IMG/VR virus record: IMGVR_UViG_2778261217_000005
DNA from: a virus
Lineage: Duplodnaviria > Heunggongvirae > Uroviricota > Caudoviricetes
DNA length: 21,722 bases
Strand: one strand, 5' to 3'
In this document: positions 1 through 21,722 of the stretch, one piece after another
How the letters are laid out: every line of letters starts with the position of its first letter
Numbering within the stretch: the stretch's first letter is position 1
Notes under the pieces: generated by a model
The model's database searches: none
The model's input: only the letters and a program-made list of their open reading frames with translations
Told to the model about the DNA's origin: nothing
Program-made: the position numbers and the translations under genes

Positions 1-1236
1 CTACGATAACCGCGCATTCAACATGGCTATCTGTTCGTCGTTCATGTCATCAATCCACATACCGTAAATTTCATACACCATCTGCGCAGTTTCATGCCCC
101 ATCTGGCTGGCTATAAATGCCGGGTTCGCTCCTGCCGTCAACAGCCAGCAGGCAAAAGTATGCCGCGTATGGTACGGATTACGACGGCGAATACCAGCAC
201 GTTTTACTGCTGCATTCCACCTTGCCCCCAAACTGCTTACCGAGTAATAAGGTTTTTGTTTTCCGTTACACACCCTGGGCATGAAAACAAAATGCAGTTT
301 TTGCTTTTCGGTTCTGCCGTACTCCCGATGATAAAAGGTGATTTCGCTTTTGCGATGATGCCCGGTCAGTTTGTATTGCTCCTTCAGTGCTTCAAGAGCA
401 GGCTGCAGTAGTGTTACTGTCCGGATCCCGGCATTTGTTTTTGGGGGACCGAACATATCAAGTATCGTCAGGTTTCTTCTGACATTCACTATTCCCTTTT
501 CGAGATCCACATCCTCCCACGCCAGAGCTGCCAGTTCCCCGTGACGAAGTCCTGAGTAAACGGCAAATTTCCACAAGTTCTGGCTCTGTCCTTTTTCACT
601 TTCCATTAATGCATTGAATTCTGTTTTAGATAACGGATCAGGCTTTATTCTGTTTCGCTGTAATTTTTTTACTCCTTCAAATGATTTGGTTGATATAAAT
701 CCCGACTGATACGCAAAACGCAACAGCGAACAGAGAAGGGCGATATAGTTATCAACTGTGCGCACGGTTCTTCCTTTTTTGTTGGATCTTGGATTATCCA
801 GGTAAAGCGTTTCTCCATGCAGCAGTTCATTCCGGTAGTTTAAGATATCGCTATAACGAATATGTGATATCGGGGTACTTTCACAAATTATTATTCTGAG
901 TGTTTTTAATTGTGATTTCGTTTTCTTCATTGTGTTTGTTGTTAACTCTGTCTCTTTAATTTTTGTCCAGATATCACAAAGCTCTCCGAACGTTTTTATG
1001 ACTCTCGTTGTCACCATTTTTGCCCCAGTGCTGGACTGGGGAAAACGTCTTAAATACTCAAATTCACCGGAGTTTATTTCATGAACTATCAGCGCTCTTA
1101 AATTTCCGGCCTTTTTAATATTACTGTTTGTAATCTCCCAGCCTTTTAATGTTTCCCGACATCGTTTTCCTCGAAACATGAACCAGATGCGAATGTATCT
1201 ACCTCTAATCTCGACACCTGTTGGTAATTTAGACAT
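1..1236 (-). CDS. intR: Tyrosine-recombinase prophage integrase (411 aa), stop codon at bases 1-3
   Basis: 411-aa ORF starting MSKLPTGVEIRGRYIRIWF; C-terminal RHTFA box and Tyr-containing tail typical of tyrosine recombinases; matches recalled Rac IntR. The xis stop lies 1 nt upstream of the int start. Confidence 0.9.
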   Translation of the reverse strand: MSKLPTGVEIRGRYIRIWFMFRGKRCRETLKGWEITNSNIKKAGNLRALIVHEINSGEFEYLRRFPQSSTGAKMVTTRVIKTFGELCDIWTKIKETELTTNTMKKTKSQLKTLRIIICESTPISHIRYSDILNYRNELLHGETLYLDNPRSNKKGRTVRTVDNYIALLCSLLRFAYQSGFISTKSFEGVKKLQRNRIKPDPLSKTEFNALMESEKGQSQNLWKFAVYSGLRHGELAALAWEDVDLEKGIVNVRRNLTILDMFGPPKTNAGIRTVTLLQPALEALKEQYKLTGHHRKSEITFYHREYGRTEKQKLHFVFMPRVCNGKQKPYYSVSSLGARWNAAVKRAGIRRRNPYHTRHTFACWLLTAGANPAFIASQMGHETAQMVYEIYGMWIDDMNDEQIAMLNARLS

Positions 1237-1237
1237 A

Positions 1238-1453
1238 TCATGAGTCTTTGATAAACTGATTTATCTTTGGATAGTTGTACCAGATAATCCCTCGTTTGCT
1301 GTCTGGCTTACCTAAAGGAGATACTCGTTTGAAGTGGAAGCCCTCCACCCAACAGTTCTGGCGGTATGCTTCAATTTGTCTGGCCCCCAGACCAGTGCGA
1401 AGCATCAGGCCGTATTCAACCATCCACTCTTCATTAAAGATTACTTGTGCCAT
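1238..1453 (-). CDS. xisR: Excisionase-like protein (71 aa)
   Basis: Internal Met start ([15 protein letters not shown]...) preceded by GAGGTG SD; position immediately upstream of int; matches recalled XisR/YdaQ. Confidence 0.75.
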
Positions 1454-1531
1454 CGCATCACCTCTGGCAGGCGCCAATGTTAGACTGAAATTGACGCCCG
1501 ATGTTGATTATTAATAATCAGCTATGAAGTT

Positions 1532-1741
1532 TTAATTTGAATACAATGCAATTCTCGAGGACTGAAGTTTCTCGCAATTAAAATTTATCAGTTTTACTTT
1601 CTGCTCTCTGGAAACACCTGCTTCTTTTTTACCTGAGAGCATTTTTTCGCATTCTGATTTCGTTAGTTTAGATTTTGAATATCTTGTCCAGTTAGTAGGA
1701 GTGCCACCTTCCTTTTCAATAGTGGCGGTAATTTTATACAT
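1532..1741 (-). CDS. ydaC: Small Rac prophage protein YdaC-like (69 aa)
   Basis: Start chosen at MYKITATIEKEGG with GGAGGTG SD 5 nt upstream; the longer ORF start would lie inside ralR. Confidence 0.6.
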   Translation of the reverse strand: MYKITATIEKEGGTPTNWTRYSKSKLTKSECEKMLSGKKEAGVSREQKVKLINFNCEKLQSSRIALYSN

Positions 1742-1928
1742 GAACACCTCCATTATTATTTCCAGTGGTTCGTTTATTCCATCTTTCGAGTGCTTCTTTT
1801 TCACTTCCACCATAACCGGTTCGGGATTCGCATCCGTTACACTTCGCTCGGTAATATCCTGAAATGGCTTTCACCGTTACTGATGGACAACCACAAAATG
1901 GACATGGTTTAACATTGTCATATCTCAT
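1734..1928 (-). CDS. ralR: Restriction-alleviation protein / type I toxin RalR (Lar), 64 aa
   Basis: MRYDNVKPCPFCGCPSVTVKAISGYYRAKCNGCES... Cys-rich 64-aa protein matching recalled Lar/RalR; its stop overlaps the ydaC start by 8 nt. Confidence 0.75.
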   Translation of the reverse strand: MRYDNVKPCPFCGCPSVTVKAISGYYRAKCNGCESRTGYGGSEKEALERWNKRTTGNNNGGVHV

Positions 1929-1984
1929 AATTTTTCTCATAAAAAATATTTCAAGTTGGCGGTGCATTACACCGCCAGGCTGAA

Positions 1985-2794
1985 TTATTCCTCTGAATTA
2001 TCGATTACACTGTATTCCCCGGTTAATACAGAGGAATCTGCAGGATCGATTGTCAGTGGTTCCTTTTCATCCATTGATACTGCACGCTGGATCTCAATTG
2101 ATACGGGCAGATATTTGAACAGGCGACGAATAGCCGTTTTCTTTGCCATTTCTTCCCAGTGAGTTACCCACGGCCCGTTATTACCAGCTTTACTCAGGCT
2201 GCGCACCAGCTCAATCTGTTTGCGCGTCATAACTTCAAACTGAGTACCTCCGTCTTTCAGTCTTGCGACAGCATAGACGTGGGTAACCGGGGCATCTTCG
2301 TTTTCTCCCGGGCGGTGTATTAACTTTTCATCAAGGCCAAATTCGAAGCTAAACTCGTCACCTTCACGGACAACACGGGCTGACAGGCTGGCGATTTGAC
2401 CAGAACGGCGAGCCAGATCAATCATGCCGCGATAGCCAATGATTAGCTGAACGTTCTTTTTACCGCTCTTTTCGTTTTTATTACCAAAAGGCAGTAAATA
2501 TGCATGACCGAGGGCGCTACCTGGCTCAAGTCCGAGCTGTGAACACTGTACGATCGCACTGACAAAACTCATAGTGTCACAGTTTCCTAACGCCGGAACT
2601 TTACGAATTTCTGTGGTGGCGATACGGATCATACGTTCAGCCGTCATATGGCGTGGAAGAGCTGCTGCCAGTTGCTCTTTCATTGATGGCTGGTTAATAA
2701 AACTAATCACGTCGCTATTTTTAACTGCTGCTGGTGCACGGTTTCCCTGAGTTTTTTGCAGATCGGCTTTTGCGATTGGTGGTTGCTTAGTCAT
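1985..2794 (-). CDS. recT: RecT single-strand annealing protein (269 aa)
   Basis: Starts [16 protein letters not shown]...; matches recalled RecT; its start overlaps the recE stop by 8 nt. Confidence 0.9.
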
Positions 2795-5387
2795 TTGCAT
2801 ATTCCTTAGCCCAGCGGGGCAGTGATAATGTCTTAATAGCTGGCCATTCATCGGTATTCAGGCAGTCAGACAGGGTTCTCAGATTGCGGTGATATTCCTG
2901 TTGACCTGCCAGTTTTGCTTCTTCGCCCATCATGAAAATTTCAACCGGATAACGTCCGCATTCAATAGTTGTGCTGGCAACCAGAAAAACGAAAGTTGGC
3001 TGCACTCCAAACTGTGCTTCATAACCGTCACTGTAGAATGCATCCTGAACGTGATAGCGGTAGTCGTAATAAGCGGTTTTGAATCGTTGAATATCCGCCG
3101 TAGTTTTCACGTCCATGATCCAGTGAAATTCAGGGATAATTTTGTCCGGACGGCACCGACACAAAATTCCTGTTTCAGGATCTTCCCAGTAAATTGATGA
3201 TTCAGCGTGTCCGGCGCTTTCAACAAGCCATTGCCCCAGCGGCAAAGCCATAACGCTTTGATACATGAGTTCAATTTTCCGGCCTTCTTCCGCAGTGATA
3301 ACCGTTTTTCCTGTGCTTGCGCATTCCATCAGAAACGCTTTCTCTTCTTCTTTTCCGGCGTTTGTACGGCGGTTAAATTCAGGTGCTACGATAAAGCGGT
3401 TACTGAATTCTTCCGGTTCAAGTACCCGGCAGTGGAAAGCGGTTCCTAAATCGAGCGTTTTTGTCTTTGTGGTGTCCACGGGGGCATTTTTACGCCACAA
3501 ATATAGTGCCGGAGTATCAGCAATGTCATCGAGCTGAGACTTACTGACACCGGGACCCGCGTGGTAATTCTCATTCGAAATTCCGTAATAAATACCTGGC
3601 TCTATGTCTTCTACGATTACGGGATCTGCGACTTCGCCAGTTTCATCACTGCAATCGCGATGCGGATCGCTGCCAGCATTCTCATTGTGCGGATGTTCAG
3701 CGCCTTCCATTTCCTCCGGATCATTTTCCTTAGCTTCAACCTGACTCTCTTCATCGAATGTTTCCTGGTATGTTGCGTCGCCCATCACCGCACCACAGTC
3801 AGGGCAGTTATCCCCGCCAGTCTGGCCGCAGGCATTGCAGGCTATTTCCGGTTCCTGTTGCACTACTGGCTCAGGTTGATTCATATCCGGGCTGGTTTTT
3901 TCCGTTTCTGGCTGGTTCTGGTACACACAATCGCGAGTCTGGATCCCCTTTACCCATTTCGGATCGTTCGGGTCGCTAATTCCGTCAACAAATTCACCAC
4001 GTGATGCAGCAAGCAATTTATCGGCATCGACAGGATTTTTTGATGGAATGTTTTTCCGGGCTTCATGGAGTTCTGCCCGCAGTTCCTGATATTTCGCATC
4101 AACAGAATTTACCTGTGACTGAGCATCCAGCGGCTGCGTGTCCTGATGATGTTCAGTTGCGTCCGGTTCCATTGTTTCAGCCTCTCCCTGTTCAACTGCC
4201 GTTGTTCCAGATGGTTGCGGTTTTTCTTCATCATCCTGTTTTCCTTCTTCTGTTACTCGCTGCGGCATCGGGGCAGAGGAGCGACCGCAGGCAATATCCA
4301 CGATTTCCGGATCAGGGTTGGCATGATCGGTTTCAGTCAGTACTTTGTTCAGATATTCAGTGACGTGCGCGGGGATGACCTCGATCCCAATTGGTGCTTC
4401 TTTTACGGACGCAACCACGATGGCGCGGGAATAATCCAGCCCGCCAGGCATGGTGATGAATTTGTCGCGGAAAACAGAAAAGGGCGGTTTATTTTCAGCG
4501 ATAATTTCCTCAATGCGTTTAGCGTGTGCCGGATGAAGGTTATAGATGTCCAGATCCATTGAACGGGCCAGTACGCCAGTGGCTACGTCGCGCGCCAGTG
4601 ACGTCAGATCGTGTACGAAACCTTCGCCGCGATCGGTGAGGTTTCCGCCGCCAGCATTAGCACCGGAAGCCGTGCGAGTGATGTGTGAAACACGATTACC
4701 CTTCATCCACTCTTTTGTCAGCAGTCCTCGATCGGTGTAGTCAGCGTTCAGGTATGCTTCGAAAAAAGCAGTTATCAGTCCCAGGTTTGAATTACCAGGA
4801 TTAGGGAAAACTTTGTCAGTGTCACGAACCAGTTTGTGGAGTTCGCGAATTTCCAGCGGGTCGAGCAGGCTGGTTTTGTGGGAAACAGCCAGGGCAGTAA
4901 CAGCCGGTAGTTCTTCAGCCCGAGCAATGTGTAATGCCTGGAGTCCGTCGCGTGAAACGTGCGTTACCGGTTTTTCGCTGCCGTGTTGAGCAAGCCAACG
5001 AATGGGCAGTTCCTGGCCAGAAATTGGGAGTAGCATATTCTCCTCAATCTCAGTCATGTCTTCGCCGTTGACGTTGGTATTGCCTTGATAGTGAGCGTTG
5101 TCTGGTGCTGCTCCCGGTTTTAGTTCCCATGTCATGGAGTCTTTGCTGAGTTGATAGCGTTCACTCCAGGTAAAATCGATCTCACCTTCAGCGGGCAGGT
5201 CATTAACGACAGGAAAATTCGTGGCAACAGCTTTAAAATAGCTGCTCAGTTTTTTACCTGACTTAACGATCAGGTAGTCCAGAGTGGCACAGGTCGATTC
5301 AAAATCGTCGCTTGCCCACAGGACGACGTCAGGTTCACCGGATGATTTTTTCGCTTTCCGTAACAGGAAGAGTGGTTTTGTGCTCAT
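2787..5387 (-). CDS. recE: RecE exonuclease VIII (866 aa)
   Basis: 866-aa ORF with acidic low-complexity middle region and C-terminal nuclease region; classic recE-recT pair. Confidence 0.9.
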
Positions 5388-5458
5388 TGTTTTTTAACCT
5401 CAACTCAGATTAAAATTCGTTTTGTTCAGTGAATGATCTTGCCGGATACACACTGTTC

Positions 5459-5483
5459 ATAGCCTGCGCCATACGCAGGCTAT
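5459..5483. other. Perfect 10-bp-stem hairpin (ATAGCCTGCG-ccata-CGCAGGCTAT) between racC stop and recE start
   Basis: Inverted repeat read directly; T-rich on the + side (TTCTTTC), no U-run on the gene (minus) side. Confidence 0.4.
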
Positions 5484-5488
5484 TTCTT

Positions 5489-5764
5489 TCAGATTTCACC
5501 TTTTAATTTCATTGCAATTAGAGTTGCCAGAAATTCGGCTTTTTTTTCTGCGGGCAGATTCTTTCCGGTATGCACCAGGCACATTTTTTTGACACCTTCG
5601 TGAAGTGTTTTAACGTTGCCTGATGGACCGTCGATATCAACCACAGTGAATGGGGTTTCTTTATTTTCTGTTTTAATCACGTAGCCAATACGCTTTCCTT
5701 CCAGATTAACTTCGTGAACAATGTCATCAGTAGTTACAACAGTGGCTTCATAACTGATAATCAT
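5489..5764 (-). CDS. racC: RacC-like protein (91 aa)
   Basis: Start at MIISYEATVVTTDD with AAGGAG SD; matches recalled RacC. Confidence 0.7.
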   Translation of the reverse strand: MIISYEATVVTTDDIVHEVNLEGKRIGYVIKTENKETPFTVVDIDGPSGNVKTLHEGVKKMCLVHTGKNLPAEKKAEFLATLIAMKLKGEI

Positions 5765-5838
5765 GTTTTTCTCCTTAATTAAGGTTGAGCGAATCCCTGC
5801 CATTGCTGGCATAATTTCAGTTTCGCATAGTCAGTTAA

Positions 5839-6009
5839 TTAAAGTTCGTGTGCCATCTGGTCTTTTTCGGCACATATTTCACTACAATATTTTTTCATTT
5901 CCGTCGTTGGGATAACTCCACGCATGAAATGAAGTGGTCTTTTAATGCTTTTGCTTTCTTTAACTTCTTTATCGCAAAGGTGGTAAGCACATTTTATTTT
6001 CTTAGTCAT
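5839..6009 (-). CDS. ydaE: Small Cys-rich protein YdaE-like (56 aa); below the ORF-track size cutoff
   Basis: Hand-translated reverse strand: [56 protein letters not shown]; its ATG overlaps the kilR stop (ATGA). Confidence 0.65.
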   Translation of the reverse strand: MTKKIKCAYHLCDKEVKESKSIKRPLHFMRGVIPTTEMKKYCSEICAEKDQMAHEL

Positions 6010-6230
6010 CACCATGACTCCGCCTTTACAGGTAAACCATCACGACCGAGGAAGACTTTAATCATGCGGTCAGTAATGCATGTTTTTGTGGTCAGGTTAC
6101 GAATATATAGTTTTCGCTTTTTAATATTGTTTGCCGAGGCAATATATGTCCGGCCTTCATGAAGAACATAATCGCCAGGAGTCACACACTGACGTGGTAT
6201 TTCATCAGTTCCGAAGTGATGTGCAATCAT
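6009..6230 (-). CDS. kilR: KilR, FtsZ-targeting killing protein (73 aa)
   Basis: Start at [15 protein letters not shown] with GGAG SD; matches recalled KilR. Confidence 0.75.
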
Positions 6231-6651
6231 AATTATCTCCATTTTTACAAATGAACTTTGTTGATGCGGTGCCTGGTGCCTCCAGGTGACTGCAACCAGT
6301 TAACAATTACAGTCGGCTTTCCCACCCAAACCAATAAGGACTAACATGACTTTTAACTGTGCCACGTGCGCTTAGCCGCATTCACCGCATCACAAAATTC
6401 ACTTTAAAAAGGGCGGACATCAGCCGAACTTCAAGAAAAAAACTGATGCCGCCAGGACTACACACAGCAATGTCGTTATTTACAACCGGAGGCGCACTCC
6501 CACCATTTAAATTTAACAGACAAGACCGACTCTTTATGGATATCGGAAATGCGCCTTCGTGTTGCGCCCAGTTTTATTTCACCACCTCCGGGCTTCGGTG
6601 GTTTCTGCTATACCCCTACAGCGAGAATATTGAATTAATCCAAATAATGGA

Positions 6652-6804
6652 TTAGCAAGTATTTCTGGCAAGCCAGCGAAGTGCGCCCGTTTCAGTTTTG
6701 AATGTCTTGCTTTTGGTATAAGTCATGGCAGTGAACGTTCCATCCTGGTTGGGGAACACGCCGCACACCAGGGATTCGTTGTTGCCGAGGTCGATTTTTT
6801 GCAT
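6652..6804 (-). CDS. ydaF: Small protein YdaF-like (50 aa); not in ORF track
   Basis: Hand-translated: MQKIDLGNNESLVCGVFPNQDGTFTAMTYTKSKTFKTETGALRWLARNTC; weak SD. Confidence 0.5.
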   Translation of the reverse strand: MQKIDLGNNESLVCGVFPNQDGTFTAMTYTKSKTFKTETGALRWLARNTC

Positions 6805-6814
6805 TTTGCGAATC

Positions 6815-6949
6815 TCACATCTTGTTGCTGCGTATAGCGACTTCTGCCTGCCAGAAATCCCAGTCGTTGCTGCGTAAAGCCTGCACAGCCTGGTTGTAAG
6901 TGATACCGCAACAATCCATCAAATACTGAACTACTTCGTAATGCACCAT
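6815..6949 (-). CDS. ydaG: Small protein YdaG-like (44 aa)
   Basis: Internal start MVHYEVVQYLMDCCGITYNQ preceded by AGGGGAGAG SD. Confidence 0.55.
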   Translation of the reverse strand: MVHYEVVQYLMDCCGITYNQAVQALRSNDWDFWQAEVAIRSNKM

Positions 6950-7117
6950 CTTATCTCTCCCCTTAACGCCGGGTGGCGGAACTGAAACCTGCTGCACTGC
7001 AAAATCTGAACCCTGCCGTCATGTTCATACGCCTCGGGCTGGCTACTTAACCCCTGACCACTGCCTGGTAACTCGAAGTATTGCCCTGCGTTCTGTGGGG
7101 CGGGGTGGGTTGGTAGG

Positions 7118-7170
7118 TATATAATGTACTTTGTGTTCATTGATGTAAAGTACTTTAAGTACATTTTGTG
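7118..7170. promoter_or_regulatory. Operator-like repeat cluster (TATAAT, ATGTACT, palindrome AAGTACTT, AAGTACAT) in the non-coding gap between ydaG and the repressor gene
   Basis: Motifs read directly; the same ATGTACT heptamer recurs in the racR-ydaS divergent region. Confidence 0.35.
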
Positions 7171-7239
7171 TGTAAAAAAATGAGATGGGATAAAGTGAAG
7201 CACAAACCCGGAGGGGGACGCTACCGGATTTATGCTGGT

Positions 7240-7659
7240 TTAAGAGGCTTTTTGTTTTTTCTTTCGTGCTAATTCTTCGTAAATTGCATTGTACTTCTGT
7301 TTTTTCTCCTCAAGAGTTTTTAAAAGTTCATCTGTCTCACTGTCAGGGAGCTCGTCCAGAAGGTCAATGATGATTTTTTGTCTTGGATTTAACTCCTGAT
7401 AGAAACGTACCTGTCCACTTTCTTCTGTATCCTCTCCCAAAAGATAGGTTGGTGTTGTTCCAATGAGTGTTGCTAATTCCCTTAATTTCTCTCGGCGAGG
7501 AATTGTTTCGCCATTAAACCATTTGCTAACCGCTTTTGGTGTTAATTTCATTCGACGGGCAATTTCTGCCTGCCTTCCATGTTGTTCATAACCAGCGTTT
7601 TCACAGGCTAGCGCAAGCCTACTGGCGAACTCTTTACGCGCTTTATCTTCATGAACCAT
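7240..7659 (-). CDS. racR: Prophage repressor, XRE-family HTH (RacR-like), 139 aa
   Basis: N-terminal HTH region (QAEIARRMKLTPKAVSKWFNGETIPRREKL), Lys/Glu-rich C-terminus; divergent from a Cro-like gene. Confidence 0.75.
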   Translation of the reverse strand: MVHEDKARKEFASRLALACENAGYEQHGRQAEIARRMKLTPKAVSKWFNGETIPRREKLRELATLIGTTPTYLLGEDTEESGQVRFYQELNPRQKIIIDLLDELPDSETDELLKTLEEKKQKYNAIYEELARKKKQKAS

Positions 7660-7738
7660 AAGTTCAATGATATTCGCTCTTGAATGTACTGTCAGTTCTG
7701 TTATAGCATGTACTCAAAGTTCACATTGTGAGGGTGAT
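7660..7738. promoter_or_regulatory. Divergent promoter/operator region between repressor and cro-like gene; two ATGTACT copies 24 bp apart (7684-7690, 7708-7714)
   Basis: 79-bp intergenic with TTGAAT and TATAGC hexamers and repeated heptamers. Confidence 0.45.
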
Positions 7739-7993
7739 ATGAACCAGAAAACACTTGAAGATGTAATCAAAACTGTTCGCGTTTCTGTTGTGGCCGACGT
7801 TTGTGGTGTCAGCCAAAGAGCAATCTACAAATGGATGGATAACGGAAAATTGCCTCGCACAGAATATACCGGCGAAACAAATTACGCTGAAAAAATCGCT
7901 CATGCATCAAACGGATTATTTTCTGCCGATGTAATTTTAACTATTGGCAGAAATAAAACTACTACGAAAAAGCTGATGGGAGTTGATTCATGA
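7739..7993 (+). CDS. ydaS: Cro-like HTH protein YdaS-like (84 aa from internal ATG)
   Basis: MNQKTLEDVIKTVRVSVVADVCGVSQRAIYKWMDNGKLP HTH; GAGGGTGAT SD. The longer ORF start at 7667 would lie 8 nt from the racR start and is unlikely. Confidence 0.65.
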   Translation: MNQKTLEDVIKTVRVSVVADVCGVSQRAIYKWMDNGKLPRTEYTGETNYAEKIAHASNGLFSADVILTIGRNKTTTKKLMGVDS

Positions 7994-8412
7994 AAATCAA
8001 GCATGAGCACATCGAGTCAGTGTTGTTAGCCCTGGCAGCCGAAAAAGGGCAGGCATGGGTAGCCAATGCCATTACTGAAGAATATCTGCGCCAGGGGGGC
8101 GGCGAATTGCCCCTGGTACCAGGCAAGGACTGGAATAATCAGCAGAACATCTATCACCGTTGGTTAAAAGGTGAAACGGAAGCGCAAAGGGAAAAAATTC
8201 AGAAACTGATCCCTGCAATTCTGGCAATCCTTCCGCGCGAGCTGCGTCACCGACTCTGCATCTTCGATACCCTGGAACGCCGTGCATTACTGGCGGCGCA
8301 GGAAGCGTTAAGTACGGCAATTGATGCGCATGATGATGCAGTCCAGGCCGTTTACCGGAAAGCGCATTTCAGCGGCGGCGGGTCTTCCGACGATTCTGTC
8401 ATTGTTCATTAA
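7990..8412 (+). CDS. ydaT: YdaT-like protein (140 aa), CII-like position
   Basis: MKIKHEHIESVLLALAAEKGQAWV...; its ATG overlaps the ydaS stop (ATGA). Confidence 0.75.
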   Translation: MKIKHEHIESVLLALAAEKGQAWVANAITEEYLRQGGGELPLVPGKDWNNQQNIYHRWLKGETEAQREKIQKLIPAILAILPRELRHRLCIFDTLERRALLAAQEALSTAIDAHDDAVQAVYRKAHFSGGGSSDDSVIVH

Positions 8413-8424
8413 GCAAAAGTTTCC

Positions 8425-9282
8425 ATGCTGTTTGTGCTTATTCTAAGCCACCGGGCAGCATCATACGGGGCAATTATGGCCGCATTACCATACATGCAAC
8501 TGTACATAGCTGATTACCTGGCTGACACCATGCATTTGTCAGCAGAGGAGCATGGCGCGTATTTGTTGCTGATGTTCAATTACTGGCAAACAGGAAAGCC
8601 AATACCTAAAAACAGGCTGGCAAAAATTGCCCGTCTGACTAACGAGCGATGGGCTGATGTTGAACCATCCTTGCAGGAGTTTTTTTGCGATAACGGCGTG
8701 GAATGGGTGCATCTTCGGATTGAGGAAGATCTGGCATCAGTCAGGGAAAAATTAACCAAAAAATCAGCCGCAGGAAAAGCCTCTGTTCAGGCCAGAAGAA
8801 GCAGAAAGGAAGCAGATGTTCAAACAAAACAAGAGAGAAATTTAACAGGTGTTCAAACAGATGTTGAAGTGGTGTTTGAACATGATGTCAACACAAAGGC
8901 AACTAATAAAGATACAGATAAAGATCTAAAAACAGATCCCCCCCTAAATCCCCCCCGGGGGAATCGAGGTGTCAAAAAGTTTGACCCTCTGGATATTGCT
9001 TTGCCGAACTGGATTTCTGTCTCGCTTTGGCGTGAGTGGGTTGAATTTCGCCAGGCATTGCGTAAACCGATTCGAACGGAGCAGGGCGCTAACGGGGCGA
9101 TACGGGAGCTGGAAAAATTCCGCCAGCAGGGTTTTTCACCTGAGCAGGTGATTCGACACAGCATCGCCAACGAATACCAGGGCTTGTTCGCGCCGAAAGG
9201 TGTTCGCCCTGAGACGTTACTCCGACGGGTTAACACTGTTTCGTTACCGGACAGTGCGATCCCGCCAGGCTTCAGGGGGTAA
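8425..9282 (+). CDS. ydaU: Replication protein YdaU-like (DUF1376-type), 285 aa
   Basis: Position upstream of DnaC-like gene; matches recalled YdaU; start not certain (no SD at 8425). Confidence 0.7.
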   Translation: MLFVLILSHRAASYGAIMAALPYMQLYIADYLADTMHLSAEEHGAYLLLMFNYWQTGKPIPKNRLAKIARLTNERWADVEPSLQEFFCDNGVEWVHLRIEEDLASVREKLTKKSAAGKASVQARRSRKEADVQTKQERNLTGVQTDVEVVFEHDVNTKATNKDTDKDLKTDPPLNPPRGNRGVKKFDPLDIALPNWISVSLWREWVEFRQALRKPIRTEQGANGAIRELEKFRQQGFSPEQVIRHSIANEYQGLFAPKGVRPETLLRRVNTVSLPDSAIPPGFRG

Positions 9283-9288
9283 CTGACC

Positions 9289-10035
9289 ATGAAAAATATT
9301 GCGACAGGCGGCGTTCTTGAACGTATCCGCAGACTGGCCCCGTCACATGTAACCGCGCCATTCAAGACGGTGGCGGAGTGGCGTGAGTGGCAACTTTCCG
9401 AAGGCCAGAAACGTTGTGAGGAGATCAACCGTCAGAATCGTCAGTTGCGGGTGGAAAAAATTCTGAATCGCTCTGGCATCCAGCCATTGCACCGCAAATG
9501 CTCGTTTTCGAATTACCAGGTGCAGAACGACGGTCAGCGATACGCGTTGAGCCAGGCGAAATTCATCGCCGATGAACTGATGGTCGGGTGTACAAATTTT
9601 GCGTTCAGTGGAAAACCTGGTACCGGGAAGAACCATTTAGCGGCAGCTATCGGGAATCGCCTGCTGAAAGATGGCCAGACAGTGATAGTGGTTACTGTGG
9701 CTGATGTTATGAGTGCCCTGCATGCCAGCTATGACGACGGGCAGTCAGGCGAAAAATTTTTGCGGGAACTGTGCGAAGTGGATCTGCTGGTTCTTGATGA
9801 AATTGGCATTCAGCGCGAGACAAAAAACGAGCAGGTGGTGCTGCACCAGATTGTTGATCGCCGGACAGCGTCGATGCGCAGCGTGGGGATGCTGACAAAC
9901 CTGAACTATGAGGCCATGAAAACATTGCTCGGCGAGAGGATTATGGATCGCATGACCATGAACGGCGGGCGATGGGTGAATTTTAACTGGGAGAGCTGGC
10001 GTCCGAATGTCGTCCAGCCAGGAATTGCGAAGTGA
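9289..10035 (+). CDS. ydaV: DnaC/IstB-like AAA+ helicase loader (248 aa)
   Basis: Walker [11 protein letters not shown], Walker B LLVLDEIG; AGGGGG SD. Confidence 0.85.
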
Positions 10036-10057
10036 TTTTTACCGGGAGGAAATTTTA

Positions 10058-10810
10058 ATGGAGACTGTTTTTGACGCACTGAAAGCGATGGGAAAAGCCA
10101 CATCGGTAGAACTGGCAACGCGACTTGATATCAGTCGTGAAGAAGTGCTGAACGAGCTGTGGGAACTGAAAAAGGCTGGCTTCGTTGATAAAAGCGTATA
10201 CACCTGGCGTGTAGCTGATAACAACGTTCAGCAGGAGCAGGCAGAACTGCCGGAGGAAACCACCACGGCAACAGTCGCGAAAATTTCGGAGAGCGATTTA
10301 ACAGCGACGATTGAGCAACGTGGACCACAAACGGCGGATGAACTGGCTACGCTGTTCGGTACCACATCCCGCAAAGTGGCTTCAACGCTGGCAATGGCAA
10401 TCAGCAAAGGTCGTCTGATTCGCGTTAATCAGAACGGTAAATTTCGTTACTGCATGCCGGGCGGTAATTTACCAGCAGAGCCGAAAGTTGAATCGGTAGC
10501 GGAAACCGATGGTAAAGCCTTTCCTCAGCCAGCCGATGTTGCGTTACCAGTACAGGAAGCGGCAACACAGGAAGATATTAAAACAGAAACTGTGGCGGAC
10601 ATTGTGCAGTCGCTGCCATCGTTTACCGAAACGCGGGCGGATGACCTGATTTTACCATCGCTGCTCATGGCAAACCGTGAGCTGCGTCGGGCGAAAAATC
10701 ATGTCCAGAAGTGGGAGCGTGTCTGCGCCGCGCTGCGGGAGCTGAACAAGTACCGGGATATTGTTCGACAGATTGTCGATTCCCCCAGTCGTATTGTGTC
10801 GGAAAAGTGA
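10058..10810 (+). CDS. YdaW-like protein with N-terminal winged-helix-like region (250 aa from internal ATG)
   Basis: Start [30 protein letters not shown] after GGAGG SD; longer ORF would overlap ydaV. Confidence 0.6.
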
Positions 10811-10825
10811 TTGCCGGAGGCGCTT

Positions 10826-11080
10826 ATGGCAAAAGTTTTTACACAGGAAGAGCGTGAAAAAATTAAGGAGCAGGTTGTTGAGCTGGTACGCCAGAGTGGG
10901 CGCGAGACGTTAAGGCAACTGGAGGCCAAGACAGGTGCGACAAGATATCTGATGAGCATTCTTGCCAGAGAGTTGGTTGCCAGTGGCGATGTATACAACT
11001 CTGGCTATGGGTTATTTCCCTCTGAACAGGCTCGTAAGGACTGGAAAAACGCCCGCAAAAAATATCCAGGGCAAAGGTGA
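10826..11080 (+). CDS. Hypothetical small protein (84 aa)
   Basis: Start MAKVFTQEEREKIKEQ with GGAGG SD; function unknown. Confidence 0.45.
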   Translation: MAKVFTQEEREKIKEQVVELVRQSGRETLRQLEAKTGATRYLMSILARELVASGDVYNSGYGLFPSEQARKDWKNARKKYPGQR

Positions 11081-11247
11081 AAAAAACGGTTGTGGTTGCT
11101 CCTGACCTTATCTGGTCATTACCAGACAGAGAAATACGCCGCTATGACGGGCGTCTGAATATAATCTGTAGCGAGTGCCGTAAGAGCGAAGTTATGAAGC
11201 GTGTACTGATGTTTTATCGAGGAAGTATCCAGGAATTTATTCGGTAA
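11077..11247 (+). CDS. Candidate small ORF (56 aa, GTG start) coupled to upstream stop (GTGA)
   Basis: Hand-translated VKKTVVVAPDLIWSLPDREIRRYDGRLNIICSECRKSEVMKRVLMFYRGSIQEFIR; one CxxC; weak SD. Confidence 0.25.
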   Translation: MKKTVVVAPDLIWSLPDREIRRYDGRLNIICSECRKSEVMKRVLMFYRGSIQEFIR

Positions 11248-11383
11248 GCAAAATCAAAATGTAATCGCTCAAGTTTAAGTTGGTGTATCTACGGCGCAGA
11301 GCCATCGCCTCATCTGGCACTGCGCTAAAATCAAATTTAGTTCCACTCTTTATTTCGTATCTGCTAAAACGCTACATAAGATT

Positions 11384-11656
11384 TTACTTTTTTAAAGAAT
11401 AAGGGAATATGTGCACCATATTGGAGGCTAGTGGATATATTCCTATGCTACGAGTTGTCTTTTTTAGTTGATCTATGCTTGCTTCTTTATCGGGAGCCCG
11501 GCCTCCCCACACTGTAACTCCCTCAGGTATATCGATTGGGCGACTTTTGTTTTCATCTGTGATTTCAATAGTTTCTCCATTGTTAAGCGTAATAATCAAC
11601 GATGACACGTCCAGGTGTTGTGTATTCCCATTTTTATTTTTAATGTCTATTTTCAT
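11384..11656 (-). CDS. Hypothetical protein (90 aa) in AT-rich island
   Basis: ORF with balanced charged composition; no SD; no recognised motif. Confidence 0.3.
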   Translation of the reverse strand: MKIDIKNKNGNTQHLDVSSLIITLNNGETIEITDENKSRPIDIPEGVTVWGGRAPDKEASIDQLKKTTRSIGIYPLASNMVHIFPYSLKK

Positions 11657-11813
11657 GGCTATTTCATTATATGTTATCTGTGCTGGAGTAATAAGTTTAC
11701 GGTATTAAGAAGCATTTTGACGAAACAATCAACTGACTTATCAGCTAAGGTGGCATTGTAATGCGATCTGATTGGTATCATCAGGACGCTGTTCAAAAAA
11801 GGGGTATTAGTTG

Positions 11814-11842
11814 ATCTTGAAATCTTGCTCAAAATATGTAGC
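11814..11842. repeat. Direct-repeat copy A (ATCTTGAAAT ... GCTCAAAATA ... TGTAGC) upstream of queH-like gene
   Basis: Shares 10-mer, 9-mer and 6-mer blocks with copy B at 12710-12756. Confidence 0.35.
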
Positions 11843-11926
11843 CTCTTGTTTAACTGCCAACTTTTTGGGGCAGTACACTATGATGCTACACAACTTGCAA
11901 GTTTCATTACCCCGACGTAAACATTT

Positions 11927-12595
11927 ATGACAGTTGCTGATTTCAAACGTCCTAAGTTGGAGCTCCCAAACGGGGCAAACAAACTACTATTACACTCTTG
12001 TTGTGCACCATGTTCCGGTGAAGTGATGGAGGCTCTTCAGGCCTCAGGAATCGACTACACCATCTTCTTCTATAATCCGAACATTCATCCTCAGAAAGAG
12101 TATTTGATTCGTAAGAATGAGAATATTCGATTTGCTGAACAACATGGTGTCCCGTTTATCGATGCTGATTACGACACTGACAACTGGTTTGAGCGAGCCA
12201 AAGGAATGGAATGGGAGCCAGAACGTGGGAGGCGTTGTACTATGTGTTTTGACATGCGTTTTGAACGGACGGCGCTGTACGCCGCTGAAAATGGTTTCAG
12301 TGTGATCAGCAGTTCACTGGGCATTTCACGCTGGAAAAATATGCAGCAGGTTAACGACAGCGGACGGCGAGCTGTCGCACATTATCCGGGCATGGTGTAC
12401 TGGGATTATAACTGGCGCAAGCAGGGAGGCTCGTCCCGCATGATTGAAATCAGCAAACGCGAACAATTCTATCAGCAGGAATATTGTGGTTGCGTGTATT
12501 CACTTCGCGATACCAATTTACACCGCAAATCCCAGGGACGCCCTCTTATCAAAATTGGTCAACTCCACTACGGTAAAGAAGAAGGGCAGGAATGA
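11927..12595 (+). CDS. queH: QueH-like epoxyqueuosine reductase (DUF208 family), 222 aa
   Basis: Motifs [19 protein letters not shown] and QEYCGCVYS match my recollection of the DUF208/QueH Cys pattern. Confidence 0.65.
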
Positions 12596-12709
12596 TTTTT
12601 ACATTACGTCAACAGAGTGTCACAACGTTTCTATATATGGTATGCCGACCGTAATTTTCGAATCATCATGCCTAATAGGTAGGTCACCTATGCCAGCAAT
12701 GACCTGCTC

Positions 12710-12756
12710 ATCTTGAAATTAGCAGAAATCTTGTAGCTATGATGTAGCTCAAAATA
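12710..12756. repeat. Direct-repeat copy B downstream of queH-like gene
   Basis: ATCTTGAAAT, GAAATCTTG, TGTAGC (x2), GCTCAAAATA blocks shared with copy A. Confidence 0.35.
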
Positions 12757-12904
12757 GTTTTTCATTCTTTTACCTGATGTCTGTTCCTGGCTGAAAACAG
12801 ACTGTATTATTTGATTACGCACCACTGACACTTGTGTATTGAAGTAGTGAGTACAAAGCCACATATTTATCAGTGTATGTATACGTCAAAAACAGGAGAT
12901 TGTT

Positions 12905-12994
12905 GTGCTGGTTCTGAAGTGTGCGTTAGCAATAGTGGCTGTGGTGGCAATTTATTGCCTTGTTGTTGTTCTTATGGAGCGACTTTCTGATTGA
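12905..12994 (+). CDS. Candidate 29-aa hydrophobic single-helix peptide (toxin-like or small membrane protein)
   Basis: AGGAG SD 6 nt upstream of GTG; hand-translated VLVLKCALAIVAVVAIYCLVVVLMERLSD; hydrophobic core with charged C-terminus. Confidence 0.3.
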   Translation: MLVLKCALAIVAVVAIYCLVVVLMERLSD

Positions 12995-13206
12995 TTACAT
13001 ACTGGCTAAAAAAAGCGTTTGCCTGGCTTATCTTTGTCCGGCAAGGTGCGCTCATTAATCTGAAGTAAATTTATTTCTTAAGTATTCAGATTACTTCTTA
13101 TGGTCGAAGTCTCCTGGCAATGTAGAACCAAAATATTTACAAAAACGAGACCCGTCGAGGATAGCTCTGCCGGGTCTGACTGTTAAAGTATTTTTAATAT
13201 GATCAT

Positions 13207-13545
13207 CTATTTTTTGGTGCTATAGACTTTTTCGCCTGAGAAGTCTGGAGCGACCCAAAAGTTAATATTAAACTGAGCATCATCGCTTAGTTCAACACGG
13301 TGCCAGTATTGTGGTGGGCTTGTTGCAAAAGAGCCAGCATTAATAACTACTTTTATCTCTGGTTCAGTAGTATTCTCATCAGCAAAACCATAATATGTTA
13401 CAGTGCCTTCCATTACGCACAACTGCCCAAAAACACCTGCTGCTGTATTATGATGTGTTAATAATGCTGAAGGTACGTTCTCTTTTGTGAAGAACGGAGT
13501 TGAGCGTTTGATTACCCAATCTTTAGGAATTCTCTTGTGTGTCAT
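13207..13545 (-). CDS. Small cupin-like protein (112 aa), possibly DUF1971/TehB-N-like
   Basis: ATG at 13545 preceded by AGGAGGTGG SD; family assignment is a weak recollection. Confidence 0.5.
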   Translation of the reverse strand: MTHKRIPKDWVIKRSTPFFTKENVPSALLTHHNTAAGVFGQLCVMEGTVTYYGFADENTTEPEIKVVINAGSFATSPPQYWHRVELSDDAQFNINFWVAPDFSGEKVYSTKK

Positions 13546-14416
13546 AACCACCTCCTATAAAACATGCATTATAAATGCACCTTTTGAGGAGTTATGTCAA
13601 GCTGTTATGAAACACATAATTGATATGTTGATTAGAGGAGAAGATAGAATAAATATGGTTGTTTTTCGTATAACTACTTGTTTTTCTTTTGGTTTATGCA
13701 TTCTGTGTGTTAGGAATAAGTTATTAAAGTTTAATCAAGAAATCTCGATGTATTCCACATAGATTACTGTTACTGAACCTTATTGTGTGCATTAGTTGTG
13801 TTCTGAAATTTCAGCTTAATTATTTATGATATATTTTTTAACGATAAATGTTTTCCCAGGTAAAAGACAGTTGGGAATAAGATAAGTAATATATCATTAA
13901 TCTTGATTATTTCCAGGGTGCCTTTACTGTGCATATAAATAAATCATATATGCATTAAATAATGTAAAGGCATCCTTTTAGATATATCTTATCAAATATT
14001 AATGACTTGAGTGGGAAACATGACTCCAGCAACTTATCATGTGGCTACTTTATAAAAATAATGCCCATATAAAACAACAAGCGAAAAGGATTACGGATAA
14101 AAAAGGAGCGAGATGTGCAAACTTGTTATTTTCCATGTTTAACCACCTTAAATAATTGATGATGACGGGATGATTGCATCTGTAATGCTTTTATTGAAAT
14201 GTTATGATAAAAAAGAACTTTTTCATAACATTAAAATGTAATTTAGCTAATCGTTTTTAATAATAAGTGTCGTATTTCTATCCTTGTACTAGCTATTTGA
14301 TATGTAGTGTTTGTTCATGCTATGTGGGGCTTTACACCATAGCCAGTTTATTTATACTTTATTCGTCAGCCTGAACAACTGGCATCTGCTGCACTGCGCC
14401 ATAGAGAGATTGAGAA

Positions 14417-15016
14417 ATGGCGCATATACAACTGGTCAAACAAACTTCTTCTGGTTTACTTCTCCCGGCGACGCCGGAGAGTTGTGATTTTCTGCATCAA
14501 ATTAAAATAGGCGAGTGGATACACGCTGATTTTAAGCGTGTGCGTAACTACGCATTCCACAAGCGTTTTTTCAAACTCCTGCAACTGGGATTCGATTACT
14601 GGACTCCGGTTGGTGGGGCGATCACGCCTCGCGAACGAGAACTGCTGTCTGGTTTCGTTGATTACCTGTGCGAATCAGTTGGTCGGGAACACACGCCAGC
14701 CCTGAGTGATGCCGCAGAGCAATATCTGAATACAGTGGCGACACGCAGAACCCGGGATACGGCATTGCTAAAGTCGTTTGAGGCTTTTCGCGAGTGGGTA
14801 ACCATTCAGGCTGGATTTTACACCGAACATTTTTATCCGGACGGTAGCCATGGGCGTCGGGCGAAATCCATCGCTTTTGCGAATATGGACGAAACCGAGT
14901 TTCAGCAGGTTTATAAATCTGTTCTGAATGTGCTGTGGAACTGGATTCTGTTCCGTAAATTTTCCTCTCTGGAACAAGTCGAAAATGTGGCCGCGCAGCT
15001 GCTGGAGTTTGCGTAA
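14417..15016 (+). CDS. DUF1367-family phage protein (YbcN-like), 199 aa
   Basis: Nin-region position; resembles recalled DLP12 YbcN family. Confidence 0.65.
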   Translation: MAHIQLVKQTSSGLLLPATPESCDFLHQIKIGEWIHADFKRVRNYAFHKRFFKLLQLGFDYWTPVGGAITPRERELLSGFVDYLCESVGREHTPALSDAAEQYLNTVATRRTRDTALLKSFEAFREWVTIQAGFYTEHFYPDGSHGRRAKSIAFANMDETEFQQVYKSVLNVLWNWILFRKFSSLEQVENVAAQLLEFA

Positions 15017-15306
15017 TGGTGGATTTACGTAAAGCGGCGCGGGGGCAGATGTGCACCGTCAGAATTCCTGGCTACTGCAATCACGATCCGGAAACGTCTG
15101 TGCTGGCGCATTACCGACTGGCGGGAACGTGCGGAACAGCGACAAAACCACACGATATGCAGGCGGCGATTGCCTGTAGCTCATGCCACGATCTAATCGA
15201 CGGGCGGGTAAAAACCAGCGATTACACCAAAGAAGAATTACGCCTGATGCATGCAGAAGGTGTTTTTCGCACACAAGAAATCTGGAGAAAGGAGGGATAT
15301 TTGTGA
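15016..15306 (+). CDS. DUF1364-family putative nuclease (YbcO-like), 96 aa
   Basis: MVDLRKAARGQMCTVRIPGYCNHDPETSVLAHYRL...ACSSCHD; resembles recalled YbcO; ATG overlaps upstream TAA. Confidence 0.7.
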   Translation: MVDLRKAARGQMCTVRIPGYCNHDPETSVLAHYRLAGTCGTATKPHDMQAAIACSSCHDLIDGRVKTSDYTKEELRLMHAEGVFRTQEIWRKEGYL

Positions 15307-15845
15307 TTTACCCAACGAATACAGGAAAAAGCGGAGAACACCTTCGTCTCGCCACGCTGGAAAGTGTCTGGATTCAGGGCAAACTGCGTATGTGGGGGCG
15401 CTGGTCGTATATTGGCGGTGGCAGGTCAGGAAATATGTTCAATCAGTTGTTGGCATCCAAAAAATTGACGAAAACAGCCATCAATGAAGCCCTGCGCAGA
15501 ATGAAAAAAGCGGGAATAGAGAAAGCTGAGCTGGAAGCGTTTTTGAGAGAGATGATCAACGGCAAGCAAAAGAGCTGGCTGGCGCATTGTACTGATGCAG
15601 AGGCGTTATGTATTGATCGAGTCATAAGTGAGGTGCTGGCAGAGCATCCAGGATTGATTAGCGTCCTTCGGCAACGGTATGAGGGGCGGGGGATGACCAA
15701 ACGCAAAATGGCTGAATTGCTAAATGATGCACACCCAGAGTGGTGTTTTAGCACATGCGAAAAGCGAATTGCTAATTGGTTGGCCGTTGCTGAGTATGCG
15801 CTATACATTCCCATGCGAGAATCATTCGCTCAAAAAACGGCTTGA
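15303..15845 (+). CDS. Putative late antiterminator Q-like protein (180 aa, GTG start)
   Basis: Immediately precedes tRNAs and lysis genes; AGGAGG SD 7 nt before in-frame GTG overlapping ybcO-like stop; the annotated ATG at 15183 would overlap the upstream gene by 124 nt. Confidence 0.5.
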   Translation: MIYPTNTGKSGEHLRLATLESVWIQGKLRMWGRWSYIGGGRSGNMFNQLLASKKLTKTAINEALRRMKKAGIEKAELEAFLREMINGKQKSWLAHCTDAEALCIDRVISEVLAEHPGLISVLRQRYEGRGMTKRKMAELLNDAHPEWCFSTCEKRIANWLAVAEYALYIPMRESFAQKTA

Positions 15846-15870
15846 TTTTTTACGCATAAACTGCTTCAAT
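15842..15870 (+). promoter_or_regulatory. Candidate late promoter (TTGATT -N17- TTCAAT) overlapping Q stop
   Basis: Hexamers read directly; analogous to lambda PR' position; weak -10. Confidence 0.3.
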
Positions 15871-15930
15871 TTTGCTACGCTTCGCAAAGCTGTATCGCGT
15901 GGCGAATCAAGCGCAATTAAACTTTAATAG

Positions 15931-15960
15931 AACCCGCATCGAGCGGGTTTTGTTGTTTTT
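15931..15960 (+). terminator. Rho-independent terminator (AACCCGC-atcga-GCGGGTT + T-run), candidate tR'
   Basis: 7-bp perfect GC-rich stem followed by TTTTGTTGTTTTT. Confidence 0.6.
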
Positions 15961-16197
15961 GTGGTGTGATATAAGAAACGACATTTAATAATTGCCTTCA
16001 AAATAAATTTGTTTATATATTGTCGCGTATATTTTAAATGAAGGTGAAATGTTCACATAAAATAAAAATACATAAATAAATTTGCATAACTTGACGCAAA
16101 GTGTTGTTGCGATTGGAATATTAAATCGTATTATCGAAAACGGTTCTGAGGGGGAACTCTTCTTTGATCGGTGATATCGCTCCCCTGAAGAACCAAT

Positions 16198-16273
<76 letters not shown>

Positions 16274-16276
16274 TAT

Positions 16277-16351
<75 letters not shown>

Positions 16352-16715
16352 GCATTTGAAACAAGTCTTATTGTATTGCGGCACTGGCGTATTTTTTATT
16401 ACGTGGGAGCAGGTTGTTTTGGAAAAGCATTCTGTTCTCTGGCTATGATTTGAGGCCAGGTGTAGCCTCAGTGCTGATTTTTTTACGACAGCAGAATGGT
16501 GCATTGTCGGTGGAGATTTTGTATTTCCTGGCAGGGTCGGTGATGCATCATTCTGGTGTTGTAAAAGCACCACAGAGGTGTTCCTCAGTGCGAGGGTGGT
16601 TTATATAGTGGTTTAGCGGGGAATCACAATATTTGTTGTAGGGACAGATATTTCGGGAGGCACCCGACACCTCGATTTTTATTACAATTAAAATGATTTA
16701 TCTTATACATTGACC

Positions 16716-16741
16716 AACCGCCATATCTGGCGGTTTTTTTT
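16716..16741 (+). terminator. Rho-independent terminator (AACCGCCA-tatc-TGGCGGTT + T8)
   Basis: 8-bp stem followed by eight T; read directly. Confidence 0.6.
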
Positions 16742-17129
16742 ATACCTGCATCAGACAAAAAAAGACACAAGCATCCAGGAATACTCGTGGGACAACGTCC
16801 TTTAGATAGCAATTTGCGAGAGGGTGAAAAGTAGCGCGGTCGTCGGATTAAGACCGCGGGACAAAGTCCATGAAGAATAATAAGTATTGGCCCCCTTCTG
16901 GGGATATGTTCATACTACTAAGCTTCAGAAGTGGTTTAAATCATCAAATTAACCTTAATTTTCGATAAGTCTTATTTCATTTCTTTGCGCCACATCTGGC
17001 GCGCATCAAATAACGCCACGCAAAGGGCATCTGCGGATGCCGGTGCTTTTGACGGGGTGTTTTTTACGGGCCGCTGGTGGCCATTTTTTGTTTCCGTTAC
17101 ACAGCGCCCGCATCTGCGAGGTGGGGGTT

Positions 17130-17345
17130 ATGAAATCCATGGATAAGTTAACAACGGGTGTCGCCTATGGCACCTCCGCAGGCAGTGCTGGCTACTGGTT
17201 TTTACAGCTGCTCGATAAAGTCACGCCCTCACAGTGGGCAGCAATAGGTGTGCTGGGTAGCTTGGTATTTGGCCTGCTGACGTACCTGACAAACCTTTAT
17301 TTCAAGATTAAAGAAGATAAGCGCAAGGCTGCGAGAGGTGAATAA
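17130..17345 (+). CDS. Class II pinholin, phage-21 S-like (71 aa) with dual-start motif MKSM
   Basis: [45 protein letters not shown]... closely resembles recalled S21/EssD; GAGGTGGGGG SD. Confidence 0.85.
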
Positions 17346-17842
17346 TGCCTCCATCATTACGAAAAGCCGTTGCTGCTGCTATTGGTGGCGGAGCAATTGC
17401 TATAGCATCAGTGTTAATCACTGGCCCAAGTGGTAACGATGGTCTGGAAGGTGTCAGCTACATACCATACAAAGATATTGTTGGTGTATGGACTGTATGT
17501 CACGGGCATACAGGAAAAGACATCATGCTCGGTAAAACGTATACCAAAGCAGAATGCAAGGCACTCTTGAATAAAGACCTTGCCACTGTCGCCAGACAAA
17601 TTAACCCGTACATCAAAGTCGATATACCGGAAACAACGCGCGGCGCTCTTTACTCATTCGTTTACAACGTGGGTGCTGGCAATTTCAGAACATCGACGCT
17701 TCTTCGCAAAATAAACCAGGGCGATATCAAAGGCGCATGTGATCAGCTACGTCGCTGGACATATGCTGGCGGTAAGCAATGGAAAGGTCTCATGACTCGT
17801 CGTGAGATTGAGCGTGAAATCTGTTTGTGGGGTCAGCAATGA
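17345..17842 (+). CDS. SAR endolysin, T4-lysozyme-like (165 aa)
   Basis: N-terminal Gly/Ala-rich signal-anchor-release segment; catalytic triad positions E35, D44, T50 present as in phage 21 R; ATG overlaps holin stop. Confidence 0.85.
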
Positions 17843-18303
17843 ACAGAGTAACCGCGATTATCTCCGCTCTGGTTATCTGCATCATCGTCTGCCTGTCATG
17901 GGCTGTTAATCATTACCGTGATAACGCCATTACCTATAAAGCCCAGCGCGACAAAAATGCCAGAGAACTGAAGCTGGCGAACGCGGCAATTACTGACATG
18001 CAGATGCGTCAGCGTGATGTTGCTGCGCTCGATGCAAAATACACGAAGGAGTTAGCTGATGCGAAAGCTGAAAATGATGCTCTGCGTGATGATGTTGCCG
18101 CTGGTCGTCGTCGGTTGCACATCAAAGCAGTCTGTCAGTCAGTGCGTGAAGCCACCACCGCCTCCGGCGTGGATAATGCAGCCTCCCCCCGACTGGCAGA
18201 CACCGCTGAACAGGATTATTTCACCCTCCGGGAACGACTGGTAATGATGCAGGCCCAACTTGAAGGAGCTCAGCAATACATAACCGAACAGTGTTTAAAG
18301 TAA
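17839..18303 (+). CDS. rzpR: Rz i-spanin (154 aa)
   Basis: N-terminal TM segment, coiled-coil-like Ala/Arg/Gln-rich periplasmic part; start overlaps endolysin stop. Confidence 0.8.
18059..18244 (+). CDS. rzoR: Rz1 o-spanin lipoprotein embedded in Rz in the +1 frame (61 aa)
   Basis: Lipobox LVVVGC, proline-rich mature part ([15 protein letters not shown]). Confidence 0.75.
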
Positions 18304-18440
18304 AATCTTAACTACAATATGATTTATTTTGATGATTGTTTCATAAGGAACAGTGAAGTAAGATCTAAGAGGAGTTAAATTTTATACAGTATAATCATAA
18401 TATTGCAGCAAGGTGGTTATAATTGAAAGAATATTTAGAT

Positions 18441-19898
18441 ATGAATACATCTCATGTAAGAGTTGTTACTCATATGTGTGGGTTCCTGGTTTGGCTCTAT
18501 AGTCTTTCAATGTTGCCACCAATGGTTGTAGCATTGTTTTATAAAGAAAAAAGCCTGTTCGTTTTCTTTATAACCTTCGTTATATTTTTTTGCATTGGTG
18601 GCGGAGCGTGGTATACAACTAAGAAATCTGGCATTCAATTACGTACCCGTGATGGGTTTATTATAATTGTAATGTTTTGGATTTTGTTTTCTGTTATTAG
18701 TGCATTCCCTTTATGGATTGACTCAGAACTTAATTTAACGTTCATTGATGCTCTTTTTGAAGGGGTTTCTGGAATAACAACAACAGGAGCAACTGTAATT
18801 GATGATGTTAGTTCATTACCTCGGGCATATTTGTACTATCGGTCACAGTTAAATTTTATAGGTGGTTTAGGAGTTATTGTTCTGGCGGTTGCTGTATTGC
18901 CATTATTGGGTATTGGTGGTGCAAAGCTTTATCAGTCAGAAATGCCGGGGCCATTTAAGGATGACAAACTCACTCCCCGCCTGGCCGATACGTCACGGAC
19001 ACTGTGGATAACTTATTCTTTATTAGGTATTGCTTGTATTGTCTGTTATAGACTTGCAGGAATGCCTTTGTTTGATGCTATTTGTCACGGGATTTCCACA
19101 GTTTCGCTTGGTGGTTTCTCAACTCATAGCGAGAGTATCGGATATTTTAATAACTATTTGGTTGAGCTGGTGGCTGGTTCTTTTTCCCTGCTATCGGCTT
19201 TCAACTTCACTCTTTGGTATATTGTTATTAGCAGGAAAACGATAAAACCTTTAATCAGAGATATTGAACTTCGTTTCTTTCTGTTAATAGCCTTAGTGGT
19301 GATCATTGTTACCTCTTTCCAGGTCTGGCATATAGGTATGTATGACTTGCATGGAAGTTTTATTCATTCGTTTTTTCTTGCCAGCTCCATGCTCACTGAT
19401 AATGGTTTAGCTACGCAAGATTATGCAAACTGGCCCACGCACACGATAGTGTTTTTGCTGTTGTCAAGTTTCTTTGGGGGATGTATAGGTTCAACTTGTG
19501 GTGGAATTAAGTCACTTCGATTTCTTATACTTTTCAAACAAAGCAAACACGAGATAAATCAGCTTTCTCATCCCAGAGCGTTGTTGAGTGTAAATGTAGG
19601 AGGGAAGATAGTTACAGATCGTGTAATGAGGTCTGTATGGAGTTTCTTTTTTCTTTATACTCTCTTCACGGTGTTTTTTATACTGGTGTTAAATGGTATG
19701 GGATATGATTTTCTTACATCATTTGCAACAGTGGCTGCATGTATTAATAATATGGGATTAGGTTTTGGGGCTACTGCATCGTCATTCGGAGTGCTTAATG
19801 ACATTGCAAAATATTTAATGTGCATAGCTATGATTCTTGGTCGCCTTGAAATTTATCCTGTTATTATATTGTTTTCAGGTTTTTTTTGGCGCTCCTAA
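18441..19898 (+). CDS. trkG: TrkG potassium uptake transporter (485 aa)
   Basis: MNTSHVRVVTHMCGFLVWLYSL...; multi-pass membrane protein with repeated GG selectivity-like motifs; start at ATG 18441 (track ORF begins at upstream TTG). Confidence 0.85.
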   Translation: MNTSHVRVVTHMCGFLVWLYSLSMLPPMVVALFYKEKSLFVFFITFVIFFCIGGGAWYTTKKSGIQLRTRDGFIIIVMFWILFSVISAFPLWIDSELNLTFIDALFEGVSGITTTGATVIDDVSSLPRAYLYYRSQLNFIGGLGVIVLAVAVLPLLGIGGAKLYQSEMPGPFKDDKLTPRLADTSRTLWITYSLLGIACIVCYRLAGMPLFDAICHGISTVSLGGFSTHSESIGYFNNYLVELVAGSFSLLSAFNFTLWYIVISRKTIKPLIRDIELRFFLLIALVVIIVTSFQVWHIGMYDLHGSFIHSFFLASSMLTDNGLATQDYANWPTHTIVFLLLSSFFGGCIGSTCGGIKSLRFLILFKQSKHEINQLSHPRALLSVNVGGKIVTDRVMRSVWSFFFLYTLFTVFFILVLNGMGYDFLTSFATVAACINNMGLGFGATASSFGVLNDIAKYLMCIAMILGRLEIYPVIILFSGFFWRS

Positions 19899-19984
19899 TA
19901 TATGGCTGATTTATAATTGTGAGTTTAATATTATATTGACTCACTCATTGATCCAATACCTAACTTTACCAGCAACACCTCCGC

Positions 19985-20018
19985 CCCCAGTAGCACTGGC
20001 TGCTGGGGTGCGTTTTAT
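19985..20018 (+). terminator. Candidate terminator downstream of trkG (CCCCAGTAGC-actg-GCTGCTGGGG, one mismatch, then TGCGTTTTATT)
   Basis: Imperfect 10-bp inverted repeat with T-rich tail, 18 bp before the ParB-like start. Confidence 0.35.
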
Positions 20019-20035
20019 TCATAAAGCAAGGCTGT

Positions 20036-20830
20036 ATGAGCGAGAAATTAAAGATAGTCTATCGCCCATTACAAGAATTGTCACCGTATGCGCACAACGC
20101 CAGGACGCACAGTACTGAGCAGGTGGCACAACTGGTAGAAAGTATTAAGCAATTCGGCTGGACTAATCCGGTGCTGATTGACGAAAAGGGCGAAATTATT
20201 GCGGGTCACGGTCGTGTTATGGCGGCTGAAATGCTCAAAATGGATTCTGTTCCGGTCATTGTTCTGTCTGGCCTGACGGATGAGCAGAAAAAGGCGTACC
20301 GCTTGGCAGATAATCGCCTACCGATGAATGCTGGCTGGGATGAAGATCTGTTGCGGATGGAGCTGTCGGTCCTAATCAATGCTGATTTTGATGTCTCCCT
20401 GACAGGCTTCGGCCCGACAGAAATTGATGAACTGTTGACGGATGTTTTGCCCGGTACAGGAAATAAGGAGGAGCCGTATACGACGAAAATTGATACGCCT
20501 GTTTATGAGCCGTCGGGCGGTAAACCGGATATCAGTGAACTGTACGACGATACGAAAACTCAGGAGCTGATCAGCCGGATACGTTCGGCGTCCCTTGATC
20601 CTGATATTGAGAAATTCCTCCTGTGTGCGGCAGAACGTCACACAGTGTTTAATTTCAGCAGAATTGCGGACTATTACGCTCATGCCCCCGCTGAAATTCA
20701 GTGCCTTTTCGAGGAGTCGGCGCTGGTGATCATTGATTATCAGCAGGCTATTGAAAATGGATTTGTCCGAATGACGCAGCGCATGGTGGAGATCATGCAT
20801 GGCGGGGAGGAGGAGGAGGAATATGCGTGA
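20036..20830 (+). CDS. ParB-like nuclease (ParB/sulfiredoxin N-terminal domain) protein, YnaK-like, 264 aa
   Basis: N-terminal region with IIAGHGRVMAA motif typical of ParB/Srx fold; C-terminal acidic tail GGEEEEEYA. Confidence 0.75.
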   Translation: MSEKLKIVYRPLQELSPYAHNARTHSTEQVAQLVESIKQFGWTNPVLIDEKGEIIAGHGRVMAAEMLKMDSVPVIVLSGLTDEQKKAYRLADNRLPMNAGWDEDLLRMELSVLINADFDVSLTGFGPTEIDELLTDVLPGTGNKEEPYTTKIDTPVYEPSGGKPDISELYDDTKTQELISRIRSASLDPDIEKFLLCAAERHTVFNFSRIADYYAHAPAEIQCLFEESALVIIDYQQAIENGFVRMTQRMVEIMHGGEEEEEYA

Positions 20831-21524
20831 TGATTTTTGCGCCTTTATTCTGACTCACGGGCGACCGGACAAAGTTCTGACTTACCGGACGTTGCGTCGT
20901 GCTGGCTATACCGGGAAAATTTTTATCGTTGTTGATGATGAAGATAAGACACGGCATCAGTACATGGCTGAATTTGGTGAACAGGTGCTGGTATTTTCCA
21001 AAGCCGATATTGCCAGTCGTTTTGACGAAGCCGATAATTTTGGTGACCGCCGCTCAATTTTTTACGCCCGTAATGCCTGTTTCGACCTGGCAAAACTGGT
21101 CGGGTGTAAATACTTCATTCAGCTCGATGATGATTATCACGAGTTCCAGTTTCGGGTGGATCGCAACTATGACCAGGCCTATTTCCCGATAAGGAAACTG
21201 GATGCGATCCTTTCTGAAATGCTGGCGTATTACGAATCAATACCCGCGCTTTCCATCGCTATGTCGCAGGGCGGGGATTTTCTTGGTGACAATGGCGGCC
21301 ATGCTTCGTGGGTGAAACGCAAGGCAATGAACAGCTTTATCTGTTCGGTTGATCGACCGTTCTCATTCATGGGGCGCATTAACGAGGATGTGAATACGTA
21401 CACGAATCTCGGTCGCTGTGGTGAATTGTTTATGACGATCGGTGCTGTCCAGTTAGGGCAGAAACAGACGCAGAAAAACAGCGGCGGAATGACCGAGCTG
21501 TATCTGGATTCCGGAAGCCGCTGA
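20823..21524 (+). CDS. Hypothetical protein coupled to ParB-like gene (YdaY-like), 233 aa; two DxD-like acidic motifs
   Basis: ATG overlaps upstream stop (ATGCGTGA); SD GGAGGAGGAGGA; motifs VVDDED and QLDDDY; no recognisable methyltransferase motifs. Confidence 0.55.
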   Translation: MRDDFCAFILTHGRPDKVLTYRTLRRAGYTGKIFIVVDDEDKTRHQYMAEFGEQVLVFSKADIASRFDEADNFGDRRSIFYARNACFDLAKLVGCKYFIQLDDDYHEFQFRVDRNYDQAYFPIRKLDAILSEMLAYYESIPALSIAMSQGGDFLGDNGGHASWVKRKAMNSFICSVDRPFSFMGRINEDVNTYTNLGRCGELFMTIGAVQLGQKQTQKNSGGMTELYLDSGSR

Positions 21525-21722
21525 ACAGGCCAGCGCAGCAGCGAGGTCTGCATCCGCAGCGAAGACATCCGAAACGAACGCGAAAGCGTCGGAAACCCGT
21601 GCAGAATCCTCAAAAACGGCAGCGGCATCGTCCGCCAGTTCGGCGGCGTCATCGGCATCATCGGCGTCTGCTTCAAAAGATGAGGCGACCAGACAGGCGT
21701 CAGCAGCGAAGGGTAGCGCCAC
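21493..21722 (+). pseudogene. 5'-truncated internal fragment of a side-tail-fibre (Stf-like) gene, Ala/Ser/Thr-rich; runs off window end
   Basis: Frame +1 reads ...AEQASAAARSASAAKTSETNAKASETRAESSKTAAASSASSAASSASSASASKDEATRQASAAKGSA with no start codon after a stop at 21490-21492; composition typical of the Stf collar region. Confidence 0.5.

Follow-up and report, generated by a model that had tools for sequence, protein, structure and literature searches.

Predicted HK022-type operators on both sides of the repressor gene in a Rac-type prophage

Introduction

The CI repressor of phage HK022 binds cooperatively at both OR and OL, and looping between OL and OR has been described in vivo (PMC8053113). 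Three oR sites, two or three oL sites, pR and pL are annotated in the database records of HK022 (GenBank X16093) and HK75. In the Rac prophage of Escherichia coli K-12, the operator footprinted for RacR is (T/A)TAGGC-n3-GCCTA(T/A) (PMC9638921). Leaderless repressor transcripts have been reported for lambda cI, PaaR2 and RacR (PMC8630535, PMC9638921).

The DNA studied here, referred to below as the window, is the whole stretch of 21,722 nucleotides taken from IMG/VR record IMGVR_UViG_2778261217_000005. It is a Rac-type cryptic prophage, and a near-identical region of strain AR436 is annotated with intR, xisR, ralR, recT, recE, kilR, ydaF, two helix-turn-helix genes, ydaT, ydaU and ydaV. A sequence-only reading of the window had reported ATGTACT-type repeats on both sides of the repressor gene and had likened them to OR and OL operator sets that could allow repressor looping. 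We report here that these repeats are parts of five 15-bp dyads, which are very probably the operators of a 139-aa repressor in what appears to be an HK022-type lambdoid immunity switch of this Rac-type prophage. The protein-DNA code that would control a toxic gene set of the Rac-type prophage (kilR, recET, ydaT) can now be assigned.

Results

Heptamers and dyads around the repressor gene

Both direct reading and an exact search of the window placed ATGTACT on the plus strand at 7124-7130, 7684-7690 and 7708-7714, exactly where it had been reported. The same search located AAGTACTT at 7148-7155 and AAGTACAT at 7157-7164, the latter holding a fourth ATGTACT in minus-strand orientation (7158-7164), and a fifth, distant copy was found at 20959-20965. 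AAGTACTT and AAGTACAT had been described as related palindromic elements; their positions are right, but AAGTACAT is not a palindrome, and rather than two separate elements they are the two halves of a single operator, OL2 (7148-7164).

A motif enrichment test against the whole window, proposed as a check of the original observation, gave a divided answer. The total number of heptamers is without significance (5 observed and 2.34 expected, with at least 5 in 8 of 100 shuffles), and hexamers containing GTAC showed mild enrichment only. Their clustering, on the other hand, exceeds chance: four of the five ATGTACT copies fall inside the 369 bp of non-coding DNA that flank the repressor gene, for which a post-hoc binomial test gave P = 4e-7.

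The functional unit appears to be a 15-bp imperfect dyad and not the heptamer that had been taken as the motif. Five dyads of the form TG(T/A)AC-N5-GT(T/A)CA, each at 0-1 mismatch, flank the repressor gene, two to its left and three to its right (Table 1), a set that differs from the elements originally listed. Each of the heptamers at 7124, 7684 and 7708 consists of a left half-site (of OL1, OR2 and OR1, respectively) extended by one flanking base and one spacer base. When the dyad TGWAC-N5-GTWCA was searched for with at most one mismatch, seven matches were found in the window compared with 2.04 expected, and five of these seven lie within the two non-coding stretches flanking the repressor gene (Poisson P = 4e-10).

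The right half-site of each operator (GTTCA or GTTCT) had been overlooked in the sequence-only reading. So had the third right-hand site, TGAACCATAAGTTCA (7652-7666), which contains no heptamer because it carries TGAAC instead of TGTAC.

An independent selection of the same sites came from a weight matrix for which only operators of other phages were used (19 in total), namely those of HK022, Omnitron, Kp4862-1 and a Providencia phage. With this matrix the five sites rank first to fifth among the ~21,700 positions of the window, at 13.4-20.4 bits, the next best position scoring 10.0. Random windows generated with a first-order Markov model contained 0.17 sites at or above 13.4 bits, and the occurrence of five such sites in the flanking non-coding DNA has a Poisson P of 1.5e-15.

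Other motifs were considered as a source of the repeats and rejected. The YdaT-box is a different motif, with one perfect copy at 7983-8000, and the PaaR2 repeat GTTTAGTAA showed no enrichment in the window and has no copy in the immunity region.

Table 1. Features of the immunity region, in window coordinates; scores are from the matrix trained on other phages, and the operators and promoters are predicted
Feature	Position	Strand	Sequence or elements	Score (bits)	HK022 counterpart	Remarks
OL1 operator	7125-7139		TGTACTTTGTGTTCA	13.4	oL site, 2201-2215	Perfect TGWAC-N5-GTWCA; covers PL spacer and first 2 nt of -10
OL2 operator	7149-7163		AGTACTTTAAGTACA	16.9	oL site, 2225-2239, AGTACCAATAGTACA	Adjoins PL -35
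OR3 operator	7652-7666		TGAACCATAAGTTCA	20.4	oR3, 3000-3014 (identical)	Best matrix score in window; holds repressor start codon (CAT, 7657-7659) and predicted PRM start point
OR2 operator	7685-7699		TGTACTGTCAGTTCT	16.5	oR2, 3033-3047, TGTACTATCAGTTCC	Fills PR spacer
OR1 operator	7709-7723		TGTACTCAAAGTTCA	17.5	oR1, 3057-3071	Between PR -10 and cro-like ribosome-binding site; over PR start point
PL-type leftward promoter	7121-7149	minus	-35 TTTACA (7149-7144), 17-nt spacer, -10 CATTAT (7126-7121)			
PR-type rightward promoter	7680-7707	plus	-35 TTGAAT (7680-7685), 16-nt spacer, -10 TATAGC (7702-7707)			
Probable PRM	7667-7695	minus	-35 CTGACA (7695-7690), 17-nt spacer, -10 TATCAT (7672-7667)			-35 inside OR2
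Immunity repressor gene	7240-7659	minus				139 aa; HK022-CI-like helix-turn-helix N-terminal domain and DicA-like helical C-terminal domain
Cro-like gene	7739-7993	plus				84 aa; 62% identity to HK022 Cro over 73 aa
Swapped immunity cassette (compared with K-12 Rac)	~7111-7983					~870 bp; from pairwise alignment

Conservation of the operators across nine loci

The claim that OL-like and OR-like operator sets lie on either side of the repressor gene is strongly supported, as the five dyads are positional homologues of the annotated oL and oR of HK022, whose operator positions were taken from the GenBank features and from PMC8053113. By blastn against phage genomes, positions 7499-7909 of the window are ~70% identical to the cI 5' end, OR and cro of HK022 and HK75. 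The alignment of the window with HK022 runs column for column through both operator sets.

We compared nine loci: the window, HK022, HK75, Citrobacter phage Omnitron, Klebsiella phage Kp4862-1, E. coli phage Tritos, two Salmonella prophages and one metagenome contig. The start-to-start spacing is the same in all nine, with 33 and 24 bp in the series OR3-OR2-OR1 and 24 bp between OL1 and OL2. The half-sites are invariant over the nine loci, and the N5 spacers and the DNA between sites are variable. Even individual peculiarities are kept throughout: the AGTAC...GTACA form of OL2, the imperfect right half GTTC(C/T) of OR2 and the repressor ATG carried in the spacer of OR3 were each present in 9 of 9 loci. 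The distance from OL2 to OR3 ranges from 494 to 1319 bp over the same loci. In the Salmonella relatives a HigB/HigA-like toxin-antitoxin pair sits between the repressor gene and OL, and therefore OL appears to travel with the module and not with the flanking genes.

The repressor

The 139-aa repressor shares 47% identity with HK022 CI over residues 4-102 (99 aa), the HK022-CI-like part being its first ~75 residues. Its recognition region, LTPKAVSKWFNGE, is identical in the repressors of the window, Omnitron, Kp4862-1 and the Providencia phage, and differs by a single conservative V/I change in HK022 CI. This recognition helix occurs together with the dyads in every relative, irrespective of the C-terminal domain.

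The C-terminal part is of another kind. Pfam gives helix-turn-helix domains only for the repressor and the S24 part is missing from the alignment, so that no S24 peptidase domain was found in it, whereas an S24 LexA-type domain is present in the CI proteins of HK022, Omnitron and Kp4862-1. Over residues 30-137 the repressor is 29% identical to K-12 DicA, and the DicA model NF007257 scores 56.8 bits on it, below the model cutoff of 101. An AlphaFold (AF2) model with a mean pLDDT of 82.5 has five helices in the N-terminal domain, followed by a disordered linker (77-86) and a C-terminal part made of two helices (92-103 and 106-138). A PDB sequence search and a Foldseek search with the AF2 model returned generic XRE-type helix-turn-helix matches only, which are uninformative on the C-terminal oligomeric state. 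Because a short DicA-like helical domain stands in place of the S24/LexA-type domain, RecA-mediated self-cleavage of this repressor is unlikely.

Promoters and their overlap with the dyads

The PL-type promoter was found by a consensus scan and is placed with respect to the operators just as the annotated -35 and -10 of HK022 pL are. Its transcription start is predicted at ~7114, and ydaG-like, ydaF, kilR, recE, recT, xis and int genes lie downstream according to the annotation. The PR-type promoter aligns column for column to the annotated HK022 pR (TTGACT/CATAAT), and a TG at 7699-7700, read directly from the sequence, precedes its -10 (extended -10); the consensus scan did not list it, because the -10 TATAGC lacks the conserved final T. 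Transcription from PR would be expected to start near 7714. The putative PRM matched 10 of 12 positions in the consensus scan. It would start at or beside the repressor ATG (7659), and the repressor mRNA is thus probably leaderless.

The placement of the sites is non-random, they overlap promoter hexamers in the way annotated for HK022, and they are homologous to the annotated HK022 operators.

A scan of 6700-8100 found no intrinsic terminators; a strong hairpin without a clean U tract follows the repressor stop codon. An Rfam search of 6400-8200 gave no match in the operator regions, and the PL leader (6945-7116) folds with a stability no greater than that of shuffled sequence (z = +1.39).

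An immunity cassette within a Rac backbone

Pairwise alignment with K-12 Rac indicates that the immunity cassette is exchanged in an otherwise Rac-type backbone. The homology ends after GCGGGGTGGGT, at ~7110, near the predicted PL start, and resumes at TGATTCATGAAAATC, at ~7984, inside the YdaT-box; in megablast, the match to K-12 extends no further than query position 216, corresponding to 7115 in the window. Both operator clusters lie just inside the cassette, the left edge of which is just outside OL1. YdaT is 98% identical to K-12 YdaT. A literature search for an HK022-type cassette in a Rac prophage found nothing specific, and the cassette is described in none of the papers retrieved.

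Alternative explanations

That the five dyads are operators of the 139-aa repressor has to be weighed against four other readings. According to one of them, the operators are inherited and no longer work, the module of a cryptic prophage being in decay and the repressor either not made or not binding. This would agree with the defective state of the Rac-type prophage, with the off-consensus -10 of PR and with the absence of the accessory operators OL3 and OFR. We nevertheless regard it as improbable. The reading frames of the repressor, the Cro-like protein and YdaT are intact, the five dyads retain both of their half-sites, and phage Tritos, the genome of which is complete, has an annotated CI 100% identical to the repressor. 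Moreover, at a query coverage of at least 80% the cassette occurs in 1047 of 5426 complete E. coli genomes, and as the leftward operon has an annotated killing protein, KilR, derepression should be selected against.

It is very improbable that the dyads are used mainly by the Cro-like protein or by the CII-like YdaT instead of the 139-aa repressor. Cro shares the operators of the repressor in lambdoid switches, the Cro-like protein is 62% identical to HK022 Cro, and K-12 YdaT footprints lie in the racR-ydaS intergenic region (PMC11879457). However, shared use by Cro is expected and forms part of the main explanation, and the YdaT motif, TTGATT-N6-AATCAA, is different and has its single perfect copy away from the dyads. 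It is, furthermore, the recognition helix of the repressor that accompanies the dyads in every relative.

Hardly any weight can be given to the dyads being RacR binding sites. The cluster to the right of the repressor gene had been placed in a divergent racR/ydaS promoter region, a naming that the Rac-type backbone and the near-identical ydaT would favor but that proved wrong, as the two genes are not racR and ydaS. In BLASTP searches, the repressor matches K-12 RacR over 33 helix-turn-helix residues only (E = 1e-4), and the Cro-like protein has no meaningful similarity to K-12 YdaS, with an 18-aa match at E = 0.028; the DNA homology to K-12 Rac is interrupted over the very same region, from ~7110 to ~7984. 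A comparison with published RacR binding sites, suggested as a further check, would fail for the wrong reason, since the repressor and Cro-like genes are not racR and ydaS. The core TAGGC-n3-GCCTA of the published operator (PMC9638921) has no match in the window with up to one mismatch, in contrast to five in K-12, where two of these dyads follow racR and the other three lie between racR and ydaS. At the sequence level, the identity of the dyads with RacR sites is refuted.

Finally, we see practically no case for the view that an A+T-rich heptamer recurs by chance, and without function, in intergenic DNA that is itself A+T-rich: the insignificant heptamer total and the mild enrichment of GTAC hexamers would suit it, but the placement is non-random, the complete dyads contain right half-sites of which the original observation made no use, a matrix from other phages selects exactly these five sites, sites and spacing are conserved where the surrounding DNA is only 67-73% identical, and half-site positions do not mutate as freely as spacer positions across the relatives.

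Discussion

A proposed mechanism

With the five dyads taken as operators of the 139-aa repressor, a scheme for the switch can be proposed in which repressor dimers would bind the five 15-bp imperfect dyads. OL1, in the spacer and -10 of the predicted PL, and OL2, at its -35 edge, are 24 bp apart, and their occupancy would shut off the leftward ydaG-ydaF-kilR-recET-xis-int operon. OR1 and OR2, also 24 bp apart, cover the start point and the spacer of the predicted PR, and occupancy there would shut off the cro-like gene, ydaT and the replication genes to the right. OR3, placed 33 bp from OR2 over the repressor start codon and the predicted leaderless PRM start, may serve for negative autoregulation and also be bound by the Cro-like protein. 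We infer that the repressor actually binds at the five dyads, and the order in which the operators would be filled is conjectural in the same sense. Since the predicted PRM -35 lies within OR2, binding there might regulate the repressor gene in either direction. In K-12, silencing of racR induces ydaS/T as well as the equivalent leftward genes (bioRxiv 10.64898/2026.09.06.749655), which by analogy fits this general scheme.

Looping between OL and OR, which are 503-584 bp apart in the window, is possible. The cooperativity and looping described for HK022 are not transferable here, because the C-terminal domain of the repressor differs and OL3 and OFR are absent: no site with at most 2 mismatches or at least 9 bits was found at the equivalent positions. 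The domain that is replaced in the window repressor is the one that mediates dimer-dimer contacts in HK022 CI.

Two kinds of repressor on one operator code

A tentative extension of these results, to which we would give a little less than an even chance, is that repressors of two kinds share one HK022 operator code in nature, an SOS-cleavable CI with an S24 domain, represented by those of HK022, Omnitron and Kp4862-1, and a repressor with a DicA-type C-terminal domain and without OL3/OFR, represented by that of the window. If so, about one in five complete E. coli genomes would harbour a Rac-type prophage that RecA cleavage does not induce and that an antirepressor probably controls. Such strains would be immune to phages of HK022 specificity and would have kilR and recET silenced via five sites, and any OL-OR looping would need a different oligomerisation surface.

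Operator results obtained with K-12 RacR/YdaS cannot be transferred to strains bearing the cassette, despite their Rac-like ydaT and flanks. The assignment also leads to predictions, namely cross-immunity with phages of HK022 specificity and induction independent of RecA cleavage of the repressor. Two points are of mild interest, the natural swap of a repressor domain while the operator code is conserved and the frequency of the cassette in E. coli.

Comparison with known systems

The closest likeness is to HK022 and HK75, with which the window shares the 15-bp dyad, an identical OR3, the 33/24 and 24 bp spacing, the overlap with PL and PR, and a homologous DNA-binding domain together with Cro. 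The differences lie around this core. The CI of HK022 ends in an S24/LexA-type domain and the window repressor in a short DicA-like helical domain; OL1 and OR1 are 584 bp apart in the window and 856 bp in HK022; the gene downstream of cro is ydaT in the window and cII in HK022; and the prophage backbone is Rac-type, unlike that of HK022. Moreover, HK022 has OL3 at 2278-2292, 53 bp from OL2, and OFR at 3324-3338, after cro, neither of which is present in the window. As far as sequence allows a classification, the switch would have the features of the HK022 operator set except for the S24 domain and OL3/OFR.

With the Rac prophage of K-12 the window has in common the backbone and the slot occupied by the switch, ydaT and the YdaT-box being retained, and also the general arrangement, in which three dyads lie between the divergent genes for the repressor and the Cro-like protein and two more lie downstream of the former. 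The operators are nevertheless unrelated (TAGGC-n3-GCCTA in K-12), and the repressor and Cro-like proteins are non-orthologous.

The DicA/DicC system of Qin and the PaaR2/YdaS system of CP-933P likewise have short repressors without a RecA-cleavage domain and OR- and OL-type sets (PMC10448788, PMC8630535). The C-terminal domain of the window repressor resembles that of DicA, with a similar architecture in the AF2 model, and CP-933P has a toxin-antitoxin pair after the repressor gene, as seen in the Salmonella relatives of the window. DicA and PaaR2 differ from the window repressor in DNA-binding specificity.

Compared with lambda, the window has the same divergent PRM and PR with three operators, the same PL with operators beyond the repressor gene and the same 24 bp as spacing of the cooperative pair, as well as a leaderless repressor mRNA, which is a prediction only for the window. 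It differs in the sequence and length of the operators, in having two OL sites where lambda has three, in the 33 bp between OR2 and OR3, in an OR2 that overlaps the predicted PRM -35 where that of lambda abuts it, and in an unrelated C-terminal domain. Judged on these sequence comparisons, the switch belongs with the ordinary lambdoid OL/OR systems, in the specificity class of HK022.

A chimeric repressor and RacR-type dyads downstream of racR

To judge from its sequence, the window repressor is an evolutionary chimera that joins an HK022-CI-type DNA-binding domain to a DicA-type C-terminal domain. The C-terminal half is encoded at window 7240-7440 and was compared with the repressors of the loci L003, L006 and L007. 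Relatives that share the recognition helix and the operators carry an S24 peptidase domain in place of the DicA-type C-terminal domain.

In K-12 Rac (L002), two RacR-type dyads were detected downstream of racR, 25 bp apart and at a position equivalent to OL. In the RacR literature, the only operators we found were O1-O3, in the racR-ydaS spacer. Silencing of racR in K-12 has been reported to induce kilR, recET and other leftward genes (bioRxiv 10.64898/2026.09.06.749655), an induction that the two downstream dyads could explain.

Features of the window and of related prophages
Feature	Location	Sequence	Strand	Context
YdaT-box, perfect dyad	window 7983-8000	TTGATTCATGAAAATCAA		encompasses ydaT start codon (7990)
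RacR-type dyad	L002 2724-2736	TAGGTAATGCCTA		K-12 Rac
RacR-type dyad	L002 2749-2761	TAGGCTATGCCTA		K-12 Rac
Untranslated leader	window 6958-7115			PL to ydaG-like gene
DicF-like small RNA	window 6411-6466		minus	RF00039 match
Stable hairpin	window 7199-7236		minus	immediately 3' of repressor stop codon
HigB-toxin/HTH (HigA-like) pair	L012 3053-3720			Salmonella prophage
HigB-toxin/HTH (HigA-like) pair	L013 3088-3755			Salmonella prophage

RNA features of the leftward region

Among the 3798 E. coli genomes that match the PL leader, most do so at 90-96% identity, and the leader is usually unannotated. It showed neither a stable fold (z = +1.39) nor an Rfam match. Farther along the leftward operon, the ydaF-kilR interval contains a DicF-like RNA in the window, whereas in K-12 Rac it contains sieB. 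This RNA scored 39.1 bits against RF00039 (E = 2.5e-7), under the gathering score of 48, and it keeps the terminator hairpin, with a diverged 5' seed region. The hairpin following the repressor gene has a folding energy of -19.7 kcal/mol (z = -4.07), and none of 200 shuffles folded equally well; it lacks a clean U tract and was not called by the terminator scan. A possible role for this structure would be to keep PRM transcripts insulated from the PL region.

The cassette edge and the Salmonella relatives

Alignment with K-12 Rac placed the YdaT-box exactly on the swapped cassette's right-hand junction. Its first half reads ATGATT in K-12, whereas the window has the CP-933P consensus TTGATT-N6-AATCAA (PMC11879457, PMC9986795); the K-12 YdaT footprint region near the ydaS promoter has no counterpart in the window. 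In the two Salmonella prophages, the HigB/HigA-like insertion separates the short repressor gene from OL and pushes OL and OR about 1.3 kb apart; this arrangement of repressor and toxin pair resembles the paaR2-paaA2-parE2 module of CP-933P.

Follow-up and report, generated by a model that had tools for sequence, protein, structure and literature searches.

Known phage morons and prophage hot spots include the lambda genes bor and lom, the trkG gene of Rac, and the hot spots of P2/P4. Two aspects of host physiology also bear on the locus described here. The E. coli enzyme QueG requires cobalamin, for which E. coli has no de novo synthesis, and BtuB serves as a receptor for phages and colicins. 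In addition, yeaR of E. coli K-12 is a known NsrR target that is strongly induced by nitrate/NO (PMC5320621), and a 'tehB homolog' was earlier predicted in enterobacterial NsrR regulons (PMC1274295). Our analysis of a 21,722-nucleotide stretch of DNA (the window) from a Rac-like E. coli prophage integrated at ttcA suggests that the interval 11080–14416 is probably a hot spot at which Rac/Qin/phi80-type lambdoid prophages exchange cargo by recombination, with orf90 and queH in slot A and a DUF1971 gene under predicted NsrR control in slot B. In the proposed layout, the DUF977 gene would be followed by slot A, orf29, slot B, orf28 on the minus strand, a promoter-like site and the DUF1367–YbcO–Q-like module (Table 1).

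The interval has a GC content of 38.4%, as compared with 49.7% in the left flank (7667–11079) and 49.5% in the right flank (14417–15845), confirming the AT-richness that an earlier note on this DNA had judged by eye; the window outside the interval and these flanks has 46.3%. No 3.3-kb stretch elsewhere in the window is lower in GC; only 0.9% of 3337-bp segments have a GC content at or below that of the interval, and all of these overlap it. Other AT-rich patches exist in the window, among them trkG (GC 37.6%). The dip is uneven. orf90 (GC 37.7%, GC3 34%), the DUF1971 gene (GC 39.8%, GC3 32%) and the intergenic stretch 13546–14416 (30.7%) are AT-rich, whereas QueH (GC 47.2%, GC3 48%) is flank-like and without AT bias.

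The QueH-like, cupin-like and 90-aa genes that the earlier note had listed on both strands were all found, and the interval does lie between the replication module (ydaU/ydaV/DUF1627/DUF977) and the DUF1367–YbcO–Q-like module, but both of its ends proved to be backbone. On the left, the DUF977 halves 10811–11080 and 11077–11247 each match the Pfam profile, and comparison with intact copies from GF47 and EC14 traces the break to the loss of 1 bp from an A-run near 11062. The DUF977 gene is backbone rather than cargo; position 11080 falls within it, the first 168 bp of the interval are its tail, and the segment 11077–11247, previously counted among the mini-ORFs preceded by a Shine–Dalgarno (SD) sequence, is its C-terminus. 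The frameshift marks the prophage as partly decayed, and the cargo could be en route to loss. On the right, the last ~370 bp (14049–14416) are conserved backbone common to phi80-like prophages. The cargo between these ends comprises three cassettes, namely orf90, QueH and DUF1971/YeaR-like (13006–14048), whose boundaries were taken from the spread of partial matches and from alignments.

Table 1. Features of the cargo region and its borders (positions in the window; a dot marks features without strand)
Feature	Position	Strand	Basis or property
DUF977 gene (LygF / 'Ren-like'), frameshifted	10811–11247	+	both halves match PF06163
orf90 cassette	11248–11877	-	GC 37.7%
orf90 CDS, 90 aa	11384–11656	-	without signal peptide
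QueH cassette	11878–12599	+	boundaries from IHE3034-type matches
QueH CDS (epoxyqueuosine reductase, DUF208), 222 aa	11927–12595	+	PF02677, E=1e-65
Non-coding spacer travelling with QueH in REL606/HannyBb-type prophages	12600–12834	.	alignment
orf29, 29-aa hydrophobic small ORF, MLVLKCALAIVAVVAIYCLVVVLMERLSD	12905–12994	+	GTG start, SD CAGGAG
Terminator-like hairpin and U-run 3' of DUF1971 gene	13140–13177 (hairpin 13148–13177)	-	folding
DUF1971 / YeaR-like ('TehB family') gene, 112 aa	13207–13545	-	PF09313, E=3e-26
SD of DUF1971 gene, GGAGGTGG	13548–13555	-	sequence
Predicted NsrR operator AAGGTGCATTTATAATGCATGTT, 11-1-11 inverted repeat, embedded TATAAT	13561–13583	-	consensus and PWM
AT-rich spacer of DUF1971 cassette, ~29% GC	13588–14048	.	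comparison with orthologous loci
Strong hairpin, then UUUU	13915–13976	+	dG -28.2, z=-5.35
orf28, 28-aa hydrophobic small ORF, MENNKFAHLAPFLSVILFACCFIWALFL	14050–14136	-	SD AAGGTGG
Promoter-like site TTTACA-16-TATACT	14331–14358	+	best in scan, 10/12 consensus positions

The phage QueH matches its Pfam profile with 221.5 bits (cut-off 23.5), residues 20–194 covering profile positions 1–174 of 175. It is alignable to Thermotoga maritima QueH (PDB 7LC5) with all cysteines of the CC, CxxC and CGC motifs kept (HSCCAPC/HVCCAPD, RRCTMC/KRCERC and YCGCVYS/YCGCVFS in QueH here/7LC5), which in 7LC5 are presumably the metal-cluster ligands. The phage protein belongs to PHROG 3217, labelled 'unknown function'. 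Judging from family membership, QueH would reduce epoxyqueuosine to queuosine in tRNA-Asp/Asn/His/Tyr by Fe–S chemistry, and would thereby free the last step of queuosine synthesis from cobalamin. An intact ORF is present in 985 genomes, and the free phage HannyBb carries it too; prophage-borne queH sits at a defence hot spot and occurs in ~18% of complete E. coli genomes. The promoter scan predicted no promoter of its own for queH, nor is an SD recognisable. Its transcription may occur only within the early-right operon after induction, and such expression would point to a role in the phage cycle instead of lysogenic conversion. The adjoining spacer is ~80% identical to REL606 and HannyBb, and its minus-strand 58-aa ORF is interrupted by a stop codon in REL606/HannyBb-type copies.

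The gene noted earlier as cupin-like is present as a member of the DUF1971 family (91.8 bits against PF09313, cut-off 23.1; PHROG 34268), while Cupin_8 and Cupin_2 match its product only below threshold. The closest structure is PDB 3DL3 (~80% identity, E=3e-59), and E. coli YeaR (3BB6, E=3e-25) and the TehB N-terminal domain (3M70, E=2e-10) also match. Chromosomal orthologues with 75–83% identity occur in Kluyvera, Klebsiella, Citrobacter, Leclercia and Vibrionaceae, and the gene is also found in the induced phages vB_EcoS-666R9, 673R7 and 613R10. DNA homology with the chromosomal orthologues spans precisely the gene and its predicted operator, stopping at 13584–13587. Downstream of the gene, the hairpin has a minimum free energy of -15 kcal/mol (z=-1.9, weak evidence alone) and is followed by UCGUUUUUG.

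The near-perfect NsrR operator is the new point of this analysis, DUF1971 and QueH themselves being known families. The predicted operator begins 38 nt upstream of the DUF1971 ATG, and nothing else in the window matches the ytfE-type consensus, for which 100 shuffles gave no match. With a position weight matrix (PWM) made from 26 sites chosen from Table 4 in PMC5320621, it scores 25.5 bits, a value reached by none of 300 shuffles, the runner-up in the window scoring 11.7. Set against these 26 CFT073 sites, it ranks second, above 25 of them and below ytfE only. Across 80 orthologous loci, 54 carry a site scoring 15 bits or more ahead of the ATG, nearly all at -38 to -50, as compared with 4 of 80 that have any such site in the remaining ~6 kb per locus. 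The loci with the conserved site include nearly every Enterobacteriaceae locus, whereas most Vibrionaceae orthologues lack it. Furthermore, all prophage variants keep the operator at 19.5–25.5 bits though neighbouring bases diverge. The DUF1971 gene is thus apparently under the host NO sensor NsrR, with nitric-oxide-induced expression predicted from the site. The gene should be repressed by NsrR in the lysogen and released from repression under nitric oxide or nitrosative stress, and the passenger gene would thereby join the host NO-stress regulon. Protection from NO stress by DUF1971/YeaR is an association only. A perfect TTGACA upstream of the operator lies 21 bp from the TATAAT, a poor spacing, and the DUF1971 promoter is therefore not defined.

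The stretch 13546–14416 (871 bp), which had been read as near-noncoding, indeed contains no long conserved ORF, and ORFs of 91, 36 and 58 aa carry stops in relatives; it is a composite of the predicted operator and ribosome-binding site, a ~460-bp spacer, a strong hairpin, the conserved 28-aa ORF and a conserved promoter-like site. The spacer has no homologue beside chromosomal DUF1971 orthologues, and the Rfam search gave no match in it. A 57-bp deletion (13856–13912) removes part of it in EC14 and Shigella variants, indicating that this part is dispensable. The promoter-like site lies 58 nt upstream of the DUF1367 ATG (14417) and is invariant in the phi80-like, TUM9757 and EC14 copies, in which the flanking DNA is only ~77% identical. 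In scans for promoters and terminators, the number of sites did not exceed that in shuffled sequence. As for signals of their own, DUF1971 has the predicted operator with its TATAAT and the weak terminator-like hairpin, and queH and orf90 have chance-level consensus matches only.

Two of the SD-preceded mini-ORFs, orf29 and orf28, look like real small genes on the basis of sequence conservation. The former lies within the junction segment 12835–13005 and is preserved in 13 loci together with its SD, start and stop, and the latter belongs to the right-hand backbone and is intact in 10 loci with the same signals conserved. The ratio pN/pS is 0.26 in frame versus 0.65 and 0.86 out of frame for orf29, and 0.41 versus 1.19 and 0.50 for orf28. 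Their segments occur in 1889 and 1175 of 5426 genomes, respectively, and are annotated in none. Together they bracket the DUF1971 cassette here and hokD in slot B of sister prophages, where orf29 lies ~205 nt upstream of hokD and orf28 ~105 nt downstream on the opposite strand. Neither has a Pfam, NCBIfam or PHROG match even at E<=10, or a match to an Rfam sRNA. Type I toxins of the Hok, Ldr or Ibs kind were considered for them and rejected; there is no family match, and the likeness consists only in being short, hydrophobic and SD-preceded.

For orf90, no family was found in Pfam, NCBIfam, PADLOC or PHROG. Its 14 close homologues are in Escherichia, Citrobacter and Enterobacter, and the profile search yielded 65 cluster representatives. 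Residues 16–45 resemble LapA/BapA adhesin repeats, and the AF2 model is poor (pLDDT 48.8). In sister prophages, slot A, to the left of orf29, holds NsnB (9e-122), NsnC (1e-89) and a BstA-like protein (3e-21) according to PADLOC, SIR2, DUF4209 and AbiH according to RefSeq annotation, and in another prophage a 269-aa hypothetical protein. NsnABC, SIR2, AbiH and the BstA-like protein represent defence cargo. The PADLOC search that gave these strong matches for sister-prophage cargo returned none at E<=0.1 for 9 ORFs (>=25 aa) of the present region with PADLOC-DB v2. The novel cargo function anticipated in the earlier note was not found, the two main genes belonging to known families.

The distribution of the cassettes among 5426 complete E. 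coli genomes bears directly on how the region arose. The full block occurs in 43 of them at 99% identity, and sister prophages hold other genes at the same place, so that the presence/absence polymorphism suspected earlier is borne out. A horizontally acquired AT-rich island that entered as a single piece between the replication and nin/Q modules, as the earlier note proposed, would agree with this near-identity of the complete block and with the lowest GC of the interval as a whole. However, QueH occurs in 995 genomes and DUF1971 in 458, each cassette is found without the others, and their co-occurrence (43) compares with ~84 expected by chance; QueH, DUF1971 and orf90 assort independently. 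Searches for flanking repeats and mobility genes delimiting the region found no terminal repeat, integrase or transposase, and the backbone nature of both ends and the GC of QueH likewise count against a single insertion, which we regard as very improbable. In the favored hot-spot reading, slot A would here contain two independently acquired cassettes, orf90 and queH, and slot B, usually occupied by hok/sok, would hold a captured chromosomal yeaR-like gene that brought along its NsrR operator. Direct observation covers composition, gene families, cassette boundaries, polymorphism, operator strength and conservation, and small-ORF integrity.

The function of the cargo allows several further readings. 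That it is largely inert leftover in a decaying prophage, with the AT-rich stretch as H-NS-silenced junk and the small ORFs and operator without present function, would fit the frameshifted DUF977, the loss of part of the spacer in variants without consequence, several spurious ORFs, and promoter and terminator counts at shuffle expectation. This is quite unlikely, given that hundreds to thousands of genomes, as well as inducible phages, carry intact copies of QueH, DUF1971, orf29 and orf28, that the small ORFs are under in-frame purifying selection, and that the operator is held amid diverging neighbours. An unrecognised anti-phage defence or counter-defence role of orf90 and/or QueH, for example through changed queuosine modification of the tRNAs that anticodon nucleases attack, is unlikely. 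It would suit the defence genes in slot A of sister prophages, the orphan status of orf90, and a report that the epoxyqueuosine-to-queuosine step is regulated during phage infection in Shewanella (preprint 10.64898/2026.03.05.709803), but hot spots carry non-defence morons too, the tested ORFs lack PADLOC matches, QueH is a housekeeping-type enzyme family with no partner effector gene present, and one orf90 homologue sits in a chromosomal context related neither to phage nor to defence. It is extremely unlikely that QueH serves 7-deazaguanine modification of phage DNA instead of tRNA. Such pathways are known in phage DNA modification (PMC6884629, PMC10516641), but the window and related loci contain no dpdA/tgt-like transglycosylase, queC/D/E or folE. 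To our knowledge, QueH has no substrate other than epoxyqueuosine in tRNA. A more ambitious proposal, which we consider doubtful as a whole, is that queH is a lysogenic-conversion or counter-defence factor uncoupling queuosine maturation from vitamin B12 and BtuB, that the NsrR-wired yeaR-like gene is switched on in the NO-rich inflamed gut, and that orf28 and orf29 are genuine new small membrane proteins. Lysogens could then keep tRNA-Asp/Asn/His/Tyr fully modified when B12 is scarce or BtuB is lost or, alternatively, the phage could tune decoding of its own NAU-rich genes after induction. We infer enzymatic activity, control by NsrR, expression in the lysogen and any benefit to fitness.

If these inferences are true, temperate phages would supply the E. 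coli population with genes of two kinds for host physiology, one being a cobalamin-independent route to the tRNA modification queuosine and the other an NO-responsive gene arriving with an operator already recognised by the host regulator. What emerges is a hot spot of two slots, one occupied by defence genes or QueH and the other by hok or DUF1971, whose junction ORFs are conserved. The region offers a practical anchor for mining new lambdoid prophage cargo, and the analysis flags two widespread small ORFs (22–35% of genomes) missed by annotation pipelines. The locus does not overturn current understanding; it is an instructive yet essentially ordinary case of phage "moron" cargo with three unrelated passenger cassettes.

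Our comparison with known systems reveals that, like lambdoid morons and prophage hot spots, the region has variable passengers at a fixed site between conserved modules, a GC content below that of the backbone, genes in both orientations and presence/absence polymorphism, and it resembles prophage defence hot spots in that defence genes occupy this site in sister prophages. It differs in having two adjacent slots with conserved small ORFs between them, and no autonomous pair of promoter and terminator, which belongs to the classical definition of a moron, stood out above chance for queH or orf90. The orf29–orf28 slot is shared with the hok/sok (hokD) type I toxin–antitoxin of Qin/phi80-like prophages, whereas the window contains the DUF1971 cassette in place of hok, mok and sok. 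QueH resembles the T. maritima enzyme in its full-length Pfam match and conserved cysteine motifs, while the phage protein has an N-terminal extension of ~17 residues and is encoded on a temperate phage/prophage whose host already possesses QueG, the cobalamin-dependent analogue. With K-12 yeaR–yoaG, which is NsrR-repressed and NarL-activated, the phage gene shares the Pfam family and an 11-1-11 NsrR operator with a central -10-like hexamer (AAATGGTATTTAAAATGCAAATT in K-12, AAGGTGCATTTATAATGCATGTT here). By comparison, the phage-borne copy has no yoaG partner and no identified NarL site, its 5' leader is much shorter with the operator 38 nt from the ATG, and its product belongs to another subfamily, that of PDB 3DL3, a subfamily encoded on the chromosomes of Kluyvera, Klebsiella and Citrobacter.

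The window carries a Rac-like lambdoid prophage integrated adjoining ttcA. In the annotated, near-identical locus of strain GF47, the gene order runs intR, xisR, ralR, recT, recE, kilR, sieB, repressor and Cro-like genes, ydaT, ydaU, ydaV, DUF1627 and DUF977, followed by the region studied here (11080-14416) and, on its 3' side, by DUF1367, DUF1364 (YbcO), DUF1133 (Q-like), tRNA-Thr, tRNA-Gly, the lysis genes and trkG. The AT-richness that the earlier note had judged by eye was borne out by a sliding GC calculation, which gave 38.4% GC for this region versus 49.7% and 49.5% for its flanks (7667-11079 and 14417-15845); a GC content this low is reached in just 0.9% of all 3337-bp windows, every one of which overlaps the region. 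The dip is non-uniform, with values of 37.7% for the 90-aa ORF, orf90 (GC3 34%), 47.2% for QueH (GC3 48%), 39.8% for the DUF1971 gene (GC3 32%) and 30.7% for the intergenic stretch 13546-14416. The known Rac passenger gene trkG (18423-19898, plus strand) forms a second AT-rich cargo patch (37.6% GC, GC3 32%), so that the region is not the sole compositionally foreign segment in the window.

The region is a cargo hot spot, as confirmed by comparison with related genomes, and its reading as a single island is contradicted. By megablast against 5426 complete E. coli genomes, the whole block is present in just 43, in line with the presence/absence polymorphism that had been proposed, and its component parts are far commoner: the QueH gene occurs in 995 genomes (43 at at least 99% identity and 952 at 90-95%), and 458 genomes carry the DUF1971 gene along with the DNA upstream of it. 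What had been described as one insertion is therefore a real polymorphic cargo position, but one built as a mosaic of independent cassettes within backbone, whose limits were taken from the spread of partial matches and from alignments (see table). A functional link between QueH and DUF1971 was considered and rejected, since the 43 genomes carrying both do not exceed the approximately 84 expected under independence. No terminal repeats, direct or inverted, and no mobility genes were found to delimit any of the blocks.

Features of the AT-rich region (window positions)
Feature	Position	Strand	Remarks
orf90 cassette	11248-11877		
QueH cassette	11878-12599		
Junction segment	12835-13005		contains the 29-aa ORF
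DUF1971 cassette	13006-14048		
Predicted NsrR operator, AAGGTGCATTTATAATGCATGTT	begins 38 nt upstream of the DUF1971 ATG	minus	25.5 bits
Nested hairpin, strong, then UUUU	13915-13976	plus	dG -28.2 kcal/mol, z=-5.35
Backbone	14049-14416		contains the 28-aa ORF, on the minus strand
Perfect inverted repeat, 10 bp	within 14193-14237		AATGTTATGA / TCATAACATT, 15-nt spacer; upstream of the 28-aa ORF
Promoter-like TTTACA-16-TATACT	14331-14358	plus	58 nt 5' of DUF1367

Comparison with sister prophages resolves the arrangement of the cassettes. In IHE3034, the QueH cassette sits directly after DUF977 and is followed by hokD; in REL606 and phage HannyBb, it reaches 13005. In other prophages, the 29-aa ORF (orf29) and the 28-aa ORF (orf28) bracket hokD: approximately 205 nt separate the end of orf29 from the hokD that follows it, and orf28, encoded on the other strand, ends approximately 105 nt downstream of hokD. 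We therefore distinguish two adjacent variable slots: slot A, from DUF977 to orf29, and slot B, from orf29 to orf28. Elsewhere, slot A holds NsnABC (PADLOC NsnB 9e-122, NsnC 1e-89), SIR2, AbiH, DUF4209 or a 269-aa hypothetical protein, and slot B holds either hok/sok, the case in most prophages, or the DUF1971 cassette. In phage vB_EcoS-666R9, from which orf29 is missing, DUF977 and the DUF1971 cassette are separated by the gene for a BstA-like KilA-N protein (3e-21). The loci L006 1-3107 (a phi80-like prophage in DH5alpha), L095 491-1450, L097 1-663 and L008 3491-4264 document such cargo: in sister prophages the anti-phage defence genes NsnABC, SIR2 and AbiH occupy slot A, and vB_EcoS-666R9 has the BstA-like gene. 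Cargo mining could use slot A as an anchor.

Both junction ORFs, orf29 at 12905-12994 (plus strand) and orf28 at 14050-14136 (minus strand), are unannotated, hydrophobic and preceded by a Shine-Dalgarno (SD) sequence. Their SD, start and stop are intact in all loci examined (13 for orf29 and 10 for orf28). The pN/pS ratio of orf29 is 0.26 in frame versus 0.65 and 0.86 out of frame; the evidence for orf28 is weaker, at 0.41 in frame versus 1.19 and 0.50 out of frame. The corresponding DNA segments are present in 1889 (35%, orf29) and 1175 (22%, orf28) of the 5426 genomes, in which they carry no annotation, and orf29 was also found in phage HannyBb by local tblastn, although a tblastn run with it over the phage collection gave no match, probably an effect of low-complexity filtering. 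Neither ORF matched a known family in PADLOC, NCBIfam, PHROG or, at E ≤ 10, Pfam.

At its outer edges the region extends into the phage backbone. The left boundary at 11080 falls within DUF977. Loss of 1 bp from a run of A residues has broken this gene into two parts, 10811-11080 and 11077-11247; the first mini-ORF (11077-11247) is therefore the C-terminus of the frameshifted DUF977 rather than a separate gene. In this window the deletion lies near position 11062, inside DUF977 (lygF), and DUF1627 is intact, whereas the 99% identical GF47 prophage (L001 10970-11730) shows the opposite state, with DUF1627 frameshifted and DUF977 intact. The two frameshifts are independent decay events in near-identical prophages. 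At the right end, the segment containing orf28 matches the DNA that precedes DUF1367 in phi80-like prophages at about 77% identity and is therefore backbone rather than cargo. Within DNA of such limited identity, the TTTACA-16-TATACT element is invariant between the Rac-like and phi80-like copies, which suggests a putative dedicated promoter for the DUF1367-YbcO-Q-like operon. The inverted repeat, partly conserved in the phi80-like copies, may serve as an operator or form a hairpin in a leader.

The region's main genes can be assigned to families already described, and no defence gene can be recognised among them. The genes named in the earlier note were recovered, with QueH matching its family profile end to end (PF02677, 1e-65), DUF1971 matching PF09313 (3e-26) and orf90 falling into no family; cupin models match the DUF1971 protein below threshold only. 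None of nine ORFs scanned, mini-ORFs included, had a defence match in PADLOC, NCBIfam or PHROG. The gain from the analysis is threefold: the prediction that NsrR controls a yeaR-like gene carried by a phage, the frequency of prophage-borne QueH, and a layout of two slots with unannotated ORFs at their junctions.

For orf90 (11384-11656, minus strand), no function or family was found in PADLOC, NCBIfam or PHROG. Its 14 close homologues come from Escherichia, Citrobacter and Enterobacter, and one of them lies in a non-phage context; a profile search from orf90 returned 65 cluster representatives, including 80-110-aa proteins and two-domain tandem homologues of 160-210 aa. The family is without a Pfam model, and the scanned matches in both size classes contain no Pfam domain. 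Residues 16-45 of the profile match repeats of giant LapA/BapA-type adhesins. A PDB sequence search gave only noise at E>0.1, and the AF2 model, built from a 10-sequence alignment, is unreliable and too poor for a fold search (pLDDT 48.8, pTM 0.31).

The QueH protein aligns with T. maritima QueH (7LC5; E=3e-22), with the CC, CxxC and CGC motifs conserved. E. coli lacks de novo cobalamin synthesis, and its own epoxyqueuosine reductase, QueG, is cobalamin-dependent, whereas QueH is a cobalamin-independent analogue; the phage protein would therefore most likely allow B12-independent completion of queuosine in tRNA-Asp/Asn/His/Tyr. The queuosine pathway and its B12 dependence are summarised in PMC9508795 and PMC5481537. 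Use of QueH in DNA modification, by comparison, is unlikely, because dpdA and preQ0-synthesis genes are absent. For the B12-independent tRNA role, service to the lysogen and service to the phage cycle are both plausible in light of a Shewanella preprint (10.64898/2026.03.05.709803), which reports that conversion of epoxyqueuosine to queuosine is regulated when phages infect. The gene is oriented in the direction of early-right transcription; no recognisable SD was seen, and no promoter was found beyond a conserved 48-bp leader. The tRNA-Thr and tRNA-Gly genes downstream of the Q-like gene (16198-16348, plus strand) are not queuosine-bearing and thus have no direct link to QueH. Literature searches turned up nothing on the protein accessions, nor on QueH from E. 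coli prophages.

Past the operator of the DUF1971 gene, the AT-rich stretch 13588-14048 has no homologue at chromosomal DUF1971 loci, no Rfam match and no ORF that survives comparison with relatives. Of the candidate ORFs in the region as a whole, those at 13487-13762 (91 aa), 13824-13934 (36 aa) and 12688-12864 (58 aa) were rejected as genes owing to stop codons in relatives, and the 34-aa ORF at 13597-13701 is of doubtful status. The EC14 and Shigella variants lack 57 bp of the AT-rich stretch (13856-13912), which indicates that at least part of it is dispensable. Evidence for conservation of the predicted hairpin is mixed: among the variants, one base pair has changed in a compensatory way, and mismatches occur as well. 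The hairpin may stop rightward transcription before the Q-like module is reached; alternatively, it may be the 3' end of a small RNA whose start lies near 13837. Site counts in a promoter/terminator scan equalled the shuffle expectation, and Rfam matches at E ≤ 1 in 10800-17200 were limited to the two downstream tRNAs and sub-threshold noise. An STnc100-like match at 16548-16745 was sub-threshold (27 bits versus a gathering score of 47).

The DUF1971 protein has 112 aa and starts at an ATG at 13545, with the SD GGAGGTGG just before it. Its identity to PDB 3DL3 ('TehB', 119 aa) is about 80%, and E. coli YeaR (3BB6; E=3e-25) is a more distant relative; chromosomal orthologues of 75-83% identity occur in Kluyvera, Leclercia, Klebsiella, Raoultella, Citrobacter, S. 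enterica diarizonae and many Vibrionaceae. The predicted operator upstream of the gene is the sole match in the window to the ytfE-type NsrR consensus (0 in 100 shuffles). On a weight matrix built from 26 of the CFT073 NsrR sites in PMC5320621 Table 4, it scores 25.5 bits, a value that ytfE alone exceeds; the runner-up in the window reaches 11.7 bits, and shuffling the AT-rich intergenic region 300 times gave a score of at most 20.4. Sites of at least 15 bits lie upstream of the ATG in 54 of 80 orthologous loci, nearly all Enterobacteriaceae loci included, and nearly always at -38 to -50, whereas the remaining approximately 6 kb per locus contain such a site in just 4 of the 80. Furthermore, DNA homology between phage and chromosome spans 13207 to 13584-13587, exactly the gene plus operator, and the operator is retained at 19.5-25.5 bits in all prophage variants, in which adjacent bases differ. 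The -35 region is undefined, because a perfect TTGACA lies 21 bp from TATAAT, and inspection by eye upstream of the operator gave only poor matches to FNR/NarL sites.

From the strength and conservation of the operator, the homology confined to gene plus operator and the parallel with yeaR, we infer that the phage captured the DUF1971 gene together with its operator, and that NsrR would repress the gene until nitrosative stress lifts this repression. A 'tehB homolog' was already predicted in enterobacterial NsrR regulons by Rodionov et al. (PMC1274295). K-12 yeaR is an established target of NsrR and ranks with the genes most strongly induced by nitrate/NO (PMC5320621); its operator has the same geometry, with a -10-like hexamer at the centre.

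What the first reader, a model, noticed from the sequence alone, without database searches (positions are those of the whole stretch)
11927..12595. Prophage-borne QueH-like epoxyqueuosine reductase
The ORF carries the Cys pattern I associate with DUF208/QueH (CCAPCS, CxxC, YCGC). E. coli normally completes queuosine synthesis with the cobalamin-dependent QueG, so a phage-carried, cobalamin-independent QueH analogue would be a metabolic or tRNA-modification moron. It sits about 3.6 kb upstream of phage tRNA genes, although those tRNAs (Thr, Gly) are not Q-modified species.
Basis: partly seen in the sequence, partly recalled or inferred. Interest (0 to 1): 0.6.

Follow-up and report, generated by a model that had tools for sequence, protein, structure and literature searches.

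The report
Prophage copy of tRNA enzyme QueH
The ORF is a genuine, intact gene for QueH, the vitamin-B12-independent enzyme that finishes the tRNA base queuosine, carried by a Rac-type prophage of E. coli; public databases already name it QueH and it is found in about one in five E. coli genomes, so it is real but not new.

Summary
Window 11927-12595 (+) encodes a 222-aa protein that matches Pfam QueH (PF02677) end to end at 221.5 bits (cutoff 23.5). It matches the solved Thermotoga maritima QueH by sequence (E 3e-22) and by predicted fold (TM 0.87, rmsd 2.1 A). It keeps every invariant residue of the family, including all six Cys.

The window is a fuller version of the Rac prophage. The K-12 copy of Rac has lost a 7.4-kb segment that contains this gene. 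The same gene is in 995 of 5426 complete E. coli genomes, where RefSeq already names it "epoxyqueuosine reductase QueH". All 5426 genomes also carry queG, so queH is always a second route for this step.

In prophages the gene nearly always follows the DUF977 gene at the end of the replication module. It was intact in 80 of 80 viral contigs examined, and dN/dS is about 0.03. Its closest relatives (80-86% identity) are housekeeping QueH genes of other Enterobacterales, so it looks like a captured host gene.

Three things were not shown: enzyme activity, expression in the lysogen, and any fitness benefit. The nearby tRNA-Thr and tRNA-Gly genes are not substrates. This is an ordinary, already annotated family member with an understudied phage context, so interest is low to moderate.

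The parts
11927..12595 (+). queH coding sequence (222 aa plus stop): cobalamin-independent epoxyqueuosine reductase
   Evidence: ORF listing. Pfam PF02677 at 221.5 bits, E 1.1e-65. PDB 7lc5 at E 3e-22. Fold match TM 0.87. All invariant family residues present. PGAP names the identical protein QueH.
11999..12013 (+). Codons for C25-C26-A-P-C29, the N-terminal metal-ligand motif. C25 aligns with T. maritima C9 and C29 with T. maritima D13.
   Evidence: Alignment to 7lc5. PDB mutant entries 9d86 (C9S) and 9dco (D13N) mark these positions as functionally probed. Column 29 is Cys in 58 of 63 diverse family members and Asp in 5.
12236..12247 (+). Codons for C104-T-M-C107 (CxxC), preceded by the invariant R103
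   Evidence: C104 and C107 are invariant in 63 of 63 sequences.
12482..12493 (+). Codons for Y186-C187-G188-C189 (YCGC)
   Evidence: C187, G188 and C189 are invariant in 63 of 63 sequences.
11884..11892 (+). TGCTACACA, a conserved element 35 nt upstream of the ATG and a possible extended -10 promoter captured with the gene (inference)
   Evidence: TGCTACAC is shared by all prophage alleles and by the chromosomal Erwinia copy at the same distance from the start codon. The generic promoter scan did not report it and found no more sites than chance.
12026..12028 (+). Internal ATG (Met34) that phage gene callers often take as the start, producing a truncated protein without CCAPC
   Evidence: PHROG phrog_3217 ('unknown function') matches only residues 34-219. 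Several database representatives begin at residue 34. Codons 1-33 differ between alleles almost only synonymously, so ATG 11927 is the real start.
10499..17858 (.). 7.4-kb segment of the Rac prophage that is absent from E. coli K-12 Rac. It holds DUF977, queH, DUF1971, DUF1367, YbcO, a DUF1133/Q-like antiterminator, tRNA-Thr, tRNA-Gly and the start of the lysis cassette.
   Evidence: blastn of the window against K-12 Rac. K-12 annotation shows ydaW followed directly by rzpR. Pfam assignments of the neighbours.

Best explanation
The ORF is a functional queH gene carried as cargo by a Rac-type lambdoid prophage. By homology, its product is an iron-sulfur enzyme. Solved T. maritima QueH has a [4Fe-4S] cluster with an adjacent single iron; that detail comes from my memory of Li et al. 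2021 and was not re-read here. The enzyme removes the epoxide oxygen of epoxyqueuosine (oQ) at position 34 of host tRNA-Asp, -Asn, -His and -Tyr to give queuosine, and it does so without cobalamin. The host already does this step with the cobalamin-dependent QueG. E. coli cannot make B12 de novo, so the prophage gives its host, or itself during lytic growth, a B12-independent way to complete Q. The gene was captured from the chromosome of another member of the Enterobacterales and has since been kept under selection at a fixed place in lambdoid phage genomes: directly after the replication module and on the same strand as the early-right operon. Shown here: family membership, fold, conserved ligands, redundancy with queG, conserved position, purifying selection, and housekeeping origin of the nearest relatives. 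Inferred: enzyme activity, time of expression, and benefit.
For: Family and fold:
- Pfam QueH scores 221.5 bits against a 23.5 cutoff and covers the full profile.
- phmmer to PDB 7lc5 QueH gives E 3e-22 over residues 20-196.
- The AF2 model has pLDDT 83 and pTM 0.84. The top five Foldseek PDB hits are all T. maritima QueH, with TM 0.87 and rmsd 2.1 A. The next hits (TtuA, MnmA and other adenine-nucleotide alpha-hydrolase folds) have TM of 0.57 or less.
- In 63 diverse family members, C25, C26, C104, C107, C187, C189, N52, R103, Q184 and G188 are invariant, and the window protein has all of them. Position 29 carries the majority Cys.

Relatives and host background:
- The closest non-E. coli relatives are 80-86% identical and are named QueH in Erwinia, Providencia, Proteus, Photorhabdus and others. 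They sit in housekeeping neighbourhoods: purL-queH-glrK in Erwinia and tmcA-queH-purC in Providencia.
- queG is in 5426 of 5426 E. coli genomes and queH in 995 of 5426.

Selection and position:
- dN/dS is 0.027-0.045 between prophage alleles at dS 0.26-0.44.
- 80 of 80 IMG/VR loci have an intact full-length ORF with CCAPC. 70 of 77 have DUF977 just upstream on the same strand.
- The same arrangement appears in five annotated contexts, including the isolated phage HannyBb.
- QueH is cited in the literature as the cobamide-independent alternative to QueG (PMC6461909; PMC5372724).
Against: - No experiment on this protein or any E. coli prophage QueH was found in the searchable literature.
- There is no recognisable Shine-Dalgarno sequence before ATG 11927.
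- The promoter and terminator scan found nothing above chance, so expression level and timing are unknown.
- NCBIfam has no model hit for the protein.
- No phenotype of oQ versus Q is known in E. coli (my knowledge), so the selective benefit is unexplained.
- In this window allele the conserved upstream element ends in A (TGCTACACA) where most alleles have T. This would weaken a -10 box.
Confidence: 0.85

Rival explanations
1. The enzyme activity is the same, but the beneficiary is the phage. Under this reading queH is a delayed-early lytic gene transcribed from the early-right promoter, not a lysogenic-conversion gene. It shifts host tRNA from oQ to Q during infection to tune translation of phage genes or to blunt a host response.
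For: In every context examined the gene is co-oriented with, and immediately downstream of, the replication genes of the early-right operon. No autonomous promoter or terminator stands out. A bona fide isolated temperate phage, HannyBb, carries it. In Shewanella, phage infection raises host queG expression and the Q/oQ ratio, so this step does respond to infection (bioRxiv 10.64898/2026.03.05.709803).
Against: The TGCTACAC element shared with the chromosomal Erwinia gene suggests the gene brought its own promoter. The gene is kept intact in heavily decayed, non-inducible Rac remnants such as EcPF15, where terminase, portal and tape-measure genes are pseudogenes, which argues for benefit to the host. 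The two readings are not mutually exclusive.
Confidence: 0.3
2. The gene is a neutral hitch-hiker: a captured host gene with no current function in E. coli, on its way to decay.
For: It is fully redundant with queG. It lies in an AT-rich cargo island alongside orphan and unknown genes. The neighbouring DUF977 gene is frameshifted in this window.
Against: dN/dS is about 0.03 across alleles with dS up to 0.44. 80 of 80 copies are intact. 983 of 995 genomic copies cover at least 80% of the query and are annotated as intact QueH. All catalytic-type residues are retained.
Confidence: 0.05
3. The enzyme has been repurposed for another substrate, for example a 7-deazaguanine derivative in phage DNA or a different epoxide, rather than tRNA oQ.
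For: Phages are known to use queuosine-pathway enzymes for DNA modification (my knowledge; mentioned in PMC5372724). PHROGs lists the family as function unknown.
Against: The ORF listing, the Pfam scan of ten neighbours and the RefSeq annotation of the matching genome show no DpdA/TGT-like, QueC, QueD or QueE gene. The annotated queH-bearing contexts show none either. The protein is 80-86% identical to housekeeping QueH of related bacteria, which leaves little room for a change of specificity. No oQ-type DNA base is known (my knowledge).
Confidence: 0.03

Closest known systems
Thermotoga maritima QueH (PDB 7lc5, 7lc7, 9d86, 9dco, 9deu), the structurally characterised member of PF02677/IPR003828
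   Same: Same family and fold (E 3e-22; TM 0.87, rmsd 2.1 A over 180 columns). The same six Cys and the same N, R and Q invariant positions.
   Different: Only about 31% identical. The window protein has Cys29 where T. maritima has Asp13; Cys is the majority state in the family at 58 of 63. It also has a 19-residue N-terminal and roughly 25-residue C-terminal extension. It is encoded on a prophage rather than a chromosome.
Chromosomal QueH of other Enterobacterales (Erwinia, Providencia, Proteus, Photorhabdus, Gibbsiella, Sodalis)
   Same: 80-86% amino-acid identity over the full length and the same length class of 214-222 aa. The TGCTACAC element upstream of the start codon is shared with Erwinia.
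   Different: Those genes lie among housekeeping genes: purL/glrK in Erwinia, and tmcA/purC in Providencia. This one lies in a lambdoid prophage between the replication and antitermination modules.
E. coli QueG (yjeS), the cobalamin- and Fe-S-dependent epoxyqueuosine reductase
   Same: Same reaction (oQ34 to Q34 in tRNA) according to the literature (PMC5372724; PMC13443448). Both genes are present together in queH+ strains.
   Different: The two families are described as non-orthologous; I did not compare the sequences here. QueG needs B12 and QueH does not. queG is core (5426 of 5426 genomes), while queH is accessory and phage-borne (995 of 5426).
QueG plus QueH co-occurrence in Staphylococcus aureus
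   Same: Two redundant reductases with different cofactors in one genome. Different expression profiles have been reported and interpreted as adaptation to cofactor availability (PMC13443448).
   Different: I have no evidence that the S. aureus copies are phage-borne; this was not checked here. In E. coli the second enzyme arrives by prophage and is strain-variable.

Membership tests
QueH (Pfam PF02677, formerly DUF208; InterPro IPR003828) | Sequence scores above the curated family threshold over the whole domain | tested here: met
   221.5 bits against a gathering score of 23.5, E 1.1e-65, profile positions 1-174 of 175
QueH (Pfam PF02677, formerly DUF208; InterPro IPR003828) | Six invariant cysteines (CC..., CxxC, CGC) that provide the metal ligands | tested here: met
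   C25, C26, C104, C107, C187 and C189 are present and are invariant in 63 of 63 diverse members
QueH (Pfam PF02677, formerly DUF208; InterPro IPR003828) | Cys or Asp at the column of T. maritima Asp13 (the position probed by the D13N mutant, PDB 9dco) | tested here: met
   Cys29. The column is Cys in 58 of 63 and Asp in 5 of 63
QueH (Pfam PF02677, formerly DUF208; InterPro IPR003828) | Fold of solved QueH | tested here: met
   AF2 model with pLDDT 83. Foldseek top hits are 7lc5, 7lc7, 9d86, 9dco and 9deu, with TM (target) 0.84-0.87 and rmsd 2.1-3.6 A
QueH (Pfam PF02677, formerly DUF208; InterPro IPR003828) | Binds a [4Fe-4S] cluster plus an adjacent iron | not testable with these tools
   Needs purified protein with UV-vis, EPR and metal analysis
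QueH (Pfam PF02677, formerly DUF208; InterPro IPR003828) | Reduces epoxyqueuosine-tRNA to queuosine-tRNA (complements a queG deletion) | not testable with these tools
   Needs genetics and LC-MS. No report for this protein was found
Phage moron (lysogenic-conversion cargo gene) | Inserted between conserved phage modules, variably present among related phages, with base composition unlike its neighbours | tested here: met
   Lies in a GC 0.27-0.42 island (window 11000-14400) between modules of GC 0.50-0.56; queH itself is 0.48-0.49. Absent from K-12 Rac and from 4431 of 5426 genomes
Phage moron (lysogenic-conversion cargo gene) | Own promoter and terminator | tested here: inconclusive
   The scan found no more promoter-like or terminator-like sites than in shuffled sequence. 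A conserved TGCTACAC element 35 nt upstream, shared with the chromosomal Erwinia copy, may be an extended -10. No riboswitch or other Rfam element was found
Phage moron (lysogenic-conversion cargo gene) | Expressed from the repressed prophage and beneficial to the lysogen | not testable with these tools
   Needs transcript mapping and competition experiments

The most novel reading that the evidence does not exclude
Lambdoid phages of E. coli keep QueH because the oQ-to-Q step is a control point in phage-host conflict. By completing queuosine independently of host B12 supply, the phage would set the modification state of tRNA-Asp, -Asn, -His and -Tyr. That could favour its own translation, or change how host tRNA-directed stress or defence responses act during infection or lysogeny. 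A phage-borne enzyme that edits host tRNA anticodons would then be a common and so far unstudied trait of about 18% of E. coli strains.
Probability: 0.12. Interest if true: 0.6.

Novelty: already known. Interest (0 to 1): 0.27.

Why it matters
If the enzyme is active, roughly one in five E. coli strains can finish queuosine without vitamin B12. The laboratory strain K-12 cannot, because its Rac prophage has lost the 7.4-kb segment that carries the gene. Results on oQ versus Q obtained in K-12 would then not transfer to many natural and pathogenic isolates, including O157:H7.

There is also a practical point for annotation. Phage pipelines often call this gene from an internal Met34 and label it 'hypothetical' (PHROG 3217, 'unknown function'; phage HannyBb). 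This hides a recognisable tRNA-modification enzyme in phage genome records.

As a finding it is confirmatory. The family, the chemistry and the annotation of this exact protein already exist.

Tried and rejected
- **Riboswitch or other structured RNA near queH:** none at gathering thresholds across the window, apart from RalA and two tRNAs. None at E<=1 in 11200-14450.
- **Generic sigma-70 promoter and intrinsic terminator scan of 11200-14500:** counts no higher than in shuffled sequence.
- **NCBIfam:** no model hit, although PGAP names the protein QueH.
- **Functional link to the nearby tRNA genes:** rejected. They are tRNA-Thr(UGU) and tRNA-Gly(UCC), which are not Q-bearing species.
- **Functional link to the adjacent DUF1971 gene:** rejected as a conserved pairing. 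It occurs within 4 kb downstream in only 3 of 80 viral loci, and it is absent from the queH flanks (7-9 kb each side) annotated in the O157, AR_0086, strain 3908 and HannyBb contexts.
- **DNA-modification role:** the ORF listing, the Pfam scan of ten neighbours and the RefSeq annotation of the matching genome show no DpdA/TGT, QueC, QueD or QueE partner gene.
- **Primary QueH papers:** Zallot 2017, Li 2021 and Miles 2011 are not held. The metal-site description and the list of experimentally validated QueH proteins therefore rest on my memory and on PDB entry titles.
- **Literature on prophage-borne QueH in E. coli:** nothing relevant was found. Many hits were the author name 'Quehenberger' or other DUF208x families.
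- **Other 'phage' records with QueH homologs:** human faecal contigs, 280-380 kb 'phage' records of Acinetobacter and Staphylococcus, and short Listeria records. These are unannotated, or implausibly large or small, so I did not count them as evidence of phage carriage.

Full report
**Observation**

It runs from ATG at 11927 to the stop ending at 12595 on the + strand and encodes 222 aa. The motifs CCAPCS (residues 25-30), CTMC (104-107) and YCGC (186-189) are all present. ARAGORN finds tRNA-Thr(TGT) at 16198-16273 and tRNA-Gly(TCC) at 16277-16351, which is 3.6 kb downstream.

**What the protein is**

- Pfam gives a single full-length hit to PF02677 (QueH, formerly DUF208): 221.5 bits against a gathering score of 23.5, E 1.1e-65, profile positions 1-174 of 175.
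- A sequence search of the PDB finds only Thermotoga maritima QueH (7lc5 and its mutants), at E 3e-22 over residues 20-196.
- An AlphaFold2 model built on 39 homologs has mean pLDDT 83 and pTM 0.84.
- Foldseek against the PDB returns the five T. maritima QueH entries as the top hits, with TM normalised to target 0.84-0.87 and rmsd 2.1 A over 180 columns for 7lc5. After a clear gap come other adenine-nucleotide alpha-hydrolase-type folds such as TtuA and MnmA.
- I aligned 62 diverse full-length relatives with the window protein. They were taken from a search of 1.84 billion representatives, which gave 4733 hits at E<=1e-3, plus the T. maritima sequence. C25, C26, N52, R103, C104, C107, Q184, C187, G188 and C189 are invariant, and the window protein has all of them.
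- The residue aligned with T. maritima Asp13 is Cys29 here. PDB entry 9dco is the D13N mutant and 9d86 is C9S. Cys is the majority state of that column (58 of 63) and Asp the minority (5 of 63). The window protein therefore carries the typical family motif.
- NCBIfam has no model for it.
- The detailed metal-site description ([4Fe-4S] plus an adjacent iron) is from my memory of Li et al. 2021, which is not held in the library.

**The start codon**

PHROG phrog_3217 ('unknown function') matches only residues 34-219. Several database representatives begin at residue 34. Many gene callers evidently start at the internal Met34, which has a GGTGA-like sequence in front of it, while ATG 11927 has no Shine-Dalgarno sequence.

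Codons 1-33 are nevertheless coding. Among four alleles the many nucleotide differences in this stretch are synonymous, apart from V3I and N18K. Residues 21-32 are invariant across enterobacterial QueH proteins. A protein starting at Met34 would lack three of the seven cysteines. This truncation probably explains why phage annotation calls the gene 'hypothetical', as in phage HannyBb.

**Genomic setting**

- The window is a Rac prophage. It is 99% identical to K-12 Rac over 1-6626 and 17859-20289, and 96% identical over 7984-10498.
- K-12 Rac lacks window 10499-17858. In K-12, ydaW is followed directly by rzpR.
- That 7.4-kb segment holds DUF977, queH, DUF1971, DUF1367, YbcO, a DUF1133/Q-like antiterminator, the two tRNAs and the beginning of the lysis cassette.
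- queH lies in an AT-rich island (GC 0.27-0.42 over about 11000-14400) between modules of GC 0.50-0.56. The gene itself is 0.48-0.49.

**Distribution**

- The gene is found in 995 of 5426 complete E. coli genomes: 43 at >=99% nucleotide identity, 871 at 90-95% and 81 at 80-90%. It is almost always single-copy and chromosomal, and PGAP annotates it as 'epoxyqueuosine reductase QueH'.
- queG is present in 5426 of 5426 genomes. The prophage gene is therefore always a second, non-homologous enzyme for the same step.
- In IMG/VR, 192 viral contigs encode a relative. The best 80 are 96-100% identical at the protein level.
- All 80 of those have an intact full-length ORF with CCAPC. 70 of 77 with enough upstream sequence have a DUF977 gene on the same strand just upstream, and 66 of 80 have hokD within 4 kb downstream.
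- Five annotated contexts show the same placement at the end of the replication module, co-oriented with the early-right operon and ahead of the nin-like and antiterminator genes. These are EcPF15 Rac, an O157:H7 prophage, AR_0086, a turkey isolate, and the isolated temperate phage HannyBb.
- Only one isolated phage in GenBank (HannyBb) carries a close copy.

**Selection and origin**

Between divergent prophage alleles, dS is 0.26-0.44 while dN is 0.010-0.016, giving dN/dS of 0.027-0.045. That is strong purifying selection.

The nearest non-E. coli proteins are 80-86% identical and are named QueH in Erwinia, Providencia, Proteus, Photorhabdus, Gibbsiella, Sodalis and others. Where I looked, they sit in housekeeping neighbourhoods:
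- Erwinia: purL-queH-glrK-...-glnB-hmp-glyA.
- Providencia: tmcA-DUF441-queH-...-purC.

The prophage gene is thus best read as a host housekeeping gene captured by a lambdoid phage. About 45 nt upstream of the ATG is conserved among alleles. The core TGCTACAC (window 11884-11892, about 35 nt before the ATG) is also present at the same place before the Erwinia chromosomal gene. It resembles an extended -10 (TGnTAcAcT), so the gene may have brought its own promoter. This is an inference only. The generic scan found nothing above chance, and no Rfam element lies nearby.

**Mechanism**

Established knowledge, as summarised in PMC5372724 and PMC10723273, gives the pathway. Tgt inserts preQ1 at position 34 of tRNA-Asp, -Asn, -His and -Tyr. 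QueA then converts it to epoxyqueuosine, and QueG or QueH reduces that to queuosine. QueG is cobalamin-dependent, and QueH is the cobamide-independent alternative (PMC6461909; PMC13443448).

E. coli does not make B12 de novo, and older work reports that it accumulates oQ when B12 is absent (my knowledge; the primary paper is not held). The most likely role of the prophage gene is therefore a B12-independent route to Q. I cannot decide whether it acts in the lysogen (moron-like) or during lytic growth from the early-right transcript.
- For a host benefit: the gene is retained intact in decayed Rac remnants, and it has a shared upstream element.
- For lytic expression: the conserved operon position.

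A recent preprint reports that phage infection of Shewanella raises host queG expression and the Q/oQ ratio. This shows that the step can respond to infection.

**Rivals**

- Neutral decay is contradicted by the selection and intactness data.
- A change of substrate, such as DNA 7-deazaguanines, is unlikely. No DpdA/TGT or QueC, QueD or QueE partner gene appears in the ORF listing, the Pfam scan of ten neighbours or the RefSeq annotation of the matching genome, or in the related contexts. The protein is also 80-86% identical to housekeeping enzymes.
- The neighbouring tRNA-Thr and tRNA-Gly are not Q substrates and sit in the usual lambdoid tRNA slot after the antiterminator gene. They are unrelated to queH.

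**Novelty and verdict**

However, the identical protein (WP_001595668.1) is already named QueH in RefSeq, and the gene is common. I found no paper in the searchable library that discusses prophage-borne QueH in E. coli, but the key QueH papers could not be read.

What I can add:
- the quantitative picture (18% of genomes, always alongside queG);
- the conserved phage position;
- the strong purifying selection;
- the housekeeping origin of the nearest relatives;
- the K-12 deletion;
- the Met34 mis-annotation.

Interest is low to moderate. This is an ordinary family member in an understudied but easily testable context.

Noticed in passing
window 10499-17858: This 7.4-kb stretch is cleanly missing from the Rac prophage of E. 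coli K-12, where ydaW abuts rzpR. The window is therefore a more complete Rac that retains the antiterminator, tRNAs, lysis genes and cargo genes.
   Followed up: yes
window 12026 (Met34 of QueH): PHROG phrog_3217 ('unknown function') and several database proteins start at this internal Met and so lack the CCAPC motif. This is a systematic gene-calling truncation that hides the identity of the gene in phage annotations; HannyBb, for example, lists it as hypothetical.
   Followed up: yes
window 10811-11080 and 11077-11247 (+): The DUF977 gene upstream of queH is split into two overlapping ORFs that match profile positions 1-81 and 85-134. It is a single 423-nt gene in strain EcPF15. This is probably a frameshift in this strain or a sequencing error.
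   Followed up: partly
window 13207-13551 (-): A 114-aa DUF1971 protein (PF09313; phrog_34268, unknown function) is encoded on the opposite strand in the most AT-rich part of the window (GC 0.27-0.39). It is another cargo gene. It accompanies queH in only 3 of 80 viral loci, so it is not a partner.
   Followed up: partly
window 11384-11656 (-): A 90-aa ORF with no Pfam or PHROG match, annotated as hypothetical in RefSeq. It lies in an insertion between DUF977 and queH that is specific to this allele class: the gap here is about 680 nt, against about 180 nt in most prophages.
   Followed up: no
window 1532-1813 (-) and 1557-1735 (+): The RalR/RalA type I toxin-antitoxin pair of Rac. The Rfam RalA match scores 222.9 bits over the full-length model, antisense to the adjacent toxin region.
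   Followed up: no
window 16198-16351 (+): tRNA-Thr(UGU) and tRNA-Gly(UCC) lie 3 nt apart, between the DUF1133/Q-like antiterminator gene and the lysis cassette. This is the usual tRNA slot of lambdoid phages. Other queH-bearing prophages carry tRNA-Ile and tRNA-Arg there instead (L005).
   Followed up: partly
window 11884-11892; L089 about 40 nt upstream of its queH: The TGCTACAC element is conserved between the prophage queH alleles and the chromosomal Erwinia queH at the same distance from the start codon. It may be an extended -10 promoter. This window allele has A instead of T at the last position.
   Followed up: partly
L004 9900-11910 (O157:H7 strain Z1812): In this O157:H7 prophage a DNA cytosine methyltransferase and an NgoMIV-family restriction endonuclease sit immediately downstream of queH. 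The slot after queH is therefore a cargo hot spot, holding hokD, a restriction-modification system or DUF1971 in different phages.
   Followed up: no
window 18423-19898 (+): trkG, the potassium transporter gene known as Rac cargo, is present as in K-12 (99% identical region).
   Followed up: no

Follow-up and report, generated by a model that had tools for sequence, protein, structure and literature searches.

A conserved 29-codon open reading frame at the edge of a prophage cargo site in Escherichia and Shigella probably encodes a single-helix membrane peptide

Our analyses of a Rac-type lambdoid prophage of Escherichia coli indicate that a small open reading frame (sORF) of 29 codons is very probably a genuine gene, the product of which would be a membrane-targeted peptide with one helix. 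The prophage is represented by a stretch of 21,722 nucleotides (IMG/VR virus record IMGVR_UViG_2778261217_000005), the whole of which is referred to below as the window. The assignment of the sORF as a gene draws on the list of open reading frames of the window, on the intact copies of the sORF in related loci and on the statistics of the substitutions that distinguish these copies. The best overall explanation of these observations, which we favour with fair confidence, is that the sORF would represent an independent small inner-membrane protein gene (i.e., a moron) located beside a cargo hot spot. The more specific proposal that its product may act as a modulator, and not as a toxin, is put forward only tentatively. 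The evidence that bears on these proposals, and on the alternatives to them, is described below.

The sORF (12905..12994, plus strand) begins with a GTG codon at 12905–12907, ends with a TGA codon at 12992–12994 and specifies the product MLVLKCALAIVAVVAIYCLVVVLMERLSD. It is preceded by the Shine-Dalgarno (SD) sequence AGGAG (12894..12898, plus strand), the core of which is kept in most of the copies compared, and which is separated from the GTG at 12905 by a spacer of 6 nt (ATTGTT). These particulars agree with those given in an earlier note that was made from the sequence of the window alone. The single hydrophobic helix with a charged C-terminus that was predicted there is likewise borne out: the peptide has a GRAVY of 2.06, its best 19-residue Kyte-Doolittle (KD) mean of 3.07 falls on residues 6–24, which are uncharged, and its charged residues flank the helix, with K5 on the N-side and E25, R26 and D29 on the C-side. 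Among the 247 ORFs of 20–50 aa that are present on both strands of the window, this ORF alone reaches a KD mean of at least 2.5 over 19 residues, and it has an SD sequence too. The placement of the sORF in an AT-rich island by the earlier note holds in part, as the GC content near the ORF is 0.40 vs. ~0.45 across the window, but the truly AT-rich stretch of the window is found at 13500–14400 (GC 0.29–0.36). A TTG-initiated ORF of 52 aa that overlaps the sORF (12832–12990), together with its 96-aa counterpart in the related locus L129, was also considered; both were rejected as genes because the shifted frames have pN/pS values of 0.76–0.88, indels of one base occur in the upstream block, and stop codons interrupt the frame elsewhere among the loci.

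Relatives of the sORF were sought by exact cluster look-up, tblastn, degenerate DNA patterns and a 40-aa query extended in frame. IMG/VR was scanned with an amino-acid-degenerate pattern (codons 2–10) and, separately, with a pattern for the 5' leader only; at least 120 loci were obtained by each, and the leader-anchored sample imposes no constraint on the ORF itself. In this leader-anchored sample the ORF is open in all copies (132/132), mostly at a length of 29 aa, with three stop-loss variants of 31 or 35 aa. Among the complete copies in the peptide-anchored sample, 147 of the 148 are intact and one carries a frameshift (L095), whereas single-base indels are present in the upstream non-coding block. 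The intactness of the ORF is by itself weak evidence, because the divergence within the family is low overall. The substitutions themselves were examined in several ways. When only the unconstrained codons (11–29) of unique alleles are considered, the variable columns are distributed over the three codon positions as 6/7/13, and the pooled pN/pS is 0.43 in the frame of the sORF, in comparison to 0.76 and 0.88 for the two frames shifted from it. The divergence of homologs at synonymous sites, which the earlier note had named as a possible refutation, speaks in favour of coding: when each distinct single-base variant is counted once, 25 are synonymous, 27 are nonsynonymous and none creates a stop codon, and the synonymous share (25/52) exceeds the expected fraction of 0.26–0.30 (binomial p 6e-4 to 4e-3). 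Within the helix (codons 6–24), none of the 20 replacements is to D, E, K, R, N, Q, H or P, where 28% would be expected (P = 0.0012), and the mean change in hydropathy of the helix replacements is -0.30 vs. an expected -2.33 (P ~0.0009). The signals for initiation are also retained: the start codon is GTG in 150/150 of the peptide-anchored copies among the matches listed and ATG in the copy on pINV, and an SD core is present within -16..-4 in 140 of the 150 copies (among the matches listed) that were chosen solely by the peptide pattern. The pN/pS of 0.43 indicates moderate constraint only, and from these comparisons we conclude that the sORF has probably been subject to peptide-level purifying selection of moderate strength, which fits a helix whose hydrophobic character matters. 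Two rare variants at the 3' end were also recorded, viz. a ~10-nt deletion that takes out the stop codon in L138 and L139, where the peptide is more diverged and 35 aa long, and a TGA->TGC change in L085, which is a stop-loss that adds 2 aa.

The region upstream of the sORF contains a candidate sigma-70 promoter, whose inference is based upon its conserved spacing. It consists of a -35-like TTGAAG (12839..12844, plus strand) and a -10-like CATATT (12862..12867, plus strand), with a predicted transcription start site (TSS) at ~12874 and a predicted leader of ~30 nt. The arrangement TTGAAT/TTGAAG-17 nt-CATATT is fixed at 37 nt from the start codon in 132 of 150 copies among the matches listed, and CATATT is found in 149 of 150 (again among the matches listed) and is invariant in the alignment of the leader, while the candidate -35 is replaced in some lineages. 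A simple promoter scan missed this candidate because its match to the consensus is only 8/12. The leader (12868–12912) folds at -4.3 kcal/mol (z +1.0) and is essentially unstructured; in the predicted leader the SD would therefore not be occluded. For the related copy of the sORF on the plasmid pWR100 of S. flexneri M90T, a dRNA-seq map is available (PMC7132871, Table S3), in which the TSSs of icsP are placed at 90709 and 90726, and the nearest same-strand TSS, which is assigned to a 'novel transcript', lies at 91318(-), 321 nt upstream of the pINV sORF and in the same orientation. The same map has no TSS at the equivalent of the predicted proximal promoter (PMC7132871).

The sORF forms part of a conserved module of ~170 nt (12835..13006, plus strand), which is the stretch that the window has in common with the copies found in other contexts, viz. 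the hok-linked prophage copies and Shigella pINV. In alignments, the homology between contexts extends from TGTATTGAAG to ~12 nt past the stop codon (..TGGC), and the megablast matches to variants that are 88–90% identical start at query positions 236/258, corresponding to 12835/12857 of the window, upstream of which the genes are wholly different. The genes in this upstream position include QueH in the window and, in its relatives, TPR and HNH genes; adenosine deaminase, NTP pyrophosphatase and SIR2; or MFS, GGCT and LysR. Among the matches listed, the closest upstream ORF (window counterpart 11927–12835; loci L002–L127) belongs to 46 unrelated clusters in 134 loci, and the module therefore stays constant on the right side of a hot spot for cargo genes. 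The module is always positioned at the right edge of this highly variable cargo site, in Rac/Qin-type lambdoid prophages, and many of the cargo genes upstream of it look like defence systems. On its other side, the module occurs in at least three neighbourhoods (viz. upstream of hokD/sok, convergent with a DUF1971 gene, and upstream of icsP on pINV), with 128 copies in the hokD/sok context and 21 in the DUF1971 arrangement among the matches listed.

The module is widely distributed within a narrow group of organisms. It is present in 1560 of 5426 complete E. coli genomes (~29%), where it occupies 1757 places, with up to 3 per genome. The earlier note had also proposed a tblastn search for conservation of the peptide, and this search retrieved the sORF from 143 plasmids, 124 of them from Shigella. 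The copy on pWR100 (pINV) has an ATG start at the same position (MLVLKGTLAIAAVMTIYCLIVVLMERFSD) and an intact peptide ORF, and it is located beside a decayed hok promoter/leader, ~290 nt upstream of icsP, within the long regulatory region of that gene (L128 3900–4200; NZ_CP037924.1 90800–91320). When one genome per species was examined for 185,579 species, the only carriers were E. albertii, E. ruysiae, the S. flexneri chromosome and three MAG contigs, in which the ORF and its flanks match those of E. coli-type copies. The peptide family is, as judged from the sequences searched, restricted to Escherichia/Shigella. The 40-aa extended protein query led to 14 clusters, of which all those with a named source are from E. 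coli and are described as 'membrane protein' or 'hypothetical', and exact look-up in nr found versions of 29 to 42 aa. In the GenBank records of phages, tblastn gave no match and megablast matched the DUF1971 edge only. It had been supposed in the earlier note that the ORF lies below the cutoffs of ORF callers; this is correct for the 60 RefSeq matches listed (of 1560 genomes), none of which has a feature annotated beneath the module, but the ORF is called by Prodigal/Prokka and by some GenBank submitters as 'hypothetical' or 'putative membrane protein'. The pWR100 copy, for example, is called by Prokka as CP037924_00134, complement(90908..90997) (PMC7132871).

The arrangement of the window is best described by reference to a RefSeq locus that is 99.5% identical to it. 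The left part of this locus contains ydaF, HTH repressors, ydaT/U/V, DUF1627, DUF977 and QueH, followed by an unannotated gap, and after the gap are found DUF1971 (on the opposite strand), DUF1367/DUF1364/DUF1133, tRNA-Thr and tRNA-Gly, essD/rrrD/rzpD and trkG. The label of the DUF1971 gene in the window is taken from this record. The sORF is located in the gap, between QueH (11927–12595, plus strand) and the convergent DUF1971 gene (13207–13551, minus strand), in the nin/Q-proximal early-right region that lies between the replication genes and the DUF1367/DUF1364/DUF1133 block. A fold at 12779–12802 was considered as a terminator of QueH, but it is weak (-6.8 kcal/mol, z -0.4) and no claim is made for it; no plus-strand terminator was found after the sORF in the window. 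The minus strand has an intrinsic terminator of the DUF1971 gene at 13140..13177 (hairpin of -15 kcal/mol followed by a U-run, z -2.45) and, closer to the sORF, a second hairpin with a run of seven U residues (13008..13044, minus strand). This second element consists of a hairpin at 13019–13044 followed by U7 at 13008–13014 (fold of 12996–13050 on the minus strand: -9.8 kcal/mol, UUUUUUU); it is 14 nt from the stop codon of the sORF, its energy is ordinary in comparison to shuffled sequences, and it is confined to the copies in the DUF1971 context. As modelled, it would halt leftward transcripts before they become antisense to the sORF. The ~100 nt between the two minus-strand hairpins (13008–13177) are invariant in six other aligned loci of the DUF1971 context, while the window differs from them at a few positions, and the region could represent a small RNA that is either 3'-UTR-derived or independent.

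Most copies of the sORF (~85% among the matches listed) lie ahead of hokD/sok. In this context the stop codon of the sORF is 43 nt upstream of the Rfam match to the sok/hok leader (113 bits in locus L129), which is a separate unit, and the hok promoter (TTGGCG-17-TAGAAT) begins ~10 nt past the stop codon with no terminator between. An obligate link between the sORF and hok was considered and rejected, as the 5426 E. coli genomes contain hokD-type loci at 10,917 places (in 4724 genomes, with up to 10 in each), far exceeding the 1757 places of the sORF, and the association is not obligatory in either direction. The hokD of K-12 has neither the leader nor the sORF, and the K-12-type hokD copies match only the 3' half, which indicates that their leader is truncated. 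The sORF is also found without hok, viz. in the window and in ~350 other genomes, and on pINV it has outlived the adjoining hok.

Searches of protein families returned no assignment for the peptide: no family in Pfam matches it at E <= 10; NCBIfam yielded only sub-threshold matches to the ATP synthase c TM region (13–15 bits); nothing significant was obtained from PADLOC or PHROGs; PDB contains no match; and the models of TisB, ShoB, Ibs, Ldr and other curated type I toxins in Pfam/NCBIfam do not match. A literature search found no paper with the peptide string, and the peptide is absent from the Sakai Ribo-seq sORF supplements. The relevant passages of a Hok survey preprint make no mention of an upstream ORF, while a UPEC Ribo-seq preprint mentions MgtS, AcrZ, PmrR and YohP, and its SMP3 and SMP7 differ in length from the sORF peptide.

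By its properties the peptide would fall among the small single-pass membrane proteins, a class that is already known, but it is a member of no described family. Members of this class in the inner membrane of E. coli, familiar from the Hemm/Storz literature, include MgtS, AcrZ, KdpF, CydX and YohP. Like them, the sORF product has fewer than 50 residues and one helix, is encoded by an SD-led ORF that annotation has missed, is conserved at the level of the peptide and has charged residues flanking the helix; unlike them, it is encoded on mobile elements of Escherichia/Shigella only and not in the core genome, and, as judged from Pfam and NCBIfam, it has no sequence relationship to any of these five proteins. 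The suggestion of the earlier note that the product could alternatively be a small membrane protein of phage fits these properties. With Hok/Gef (PF01848; RF01794) the product shares its nature as a small membrane peptide borne by prophages and plasmids, and its gene usually adjoins hokD/sok; however, it has 29 residues vs. ~50, lacks the periplasmic Cys-containing domain and any HMM match, and in the window neither a mok-like frame that overlaps its gene nor a sok-like RNA is present. The toxins of the systems TisB/IstR-1, ShoB/OhsC, Ibs/Sib, Ldr/Rdl, ZorO/OrzO and DinQ/AgrB resemble it in peptide length and hydrophobic helix. These systems are characterized by long structured 5' UTRs and by antisense or divergent sRNAs with a complementarity of 18–21 nt or more, whereas the predicted leader of the sORF is ~30 nt and unstructured and no such sRNA was found. 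Lambdoid prophage morons are accessory genes that have been inserted among the genes of a phage and are expressed independently of them, and the sORF is comparable to them in its variable presence among related prophages, its own promoter-like signals and its location adjoining a cargo site; it differs in that its promoter is a candidate only and that, in the window, it has no plus-strand terminator downstream.

The label given to the peptide in the earlier note, viz. a type I toxin of the Hok/TisB/ShoB class, is not upheld by our analyses, and we regard this reading as unlikely. It would hold that the peptide kills or arrests the cell by damaging the membrane, and that its translation is normally kept off by an antisense sRNA encoded in cis or in trans, by a primary transcript that is inactive until its 5' end is processed, or by both. 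The size, hydrophobic helix and charged tail of the peptide fit this class, the sORF is prophage- and plasmid-borne, and ~85% of the copies (among the matches listed) are followed, 43 nt downstream, by a bona fide hok/sok; however, no toxin family in Pfam, NCBIfam, PHROGs or PADLOC matches the peptide, and the leader predicted for its gene, which is short and unstructured, contains a strong SD. A scan of 11000–15000 with Rfam (E <= 5) detected no RNA match and no sok-like RNA, and the window showed no minus-strand promoter-like sites over the ORF or shortly beyond it. Such a site, with a consensus match of 9/12, does occur right after the stop codon in the hok context, which would suit a toxin with an antisense RNA, but it is without a counterpart in the window and on pINV, its number is within chance expectation, and it does not amount to a conserved antisense promoter. 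The minus-strand hairpin and U7 of the window, located right at the 3' end of the ORF, also argue against an antisense transcript. Furthermore, RNA data, in which the earlier note had proposed to look for an antisense sRNA, are available for the pWR100 homolog, and there dRNA-seq has no opposite-strand TSS from 90219 to 91397 (PMC7132871). A trans-antisense RNA originating from the conserved minus-strand region 13000–13150 was considered and rejected, as the short direct repeats involved are not colinear for a duplex, and the RNAduplex energy between the sORF mRNA and the RNA of 13150–13000(-) is no better than that of shuffles (p = 0.38). In the majority lineages, longer transcripts (and these only) contain a possible 9-bp anti-SD stem, in which GACAGCCUC is paired with the SD/spacer GAGGUUGUC (L129 3948–3956 with 3989–3997); 86% of cells are paired vs. 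37–63% in slid controls, and there is one compensatory CG->UA pair. Its energy, however, is ordinary (z -0.25) and the allele of the window forms just 5/9 pairs, so that occlusion of the SD by this stem in longer transcripts is something that could occur and is treated as a lead only. The defining feature of an antitoxin RNA was thus sought at the locus and not found, and its presence is not supported; a distant sRNA acting in trans may nevertheless exist.

The other explanations concern whether the ORF is translated at all and, if so, whether its product matters. It is quite unlikely, in our estimation, that the ORF is untranslated and has arisen incidentally within conserved non-coding DNA, for example a promoter/leader or a 'linker' for recombination that flanks the cargo hot spot. 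The flanks, viz. the leader and, in the majority lineages, also ~150–230 nt upstream, show a conservation at least equal to that of the ORF, the module is located exactly at the junctions of the mosaic, and no proximal TSS was called in pWR100 (PMC7132871). On the other hand, the excess of synonymous changes and the third-position bias are specific to the frame of the sORF, the replacements are limited to hydrophobic residues, one frameshift in 148 copies stands against the single-base indels of the upstream block, the start codon is kept as GTG or ATG and the SD is also kept, and the sORF is the sole small ORF of TM grade among the 247 of the window. The location of the sORF directly upstream of the hok promoter, with no terminator between, would also suit a leader ORF, for which the act of translation, and not the product, would tune how the downstream unit (hok/sok in most copies) is transcribed or translated. 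This appears highly improbable, as it is the kind of amino acid in the peptide that is under selection, the sORF is retained where hok is absent (in the window, with no sok by Rfam) or decayed (pINV), and most hokD loci are without the sORF. Finally, the sequences would also accommodate a new membrane toxin without family or a Hok-associated factor, or else a small membrane 'gatekeeper' tied to the defence/cargo hot spot, although we consider this group of readings something of a long shot. It could include, for example, a second membrane-active peptide beside hokD/sok whose long transcripts are silenced by the SD-sequestering stem or, in the case of a gatekeeper, a function in superinfection exclusion or abortive infection. 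These readings draw on the ~85% of the copies (among the matches listed) that abut hok/sok and on the 9-bp anti-SD stem of the majority lineages, with its one compensatory change.

Under the preferred explanation, in which the sORF is a small moron, its transcription would proceed from its own weak sigma-70-type promoter (TTGAAG-17-CATATT) and/or by read-through from the early-right operon, and its translation would start at the accessible SD/GTG. The product is predicted to enter the inner membrane as a single helix (residues ~2–24), with a topology that is probably N-in/C-out, placing K5 inside and the acidic ERLSD tail outside in agreement with the positive-inside rule. In the membrane it may act as an oligomer, or else it may modulate or associate with a larger membrane protein. 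It seems more likely to be a small membrane protein without lethal effect than a tightly repressed toxin, as the accessible start and the lack of a repressing RNA among those sought argue against a caged lethal toxin and for a product that the cell tolerates when expression is at its native level.

If the sORF is translated, it would add a small membrane protein to ~29% of the complete E. coli genomes and to 124 Shigella plasmids, pWR100 among them, which RefSeq annotation omits in every match examined (60 listed). The sORF marks the conserved right edge of the cargo site, and it therefore provides a handy anchor for mining the hot spot. Its place by hokD/sok and icsP invites the question of whether it influences Hok activity, prophage fitness or the biology of the Shigella virulence plasmid. 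Should the product be just an ordinary small membrane peptide, the annotation would still be usefully corrected.

Some additional features of the window were observed in the course of this work. The AT-rich stretch referred to above includes ~850 nt between DUF1971 and DUF1367 (13550–14416; GC 0.29–0.36), in which no gene is annotated in the relatives examined and no Rfam match was found; it is possibly a spacer silenced by H-NS-type proteins or a region with unannotated features. The RalR/RalA type I pair of the Rac prophage is located at 1532–1813 (minus strand) and 1557–1735 (plus strand), with a score of 222.9 bits for RalA in Rfam, and no other type I system was recognised in the window. 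Lastly, tandem genes for tRNA-Thr(tgt) and tRNA-Gly(tcc) are found at 16198–16351 (plus strand), after the DUF1133 (Q-like) gene and before the lysis cassette.

What the first reader, a model, noticed from the sequence alone, without database searches (positions are those of the whole stretch)
16352..17129. Empty cargo slot upstream of holin packed with two hairpin families
About 780 bp between the tRNAs and the holin has no convincing ORF but contains family A palindromes CCAYATCTGGCG (16721-16733 forming a T8 terminator, and 16991-17003) and family B GCATCTGCG (17028-17036 within a GGCATC-tgcg-GATGCC hairpin, and 17110-17118 just before the holin SD), plus a CGCGGTC...GACCGCG hairpin near 16845. 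In Stx phages this slot holds the toxin genes. Here it may be a scar of cargo turnover, or repeated regulatory structures controlling late-gene readthrough.
Basis: seen in the sequence. Interest (0 to 1): 0.5.

Follow-up and report, generated by a model that had tools for sequence, protein, structure and literature searches.

The report
Structured RNA leader with hidden sRNA
The 778 bases between two phage tRNA genes and the lysis genes of this Rac-like E. coli prophage are not an empty slot: they form a conserved, heavily folded non-coding RNA leader holding a divergent member of the prophage STnc100/PasD small-RNA family and several transcription terminators.

Summary
The "two hairpin families" are not real families. 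The family A similarity is confined to this lineage. The two family B copies lie in different mosaic modules, and 9-mer repeats are at chance level.

The interval is a conserved non-coding module. It occurs in 380 of 5426 complete E. coli genomes. It follows tRNA-Gly(tcc) in 112 of 117 instances and precedes a holin in 130 of 133. It folds as plus-strand RNA: 96-98% of predicted pairs are kept across 43-49 distinct homologs (40-53% in slid controls), with 28 compensatory pairs.

Positions 16574-16674, the AU-rich linker and the T8 terminator (16716-16741) resemble an sRNA gene of the STnc100/PasD family. Rfam scores it below threshold (27.3 against 47 bits). A covariance model built only from canonical members finds it at 38.6 bits, above the validated PasD sRNAs (31.5).

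At least three further terminator-like structures lie before the holin, presumably read through only by Q-modified polymerase.

The cargo idea is partly right. Relatives carry TerB and DUF3927 genes inserted at about 17003-17008, and Stx phages carry toxin genes in this region. This is a new variant of a known kind, of moderate interest.

The parts
16198..16351 (+). tRNA-Thr(tgt) 16198-16273 and tRNA-Gly(tcc) 16277-16351. These form the 5' part of the mobile module to which the interval belongs.
   Evidence: ARAGORN and Rfam tRNA, 72 and 66 bits. tRNA-Gly(tcc) lies within 120 nt upstream of the D1-D2 module in 112 of 117 instances.
16352..16483 (+). D1, the 3' trailer of tRNA-Gly. It is a three-way junction closed by GGCACUG (16381-16387) / CAGUGCU (16469-16475), followed by GA and U7 (to 16483). 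It is a possible first terminator.
   Evidence: The fold of 16378-16486 is -43.2 kcal/mol, z = -5.6. Helices 2-5 are 95-100% paired with 4 compensatory pairs. The closing stem is kept in L002b and L011, where the interior differs.
16482..16565 (+). D2a, a long imperfect hairpin of about 35 pairs with many G.U pairs. It is a candidate double-strand RNase (RNase III-type) processing site just 5' of the sRNA core.
   Evidence: Inverted repeat I1. Fold -40.4 kcal/mol, z = -7.2. Helices 6-7 have 35 pairs, 98.5-99.7% paired, 3 compensatory. There are 303 + 49 G.U cells against 11 C.A cells, so it is a plus-strand RNA.
16557..16565 (+). TGtTGTAAA, an extended -10-like element ending about 8 nt before the first paired base of the core. 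It is a candidate promoter belonging to the sRNA itself.
   Evidence: Read from the sequence. Canonical STnc100 units carry TGtTAAAAG, or TTGACx-17-TAAAtT, at the same distance from helix P1. This is an inference and has not been tested.
16574..16674 (+). Core of an STnc100/PasD-family RNA. P1 is AGAGGUG/CACCUCG. P2 is CCUC-AGUGC-GAGG. P3 is GUGGUUU/AAAUCAC. P4 is AAUAUUUGU/ACAGAUAUU. P5 is CGGG-AGGCA-CCCG.
   Evidence: Rfam RF02076 gives a full-length match over 16548-16745 at 27.3 bits, E = 7e-4, below the gathering score of 47. Model R1, built from 56 canonical cores only, gives 38.6 bits, E = 1.3e-8, over its full length. Helices 8-13 are 97-100% paired, with compensatory changes in P1 (UA<->CG in 23 sequences) and P4 (GC<->AU in 15, CG<->UA in 10).
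16675..16715 (+). AU-rich, unpaired linker between the core and the terminator. In PasD the seed lies in the corresponding stretch.
   Evidence: Unpaired in the consensus fold. It is variable among homologs. The PasD seed position is from 10.64898/2026.05.13.724894 and the supplement of PMC8550237.
16716..16741 (+). It would be the 3' end of the proposed sRNA of about 170 nt.
   Evidence: Terminator scan. Fold -12.4 kcal/mol, z = -5.4. The stem is invariant and the loop variable in 49 of 49 homologs (helix 14). It is retained in L010, L011 and L013, where the core is replaced by a different cassette.
16758..16789 (-). Hairpin CACAAG/CUCGUG next to an A7 run. Read on the minus strand this is a terminator-like site convergent with the T8 terminator.
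   Evidence: minus-strand site 16789->16766 plus a T run. Helix 1 has 2 compensatory pairs. The strand is ambiguous: 13 G.U against 9 C.A cells.
16790..16983 (+). D3a, a chain of conserved hairpins: GGAC/GUCC at 16790-16800; CGCGGUC/GACCGCG at 16835-16858; GGAC/GUCC at 16859-16869; CCCC/GGGG within 16888-16906; and an AU-rich helix at 16928-16983. Function unknown. It is replaced by an unrelated non-coding stretch of about 700 nt in L282-type phages.
   Evidence: Helices 2-11, including UA<->CG in the CGCGGUC stem (13 sequences) and CG<->UA in the CCCC stem (10 sequences). Replacement shown.
16870..16968 (+). 32-aa ORF ([32 protein letters not shown]). Rejected as a gene.
   Evidence: A 1-nt deletion shifts the frame in the L311 group, in L175, L170 and L006, and in L298. 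Substitutions elsewhere are mostly non-synonymous. No Pfam match.
16987..17002 (+). It marks the left edge of the cargo insertion point.
   Evidence: Fold -10.8 kcal/mol. Helices 12-13 have 3 compensatory pairs (GCGUC/GACGC, GCGCU/AGCGC). TerB and DUF3927 genes are inserted just 3' of it in L011 and L012.
17008..17065 (+). Long hairpin of 22 pairs whose 3' strand runs into U6 (17060-17065). It is terminator-like.
   Evidence: Fold -23.3 kcal/mol, z = -3.4. Helix 14 is 97.9% paired with 4 compensatory pairs. There are 157 G.U against 7 C.A cells. This stretch is shared with phiP27 upstream of its holin.
17069..17089 (+). GGCC-GCUGGU-GGCC followed by U6. It is a weak terminator-like hairpin that always lies immediately before the lysis cassette.
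   Evidence: Fold -7.5 kcal/mol, z = -0.9, so weak on its own. Followed within 150 nt by a holin in 130 of 133 instances: 87 P27-type, 43 S21-type.
17094..17129 (+). Leader specific to the S21-type holin module. It holds family B copy 2 and the Shine-Dalgarno sequence GAGGUGGGGG.
   Evidence: Shared at 90% with phages cdtI, mEp460 and Ayreon upstream of their S21-type holins. Absent where the holin is P27-type. No significant fold.
17130..17345 (+). Holin of the phage 21 S type (dual start, MKSM). This is the first protected gene downstream of the interval.
   Evidence: Pfam PF04971, 121 bits.

Best explanation
The interval is a conserved, mosaic, non-coding RNA leader. It is transcribed on the plus strand together with the two tRNAs, inside the late operon of a Rac-like lambdoid prophage. 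It has three functional layers.

1. A tRNA trailer (D1) and a long duplex (D2a). These probably serve as processing or termination structures.

2. A small-RNA unit of about 170 nt (about 16572-16741). It consists of a compact STnc100/PasD-type structured core, an AU-rich single-stranded linker and a strong Rho-independent terminator. By analogy with PasD it would be an Hfq-associated, base-pairing sRNA. It would be made in the lysogen from its own weak extended -10 promoter, or by processing of the tRNA transcript.

3. A chain of hairpins ending in two tandem terminator-like structures directly before the holin. These would keep tRNA/sRNA transcription and stray read-through out of the lysis genes, so that only polymerase modified by the Q-like (DUF1133) antiterminator reaches them.

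What is shown:
- conservation of the interval as a unit;
- linkage to tRNA-Gly on one side and to holins on the other;
- absence of coding;
- plus-strand RNA structure with covariation;
- family resemblance of the core;
- module boundaries that fall at hairpins.

What is inferred:
- transcription start sites and processing;
- Hfq binding and targets;
- terminator efficiency;
- Q-dependent read-through.
For: Conservation and context:
- The 778 bp are found in 380 of 5426 complete E. coli genomes, and 215 carry at least 80% of it. It is also in phages vB_EcoS-683R6 and SerU-LTIIb.
- It is linked to different Q types, different tRNA arrays and two holin types.
- tRNA-Gly(tcc) lies upstream in 112 of 117 instances. 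A holin lies downstream in 130 of 133.

Non-coding:
- Annotated ORFs differ in frame between homologs.
- The small ORF is frameshifted in several lineages.
- There are no TerB or DUF3927 remnants.

RNA structure:
- Region 16352-16745: 112 pairs, 98.2% of cells paired against 42-53% for slid controls, with 10 pairs and 81 cells compensatory.
- Region 16742-17095: 91 pairs, 96.0% against 40-46%, with 18 pairs and 114 cells compensatory.

Strand:
- G.U cells against C.A cells are 911:27 and 371:51 in the two regions.
- The minimum free energy is -262.7 kcal/mol on the plus strand and -212.3 on the minus strand.

sRNA family:
- Rfam STnc100 aligns over the full model at E = 7e-4.
- Model R1, built without any sequence of this subtype, gives 38.6 bits, E = 1.3e-8. 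The experimentally validated PasD1 and PasD2 get 31.5 bits.
- Shared elements are P1 (GGUG/CACC), the P2 loop (GYGCG) and the invariant CGGG-AGGCA-CCCG hairpin.
- Canonical units score 52-165 bits in Rfam, and in the scanned loci that also held tRNAs (L107, L109, L028) they lie downstream of the tRNA array. 40 of 47 canonical cores with an upstream same-strand tRNA lie within 1.5 kb of it.
- The promoter-like element sits at the same distance from P1 as in canonical units.

Literature:
- PasD is a 172-173-nt, Hfq-dependent sRNA confirmed by Northern blot and RIL-seq (PMC8550237).
- PasD and STnc100 share an origin and lie between Q and the holin/lysozyme genes (10.64898/2026.05.13.724894).

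Terminators.
Against: - The Rfam curated threshold is not met (27.3 against 47 bits).
- The loop-to-strand pseudoknot I found in canonical cores is not evident in this subtype, which has a hairpin (P3) there instead.
- No expression, 5'-end, 3'-end or Hfq data exist for this locus.
- The proposed -10 element lacks the consensus A2 and T6 and overlaps the 3' arm of D2a. Its conservation could be due to the RNA helix alone.
- The structures tested were derived from the same alignments. This inflates the 'cells paired' measure, although the compensatory counts also exceed every control.
- The sequences are related to each other, so the counts are not independent events.
- Three of the four terminator-like sites are weak or atypical: a junction rather than a simple hairpin at D1; -7.5 kcal/mol and z = -0.9 at 17069-17089.
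- The location of the late promoter for the DUF1133-type Q is unknown.
Confidence: 0.62

Rival explanations
1. The conserved hairpins are mainly DNA-level 'boundary' or linker sequences at which lambdoid phages recombine to swap modules. On this view the RNA folding is incidental, or serves only as generic termination.
For: Module junctions coincide with hairpins:
- The T8 terminator is retained while the core upstream of it is replaced (L010, L011, L013).
- D3a is swapped for an unrelated stretch of about 700 nt between the T8 terminator and the 17008-17065 hairpin.
- TerB and DUF3927 genes are inserted right after the 16987-17002 hairpin.
- The terminal hairpin precedes two unrelated holin types.
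Against: - Compensatory changes and the strong excess of G.U over C.A cells are properties of a plus-strand RNA, not of duplex DNA.
- The interiors of the modules are as well conserved and as well paired as their edges.
- The core belongs to a known RNA family.
- The two views are compatible. This one cannot be the whole story.
Confidence: 0.15
2. Part of the interval (about 16758-16930) encodes a minus-strand small RNA, antisense to the late operon as PasA is in E2348/69. It would end at the hairpin plus U run at 16789->16758.
For: - A minus-strand terminator-like site lies at 16789->16766 with a T7 tail. Its hairpin covaries (helix 1), and the A/T run is kept in divergent homologs.
- For three D3a helices the strand test is neutral or slightly favours the minus strand.
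- PasA lies on the strand opposite to the holin, in the equivalent position.
Against: - No promoter-like site was found on the minus strand in 15800-17400.
- There is no sequence similarity to PasA beyond the terminator-like 3' end.
- Over the whole of D3, G.U cells outnumber C.A cells 371 to 51.
- The plus and minus alignment folds are about equal for this part, so nothing positively favours the minus strand.
Confidence: 0.12
3. The interval is the decayed remnant of a former cargo gene (a pseudogene or scar) with no present function.
For: - The same locus holds cargo genes in relatives (PMC12370729).
- PGAP calls 'hypothetical proteins' in some homologs.
Against: - Those calls are in different frames, run through the terminator and have no family match.
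- There is no similarity to TerB or DUF3927.
- A sequence decaying neutrally would not keep 96-98% of 203 base pairs with 28 compensatory pairs across lineages that are 78-94% identical.
Confidence: 0.04

Closest known systems
STnc100 (Rfam RF02076), a prophage-encoded sRNA family of Salmonella, E. coli and Stx phages
   Same: - A multi-helix core closed by GGUG/CACC, a 5' hairpin with a GYGCG loop, and the invariant CGGG-AGGCA-CCCG hairpin one base before the 3' strand of P1.
- An AU-rich linker followed by a Rho-independent terminator.
- Total length about 170-200 nt.
- Location in the late region of lambdoid phages, downstream of tRNAs and upstream of the lysis genes.
   Different: - It scores 27.3 bits against a gathering score of 47.
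- The junction reads UUCGGGAGGCACCCGAC rather than CACCGGGAGGCACCCGGC.
- Where canonical members form a loop-to-strand pseudoknot, this element has a P3 hairpin.
- It is fixed downstream of tRNA-Gly, a trailer of about 130 nt and a long hairpin of about 85 nt.
- Among species-representative genomes the subtype was seen only in Escherichia.
PasD1/PasD2 of EPEC E2348/69 (EcOnc13 in EHEC): Hfq-dependent sRNAs of 172-173 nt
   Same: - Same family by model R1: 31.5 bits for PasD, 38.6 for this element.
- Same size from the start of P1 to the terminator.
- Same position between the Q gene and the holin/lysozyme genes (10.64898/2026.05.13.724894).
   Different: - No detectable primary-sequence similarity outside the short conserved blocks.
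- A different linker, and therefore presumably a different seed and different targets.
- PasD follows a DUF3927 gene, not tRNAs.
- PasD has experimental support (PMC8550237). This element has none.
The PR'-tR' late leader of lambda and Stx phages (6S RNA, StxS), read through by Q
   Same: A non-coding, terminator-bearing stretch between Q and the lysis genes. Downstream genes depend on antitermination. This comparison rests on established knowledge of lambdoid late regulation, and I recalled it rather than tested it.
   Different: - Here the leader is about 780 nt and has at least four terminator-like sites.
- It follows tRNA genes.
- It contains a separate sRNA unit.
- The Q-like protein is of the DUF1133 type, and its promoter and qut site are not defined.
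3' external transcribed spacer sRNAs of tRNA operons (for example 3'ETS-leuZ)
   Same: A structured RNA directly 3' of the last tRNA of an array, ending at a stem followed by a U run (D1, 16352-16483).
   Different: No evidence that D1 accumulates or binds Hfq. There is no sequence relation. The comparison is from memory only.

Membership tests
STnc100 (Rfam RF02076) | Score at or above the curated gathering threshold (47 bits) | tested here: not met
   27.3 bits, E = 7e-4 to 3e-3, full-length alignment over model positions 1-206. No hit at the gathering threshold.
STnc100 (Rfam RF02076) | Core architecture: P1 GGUG/CACC closing helix, 5' hairpin with GYGCG loop, invariant CGGG-AGGCA-CCCG hairpin next to the 3' strand of P1 | tested here: met
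   All three are present at 16574-16674. P1 and P4 covary within the subtype.
STnc100 (Rfam RF02076) | Recognised by a covariance model built from accepted members only | tested here: met
   R1 was built from 56 canonical cores; the canonical units scanned with Rfam score 52-165 bits. It finds 16574-16674 at 38.6 bits, E = 1.3e-8, over the full model. PasD1 and PasD2 score 31.5 bits.
STnc100 (Rfam RF02076) | Pseudoknot between the loop of the penultimate helix and the stretch 3' of the first hairpin. This is my own observation on canonical members, not a published criterion. | tested here: not met
   44 of 57 canonical representatives have at least 5 contiguous pairs. In this subtype the stretch forms hairpin P3 instead, and by eye I found no comparable complementarity.
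STnc100 (Rfam RF02076) | AU-rich linker and Rho-independent terminator 3' of the core | tested here: met
   Linker 16675-16715, terminator 16716-16741.
STnc100 (Rfam RF02076) | Lambdoid prophage context between the antiterminator and the lysis genes, often after tRNAs | tested here: met
   for the window. and 10.64898/2026.05.13.724894 for the family.
Hfq-dependent base-pairing sRNA (PasD-like) | Discrete stable transcript, Hfq binding, seed pairing with targets | not testable with these tools
   No transcript or interaction data are available for this locus. Only the sequence hallmarks are seen (U8 tail, AU-rich linker).
Intrinsic (Rho-independent) terminators | GC-rich stem-loop followed directly by a U tract on the transcribed strand | tested here: met
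   16716-16741 is a strong site. 17026-17041, 17069-17089 and 16450-16471 are weaker. Eight sites were found against 1.8 +/- 1.4 in shuffles. Termination efficiency was not testable.
Cargo (moron) slot of lambdoid late operons | An accessory gene inserted between the antiterminator/tRNAs and the lysis cassette | tested here: not met
   No gene or gene remnant is present in the window. Relatives L011 and L012 carry TerB and DUF3927 genes at the point equivalent to about 17003-17008.
Protein-coding gene or pseudogene | An open frame, or a single degraded frame, conserved among homologs | tested here: not met
HK022 put-type cis-acting antiterminator RNA | RNA of about 70 nt with two stems that binds the transcribing polymerase | tested here: inconclusive
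   A text search of the main text of PMC9378689 for three conserved motifs of this core, written four ways as DNA or RNA (GGGAGG, CACCCG, GGTGAA/GGUGAA), found nothing. I did not see the put sequence itself, so no proper comparison was made. The architecture differs (five helices, about 100 nt).

The most novel reading that the evidence does not exclude
The STnc100-type core may not be merely the 5' body of a trans-acting sRNA. It could be a cis-acting element of the nascent transcript that controls what happens at the terminators or Rho sites downstream of it. It might do so by modifying the polymerase (put-like), by blocking Rho, or by stabilising the RNA.

In favour:
- The same fold sits, without a terminator of its own, in the 5' leader of kilR in the early-left operon of this prophage (6265-6389, minus strand) and of K-12 Rac.
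- It is a compact pseudoknotted fold with an invariant hairpin, which is unlike typical Hfq sRNAs.
- In the late region it stands upstream of a run of terminators.

Against:
- PasD accumulates as a species terminated at its own terminator and pairs with targets on Hfq (PMC8550237).
- Canonical units look like self-contained genes with their own promoter and terminator.
Probability: 0.1. Interest if true: 0.8.

Novelty: new variant of a known kind. Interest (0 to 1): 0.4.

Why it matters
If the prediction holds, three things follow.

1. About 4-7% of sequenced E. coli carry an unannotated prophage sRNA of the PasD/STnc100 family. Its linker, and so probably its seed, differs from that of PasD. 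It could tie Rac-like prophages into host regulation.

2. Curated thresholds miss a sizeable part of this family. Elements that fall below the Rfam gathering score include this late-region element, the validated PasD sRNAs, and the kilR-leader element. The kilR-leader element occurs in about 74% of E. coli genomes, including K-12.

3. The locus offers a compact model for how lambdoid phages insulate lysis genes from tRNA, sRNA and moron transcription. It also shows where cargo genes enter: at hairpin boundaries. This is the same region that holds Shiga toxin genes in Stx phages.

Tried and rejected
- **Coding gene or pseudogene.** Rejected. The PGAP ORFs in L007, L008, L010 and L013 are in different frames. 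The 32-aa ORF is frameshifted in several lineages. There are no Pfam hits.
- **Two hairpin families.** Rejected as families.
- **Direct similarity to PasA, PasD or the STnc100 consensus by BLAST.** The only match with a low E-value is the 18-nt CGGGAGGCACCCG block (E = 0.002); PasA gives nothing better than two 14-nt matches at E = 0.05, one in the terminator and one in the holin coding region.
- **Rfam at gathering threshold on the window and 15 loci.** Only tRNAs and RalA were found.
- **Anti-terminator pairing.** The 3' strand of P4 (16645-16656) can pair with the 5' arm and loop of the terminator (16718-16729; inverted repeat I3). By my reading of the alignments this is not conserved in L006, L008 or L009.
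- **An sdi-like structure in front of the holin start.** Not significant, z = -0.3.
- **Scan of species-representative genomes for the subtype junction.** 39 of 40 hits are chance matches in GC-rich genomes. Only Escherichia ruysiae is real.
- **HK022 put.** No motif in common in the text of the structural paper. This is a weak test.
- **Not done:** a six-frame protein homology search of the interval, a reciprocal covariance model built from this subtype, and target prediction for the linker.
Full report
**Setting**

The window is a Rac-type lambdoid prophage. Its landmarks are as follows.

| Coordinates | Feature | Source |
|---|---|---|
| 1557-1735 | RalA RNA | |
| 14417-15016 | DUF1367 protein | |
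| 15016-15306 | YbcO | |
| 15303-15845 | DUF1133 protein, which also passes the Pfam cut-off for Phage_antitermQ (27.4 bits) | |
| 15925-15955 | terminator | |
| about 15956-16197 | AT-rich stretch with promoter-like sites | |
| 16198-16273 | tRNA-Thr(tgt) | |
| 16277-16351 | tRNA-Gly(tcc) | |
| 16352-17129 | the interval in question | - |
| 17130-17345 | phage-21-type holin | |
| 17345-17842 | lysozyme | |
| following | spanin, then trkG | |

**Check of the observation**

The motifs exist. CCAYATCTGGCG is at 16721-16732 and 16990-17001. GCATCTGCG is at 17027-17035 and 17110-17118. CGCGGTC/GACCGCG is at 16835-16858. The stated positions were off by one or two bases. No convincing ORF is present.

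The grouping into two families does not hold.
- Across homologs the two 'A' hairpins keep GC stems but have unrelated loops.
- The two 'B' copies lie in different mosaic modules.
- Exact 9-10-mers recur four times in the interval, so one such repeat is at chance level.
- The GGCATC/GATGCC pairing needs a 6-nt insertion that 14 of 43 distinct homologs lack. It is not the minimum-energy fold even in the window.

**Distribution and mosaic structure**

The interval occurs in 380 of 5426 complete E. coli genomes, from 99.5% down to about 77% identity, and 215 genomes carry at least 80% of it. It is also present in two deposited phages.

It is found with several different partners:
- DUF1133-type or PF03589-type Q genes;
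- with or without a DNA methylase;
- tRNA arrays of one to four genes;
- either an S21-type or a P27-type holin.

In loci fetched from IMG/VR by three pattern scans, two linkages stand out. The 5' module (D1-D2) follows tRNA-Gly(tcc) in 112 of 117 cases. The terminal hairpin is followed by a holin in 130 of 133 cases.

Modules are exchanged at hairpins:
- L010, L011 and L013 have a different, shorter cassette in place of 16560-16715 but keep the T8 terminator.
- L282-type phages replace 16745-17010 with an unrelated non-coding stretch of about 700 nt.
- L011 and L012 carry TerB and DUF3927 genes inserted between 17002 and 17008.
- The last 36 bp or so go with the S21-type holin.

**Not coding**

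PGAP's 'hypothetical proteins' in L007 and L008 map to different frames of the window and run through the terminator. The 32-aa ORF at 16870-16968 is open in many homologs. It is frameshifted in the L311 group, in L175, L170 and L006, and in L298, and its substitutions are mostly non-synonymous. There is no Pfam match and no remnant of TerB or DUF3927.

**RNA structure**

Consensus folds were computed on 49 distinct homologs of 16352-16745 (alignment A2) and 43 distinct homologs of 16742-17095 (alignment A3). The pair counts are below.

| Measure | A2 (16352-16745) | A3 (16742-17095) |
|---|---|---|
| Predicted pairs | 112 | 91 |
| Cells forming a standard pair | 98.2% | 96.0% |
| Same, 3' partners slid 1-3 columns | 42-53% | 40-46% |
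| Pairs with change on both sides | 10 | 18 |
| Same, slid controls | 2-8 | 2-7 |
| Cells with change on both sides | 81 | 114 |
| Same, slid controls | 6-26 | 5-41 |
| Covariation score | 0.132 | 0.145 |
| Same, slid controls | 0.04-0.06 | 0.03-0.05 |

Caveats: the structures come from the same alignments, and the sequences are related to each other.

The strand is plus. Cells that pair only on the plus strand (G.U) outnumber those that would pair only on the minus strand (C.A) by 911:27 and 371:51. The plus strand also folds 50 kcal/mol better than the minus strand: -262.7 (z = -5.7) against -212.3 (z = -4.8).

Individual elements:
- D1, a three-way junction followed by U7: -43.2 kcal/mol, z = -5.6.
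- D2a, a long hairpin: -40.4, z = -7.2.
- The core: -35.9, z = -3.4.
- The T8 terminator: -12.4, z = -5.4.
- The long hairpin 17008-17065: -23.3, z = -3.4.
- The last hairpin: -7.5, z = -0.9. It is weak on its own but universally placed before holins.

**The sRNA unit**

Rfam's STnc100 model aligns end to end with 16548-16745 at 27.3 bits (gathering score 47; E = 7e-4 in a search of the interval, 3e-3 in a 3.5-kb search).

The invariant block CGGGAGGCACCCG led to 141 canonical cores in 120 IMG/VR loci. These score 52-165 bits in Rfam, occur up to five times per locus, and often follow tRNA arrays.

Canonical cores and the window's element share three features:
- P1, the closing helix (xxGGUG/CACCxx, covarying at the outer pairs);
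- a first hairpin with a GYGCG loop;
- the CGGG-AGGCA-CCCG hairpin one base before the 3' strand of P1.

A covariance model (R1) was built from 56 canonical cores only. Its scores are below.

| Target | Bits | E-value |
|---|---|---|
| Window 16574-16674, full model length | 38.6 | 1.3e-8 |
| Homologs of the window's element | 19-43 | - |
| PasD1 and PasD2 of E2348/69 | 31.5 | 1.3e-6 |

PasD is a Northern- and RIL-seq-validated, Hfq-dependent sRNA of 172-173 nt. It starts at P1 and ends at its terminator (PMC8550237, supplementary Table S6). Zhu, Shabalina and Storz (10.64898/2026.05.13.724894) conclude that PasD and STnc100 share an origin and lie between Q and the holin/lysozyme genes.

From about 16572 to 16741 the window's unit is about 170 nt long. 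TGtTGTAAA (16557-16565) lies where canonical units have TGtTAAAAG, or a TTGACx-17-TAAAtT promoter. This is suggestive only.

Two differences from canonical members justify 'variant' rather than 'member'. The score is below the curated threshold. A P3 hairpin stands where canonical cores form a covarying loop-to-strand pseudoknot.

Among species-representative genomes the subtype junction is real only in Escherichia ruysiae.

**How it most likely works**

This section is inference, built on the results above and on the established model of Q-dependent late transcription in lambdoid phages.

- The tRNAs, D1, D2a and the sRNA unit are transcribed on the plus strand.
- In the lysogen, transcription from the tRNA and sRNA promoters stops at D1/U7 or at the T8 terminator, giving tRNAs and an sRNA of about 170 nt.
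- D2a, a duplex of about 35 pairs, is a plausible RNase III site that frees the sRNA from longer transcripts.
- The hairpin chain and the tandem terminator-like sites at 17008-17065 and 17069-17089 stop residual read-through before the holin.
- After induction, polymerase modified by the DUF1133/Q-like protein reads through all of them.

A candidate late promoter is TTGACG (16091-16096)-17-TGGAAT (16114-16119). It has a second -10-like TATTAT at 16129-16134, which could be a sigma-dependent pause site (read by eye). This has not been tested.

**Rivals**

- DNA-level recombination boundaries. This is compatible with the best explanation and partly true, but it cannot explain the G.U asymmetry and the covariation.
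- A minus-strand sRNA ending at 16758. There is a terminator-like site, but no promoter was found and the strand evidence is neutral.
- A decayed cargo gene. Rejected.

**Verdict**

The 'families' are not. 'Empty' is wrong.

The interval is a conserved structured leader that carries a divergent STnc100/PasD-type sRNA unit and terminators, at a locus where relatives insert cargo. The kind is known and this variant is new. Interest is moderate.

The most interesting loose end lies outside the finding. The same RNA fold sits in the kilR leader of Rac, including in K-12, and is unannotated there.

Noticed in passing
window 6265-6389 (minus strand); K-12 MG1655 NC_000913.3 1,418,264-1,418,388 (minus strand; L359 2265-2389): A second STnc100-family core lies in the early-left operon. 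R1 gives 67.2 bits in the window and 59.8 bits in K-12. Its last hairpin is CCUGG/CCAGG, a compensatory change from the canonical CCGGG/CCCGG. It has no terminator of its own. By my reading of the sequence, it starts just after the terminator of the KilS sRNA homolog and ends about 35 nt before the kilR start. It is unannotated in RefSeq. The 158-bp stretch occurs in 4007 of 5426 E. coli genomes, up to 8 times per genome.
   Followed up: partly
loci L018-L137 (IMG/VR), canonical STnc100 cores: Canonical cores show a covarying pseudoknot. The loop of the helix just 5' of ACCGGGAGGCACCCGG pairs with the stretch just 3' of the first hairpin. Examples are CCAGTC/GACTGG, CTGGTG/CACCGG, AAGGTTG/CAACCTT and AGACTGACA/TGTCAGTCT. 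44 of 57 representatives have at least 5 contiguous pairs; the mean is 5.7 against 4.2 for shuffled loops. I do not know whether this has been described.
   Followed up: partly
loci L028, L096, L109, L115 and others: STnc100 units occur in tandem arrays of up to five or six copies spaced about 250-500 nt apart, often directly after tRNA arrays. Many units have a clear TTGACx-17-TAAAtT promoter ending about 7 nt before P1.
   Followed up: partly
window 16091-16134: The promoter-like TTGACG-17-TGGAAT is followed by a second -10-like TATTAT a few bases into the presumed transcript. It lies upstream of a long hairpin (by eye, about 16144-16194) and tRNA-Thr. It could be the late promoter and sigma-dependent pause site for the DUF1133/Q-like antiterminator.
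   Followed up: no
L002 (phage SerU-LTIIb, KU052038.1) 1122-2424 and 3028-4127: The tRNA-spacer-holin module is duplicated in tandem in this LT-IIb toxin phage. The second copy of the spacer is shorter (565 nt) and lacks the D3a part.
   Followed up: no
L013 (NZ_CP019280.1) 1334-2031: An IS1 element is inserted between the DUF1133 gene and the tRNAs. In the same locus the STnc100-like core is replaced by a different short cassette, while the T8 terminator is kept.
   Followed up: no
window 1557-1735 and 18423-19898: There is a RalA antitoxin RNA at 222.9 bits, and trkG lies directly after the spanin genes. Together with kilR and ydaE these identify the element as a more complete relative of the K-12 Rac prophage. 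From my own knowledge of its published gene order, K-12 Rac lacks the Q-tRNA-holin-lysozyme part.
   Followed up: partly
window 16645-16656 and 16718-16729: The 3' strand of P4 can pair with the 5' arm and loop of the T8 terminator (12 nt, 83% complementary). This would be an anti-terminator conformation. By my reading of the alignments it is kept through wobble pairs in L001 but not in L006, L008 or L009, so it is probably fortuitous.
   Followed up: partly

What the first reader, a model, noticed from the sequence alone, without database searches (positions are those of the whole stretch)
20036..21524. ParB-like nuclease with translationally coupled partner sharing a poly-Glu/SD overlap
The ParB-like gene ends with GGEEEEEYA, encoded by GGAGGAGGAGGA, which doubles as the Shine-Dalgarno for the partner gene (ATGCGTGA overlap). 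The partner has two DxD-like motifs (VVDDED, QLDDDY) but no methyltransferase motifs. ParB/Srx-domain proteins paired with an enzyme are frequent in phage DNA-modification or anti-defence modules; the function here is unknown.
Basis: partly seen in the sequence, partly recalled or inferred. Interest (0 to 1): 0.5.

Follow-up and report, generated by a model that had tools for sequence, protein, structure and literature searches.

The report
Truncated phage DNA-sugar-transferase gene pair
This is the decayed remnant, in a defective Rac-type E. coli prophage, of a very widespread two-gene phage module: a helper protein with a ParB-type domain, translationally coupled to a glycosyltransferase of a family that puts sugars on DNA. 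Its substrate in phages that make no hydroxymethylated bases is still unknown.

Summary
The sequence observation is real. A 264-aa ParB/Srx-domain gene (20036-20830) ends in GGEEEEEYA. Its purine run lies just upstream of the partner's ATG (20823), and the two genes overlap by 8 nt (ATGCGTGA).

The partner is a GT-A glycosyltransferase of Pfam TAGT (PF20691, E 4e-35). This family contains the T2/T6 DNA glucosyltransferase.

The pair is strongly conserved. A homologue of the first gene lies directly upstream of TAGT in 125 of 127 loci, from Proteobacteria, Bacteroidota, Firmicutes and a haloarchaeal virus. It usually sits just before terS/terL.

- The partner is truncated. Homology to intact copies stops at 21516 (codon 231 of about 290-310). 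There a deletion joined it, out of frame, to codon 345 of the side-tail-fibre gene, removing all packaging, head and tail genes.
- The "ParB" protein has two domains. The obligate TAGT partner is its undescribed C-terminal ~115-aa domain, which also occurs alone next to TAGT in replication modules of large gut phages.

Most likely function in intact phages: helper-dependent glycosylation of phage DNA at the packaging stage. No hydroxymethyl-pyrimidine-forming enzyme accompanies the pair, so the acceptor is unknown. Here the module is a relic.

The parts
19985..20008 (+). Terminator-like GC-rich hairpin followed by a T-run, between trkG (18423-19898) and the ParB-like gene
   Evidence: Pattern scan only. 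trkG is a low-GC insert (31-41% GC, against 47-50% in its flanks).
20036..20830 (+). Gene 1: full-length 264-aa YnaK-type protein with an N-terminal ParB/Srx domain, a linker and a C-terminal partner domain
   Evidence: ORF. PF02195 and phrog_620. The exact sequence is in public data, named 'ParB/Srx family N-terminal domain-containing protein' from E. coli and Shigella sonnei.
20036..20440 (+). N-terminal ParB/Srx nucleotide-binding-type domain plus helical extension (residues 1-135), with GHGR at residues 57-60
   Evidence: AF2 pLDDT is about 81-94 over most of residues 11-130. Foldseek matches CTP/CDP-bound ParB, Noc, KorB and PadC. The profile aligns GHGR with GERR of Noc. It is the same domain subtype as the N-terminus of phage and type II DNA methyltransferases (phrog_498 at 3.1e-50; PADLOC MTase_II at 6e-38).
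20462..20803 (+). C-terminal TAGT-partner domain (residues ~143-256). Its motif is Y-T-x-K-I-x-x-P-x-Y-x-P (residues 148-159, nt 20477-20512), then FLxxAAxRHxxFxFxxIAxYY...QxLxExSALVIIDYxxAIxxG.
   Evidence: It is conserved across phyla more strongly than the N domain. It occurs alone as ~130-aa ORFs next to TAGT. It has no Pfam, NCBIfam, PADLOC or PDB match above threshold.
20804..20821 (+). Purine run GGGGAGGAGGAGGAGGAA. It encodes G-E-E-E-E-E of gene 1 and offers Shine-Dalgarno registers for gene 2.
   Evidence: Sequence. Purine-rich acidic tails are conserved at this position in homologues, and the number of GAG copies varies between E. coli copies.
20823..20830 (+). 8-nt overlap ATGCGTGA (start of gene 2, stop of gene 1)
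   Evidence: Sequence. 8- or 11-nt overlaps occur in 37 of 38 distinct junctions.
20823..21516 (+). Gene 2 remnant: residues 1-231 of a TAGT-family GT-A glycosyltransferase. DDED lies at nt 20934-20945 and the DxD motif DDD at nt 21126-21134.
   Evidence: PF20691 at 4.2e-35 and phrog_842 at 1.2e-86. 100% identical over this part to the intact 310-aa P0003 'GREB1-related protein'. AF2 model and fold matches.
21514..21516 (.). Deletion junction with 3-bp microhomology GAA
   Evidence: Identity to intact Rac ends at 21516. Homology to the side-tail-fibre gene begins at 21514.
21517..21524 (+). Out-of-frame tail of the fusion: the rest of codon 232 (first base at 21516), codon 233 and the stop, read as Ser-Arg-stop
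   Evidence: Sequence comparison with L001.
21514..21722 (+). 5'-truncated side-tail-fibre (stf) gene fragment. It starts at the equivalent of codon 345 and runs off the window.
   Evidence: 95-97% identity to stf genes of lambdoid phages. The position within stf of phage PhiR29_1 is given.

Best explanation
What is shown:
- The window is a Rac-type cryptic lambdoid prophage of E. coli/Shigella.
- Gene 1 encodes a two-domain helper. Its N-terminal ParB/Srx domain is of the subtype that phages fuse to DNA methyltransferases. A disordered linker follows, then an undescribed ~115-aa helical C-terminal domain.
- Gene 2 is translationally coupled to gene 1 by an 8-nt overlap. It is a GT-A glycosyltransferase of the TAGT family, whose characterised members add sugars to modified bases in DNA.
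- In intact relatives the pair lies at the head of the late packaging operon, directly before terS, terL and the portal gene.

What is inferred:
- In an intact phage the helper docks or activates the transferase on double-stranded phage DNA. The precedent is a phage ParB-like protein that activates a thymine dioxygenase on dsDNA.
- Progeny genomes would thereby be sugar-modified, using a nucleotide-sugar donor, shortly before or during packaging. This would protect them from host nucleases.
- The acceptor group is unknown, because these phages encode no enzyme that makes hydroxymethyl-pyrimidines.

What is shown for this window: the module is dead. A deletion with 3-bp microhomology cut gene 2 at codon 231 and removed every gene from there to codon 344 of stf.
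For: Identity and context:
- Window 1-21516 is collinear with Rac (intR, recET, trkG) at 98.7% identity.
- TAGT membership is shown, and the GT-A fold. The invariant R14, D102-D104 and E188/D189 fit the R...DDD...ED motif reported for phage GT-A DNA glycosyltransferases (bioRxiv 10.1101/2023.12.21.572611).
- The T2/T6 DNA glucosyltransferase belongs to PF20691.

Conservation of the pair:
- The pair is adjacent in 125 of 127 loci, with overlapped stop and start codons.
- It is present in isolated phages c5, phi jlb1, HHTV-2, NTR1 and Vibrio jumbo phages.
- Downstream genes are terminases of several unrelated Pfam families, plus portals. The link is therefore to packaging as a process, not to one shared ancestral gene block.

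Second context:
- The C-domain alone occurs with one to three TAGT paralogues inside replication modules (PolA, DnaB, primase, clamp, RecA).
- Sugar-nucleotide and tailoring enzymes lie beside or fused to TAGT: UDP-glucose dehydrogenase and epimerase, NTP-transferase, SAM methyltransferase, sulfotransferase and a P-loop kinase-like domain.

Precedent:
- The N domain is homologous to the ParB module of DNA methyltransferase fusions.
- ParB176 has the same layout (NBD, linker, CTD) and is required for 5mYOX176 activity on dsDNA (PMC13229309).

Truncation.
Against: - No DNA modification has been measured for any phage carrying this pair, as far as the searched literature shows.
- No Tet/JBP was reported among the families listed for the three genes either side of the pair in about 50 diverse loci; only the 25 commonest of 51-55 matched families are shown.
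- In the complete 31.8-kb genome of phage c5, the largest protein annotated as hypothetical is 209 aa. Every biochemically known TAGT acceptor (5hmC, 5hmU, glucosyl-5hmC) is therefore missing.
- One TAGT-domain protein, GREB1, glycosylates a protein rather than DNA (PMC7968844).
- In ParB176, mutation of nucleotide-binding residues did not abolish activation. The Box II arginine is also not conserved in some Bacteroidota versions here, so an NTP-switch mechanism is uncertain.
- No ParB-TAGT fusion protein was found among the best 150 cluster representatives.
- The C-terminal halves of both AF2 models have low confidence.
Confidence: 0.55

Rival explanations
1. The transferase glycosylates a protein, not DNA. 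The acceptor could be a virion or packaging protein, a host protein, or the helper itself. Gene 1 has an invariant Tyr/Thr/Pro-rich motif in a disordered linker that could be an acceptor or a docking peptide.
For: - GREB1, a TAGT-domain protein, O-GlcNAcylates ER-alpha (PMC7968844).
- The fold search returns the self-glucosylating glycogenin among GT-A matches.
- The motif Y148-x-x-K151-x-x-x-P155-x-Y157-x-P159 is invariant and lies in a segment with pLDDT below 50.
- No hydroxymethyl-base source exists in these genomes.
- The pair is located next to morphogenesis genes.
Against: - The phage members of the family with known activity act on DNA.
- The helper's N domain is the one fused to DNA methyltransferases.
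- The alternative genomic context is the replication module, not the structural module.
- The glycogenin match is weak (TM about 0.3) and shared with many GT-A enzymes.
Confidence: 0.2
2. The pair is a packaging accessory. The ParB-like protein would recognise or process the pac/cos region for terminase, and the transferase would play a secondary or regulatory role.
For: - The pair sits immediately upstream of terS/terL in most loci, with unrelated terminase types.
- In phage c5 it is the first gene pair after the cos site.
- Burke et al. 2021 (PMC8256090) report that Aravind and co-workers suggested ParB proteins direct DNA-modification machinery to specific sites during packaging.
- Deletion breakpoints cluster within gene 2, which could reflect a cut site.
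Against: - The C-domain/TAGT module also exists without the ParB domain and far from terminases, in replication modules.
- Many phages with the same terminase families lack the pair.
- c5 has its own HNH endonuclease next to cos.
- A glycosyltransferase has no known role in terminase function.
Confidence: 0.1
3. The pair is a prophage 'moron' that benefits the lysogen, for example superinfection exclusion or defence by modifying incoming DNA or a cell component.
For: It lies next to the trkG moron in a long-resident prophage that is common in E. coli. Gene 1 has stayed intact here even though the phage is dead.
Against: - Neither the TAGT protein nor the C domain matches any PADLOC defence model. 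The only hit is the ParB module of a methyltransferase.
- The pair occurs in phages with no annotated integrase (c5) and in large virulent-type gut phage contigs.
- It sits in the late operon.
- The transferase gene decays freely in E. coli: there are many truncated forms, and K-12 has lost it entirely.
Confidence: 0.05

Closest known systems
T2/T6 beta-glucosyl-HMC-alpha-glucosyltransferase (Pfam PF20691, TAGT)
   Same: Same Pfam family, and PHROG 842 carries its name. It is a GT-A enzyme encoded by a phage and acts on DNA after replication.
   Different: The T-even enzyme adds a second glucose to glucosyl-5hmC, which is made by a dedicated dCMP hydroxymethylase pathway. PMC13390438 places its gene at the position syntenic with T4 beta-gt. 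The sources read here do not mention a ParB or C-domain partner for it, and this was not examined here. It was too distant to be found by tblastn at 1e-10. The present subfamily has an extra conserved C-terminal ~60 residues and an obligate upstream partner.
Kinetoplastid base-J glucosyltransferase (JGT) and animal GREB1
   Same: RefSeq and UniRef name the intact protein 'GREB1-related'. Phage GT-A DNA glycosyltransferases match T. cruzi JGT structurally, with the R...DDD...ED motif.
   Different: JGT needs 5hmU made by JBP dioxygenases, and GREB1 modifies a protein. Neither has a ParB-type partner. Direct similarity to JGT was not tested here because the AlphaFold DB library was unavailable.
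ParB-dependent phage thymine dioxygenase (ParB176 with 5mYOX176; O'Toole et al., PNAS 2026, PMC13229309)
   Same: A phage ParB-like protein with an NBD, a disordered linker of about 35-50 aa, a C-terminal domain and no classical DNA-binding domain. It is encoded next to a post-replicative DNA-modifying enzyme. Terminases and glycosyltransferases are frequent neighbours.
   Different: The client enzyme here is a glycosyltransferase, not a dioxygenase, and no dioxygenase is present. Whether the two C-terminal domains are homologous could not be tested because no sequences were available. Dependence of TAGT on the helper is inferred, not shown.
ParB-domain DNA methyltransferase fusions of phages and type II systems (phrog_498; PADLOC MTase_II)
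   Same: Residues 3-141 of gene 1 match their N-terminal module at 3e-50 and 6e-38.
   Different: In those proteins the ParB module is fused to the catalytic domain. Here it is fused to a non-catalytic-looking helical domain, and the enzyme is a separate, translationally coupled protein.
E. coli K-12 YnaK (b1365), 'ParB-like nuclease domain-containing protein', Rac prophage
   Same: Same gene at the same position after trkG. The first ~85 residues are identical in sequence context.
   Different: K-12 YnaK is an 87-aa stump and K-12 has no TAGT remnant at all. ydaY is unrelated. The window keeps the full 264-aa gene and 231 codons of TAGT.

Membership tests
Pfam PF20691 TAGT (TET-associated glycosyltransferase) | Profile score above the curated gathering threshold | tested here: met
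   122 bits against a cut-off of 27.5, covering profile positions 4-205 of 205. The best viral structure matches are TAGT proteins with TM 0.7.
Pfam PF20691 TAGT (TET-associated glycosyltransferase) | GT-A fold with a DxD metal/nucleotide-sugar motif and the R...DDD...ED active-site pattern | tested here: met
   The AF2 N-terminal core has pLDDT above 90. Foldseek matches GalS1, SpsA, glycogenin and GpgS. R14, D102-D104 and D189 are invariant and E188 nearly invariant. All of these residues are retained in the window copy.
Pfam PF20691 TAGT (TET-associated glycosyltransferase) | Association with a TET/JBP dioxygenase or another source of hydroxymethyl-pyrimidine | tested here: not met
   No Tet_JBP among the Pfam families listed for about 250 neighbouring ORFs of about 50 diverse loci; only the 25 commonest families are shown. 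None in the complete c5 genome or in the Rac window.
Pfam PF20691 TAGT (TET-associated glycosyltransferase) | Complete enzyme of the subfamily (about 285-310 aa with a conserved C-terminal region) | tested here: not met
   The window copy ends at residue 231. It lacks T232, Y233, K235, S236, F237, Y238, M241, P244, S245, R258, H260, H261, W265 and K279.
Pfam PF20691 TAGT (TET-associated glycosyltransferase) | Transfer of a sugar to DNA | not testable with these tools
   Needs biochemistry or nucleoside mass spectrometry.
ParB/Srx superfamily (PF02195) | Profile match and ParB/Srx fold with the Box II GxxR motif | tested here: met
   29.3 bits against a cut-off of 26.3. phrog_620 at 3.5e-89. 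GHGR aligns with GERR of Noc. Foldseek matches CDP/CTP-bound ParB.
Partition ParB (ParABS; TIGR00180) | Full ParB architecture (NBD, HTH and dimerisation domains) scoring above the family cut-off, with a ParA partner | tested here: not met
   TIGR00180 scores 38.1 bits against a cut-off of 58.45 and covers only the N domain. No ParA-type family appears among the families listed for neighbouring genes. The C-terminal domain is unrelated by sequence to any solved ParB.
'ParB-like nuclease' | Nuclease activity | not testable with these tools
   This is a name inherited from annotation. No catalytic motif was tested.
ParB-activated DNA-modifying enzymes (ParB176/5mYOX176 type) | ParB-like protein with NBD, disordered linker and CTD, encoded beside a post-replicative DNA-modifying enzyme | tested here: met
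   Domain layout from the AF2 model. Adjacency in 125 of 127 loci. Description of ParB176.
ParB-activated DNA-modifying enzymes (ParB176/5mYOX176 type) | The client enzyme is a 5-methylpyrimidine dioxygenase whose activity depends on the ParB | tested here: not met
   The client is a glycosyltransferase. Dependence on the helper cannot be tested here.
Rac cryptic prophage of E. coli | Synteny intR-recET-...-lysis genes-trkG-ynaK at high nucleotide identity | tested here: met
   Window 1-21516 matches Rac regions of E. coli genomes at 98.7% identity.

The most novel reading that the evidence does not exclude
The helper/TAGT dyad is a self-sufficient two-protein system. It would attach sugars directly to unmodified DNA (a canonical base, the backbone or the ends), or to a still unknown universal acceptor, with no hydroxymethyl-pyrimidine precursor. 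The undescribed ~115-aa C-terminal domain would be a new kind of obligatory cofactor for DNA glycosyltransferases, found in viruses of both bacteria and archaea.
Probability: 0.25. Interest if true: 0.75.

Novelty: new variant of a known kind. Interest (0 to 1): 0.45.

Why it matters
Phage DNA glycosylation is a main route of escape from restriction and CRISPR. So far it is understood only where a hydroxymethylated base is made first.

The helper/TAGT pair is very common. The TAGT profile finds about 1,500 clusters at 50% identity, and about 900 of 5,426 complete E. coli genomes carry an intact copy. It spans bacterial and archaeal viruses, and it comes without any such precursor enzyme.

If it modifies DNA, it defines new chemistry. 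It would also be a second example, after the ParB-dependent thymine dioxygenases, of an accessory protein that licenses a DNA-modifying enzyme. If it modifies protein, a large 'DNA glycosyltransferase' annotation class in phage genomes is wrong.

For this window the practical point is smaller. The ORF pair is a relic, and RefSeq naming (an 'incomplete ynaK' beside a 'GREB1-related protein') hides both the intact helper gene and the truncation of the enzyme.

Tried and rejected
- My recollection that K-12 ydaY is the remnant of the partner gene was wrong. K-12 homology to intact Rac ends at ParB codon ~85, and YdaY is unrelated.
- I looked for natural ParB-TAGT fusion proteins as evidence of physical coupling. 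None appear in the best 150 representatives. The long forms are P-loop kinase-like, methyltransferase, sulfotransferase or tandem-TAGT fusions.
- Sequence searches of solved structures found no homologue for TAGT or for the C domain. The only hits were chance helical matches such as FadA and armadillo repeats.
- Pfam gives only repeated sub-threshold hits of the C domain to PF23887 (E about 0.03). I treat this as a lead, not a finding.
- The PADLOC defence models gave no membership.
- Iyer et al. 2013, the source of the TAGT and ParB-targeting ideas, could not be read. I cite it only through Burke 2021 and O'Toole 2026.
- The literature on HHTV-2 said nothing about DNA modification.
- I considered a Pin-family invertase quasi-site as the cause of the breakpoint cluster, because of the AACC-TA-CGTT core. 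The right-hand partner sequences show no matching half-site, so the idea is unsupported.
- The AlphaFold DB fold search for JGT/GREB1 similarity was unavailable.
Full report
**Observation**

The ORF at 20036-20830 encodes 264 aa ending ...MHGGEEEEEYA. The purine run GGGGAGGAGGAGGAGGAA (20804-20821) contains the quoted GGAGGAGGAGGA at 20806-20817. It offers GGAGG registers 3, 6 and 9 nt before an ATG at 20823. The stop codon of gene 1 (20828-20830) lies inside ATGCGTGA, which gives an 8-nt overlap. RefSeq starts the intact homologue at the same ATG (L001 9924 = window 20823). The motifs VVDDED and QLDDDY are present.

**Where the window comes from**

Window 1-21516 is collinear, at 98.7% identity, with the Rac prophage of many E. 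coli genomes, including intR, recE, recT, ydaU and trkG. In better-preserved copies the gene order is lysis genes, trkG, ParB-like gene, 310-aa 'GREB1-related protein', a 69-aa ORF, terS, terL.

trkG is a low-GC insert (31-41% GC against 47-50% in the flanks). A terminator-like hairpin follows it at 19985-20008.

In K-12 MG1655 the same position holds only an 87-aa YnaK stump, and the transferase gene is gone.

**The partner gene is truncated**

Nucleotide identity to intact copies ends at 21516. Homology to lambdoid side-tail-fibre genes begins at 21514. That point corresponds to codon 345 of stf in phage PhiR29_1. The junction therefore has a 3-bp microhomology (GAA) and is out of frame, so the ORF closes after Ser-Arg-stop at 21524.

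The window copy keeps residues 1-231 of a protein that is 285-310 aa long everywhere else. It has lost a region with 15 invariant positions, among them T232, Y233, K235, F237, Y238, P244, S245, R258, H260, H261 and W265. The deletion also removed terS, terL and all head and tail genes up to stf codon 344.

The exact 233-aa product occurs on two public contigs, so the junction is real.

**What the partner is**

- It matches Pfam PF20691 (TAGT) at 4.2e-35 (122 bits; cut-off 27.5) and PHROG 842 at 1e-86.
- An AlphaFold2 model of the intact protein has mean pLDDT 73, and above 90 over most of the first 150 residues.
- The model matches GT-A glycosyltransferases in the PDB only distantly (E about 1e-4, TM about 0.35). 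It matches predicted phage TAGT proteins closely (TM 0.7).
- No solved structure is related by sequence.
- The T2/T6 beta-glucosyl-HMC-alpha-glucosyltransferase belongs to PF20691 (PMC13216743 and PMC13390438).
- Phage GT-A DNA glycosyltransferases share an R...DDD...ED motif (bioRxiv 10.1101/2023.12.21.572611). Here this corresponds to the conserved R14, D102-D104 and E188/D189.

The family is large. A profile search of 1.84 billion cluster representatives gave 1,506 hits at E <= 1e-3 and 714 at E <= 1e-30.

**Is the pair conserved?**

Yes, very strongly. In 127 loci that encode a relative of the transferase, an ORF homologous to gene 1 lies directly upstream on the same strand in 125. The other two loci have no upstream sequence. 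The loci comprise 80 viral contigs, 45 species-representative genomes and 2 E. coli genomes.

The hosts include Enterobacterales, Desulfobacterota, Bacteroidota, Firmicutes, Veillonella, Saccharibacteria and others. Isolated viruses with the pair include Lactobacillus phages c5 and phi jlb1, Nocardia phage NTR1, Vibrio jumbo phages and the haloarchaeal virus HHTV-2.

Among 38 distinct junction sequences that could be parsed, 31 have the 8-nt overlap and 6 an 11-nt overlap. All are preceded by purine-rich codons for an acidic tail. The poly-Glu/SD arrangement is thus one instance of a conserved design. The number of GAG repeats varies between E. coli copies.

**Surroundings**

The three genes downstream of the pair in about 50 diverse loci are dominated by small and large terminase subunits of several unrelated Pfam families and by portal proteins. 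The families include Terminase_6N, Terminase_3, GpA, TerL_ATPase, Terminase_2, GP3_package and Sf6-type.

In the cos phage c5 the pair is ORF1/ORF2, starting 90 nt after the cos end.

Upstream genes are heterogeneous and belong to lysis, recombination and replication functions. No Tet/JBP dioxygenase appears among the families listed on either side. In the complete 31.8-kb c5 genome, the largest protein annotated as hypothetical is 209 aa.

**Gene 1 has two domains, and the C-terminal one is the constant partner**

Residues 1-135 form a ParB/Srx domain.
- Pfam PF02195 is just above threshold.
- The AF2 model is confident over this region.
- Foldseek matches CDP/CTP-bound ParB, Noc, KorB and PadC.
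- GHGR aligns with GERR of Noc.
- The domain is not a partition ParB: TIGR00180 is below its cut-off.
- Its closest relatives by profile are the N-terminal modules of phage and type II DNA methyltransferases (phrog_498 at 3e-50; PADLOC MTase_II at 6e-38).

A disordered linker at residues 136-169 carries an invariant motif, Y-T-x-K-I-x-x-P-x-Y-x-P.

Residues ~170-255 form a helical region with the signature FLxxAAxRHxxFxFxxIAxYY...QxLxExSALVIIDYxxAIxxG.

Across phyla this C-terminal part is better conserved than the ParB domain. In a second class of loci, the ~133-aa ORF directly upstream of the transferase aligns only to residues 140-256 of gene 1 and has no ParB domain.

A profile of the C domain retrieved 3,167 proteins. 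The best 120 are all stand-alone 126-193-aa proteins with no Pfam annotation.

Three of these were examined on 75-123-kb gut-metagenome contigs. Each lies in a replication module (DnaB, primase, PolA, clamp-like, RecA) together with two or three TAGT paralogues. In one case CofD-like and nucleotidyltransferase genes are also present.

The C domain has no significant match in Pfam, NCBIfam, PADLOC or the PDB.

**Further context pointing to a tailored glycan on a polymer**

TAGT genes in this set are followed by UDP-glucose dehydrogenase plus an epimerase/dehydratase (L126), or by a radical-SAM enzyme (L127). They are duplicated in tandem (L103). In other cases they are fused to SAM methyltransferase, sulfotransferase or P-loop kinase-like domains.

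**Mechanism**

Shown:
- a GT-A transferase of a DNA-glycosylating family;
- a translationally coupled helper;
- a position in the late packaging operon, or alternatively in the replication module;
- a helper N domain of the kind fused to DNA methyltransferases.

Precedent: O'Toole et al. (PNAS 2026, PMC13229309) showed that a phage ParB-like protein with the same layout is required for a thymine dioxygenase to act on double-stranded DNA. That layout is an NBD, a ~50-aa disordered linker, a CTD and no classical DNA-binding domain. They found glycosyltransferases, ParBs and terminases to be the commonest neighbours of such enzymes. According to Burke et al. 2021 (PMC8256090), Aravind and co-workers had suggested earlier that ParB proteins direct modification machinery to DNA during packaging.

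Inferred: in intact phages the helper docks or activates the transferase on phage dsDNA, so that genomes are glycosylated before or during packaging.

The weak point is the acceptor. All known TAGT acceptors need a hydroxymethyl group that these phages cannot make. The rivals are protein glycosylation (as by GREB1, PMC7968844) and a role in packaging itself.

In this window the question is moot, because the enzyme is truncated and the phage is defective.

**Comparison with known systems, and novelty**

Both genes belong to named families and are annotated in RefSeq, so the window contains nothing new as a sequence. At family level, the dyad differs from every characterised DNA glycosylation system in two ways. 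It lacks a precursor-forming enzyme, and it requires a small undescribed partner domain.

The co-occurrence of GT-A enzymes with ParB and terminases has been noted only in passing. The survey of ParB-fold proteins does not mention glycosyltransferases. I therefore class it as a new variant of a known kind, of moderate interest.

**Side observation**

Deletion breakpoints in E. coli copies of the transferase gene cluster tightly. At least nine different junctions, leading into tfa, stf and other sequences, fall within 14 nt around TTCCGGAACCTACGTTA. Of about 14 distinct fusion proteins that break at or after codon 231, 12 break in codons 231-234.

Of 949 complete E. coli genomes with a match to the 400-nt probe spanning the site, 869 are intact across it. 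The window's junction is one member of this cluster. The cause is unknown.

Noticed in passing
window 21513-21527 (equivalent to L001 10614-10631): There is a deletion-breakpoint hotspot inside the transferase gene. At least nine different junctions, to tfa, stf at several points and other sequences, fall within 14 nt of ...GGATTCCGGAACCTACGTTA.... Twelve of about 14 distinct E. coli fusion proteins break in codons 231-234. The site contains the 8-bp palindrome TTCCGGAA followed by TAAAAGTTTTTA. The cause is unknown; a terminase cut site and an invertase quasi-site were considered, and neither is supported.
   Followed up: partly
window 20804-20821: The (GAG)n run that encodes the acidic tail of gene 1 varies in copy number between E. 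coli copies (three to five Glu codons). It is a short trinucleotide-repeat polymorphism lying exactly in the ribosome-binding region of the downstream gene.
   Followed up: partly
window 18423-19898 and 19985-20008: trkG is a low-GC insert (31-41% GC) between the lysis genes and the packaging region. A terminator-like hairpin follows it just before gene 1.
   Followed up: partly
L001 9137-9394; L002 6137-6394: RefSeq annotates the first 258 bp of an intact 264-codon gene as 'ynaK, incomplete, missing C-terminus'. This is apparently because the K-12 reference protein YnaK is itself an 87-aa stump. The full ORF is open in these genomes.
   Followed up: yes
L134 6001-10631; L135 5105-7387; L136 4254-7351: Large gut-metagenome phage contigs (75-123 kb) carry the stand-alone C-domain gene with two or three TAGT paralogues inside the replication module. 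In L134 it is followed by CofD-like (PF01933) and NTP_transf_3 genes, which hints at a phospho-linked decoration of the glycan.
   Followed up: partly
L126 6844-9104; L127 6860-7819; proteins P0250, P0256, P0282, P0298, P0266, P0289, P0303: TAGT is followed by UDP-glucose dehydrogenase plus an epimerase/dehydratase, or by a radical-SAM enzyme. In other cases it is fused to SAM methyltransferase, sulfotransferase or N-terminal P-loop (GxxxxGKS) kinase-like domains.
   Followed up: partly
NC_021340.1 (HHTV-2) genes 21-22, about 11.9-12.8 kb: The helper/TAGT pair is present in a haloarchaeal tailed virus, at 43% identity to the E. coli enzyme. The module therefore crosses the bacterial-archaeal virus divide.
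   Followed up: no
L121 5285-6011: In one Phascolarctobacterium contig the ParB N domain and the C domain lie on two separate overlapping ORFs. This could be a natural split or a frameshift.
   Followed up: no
L132 and L133, right flanks: Some trkG-ParB-TAGT remnants are flanked on the right by ABC-3/ZnuA-type metal transporter genes instead of the pinR-ynaE-uspF-ompN flank seen in L131 and L002. The module therefore also sits in a prophage at another chromosomal site, or the right flank has been rearranged.
   Followed up: no

Follow-up and report, generated by a model that had tools for sequence, protein, structure and literature searches.

The DNA analysed here, a stretch of 21,722 bp that we call the window, matches the end of a draft E. 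coli contig (GCA_002541405.1) letter for letter and, judged by its collinearity with an annotated prophage, consists entirely of a Rac-like prophage of E. coli integrated beside ttcA. Positions 1 to 21516 align as a single piece, at 98.7% identity, with the int-to-glycosyltransferase part of the intact Rac-like prophage AR436 (NZ_CP029111.1, ~747,200-793,600), and the left arm beside ttcA aligns likewise in AR436 and 152 other genomes. The left arm has the collinear Rac-type order intR-xis-ralR-recT-recE-kilR ... ydaS/T/U/V ... lysis-trkG-ParB-like, which is also that of Rac in K-12 (Table 1). Following the annotation of AR436, the part up to 21516 encodes only functions for integration, recombination, immunity, replication, antitermination and lysis, together with trkG, the ParB-like protein and the glycosyltransferase; this collinearity bears out the view, put forward in a first-pass annotation of the window, that no terminase, portal, capsid or tail genes lie ahead of the junction described below. 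The source contig stops 297 bp past the window and 495 bp past the junction, within a conserved tail-fibre segment, and the right arm of the source locus (the rest of stf, tfa, pin and the right attachment site) is outside it.

Table 1. Features of the window that bear on the deletion junction
Feature	Position	Strand	Basis
intR integrase, left prophage end adjoining ttcA	1..1236	-	411-aa ORF; collinear with annotated intR beside ttcA in AR436
trkG potassium-transporter moron	18441..19898	+	ORF list; AR436 annotation by collinearity; PF02386
ParB/Srx N-terminal-domain protein, 264 aa, intact	20036..20830	+	Pfam PF02195, E = 9e-7
Truncated TAGT-family glycosyltransferase ORF, 233 aa	20823..21524	+	PF20691; codons 1-231 authentic, then Ser-Arg-stop from tail-fibre DNA
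TGA stop in the tail-fibre frame, inside glycosyltransferase-derived DNA	21490..21492	+	Sequence; fibre frame without upstream continuation
8-bp palindrome TTCCGGAA, ending exactly at the breakpoint	21509..21516		Read from the sequence
Retained part of the 16-bp deletion hotspot	21511..21516		Full spot is window 21511-21526, AR436-composite 35512-35527
Deletion junction, GAA microhomology common to both parents	21514..21516		BLAST pieces overlap there; parental sequences side by side
Internal side-tail-fibre (Stf/StfR) fragment, codons 343-411 (AR436 StfR numbering)	21514..21722	+	StfR match; runs off the window end

A truncated glycosyltransferase gene and a tail-fibre fragment

The AR436 orthologue of the ParB-like protein matches PHROG 620, 'ParB-like partition protein' (E = 3e-89). 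The 233-aa ORF that follows had been described as a ParB-partner gene with its stop at 21522-21524. It does run from an ATG to a TGA at that place, adjoins the ParB-like gene and forms the left partner of the junction, but its identity is that of a truncated TAGT-family glycosyltransferase (231 of 310 codons). Its match to the TAGT profile (TET/JBP-associated glycosyltransferase, PF20691; 'GREB1-related protein') is strong, at 122 bits against a Pfam gathering threshold of 27.5, and takes in positions 4-205 of the 205-position profile; the invariant DDD motif lies at residues 102-104. Intact orthologues have 310 aa (WP_001204033.1/P0003). The window ORF departs from the family sequence after G231 and is therefore a truncated remnant, without the conserved C-terminal 79 residues. 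The lost part holds 13 family-invariant residues, all within residues 232-279 (T232, Y233, K235, F237, Y238, M241, P244, S245, R258, H260, H261, W265 and K279), and the protein that remains is probably inactive. A further difference from other TAGT proteins concerns the gene neighbourhood: the annotation of the intact relative lists no TET/JBP dioxygenase gene, and the partner is the ParB/Srx-domain protein. The PHROG label of the glycosyltransferase, 'beta-glucosyl-HMC-alpha-glucosyltransferase', is an annotation only, and the substrate that it names is putative.

The frame with codons from 21493 is open to the window end, encodes PSCIWIPEAAEQASAAARSASAAKTSETNAKASE... and contains no ATG, GTG or TTG inside the window. 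Together with the 297-bp contig extension, the fragment matches residues 343-496 of AR436 StfR (1117 aa) with 149 of 154 residues identical (E = 6e-86), which establishes that the Ala/Ser/Thr-rich stretch noticed in the first-pass annotation is genuine mid side-tail-fibre sequence and not a chance composition. Shaft repeats rich in Ala, Ser and Thr are followed, in the same extended sequence, by the conserved 'KKGIVQLSSATNSTSE' segment of Stf proteins, and of 5,426 complete E. coli genomes, about 3,500 have this DNA within a gene annotated as tail fibre. The piece had rightly been called internal and start-less: its homology begins at codon 343, the N-terminal domain of prophage tail fibres (PF08400) with its start codon is absent, and a TGA precedes it in frame. 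The fibre remnant is probably untranslated.

The junction is the scar of a large deletion

Left of 21516, the window is collinear with the intact glycosyltransferase gene in hundreds of genomes, and this match ends exactly at 21516; from 21514 onward the DNA matches stf, and the two BLAST pieces overlap by 3 bp, GAA. Codon 231 (of 310) of the glycosyltransferase is thereby joined to codon 343 (of ~1117) of the side-tail-fibre gene, out of frame, so that the glycosyltransferase ORF ends two codons later. The breakpoint had previously been put at about 21493, which is where the fibre frame opens; the alignment against an intact relative that had been proposed for placing it gives 21514-21516, where the matches on both sides end. 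The flanks correspond to positions 35517 and 57451 of the AR436 composite, which supplies both parental sequences, and they lie there co-oriented and 21,936 bp apart, as is to be expected if the junction arose by deletion, the origin originally assigned to it. The few shared bases and the lack of a long repeat or of a mobile-element end at the junction are characteristic of illegitimate joining.

In contrast to the window, AR436 has the full 310-aa glycosyltransferase and, between the junction points, 21.9 kb that encode packaging, head and tail functions. The lost interval comprises the last 79 glycosyltransferase codons, a 69-aa ORF, terS, terL, the portal, head, head-tail and tail-tube genes, the YdaY, tape-measure, minor-tail, J and lom genes, and the first 342 codons (the 5' third) of stf. 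Since the whole packaging, head and tail set is deleted, the prophage cannot make virions, and the suggestion that the structural region is missing and the prophage defective proved correct, as the AR436 interval holds every virion gene. These alignments show that an illegitimate, microhomology-mediated deletion of ~21.9 kb in a Rac-like prophage at ttcA left the junction as its scar. Such a loss of virion genes is, by itself, ordinary, and it explains the defectiveness.

The identical junction is present in three assemblies, one from NCBI and two Logan assemblies of different SRA runs (runs of the source lineage: SRR3988057 and SRR28381949). The junction 40-mer was not found in GTDB species representatives and the junction occurs in 0 of 5,426 complete E. 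coli genomes; two complete-genome records that cover the junction query do so in two separated pieces each, with different junctions. The exact junction of the window was thus seen only in its own lineage (three samples).

The left breakpoint is a recurrent deletion hotspot

The recurrence of the left breakpoint is new relative to the first-pass annotation, which did not foresee a hotspot. At least 19 other, independent deletions in Rac-like prophages of other strains, each with a distinct junction, have their left end within the same 16 bp. Their right ends lie 0.5-24 kb rightward, anywhere between terS and tfa or else in a different structural module, and the microhomologies are 0-9 bp long, mostly AA or GAA. 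Some right ends (AR436-composite 36036/7, 45854/5, 56850/1 and 58105/7) recur with different left partners and are candidate secondary hotspots. These deletions (LR-03, 13TMH22, LWY6, GCA_001891835.1 and others) share with the window the context trkG - ParB-like - glycosyltransferase 1-231..235, the short microhomology and the rightward loss of virion genes; trkG is the first gene of the block that all hotspot deletions keep. They differ from it in their right ends (terS, minor head, tail tube, gpI, gpJ, five stf positions, tfa and the baseplate module of another phage) and in that several are in-frame fusions, such as the glycosyltransferase-Stf fusion of LR-03, whereas that of the window is out of frame. 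In LR-03 and in L016/L017 the neighbourhood reads junction - rest of stf - tfa - pin - ynaE - uspF - ompN.

Three samples support this clustering. A protein search with the truncated protein as query, ranked by query coverage and hence under-sampling breakpoints upstream of codon 231, and in which only in-frame fusions form separate clusters, gave 18 non-intact clusters (99% identical), 14 of which diverge at ...LYLDS(G)(TYV); breakpoints past codon 235 are fully detectable in this search, yet rare (4 of 18 clusters). Among 129 metagenome and IMG/VR loci, an unbiased sample drawn with a DNA anchor, 12 loci representing seven junction types break inside 15 bp, against only four junction types in the next 423 bp (binomial P = 1.6e-8). 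Finally, 954 complete genomes have the region, 869 of them intact across it, and an estimated ~63 have the left side only; these genome-level frequencies are estimates, from ~85 complete genomes with partial matches, part of them listed. Of five such left-only matches sampled, three stop at the hotspot. The left side was kept at the hotspot in 8 of 80 loci and the right side in 0 of 80 (Fisher P = 0.0065), no event keeping the right side being found among the loci examined. The shared left ends, the scattered right ends and the lack of events that keep the right side together define a directional deletion hotspot. We consider it very likely that the junction is a deletion scar whose left end belongs to this shared 16-bp hotspot, with a lesion-type cause as a proposal.

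Several candidates were set aside while the events were counted. The L019 terS junction ('DS/A') is the L015 junction with one SNP. An apparent second hotspot immediately after '...SCVKI' (P0001, 409 members) was traced to a frameshift, the prophage being intact apart from it, and the 'breaks' near AR436-composite 34810 are length variants of a GAG repeat at the overlap of the ParB-like and glycosyltransferase genes. Many further 'junctions', at 36146, 36305 and 36827, were flagged by script but left out as non-deletions, being mosaic terS alleles or indels.

Possible causes of the hotspot

The sequence at the spot is TTCCGGAACCTACGTTA, with the break of the window falling between TTCCGGAA and CCTACGTTA and with dyads TTCCGGAA/AACCTACGTT, and it falls within the glycosyltransferase motif that is most strongly conserved at the protein level. 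Left ends fall into two modes, near 35515-17 and near 35524-27, about one helical turn (~9 bp) apart, and an IS1 end is also found at the spot, abutting position 35515. There is no Chi at the spot; the only two Chi sites lie at 17073 and 19166, the nearest correctly oriented one being 2.3 kb off. None of 12 matching phage records ends at the spot, as could have hinted at cos or pac, and literature searches on Rac with pac site, on Rac with ynaK/trkG deletions and on TAGT with ParB gave nothing on it. A pseudo-site for the serine invertase Pin was rejected, as the left ends spread over 16 bp with no fixed 2-bp core and the microhomologies (0-9 bp) vary in sequence; the AACC-TA-CGTT at the spot does, on our assumption, resemble invertase half-sites, and a search for real inversion sites in EC6563 yielded nothing usable. 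The 9-bp target duplication of IS1 was also discarded as the origin of the two modes: IS1 abuts 35515 and not 35526, and no fusion retains IS1.

Our leading guess is a site-specific DNA lesion, a nick or a cut, that would be made at the spot by the phage DNA-processing machinery. Candidate cutters would be the headful terminase (Terminase_6N/6C TerL with Terminase_2 TerS), which is encoded 430 bp downstream of the spot and might cleave it in pac fashion, or the ParB-like protein with its nuclease domain, whose gene lies immediately upstream. In K-12, the order of the Rac genes follows rising coordinates at 1.41-1.43 Mb, on the clockwise replichore. A replication fork passing through Rac from left to right would leave, at the lesion, a one-ended break with the left flank as its 3' end, and this end could then, rarely, be joined by terminal microhomology to DNA further right, with loss of the virion module. 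We hold this cause only tentatively. A conserved coding motif is an unusual place for a packaging site, and the reuse of right ends with different left partners is not explained. In addition, by analogy with lambda cos, RecBCD should have access to the end that terminase does not hold; with Chi 2.3 kb off, such a terminase-free end would be predicted to give scattered left ends rather than a fixed one.

The main alternative is a replication-fork barrier that requires no nuclease, in which a bound protein (the ParB-like protein or TerS) or an odd DNA conformation at the dyads would stall the rightward fork, and the nascent leading-strand 3' end would switch template to a downstream microhomology. 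Deletions by fork arrest and template switching have reportedly been described at Ter sites by Bierne, Ehrlich and Michel. A barrier of this kind would account for the fixed left end, the variable right ends and the exclusively rightward direction of the deletions, for microhomology that sits right at the 3' terminus of the flank that is kept, and for the two left-end modes one helical turn apart; the IS1 end suggests a structurally distinctive site, and read-through from trkG, which has its own expression in lysogens, could supply the ParB-like protein. Against it, the spot folds no better than its shuffles (z = -0.21), without a predicted hairpin or cruciform, and has no repeats around it beyond chance, long ones included; no binding protein for the spot is known, no Ter-like sequence was recognised, and the present data fit the nick or cut equally. 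We therefore regard fork arrest without a nuclease as an unlikely, though serious, candidate.

Other readings of the junction

That the join, although genuine, is something other than a simple deletion, having arisen by duplication, by translocation, by exchange with the stf of another lambdoid prophage, or by a second deletion that trimmed an older junction of the LR-03 type, seems to us quite improbable. The best match of the fibre DNA (99.0%) is to the stf of another prophage, a defective one at the bio locus, and also begins at about codon 343; identity to Rac stf alleles is only 91.7-95.2% (91.7% to AR436 stfR), so that an origin from Rac's own stf is not provable; moreover, the right side of the window locus is beyond the source contig, and two pairs of junctions appear nested (EC6563, 35850 joined to 56850, with LR-03, 35526 to 56851; L021, 35524 to 58105, with L011, 35517 to 58107). 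However, the two partners keep the strand and the order that they have in intact Rac-like prophages, exactly what a simple deletion would produce, and a deletion reaching a prophage hundreds of kb off would take essential genes with it. Besides, stf alleles are mosaic, and best-hit identity consequently says little on location, while differences of 2-5% from LR-03 in the flanks on either side of the junction argue against recent descent from it.

Even less probable is that the simple deletion favoured here was a one-off random event, and that the clustering reflects ascertainment or selection for residues 1-231. The protein search does favour in-frame fusions that keep the query region and has the upstream bias stated above. 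The DNA-anchor sample, however, is independent of frame and clustering and gives the same cluster, as do the sampled complete genomes, and downstream breakpoints were rare although detectable. Nor would selection give base-pair precision, because invariant residues are lost whichever codon from 231 to 310 is hit. An assembly chimera, made by a short-read assembler jumping into repeated tail-fibre sequence common to several prophages, where the draft contig ends, can practically be dismissed, since three assemblies from different runs and assemblers have the same junction (both Logan contigs reaching 34 bp beyond it), the shared 3 bp are far under any assembler overlap or k-mer length, and junctions of the same class occur in the closed genomes LR-03, 13TMH22 and LWY6.

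Implications

Models of prophage decay usually invoke random deletion, with selection acting as a filter. At least 20 independent deletions, that of the window included, with a common 16-bp left end and a single direction, imply a specific molecular event. It may be, and we give this slightly less than an even chance, that Rac-like prophages have a built-in directional lesion site (a pac-type cut, a ParB-like nick or a fork barrier) that time and again causes the whole virion module to be lost and leaves recET, immunity, lysis and trkG in place, and that would thus be a mechanistic driver of prophage 'domestication' beyond random decay. If terminase or the ParB-like protein does cleave the integrated prophage, DNA processing in situ would be tied to the heritable inactivation of prophages, and there would be a base-level handle on the uncharacterised ParB-like/glycosyltransferase module that adjoins terminase genes in many phages; breakpoint censuses over public assemblies could then map packaging or nicking sites to the base. 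It should also be noted, for annotation, that in-frame database ORFs fusing the glycosyltransferase to a fibre, tube or terminase protein are deletion scars and not new multidomain proteins.

Comparison with known systems

The cryptic Rac of K-12 (intR ... trkG-ynaK-ydaY-ynaA-lomR-stfR-tfaR-pinR) has the same integration site as the window prophage and the same left-arm order (intR, xis, ralR, recT, recE, kilR, ydaS/T/U/V, lysis genes, trkG, ParB-like gene), and it is likewise defective through internal deletions, with 2-bp microhomologies. In contrast to the window, it lost virion genes through joins of ynaK codon ~80 to ydaY (34290 to 45855) and of a tape-measure remnant to lom (47613 to 55964), and its stfR is intact. 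Its glycosyltransferase gene is wholly gone, and K-12 Rac is therefore without the hotspot site.

Terminase cuts cos or pac in integrated prophages, as in lambda doc particles and in lateral transduction; such in situ packaging mobilises DNA, and we know of no case in which it leaves heritable deletions. The hotspot differs from these systems, and from deletions at Ter sites, in lying in a conserved coding motif rather than in an intergenic control region, and arrest, nicking or pac cleavage at the spot is putative. It resembles them in having one fixed and one variable endpoint, microhomology joins and a single direction.

The glycosyltransferase-fibre junction and the deleted interval

The first-pass annotation had proposed that a deletion joins the partner gene of a ParB-like gene to an internal tail-fibre fragment, and its reading of the frames holds: the 233-aa ORF ends at the expected TGA (see the table), and a startless second frame from about 21493, which opens past the TGA at 21490-21492 and reads PSCIWIPEAAEQASAAARSASAAKTSETNAKASETRAESSKTAAASSASS..., continues through the window end without ATG, GTG or TTG. 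The tail-fibre origin of this frame was also confirmed: right of 21516 it corresponds to AR436 StfR codons 343-496, with 149/154 residues identical, a count that includes the contig extension beyond the window. The best DNA match of the fibre part, in strain AH21, likewise begins near codon 343, in a fibre gene of 1024 aa. A continuous AR436 reference was assembled for junction mapping, and on this intact relative the breakpoint could be located: the left flank extends as far as reference position 35517, and 57451 is the first position of the right flank, in the same orientation, with a 3-bp overlap (GAA) and 21,936 bp missing in between. The missing interval holds the C-terminus of the glycosyltransferase; a 69-aa ORF, lying between the ParB/TAGT pair and terS, that resembles an internal part of a small terminase (phrog_309); terS (Terminase_2) and terL (Terminase_6N/6C); genes for a DUF4055 portal, a Mu-F-like minor head protein and a P22-type capsid protein; head-tail genes, tail tube, YdaY, tape measure, minor tail proteins, J and Lom; and 342 codons of stf. 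The structural region is thus deleted, as had been suspected, and the prophage is defective.

Three contigs encode a protein exactly matching the 233-aa product. NCBI contig NMDM01000009.1 (GCA_002541405.1; 160 kb) is identical to the window's final 10,900 bases, continues for 297 bp and then ends, and the Logan assemblies SRR3988057 and SRR28381949, which derive from separate SRA runs, show no difference from the window and both stop at window position 21550, 34 bp beyond the junction. The contigs end shortly after the junction because the tail-fibre sequence is a repeat, found in about 3,500 of the 5,426 complete E. coli genomes and often in multiple copies; as the parents of the join have just 3 bp in common, it is impossible that an assembler created it. 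The exact junction was absent from these 5,426 genomes and from the GTDB species representatives. Two long antisense ORFs cross the junction and the Ala/Ser/Thr-rich region; the source assembly annotates one of them as a gene, but both most likely result from the repetitive, GC-rich codon pattern and are artefacts. The junction of the window is itself an ordinary microhomology-mediated internal deletion of a cryptic lambdoid prophage, a well-known class.

Up to 21516, the window aligns in a single piece (98.7%) to the ttcA-adjoining prophages of 153 complete genomes. This segment is annotated in AR436 with intR, xisR, ralR, recT, recE and kilR; repressor-type regulators and ydaT/U/V; QueH, Q-type antiterminator-region genes and two tRNAs; holin, lysozyme and Rz; and trkG, a ParB/Srx-domain gene and a 310-aa "hypothetical protein". 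Accessory genes sit between the replication and antitermination regions of the window prophage, and both Chi sites are oriented for RecBCD arriving from the right, i.e., from a break at the hotspot.

Features of the window and of related loci (L, fetched loci; P, glycosyltransferase protein clusters)
Feature	Coordinates	Strand	Remarks
QueH-type epoxyqueuosine reductase homologue (PF02677)	window 11927-12595	+	
TehB-like/DUF1971 gene	window 13207-13551	-	
tRNA-Thr(TGT)/tRNA-Gly(TCC) pair	window 16198-16351	+	
Two Chi sites (GCTGGTGG)	window 17073-17080 and 19166-19173	+	~0.4 expected
ParB/Srx-domain and TAGT-family genes	window 20036-21524; AR436 (L003) 34037-35943		8-bp overlap
GAG/GGA repeat GGAGGAGGAGGAGGA	window 20806-20820		at the overlap of the pair
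233-aa ORF	window 20823-21524		ATG 20823; TGA 21522-21524
Antisense ORF, 148 aa	window 21230-21676	-	
Antisense ORF, 89 aa	window 21453-21722	-	
Antisense ORF annotated as gene	source assembly (L004) 10631-10900		
Hotspot	window 21511-21526; reference 35512-35527		
IS1A end at the glycosyltransferase gene	L026 2798-3551		reference 35515; E. coli 2018-11-1BCC, NZ_AP027902.1
Chimeric ORFs	L002 5993-9653 (LR-03)		also P0002, P0006-P0008, P0010, P0012, P0014, P0015, P0017-P0021
P0001 frameshift	L210 2630-3400		256 aa; cluster of 409
Two serial deletions	L015 3001-4730		Logan SRR33768447
Reused end	reference 56850/1		left partners 35850 (EC6563), 35526 (LR-03)
Reused end	reference 45854/5		left partners 34290 (K-12), 35852 (L123)
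Reused end	reference 58105/7		left partners 35524, 35517
Reused end	reference 36036/7		right end in L015, left end in L153

Deletions recurrently start within a 16-bp spot in the glycosyltransferase gene

With the truncated protein as query, 21 E. coli clusters of homologues were obtained (93-100% identity, full query coverage), of which 3 are intact, 4 diverge at about residues 250, 250, 270 and 300, and 14 diverge directly after ...GGMTELYLDS(G)(TYV). All 14 stay in frame beyond this point, and each enters a virion protein of its own: terS, minor head, tail tube (2 positions), gpI, Stf (3 positions), Tfa and one unassigned partner. When the contigs of these clusters and 3 complete genomes were mapped on the AR436 reference, the left ends fell at 35512, 35515 (three times, once abutting an IS1 end), 35517 (five times), 35520, 35524, 35526 and 35527 (twice), i.e., over 16 bp with two modes separated by about one helical turn, and the right ends at 36036, 39929, 45148, 45254, 51836, 54760, 56851, 57451, 57995, 58105, 58107, 59268 and 59905. 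Microhomology was 0-9 bp, in most cases AA or GAA. All mapped loci carry trkG and the ParB-like gene upstream, and the normal right arm (pinR, ynaE, uspF, ompN) lies downstream wherever the contig is long enough.

Protein clustering is biased to in-frame events, and a second survey was therefore made with a DNA anchor immediately left of the spot. In this survey, 12 of 129 metagenome and IMG/VR loci break at 35517-35527 (7 junction types, including 5 new ones), and the next 423 bp contain just 4 true junction types in the same loci (binomial P = 1.6e-8). In one of the junction types (locus L089), the spot is joined to the baseplate region of another structural module, and the recurring element is therefore the left site, not the partner. 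Among complete genomes, the region is present in 954, intact across in 869 and represented by its left side alone in about 63; 3 of 5 sampled left-only matches end at the spot (35515, 35517 and 35527). In the mirror search, with an anchor immediately right of the spot, 80/80 loci were collinear leftward through it, which implies that deletions from this site go rightward only (breaks rightward in 8/80 loci versus leftward in 0/80, P = 0.0065). The recurrence of the left end is not ordinary, and we found no mention of it in a non-exhaustive search of the literature.

Possible causes of the recurrent left end

The spot, which reads TTCCGGAA, CCTACGTTA and AAAG in succession, falls within the motif that is most conserved in the glycosyltransferase; no Chi site, hairpin or repeat was found there. 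Terminase genes of the headful class are located 430 bp downstream, the gene immediately upstream encodes a ParB/Srx nuclease-type domain, and chromosomal replication forks traverse Rac from left to right, given its position and established replichore geometry. We infer, as our preferred model, that a site-specific nick or cut would arise at the spot, that a rightward fork would turn this lesion into a one-ended break, and that the retained 3' end would occasionally be joined to downstream DNA through terminal microhomology. The spread and the two modes fit cleavage or arrest at a distance set by a bound protein, and a fork barrier alone, followed by template switching and without any nick or cut, would account for the data about equally well. 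Headful-class terminases cleave at or near pac, frequently at several positions. Three points speak against a cut by the terminase: the site lies within a coding region, an unprotected end should, by analogy with lambda cos, undergo RecBCD degradation, and it would be left unexplained why certain right ends (36036/7, 45854/5, 56850/1 and 58105/7) recur with different left partners. The 16-bp spread and the two modes speak against a recombinase whose crossover position is fixed; a Pin-invertase origin is rejected as the left ends are not at one crossover, and an IS1 origin because the sole IS1 at the spot abuts 35515 rather than 35526 and none of the fusions has kept IS1. The latter, an IS1A end with a truncated mcrB-like ATPase gene and then mcrC behind it, indicates that an IS1-associated large rearrangement landed on the hotspot too.

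The interrupted gene and its fusion products

The 233-aa ORF is a truncated form of the AR436 310-aa protein and matches Pfam PF20691 (TAGT, TET-associated glycosyltransferase) with 122 bits. It diverges from the intact protein past Gly231, and 13 residues within 232-279 are invariant in an alignment of 14 homologues (identity down to 60%); the truncation therefore takes out conserved core sequence, and its product is probably inactive. The gene is also being inactivated by point changes in apparently complete prophages: in P0001, the commonest non-intact variant, the frame shifts after "...SCVKI", although terS, terL and portal are otherwise retained in the prophage. The ParB/Srx-TAGT pair lies directly upstream of the terminase genes and has no TET/JBP partner, and the same ParB-like domain is fused to DNA methyltransferases in phrog_498; this context suggests a predicted packaging-linked DNA-modification module. 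The GAG/GGA repeat, which encodes the Glu-rich C-terminus of the ParB-like protein and contains the ribosome-binding region of the glycosyltransferase, differs in length between loci, and these variants appeared as "breaks" at reference ~34810-34813 in the collinearity script.

Many hotspot deletions are in frame and generate long chimeric ORFs, in which the glycosyltransferase N-terminus is followed by Stf, Tfa, tail tube, gpI, minor head protein or TerS. They are listed in protein databases as 330-407-aa "TAGT" proteins plus Phage_fiber, Caudo_TAP and Phage_tube_2 Pfam domains, and PGAP labels the one of strain LR-03 a frameshifted tail fibre. It should be noted that these fusions are deletion scars and are not to be taken for new domain architectures.

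Comparison with other Rac derivatives

Several right-hand ends are reused with different left partners (L002, L008, L009, L011, L015, L021, L123 and L153), and most of these sites have G-N-A-A directly before the break, behind a G-rich run (GGTGGCAA, GGCGGCAA, GCTGGCAA, GCTGGCGAA); they may reflect either nested deletions or secondary hotspots. Locus L015 carries two serial deletions, one from the hotspot to about codon 30 of terS and one from mid-terS to just before lom, which shows stepwise erosion within a single lineage. In strain EC6563, 35850 is joined to 56850, and in LR-03 35526 is joined to 56851, with an in-frame glycosyltransferase-fibre fusion. The closest analogues of the window's junction are those of the Rac prophage of K-12, which has also lost the structural genes, but at other positions (34290 to 45855 and 47613 to 55964).
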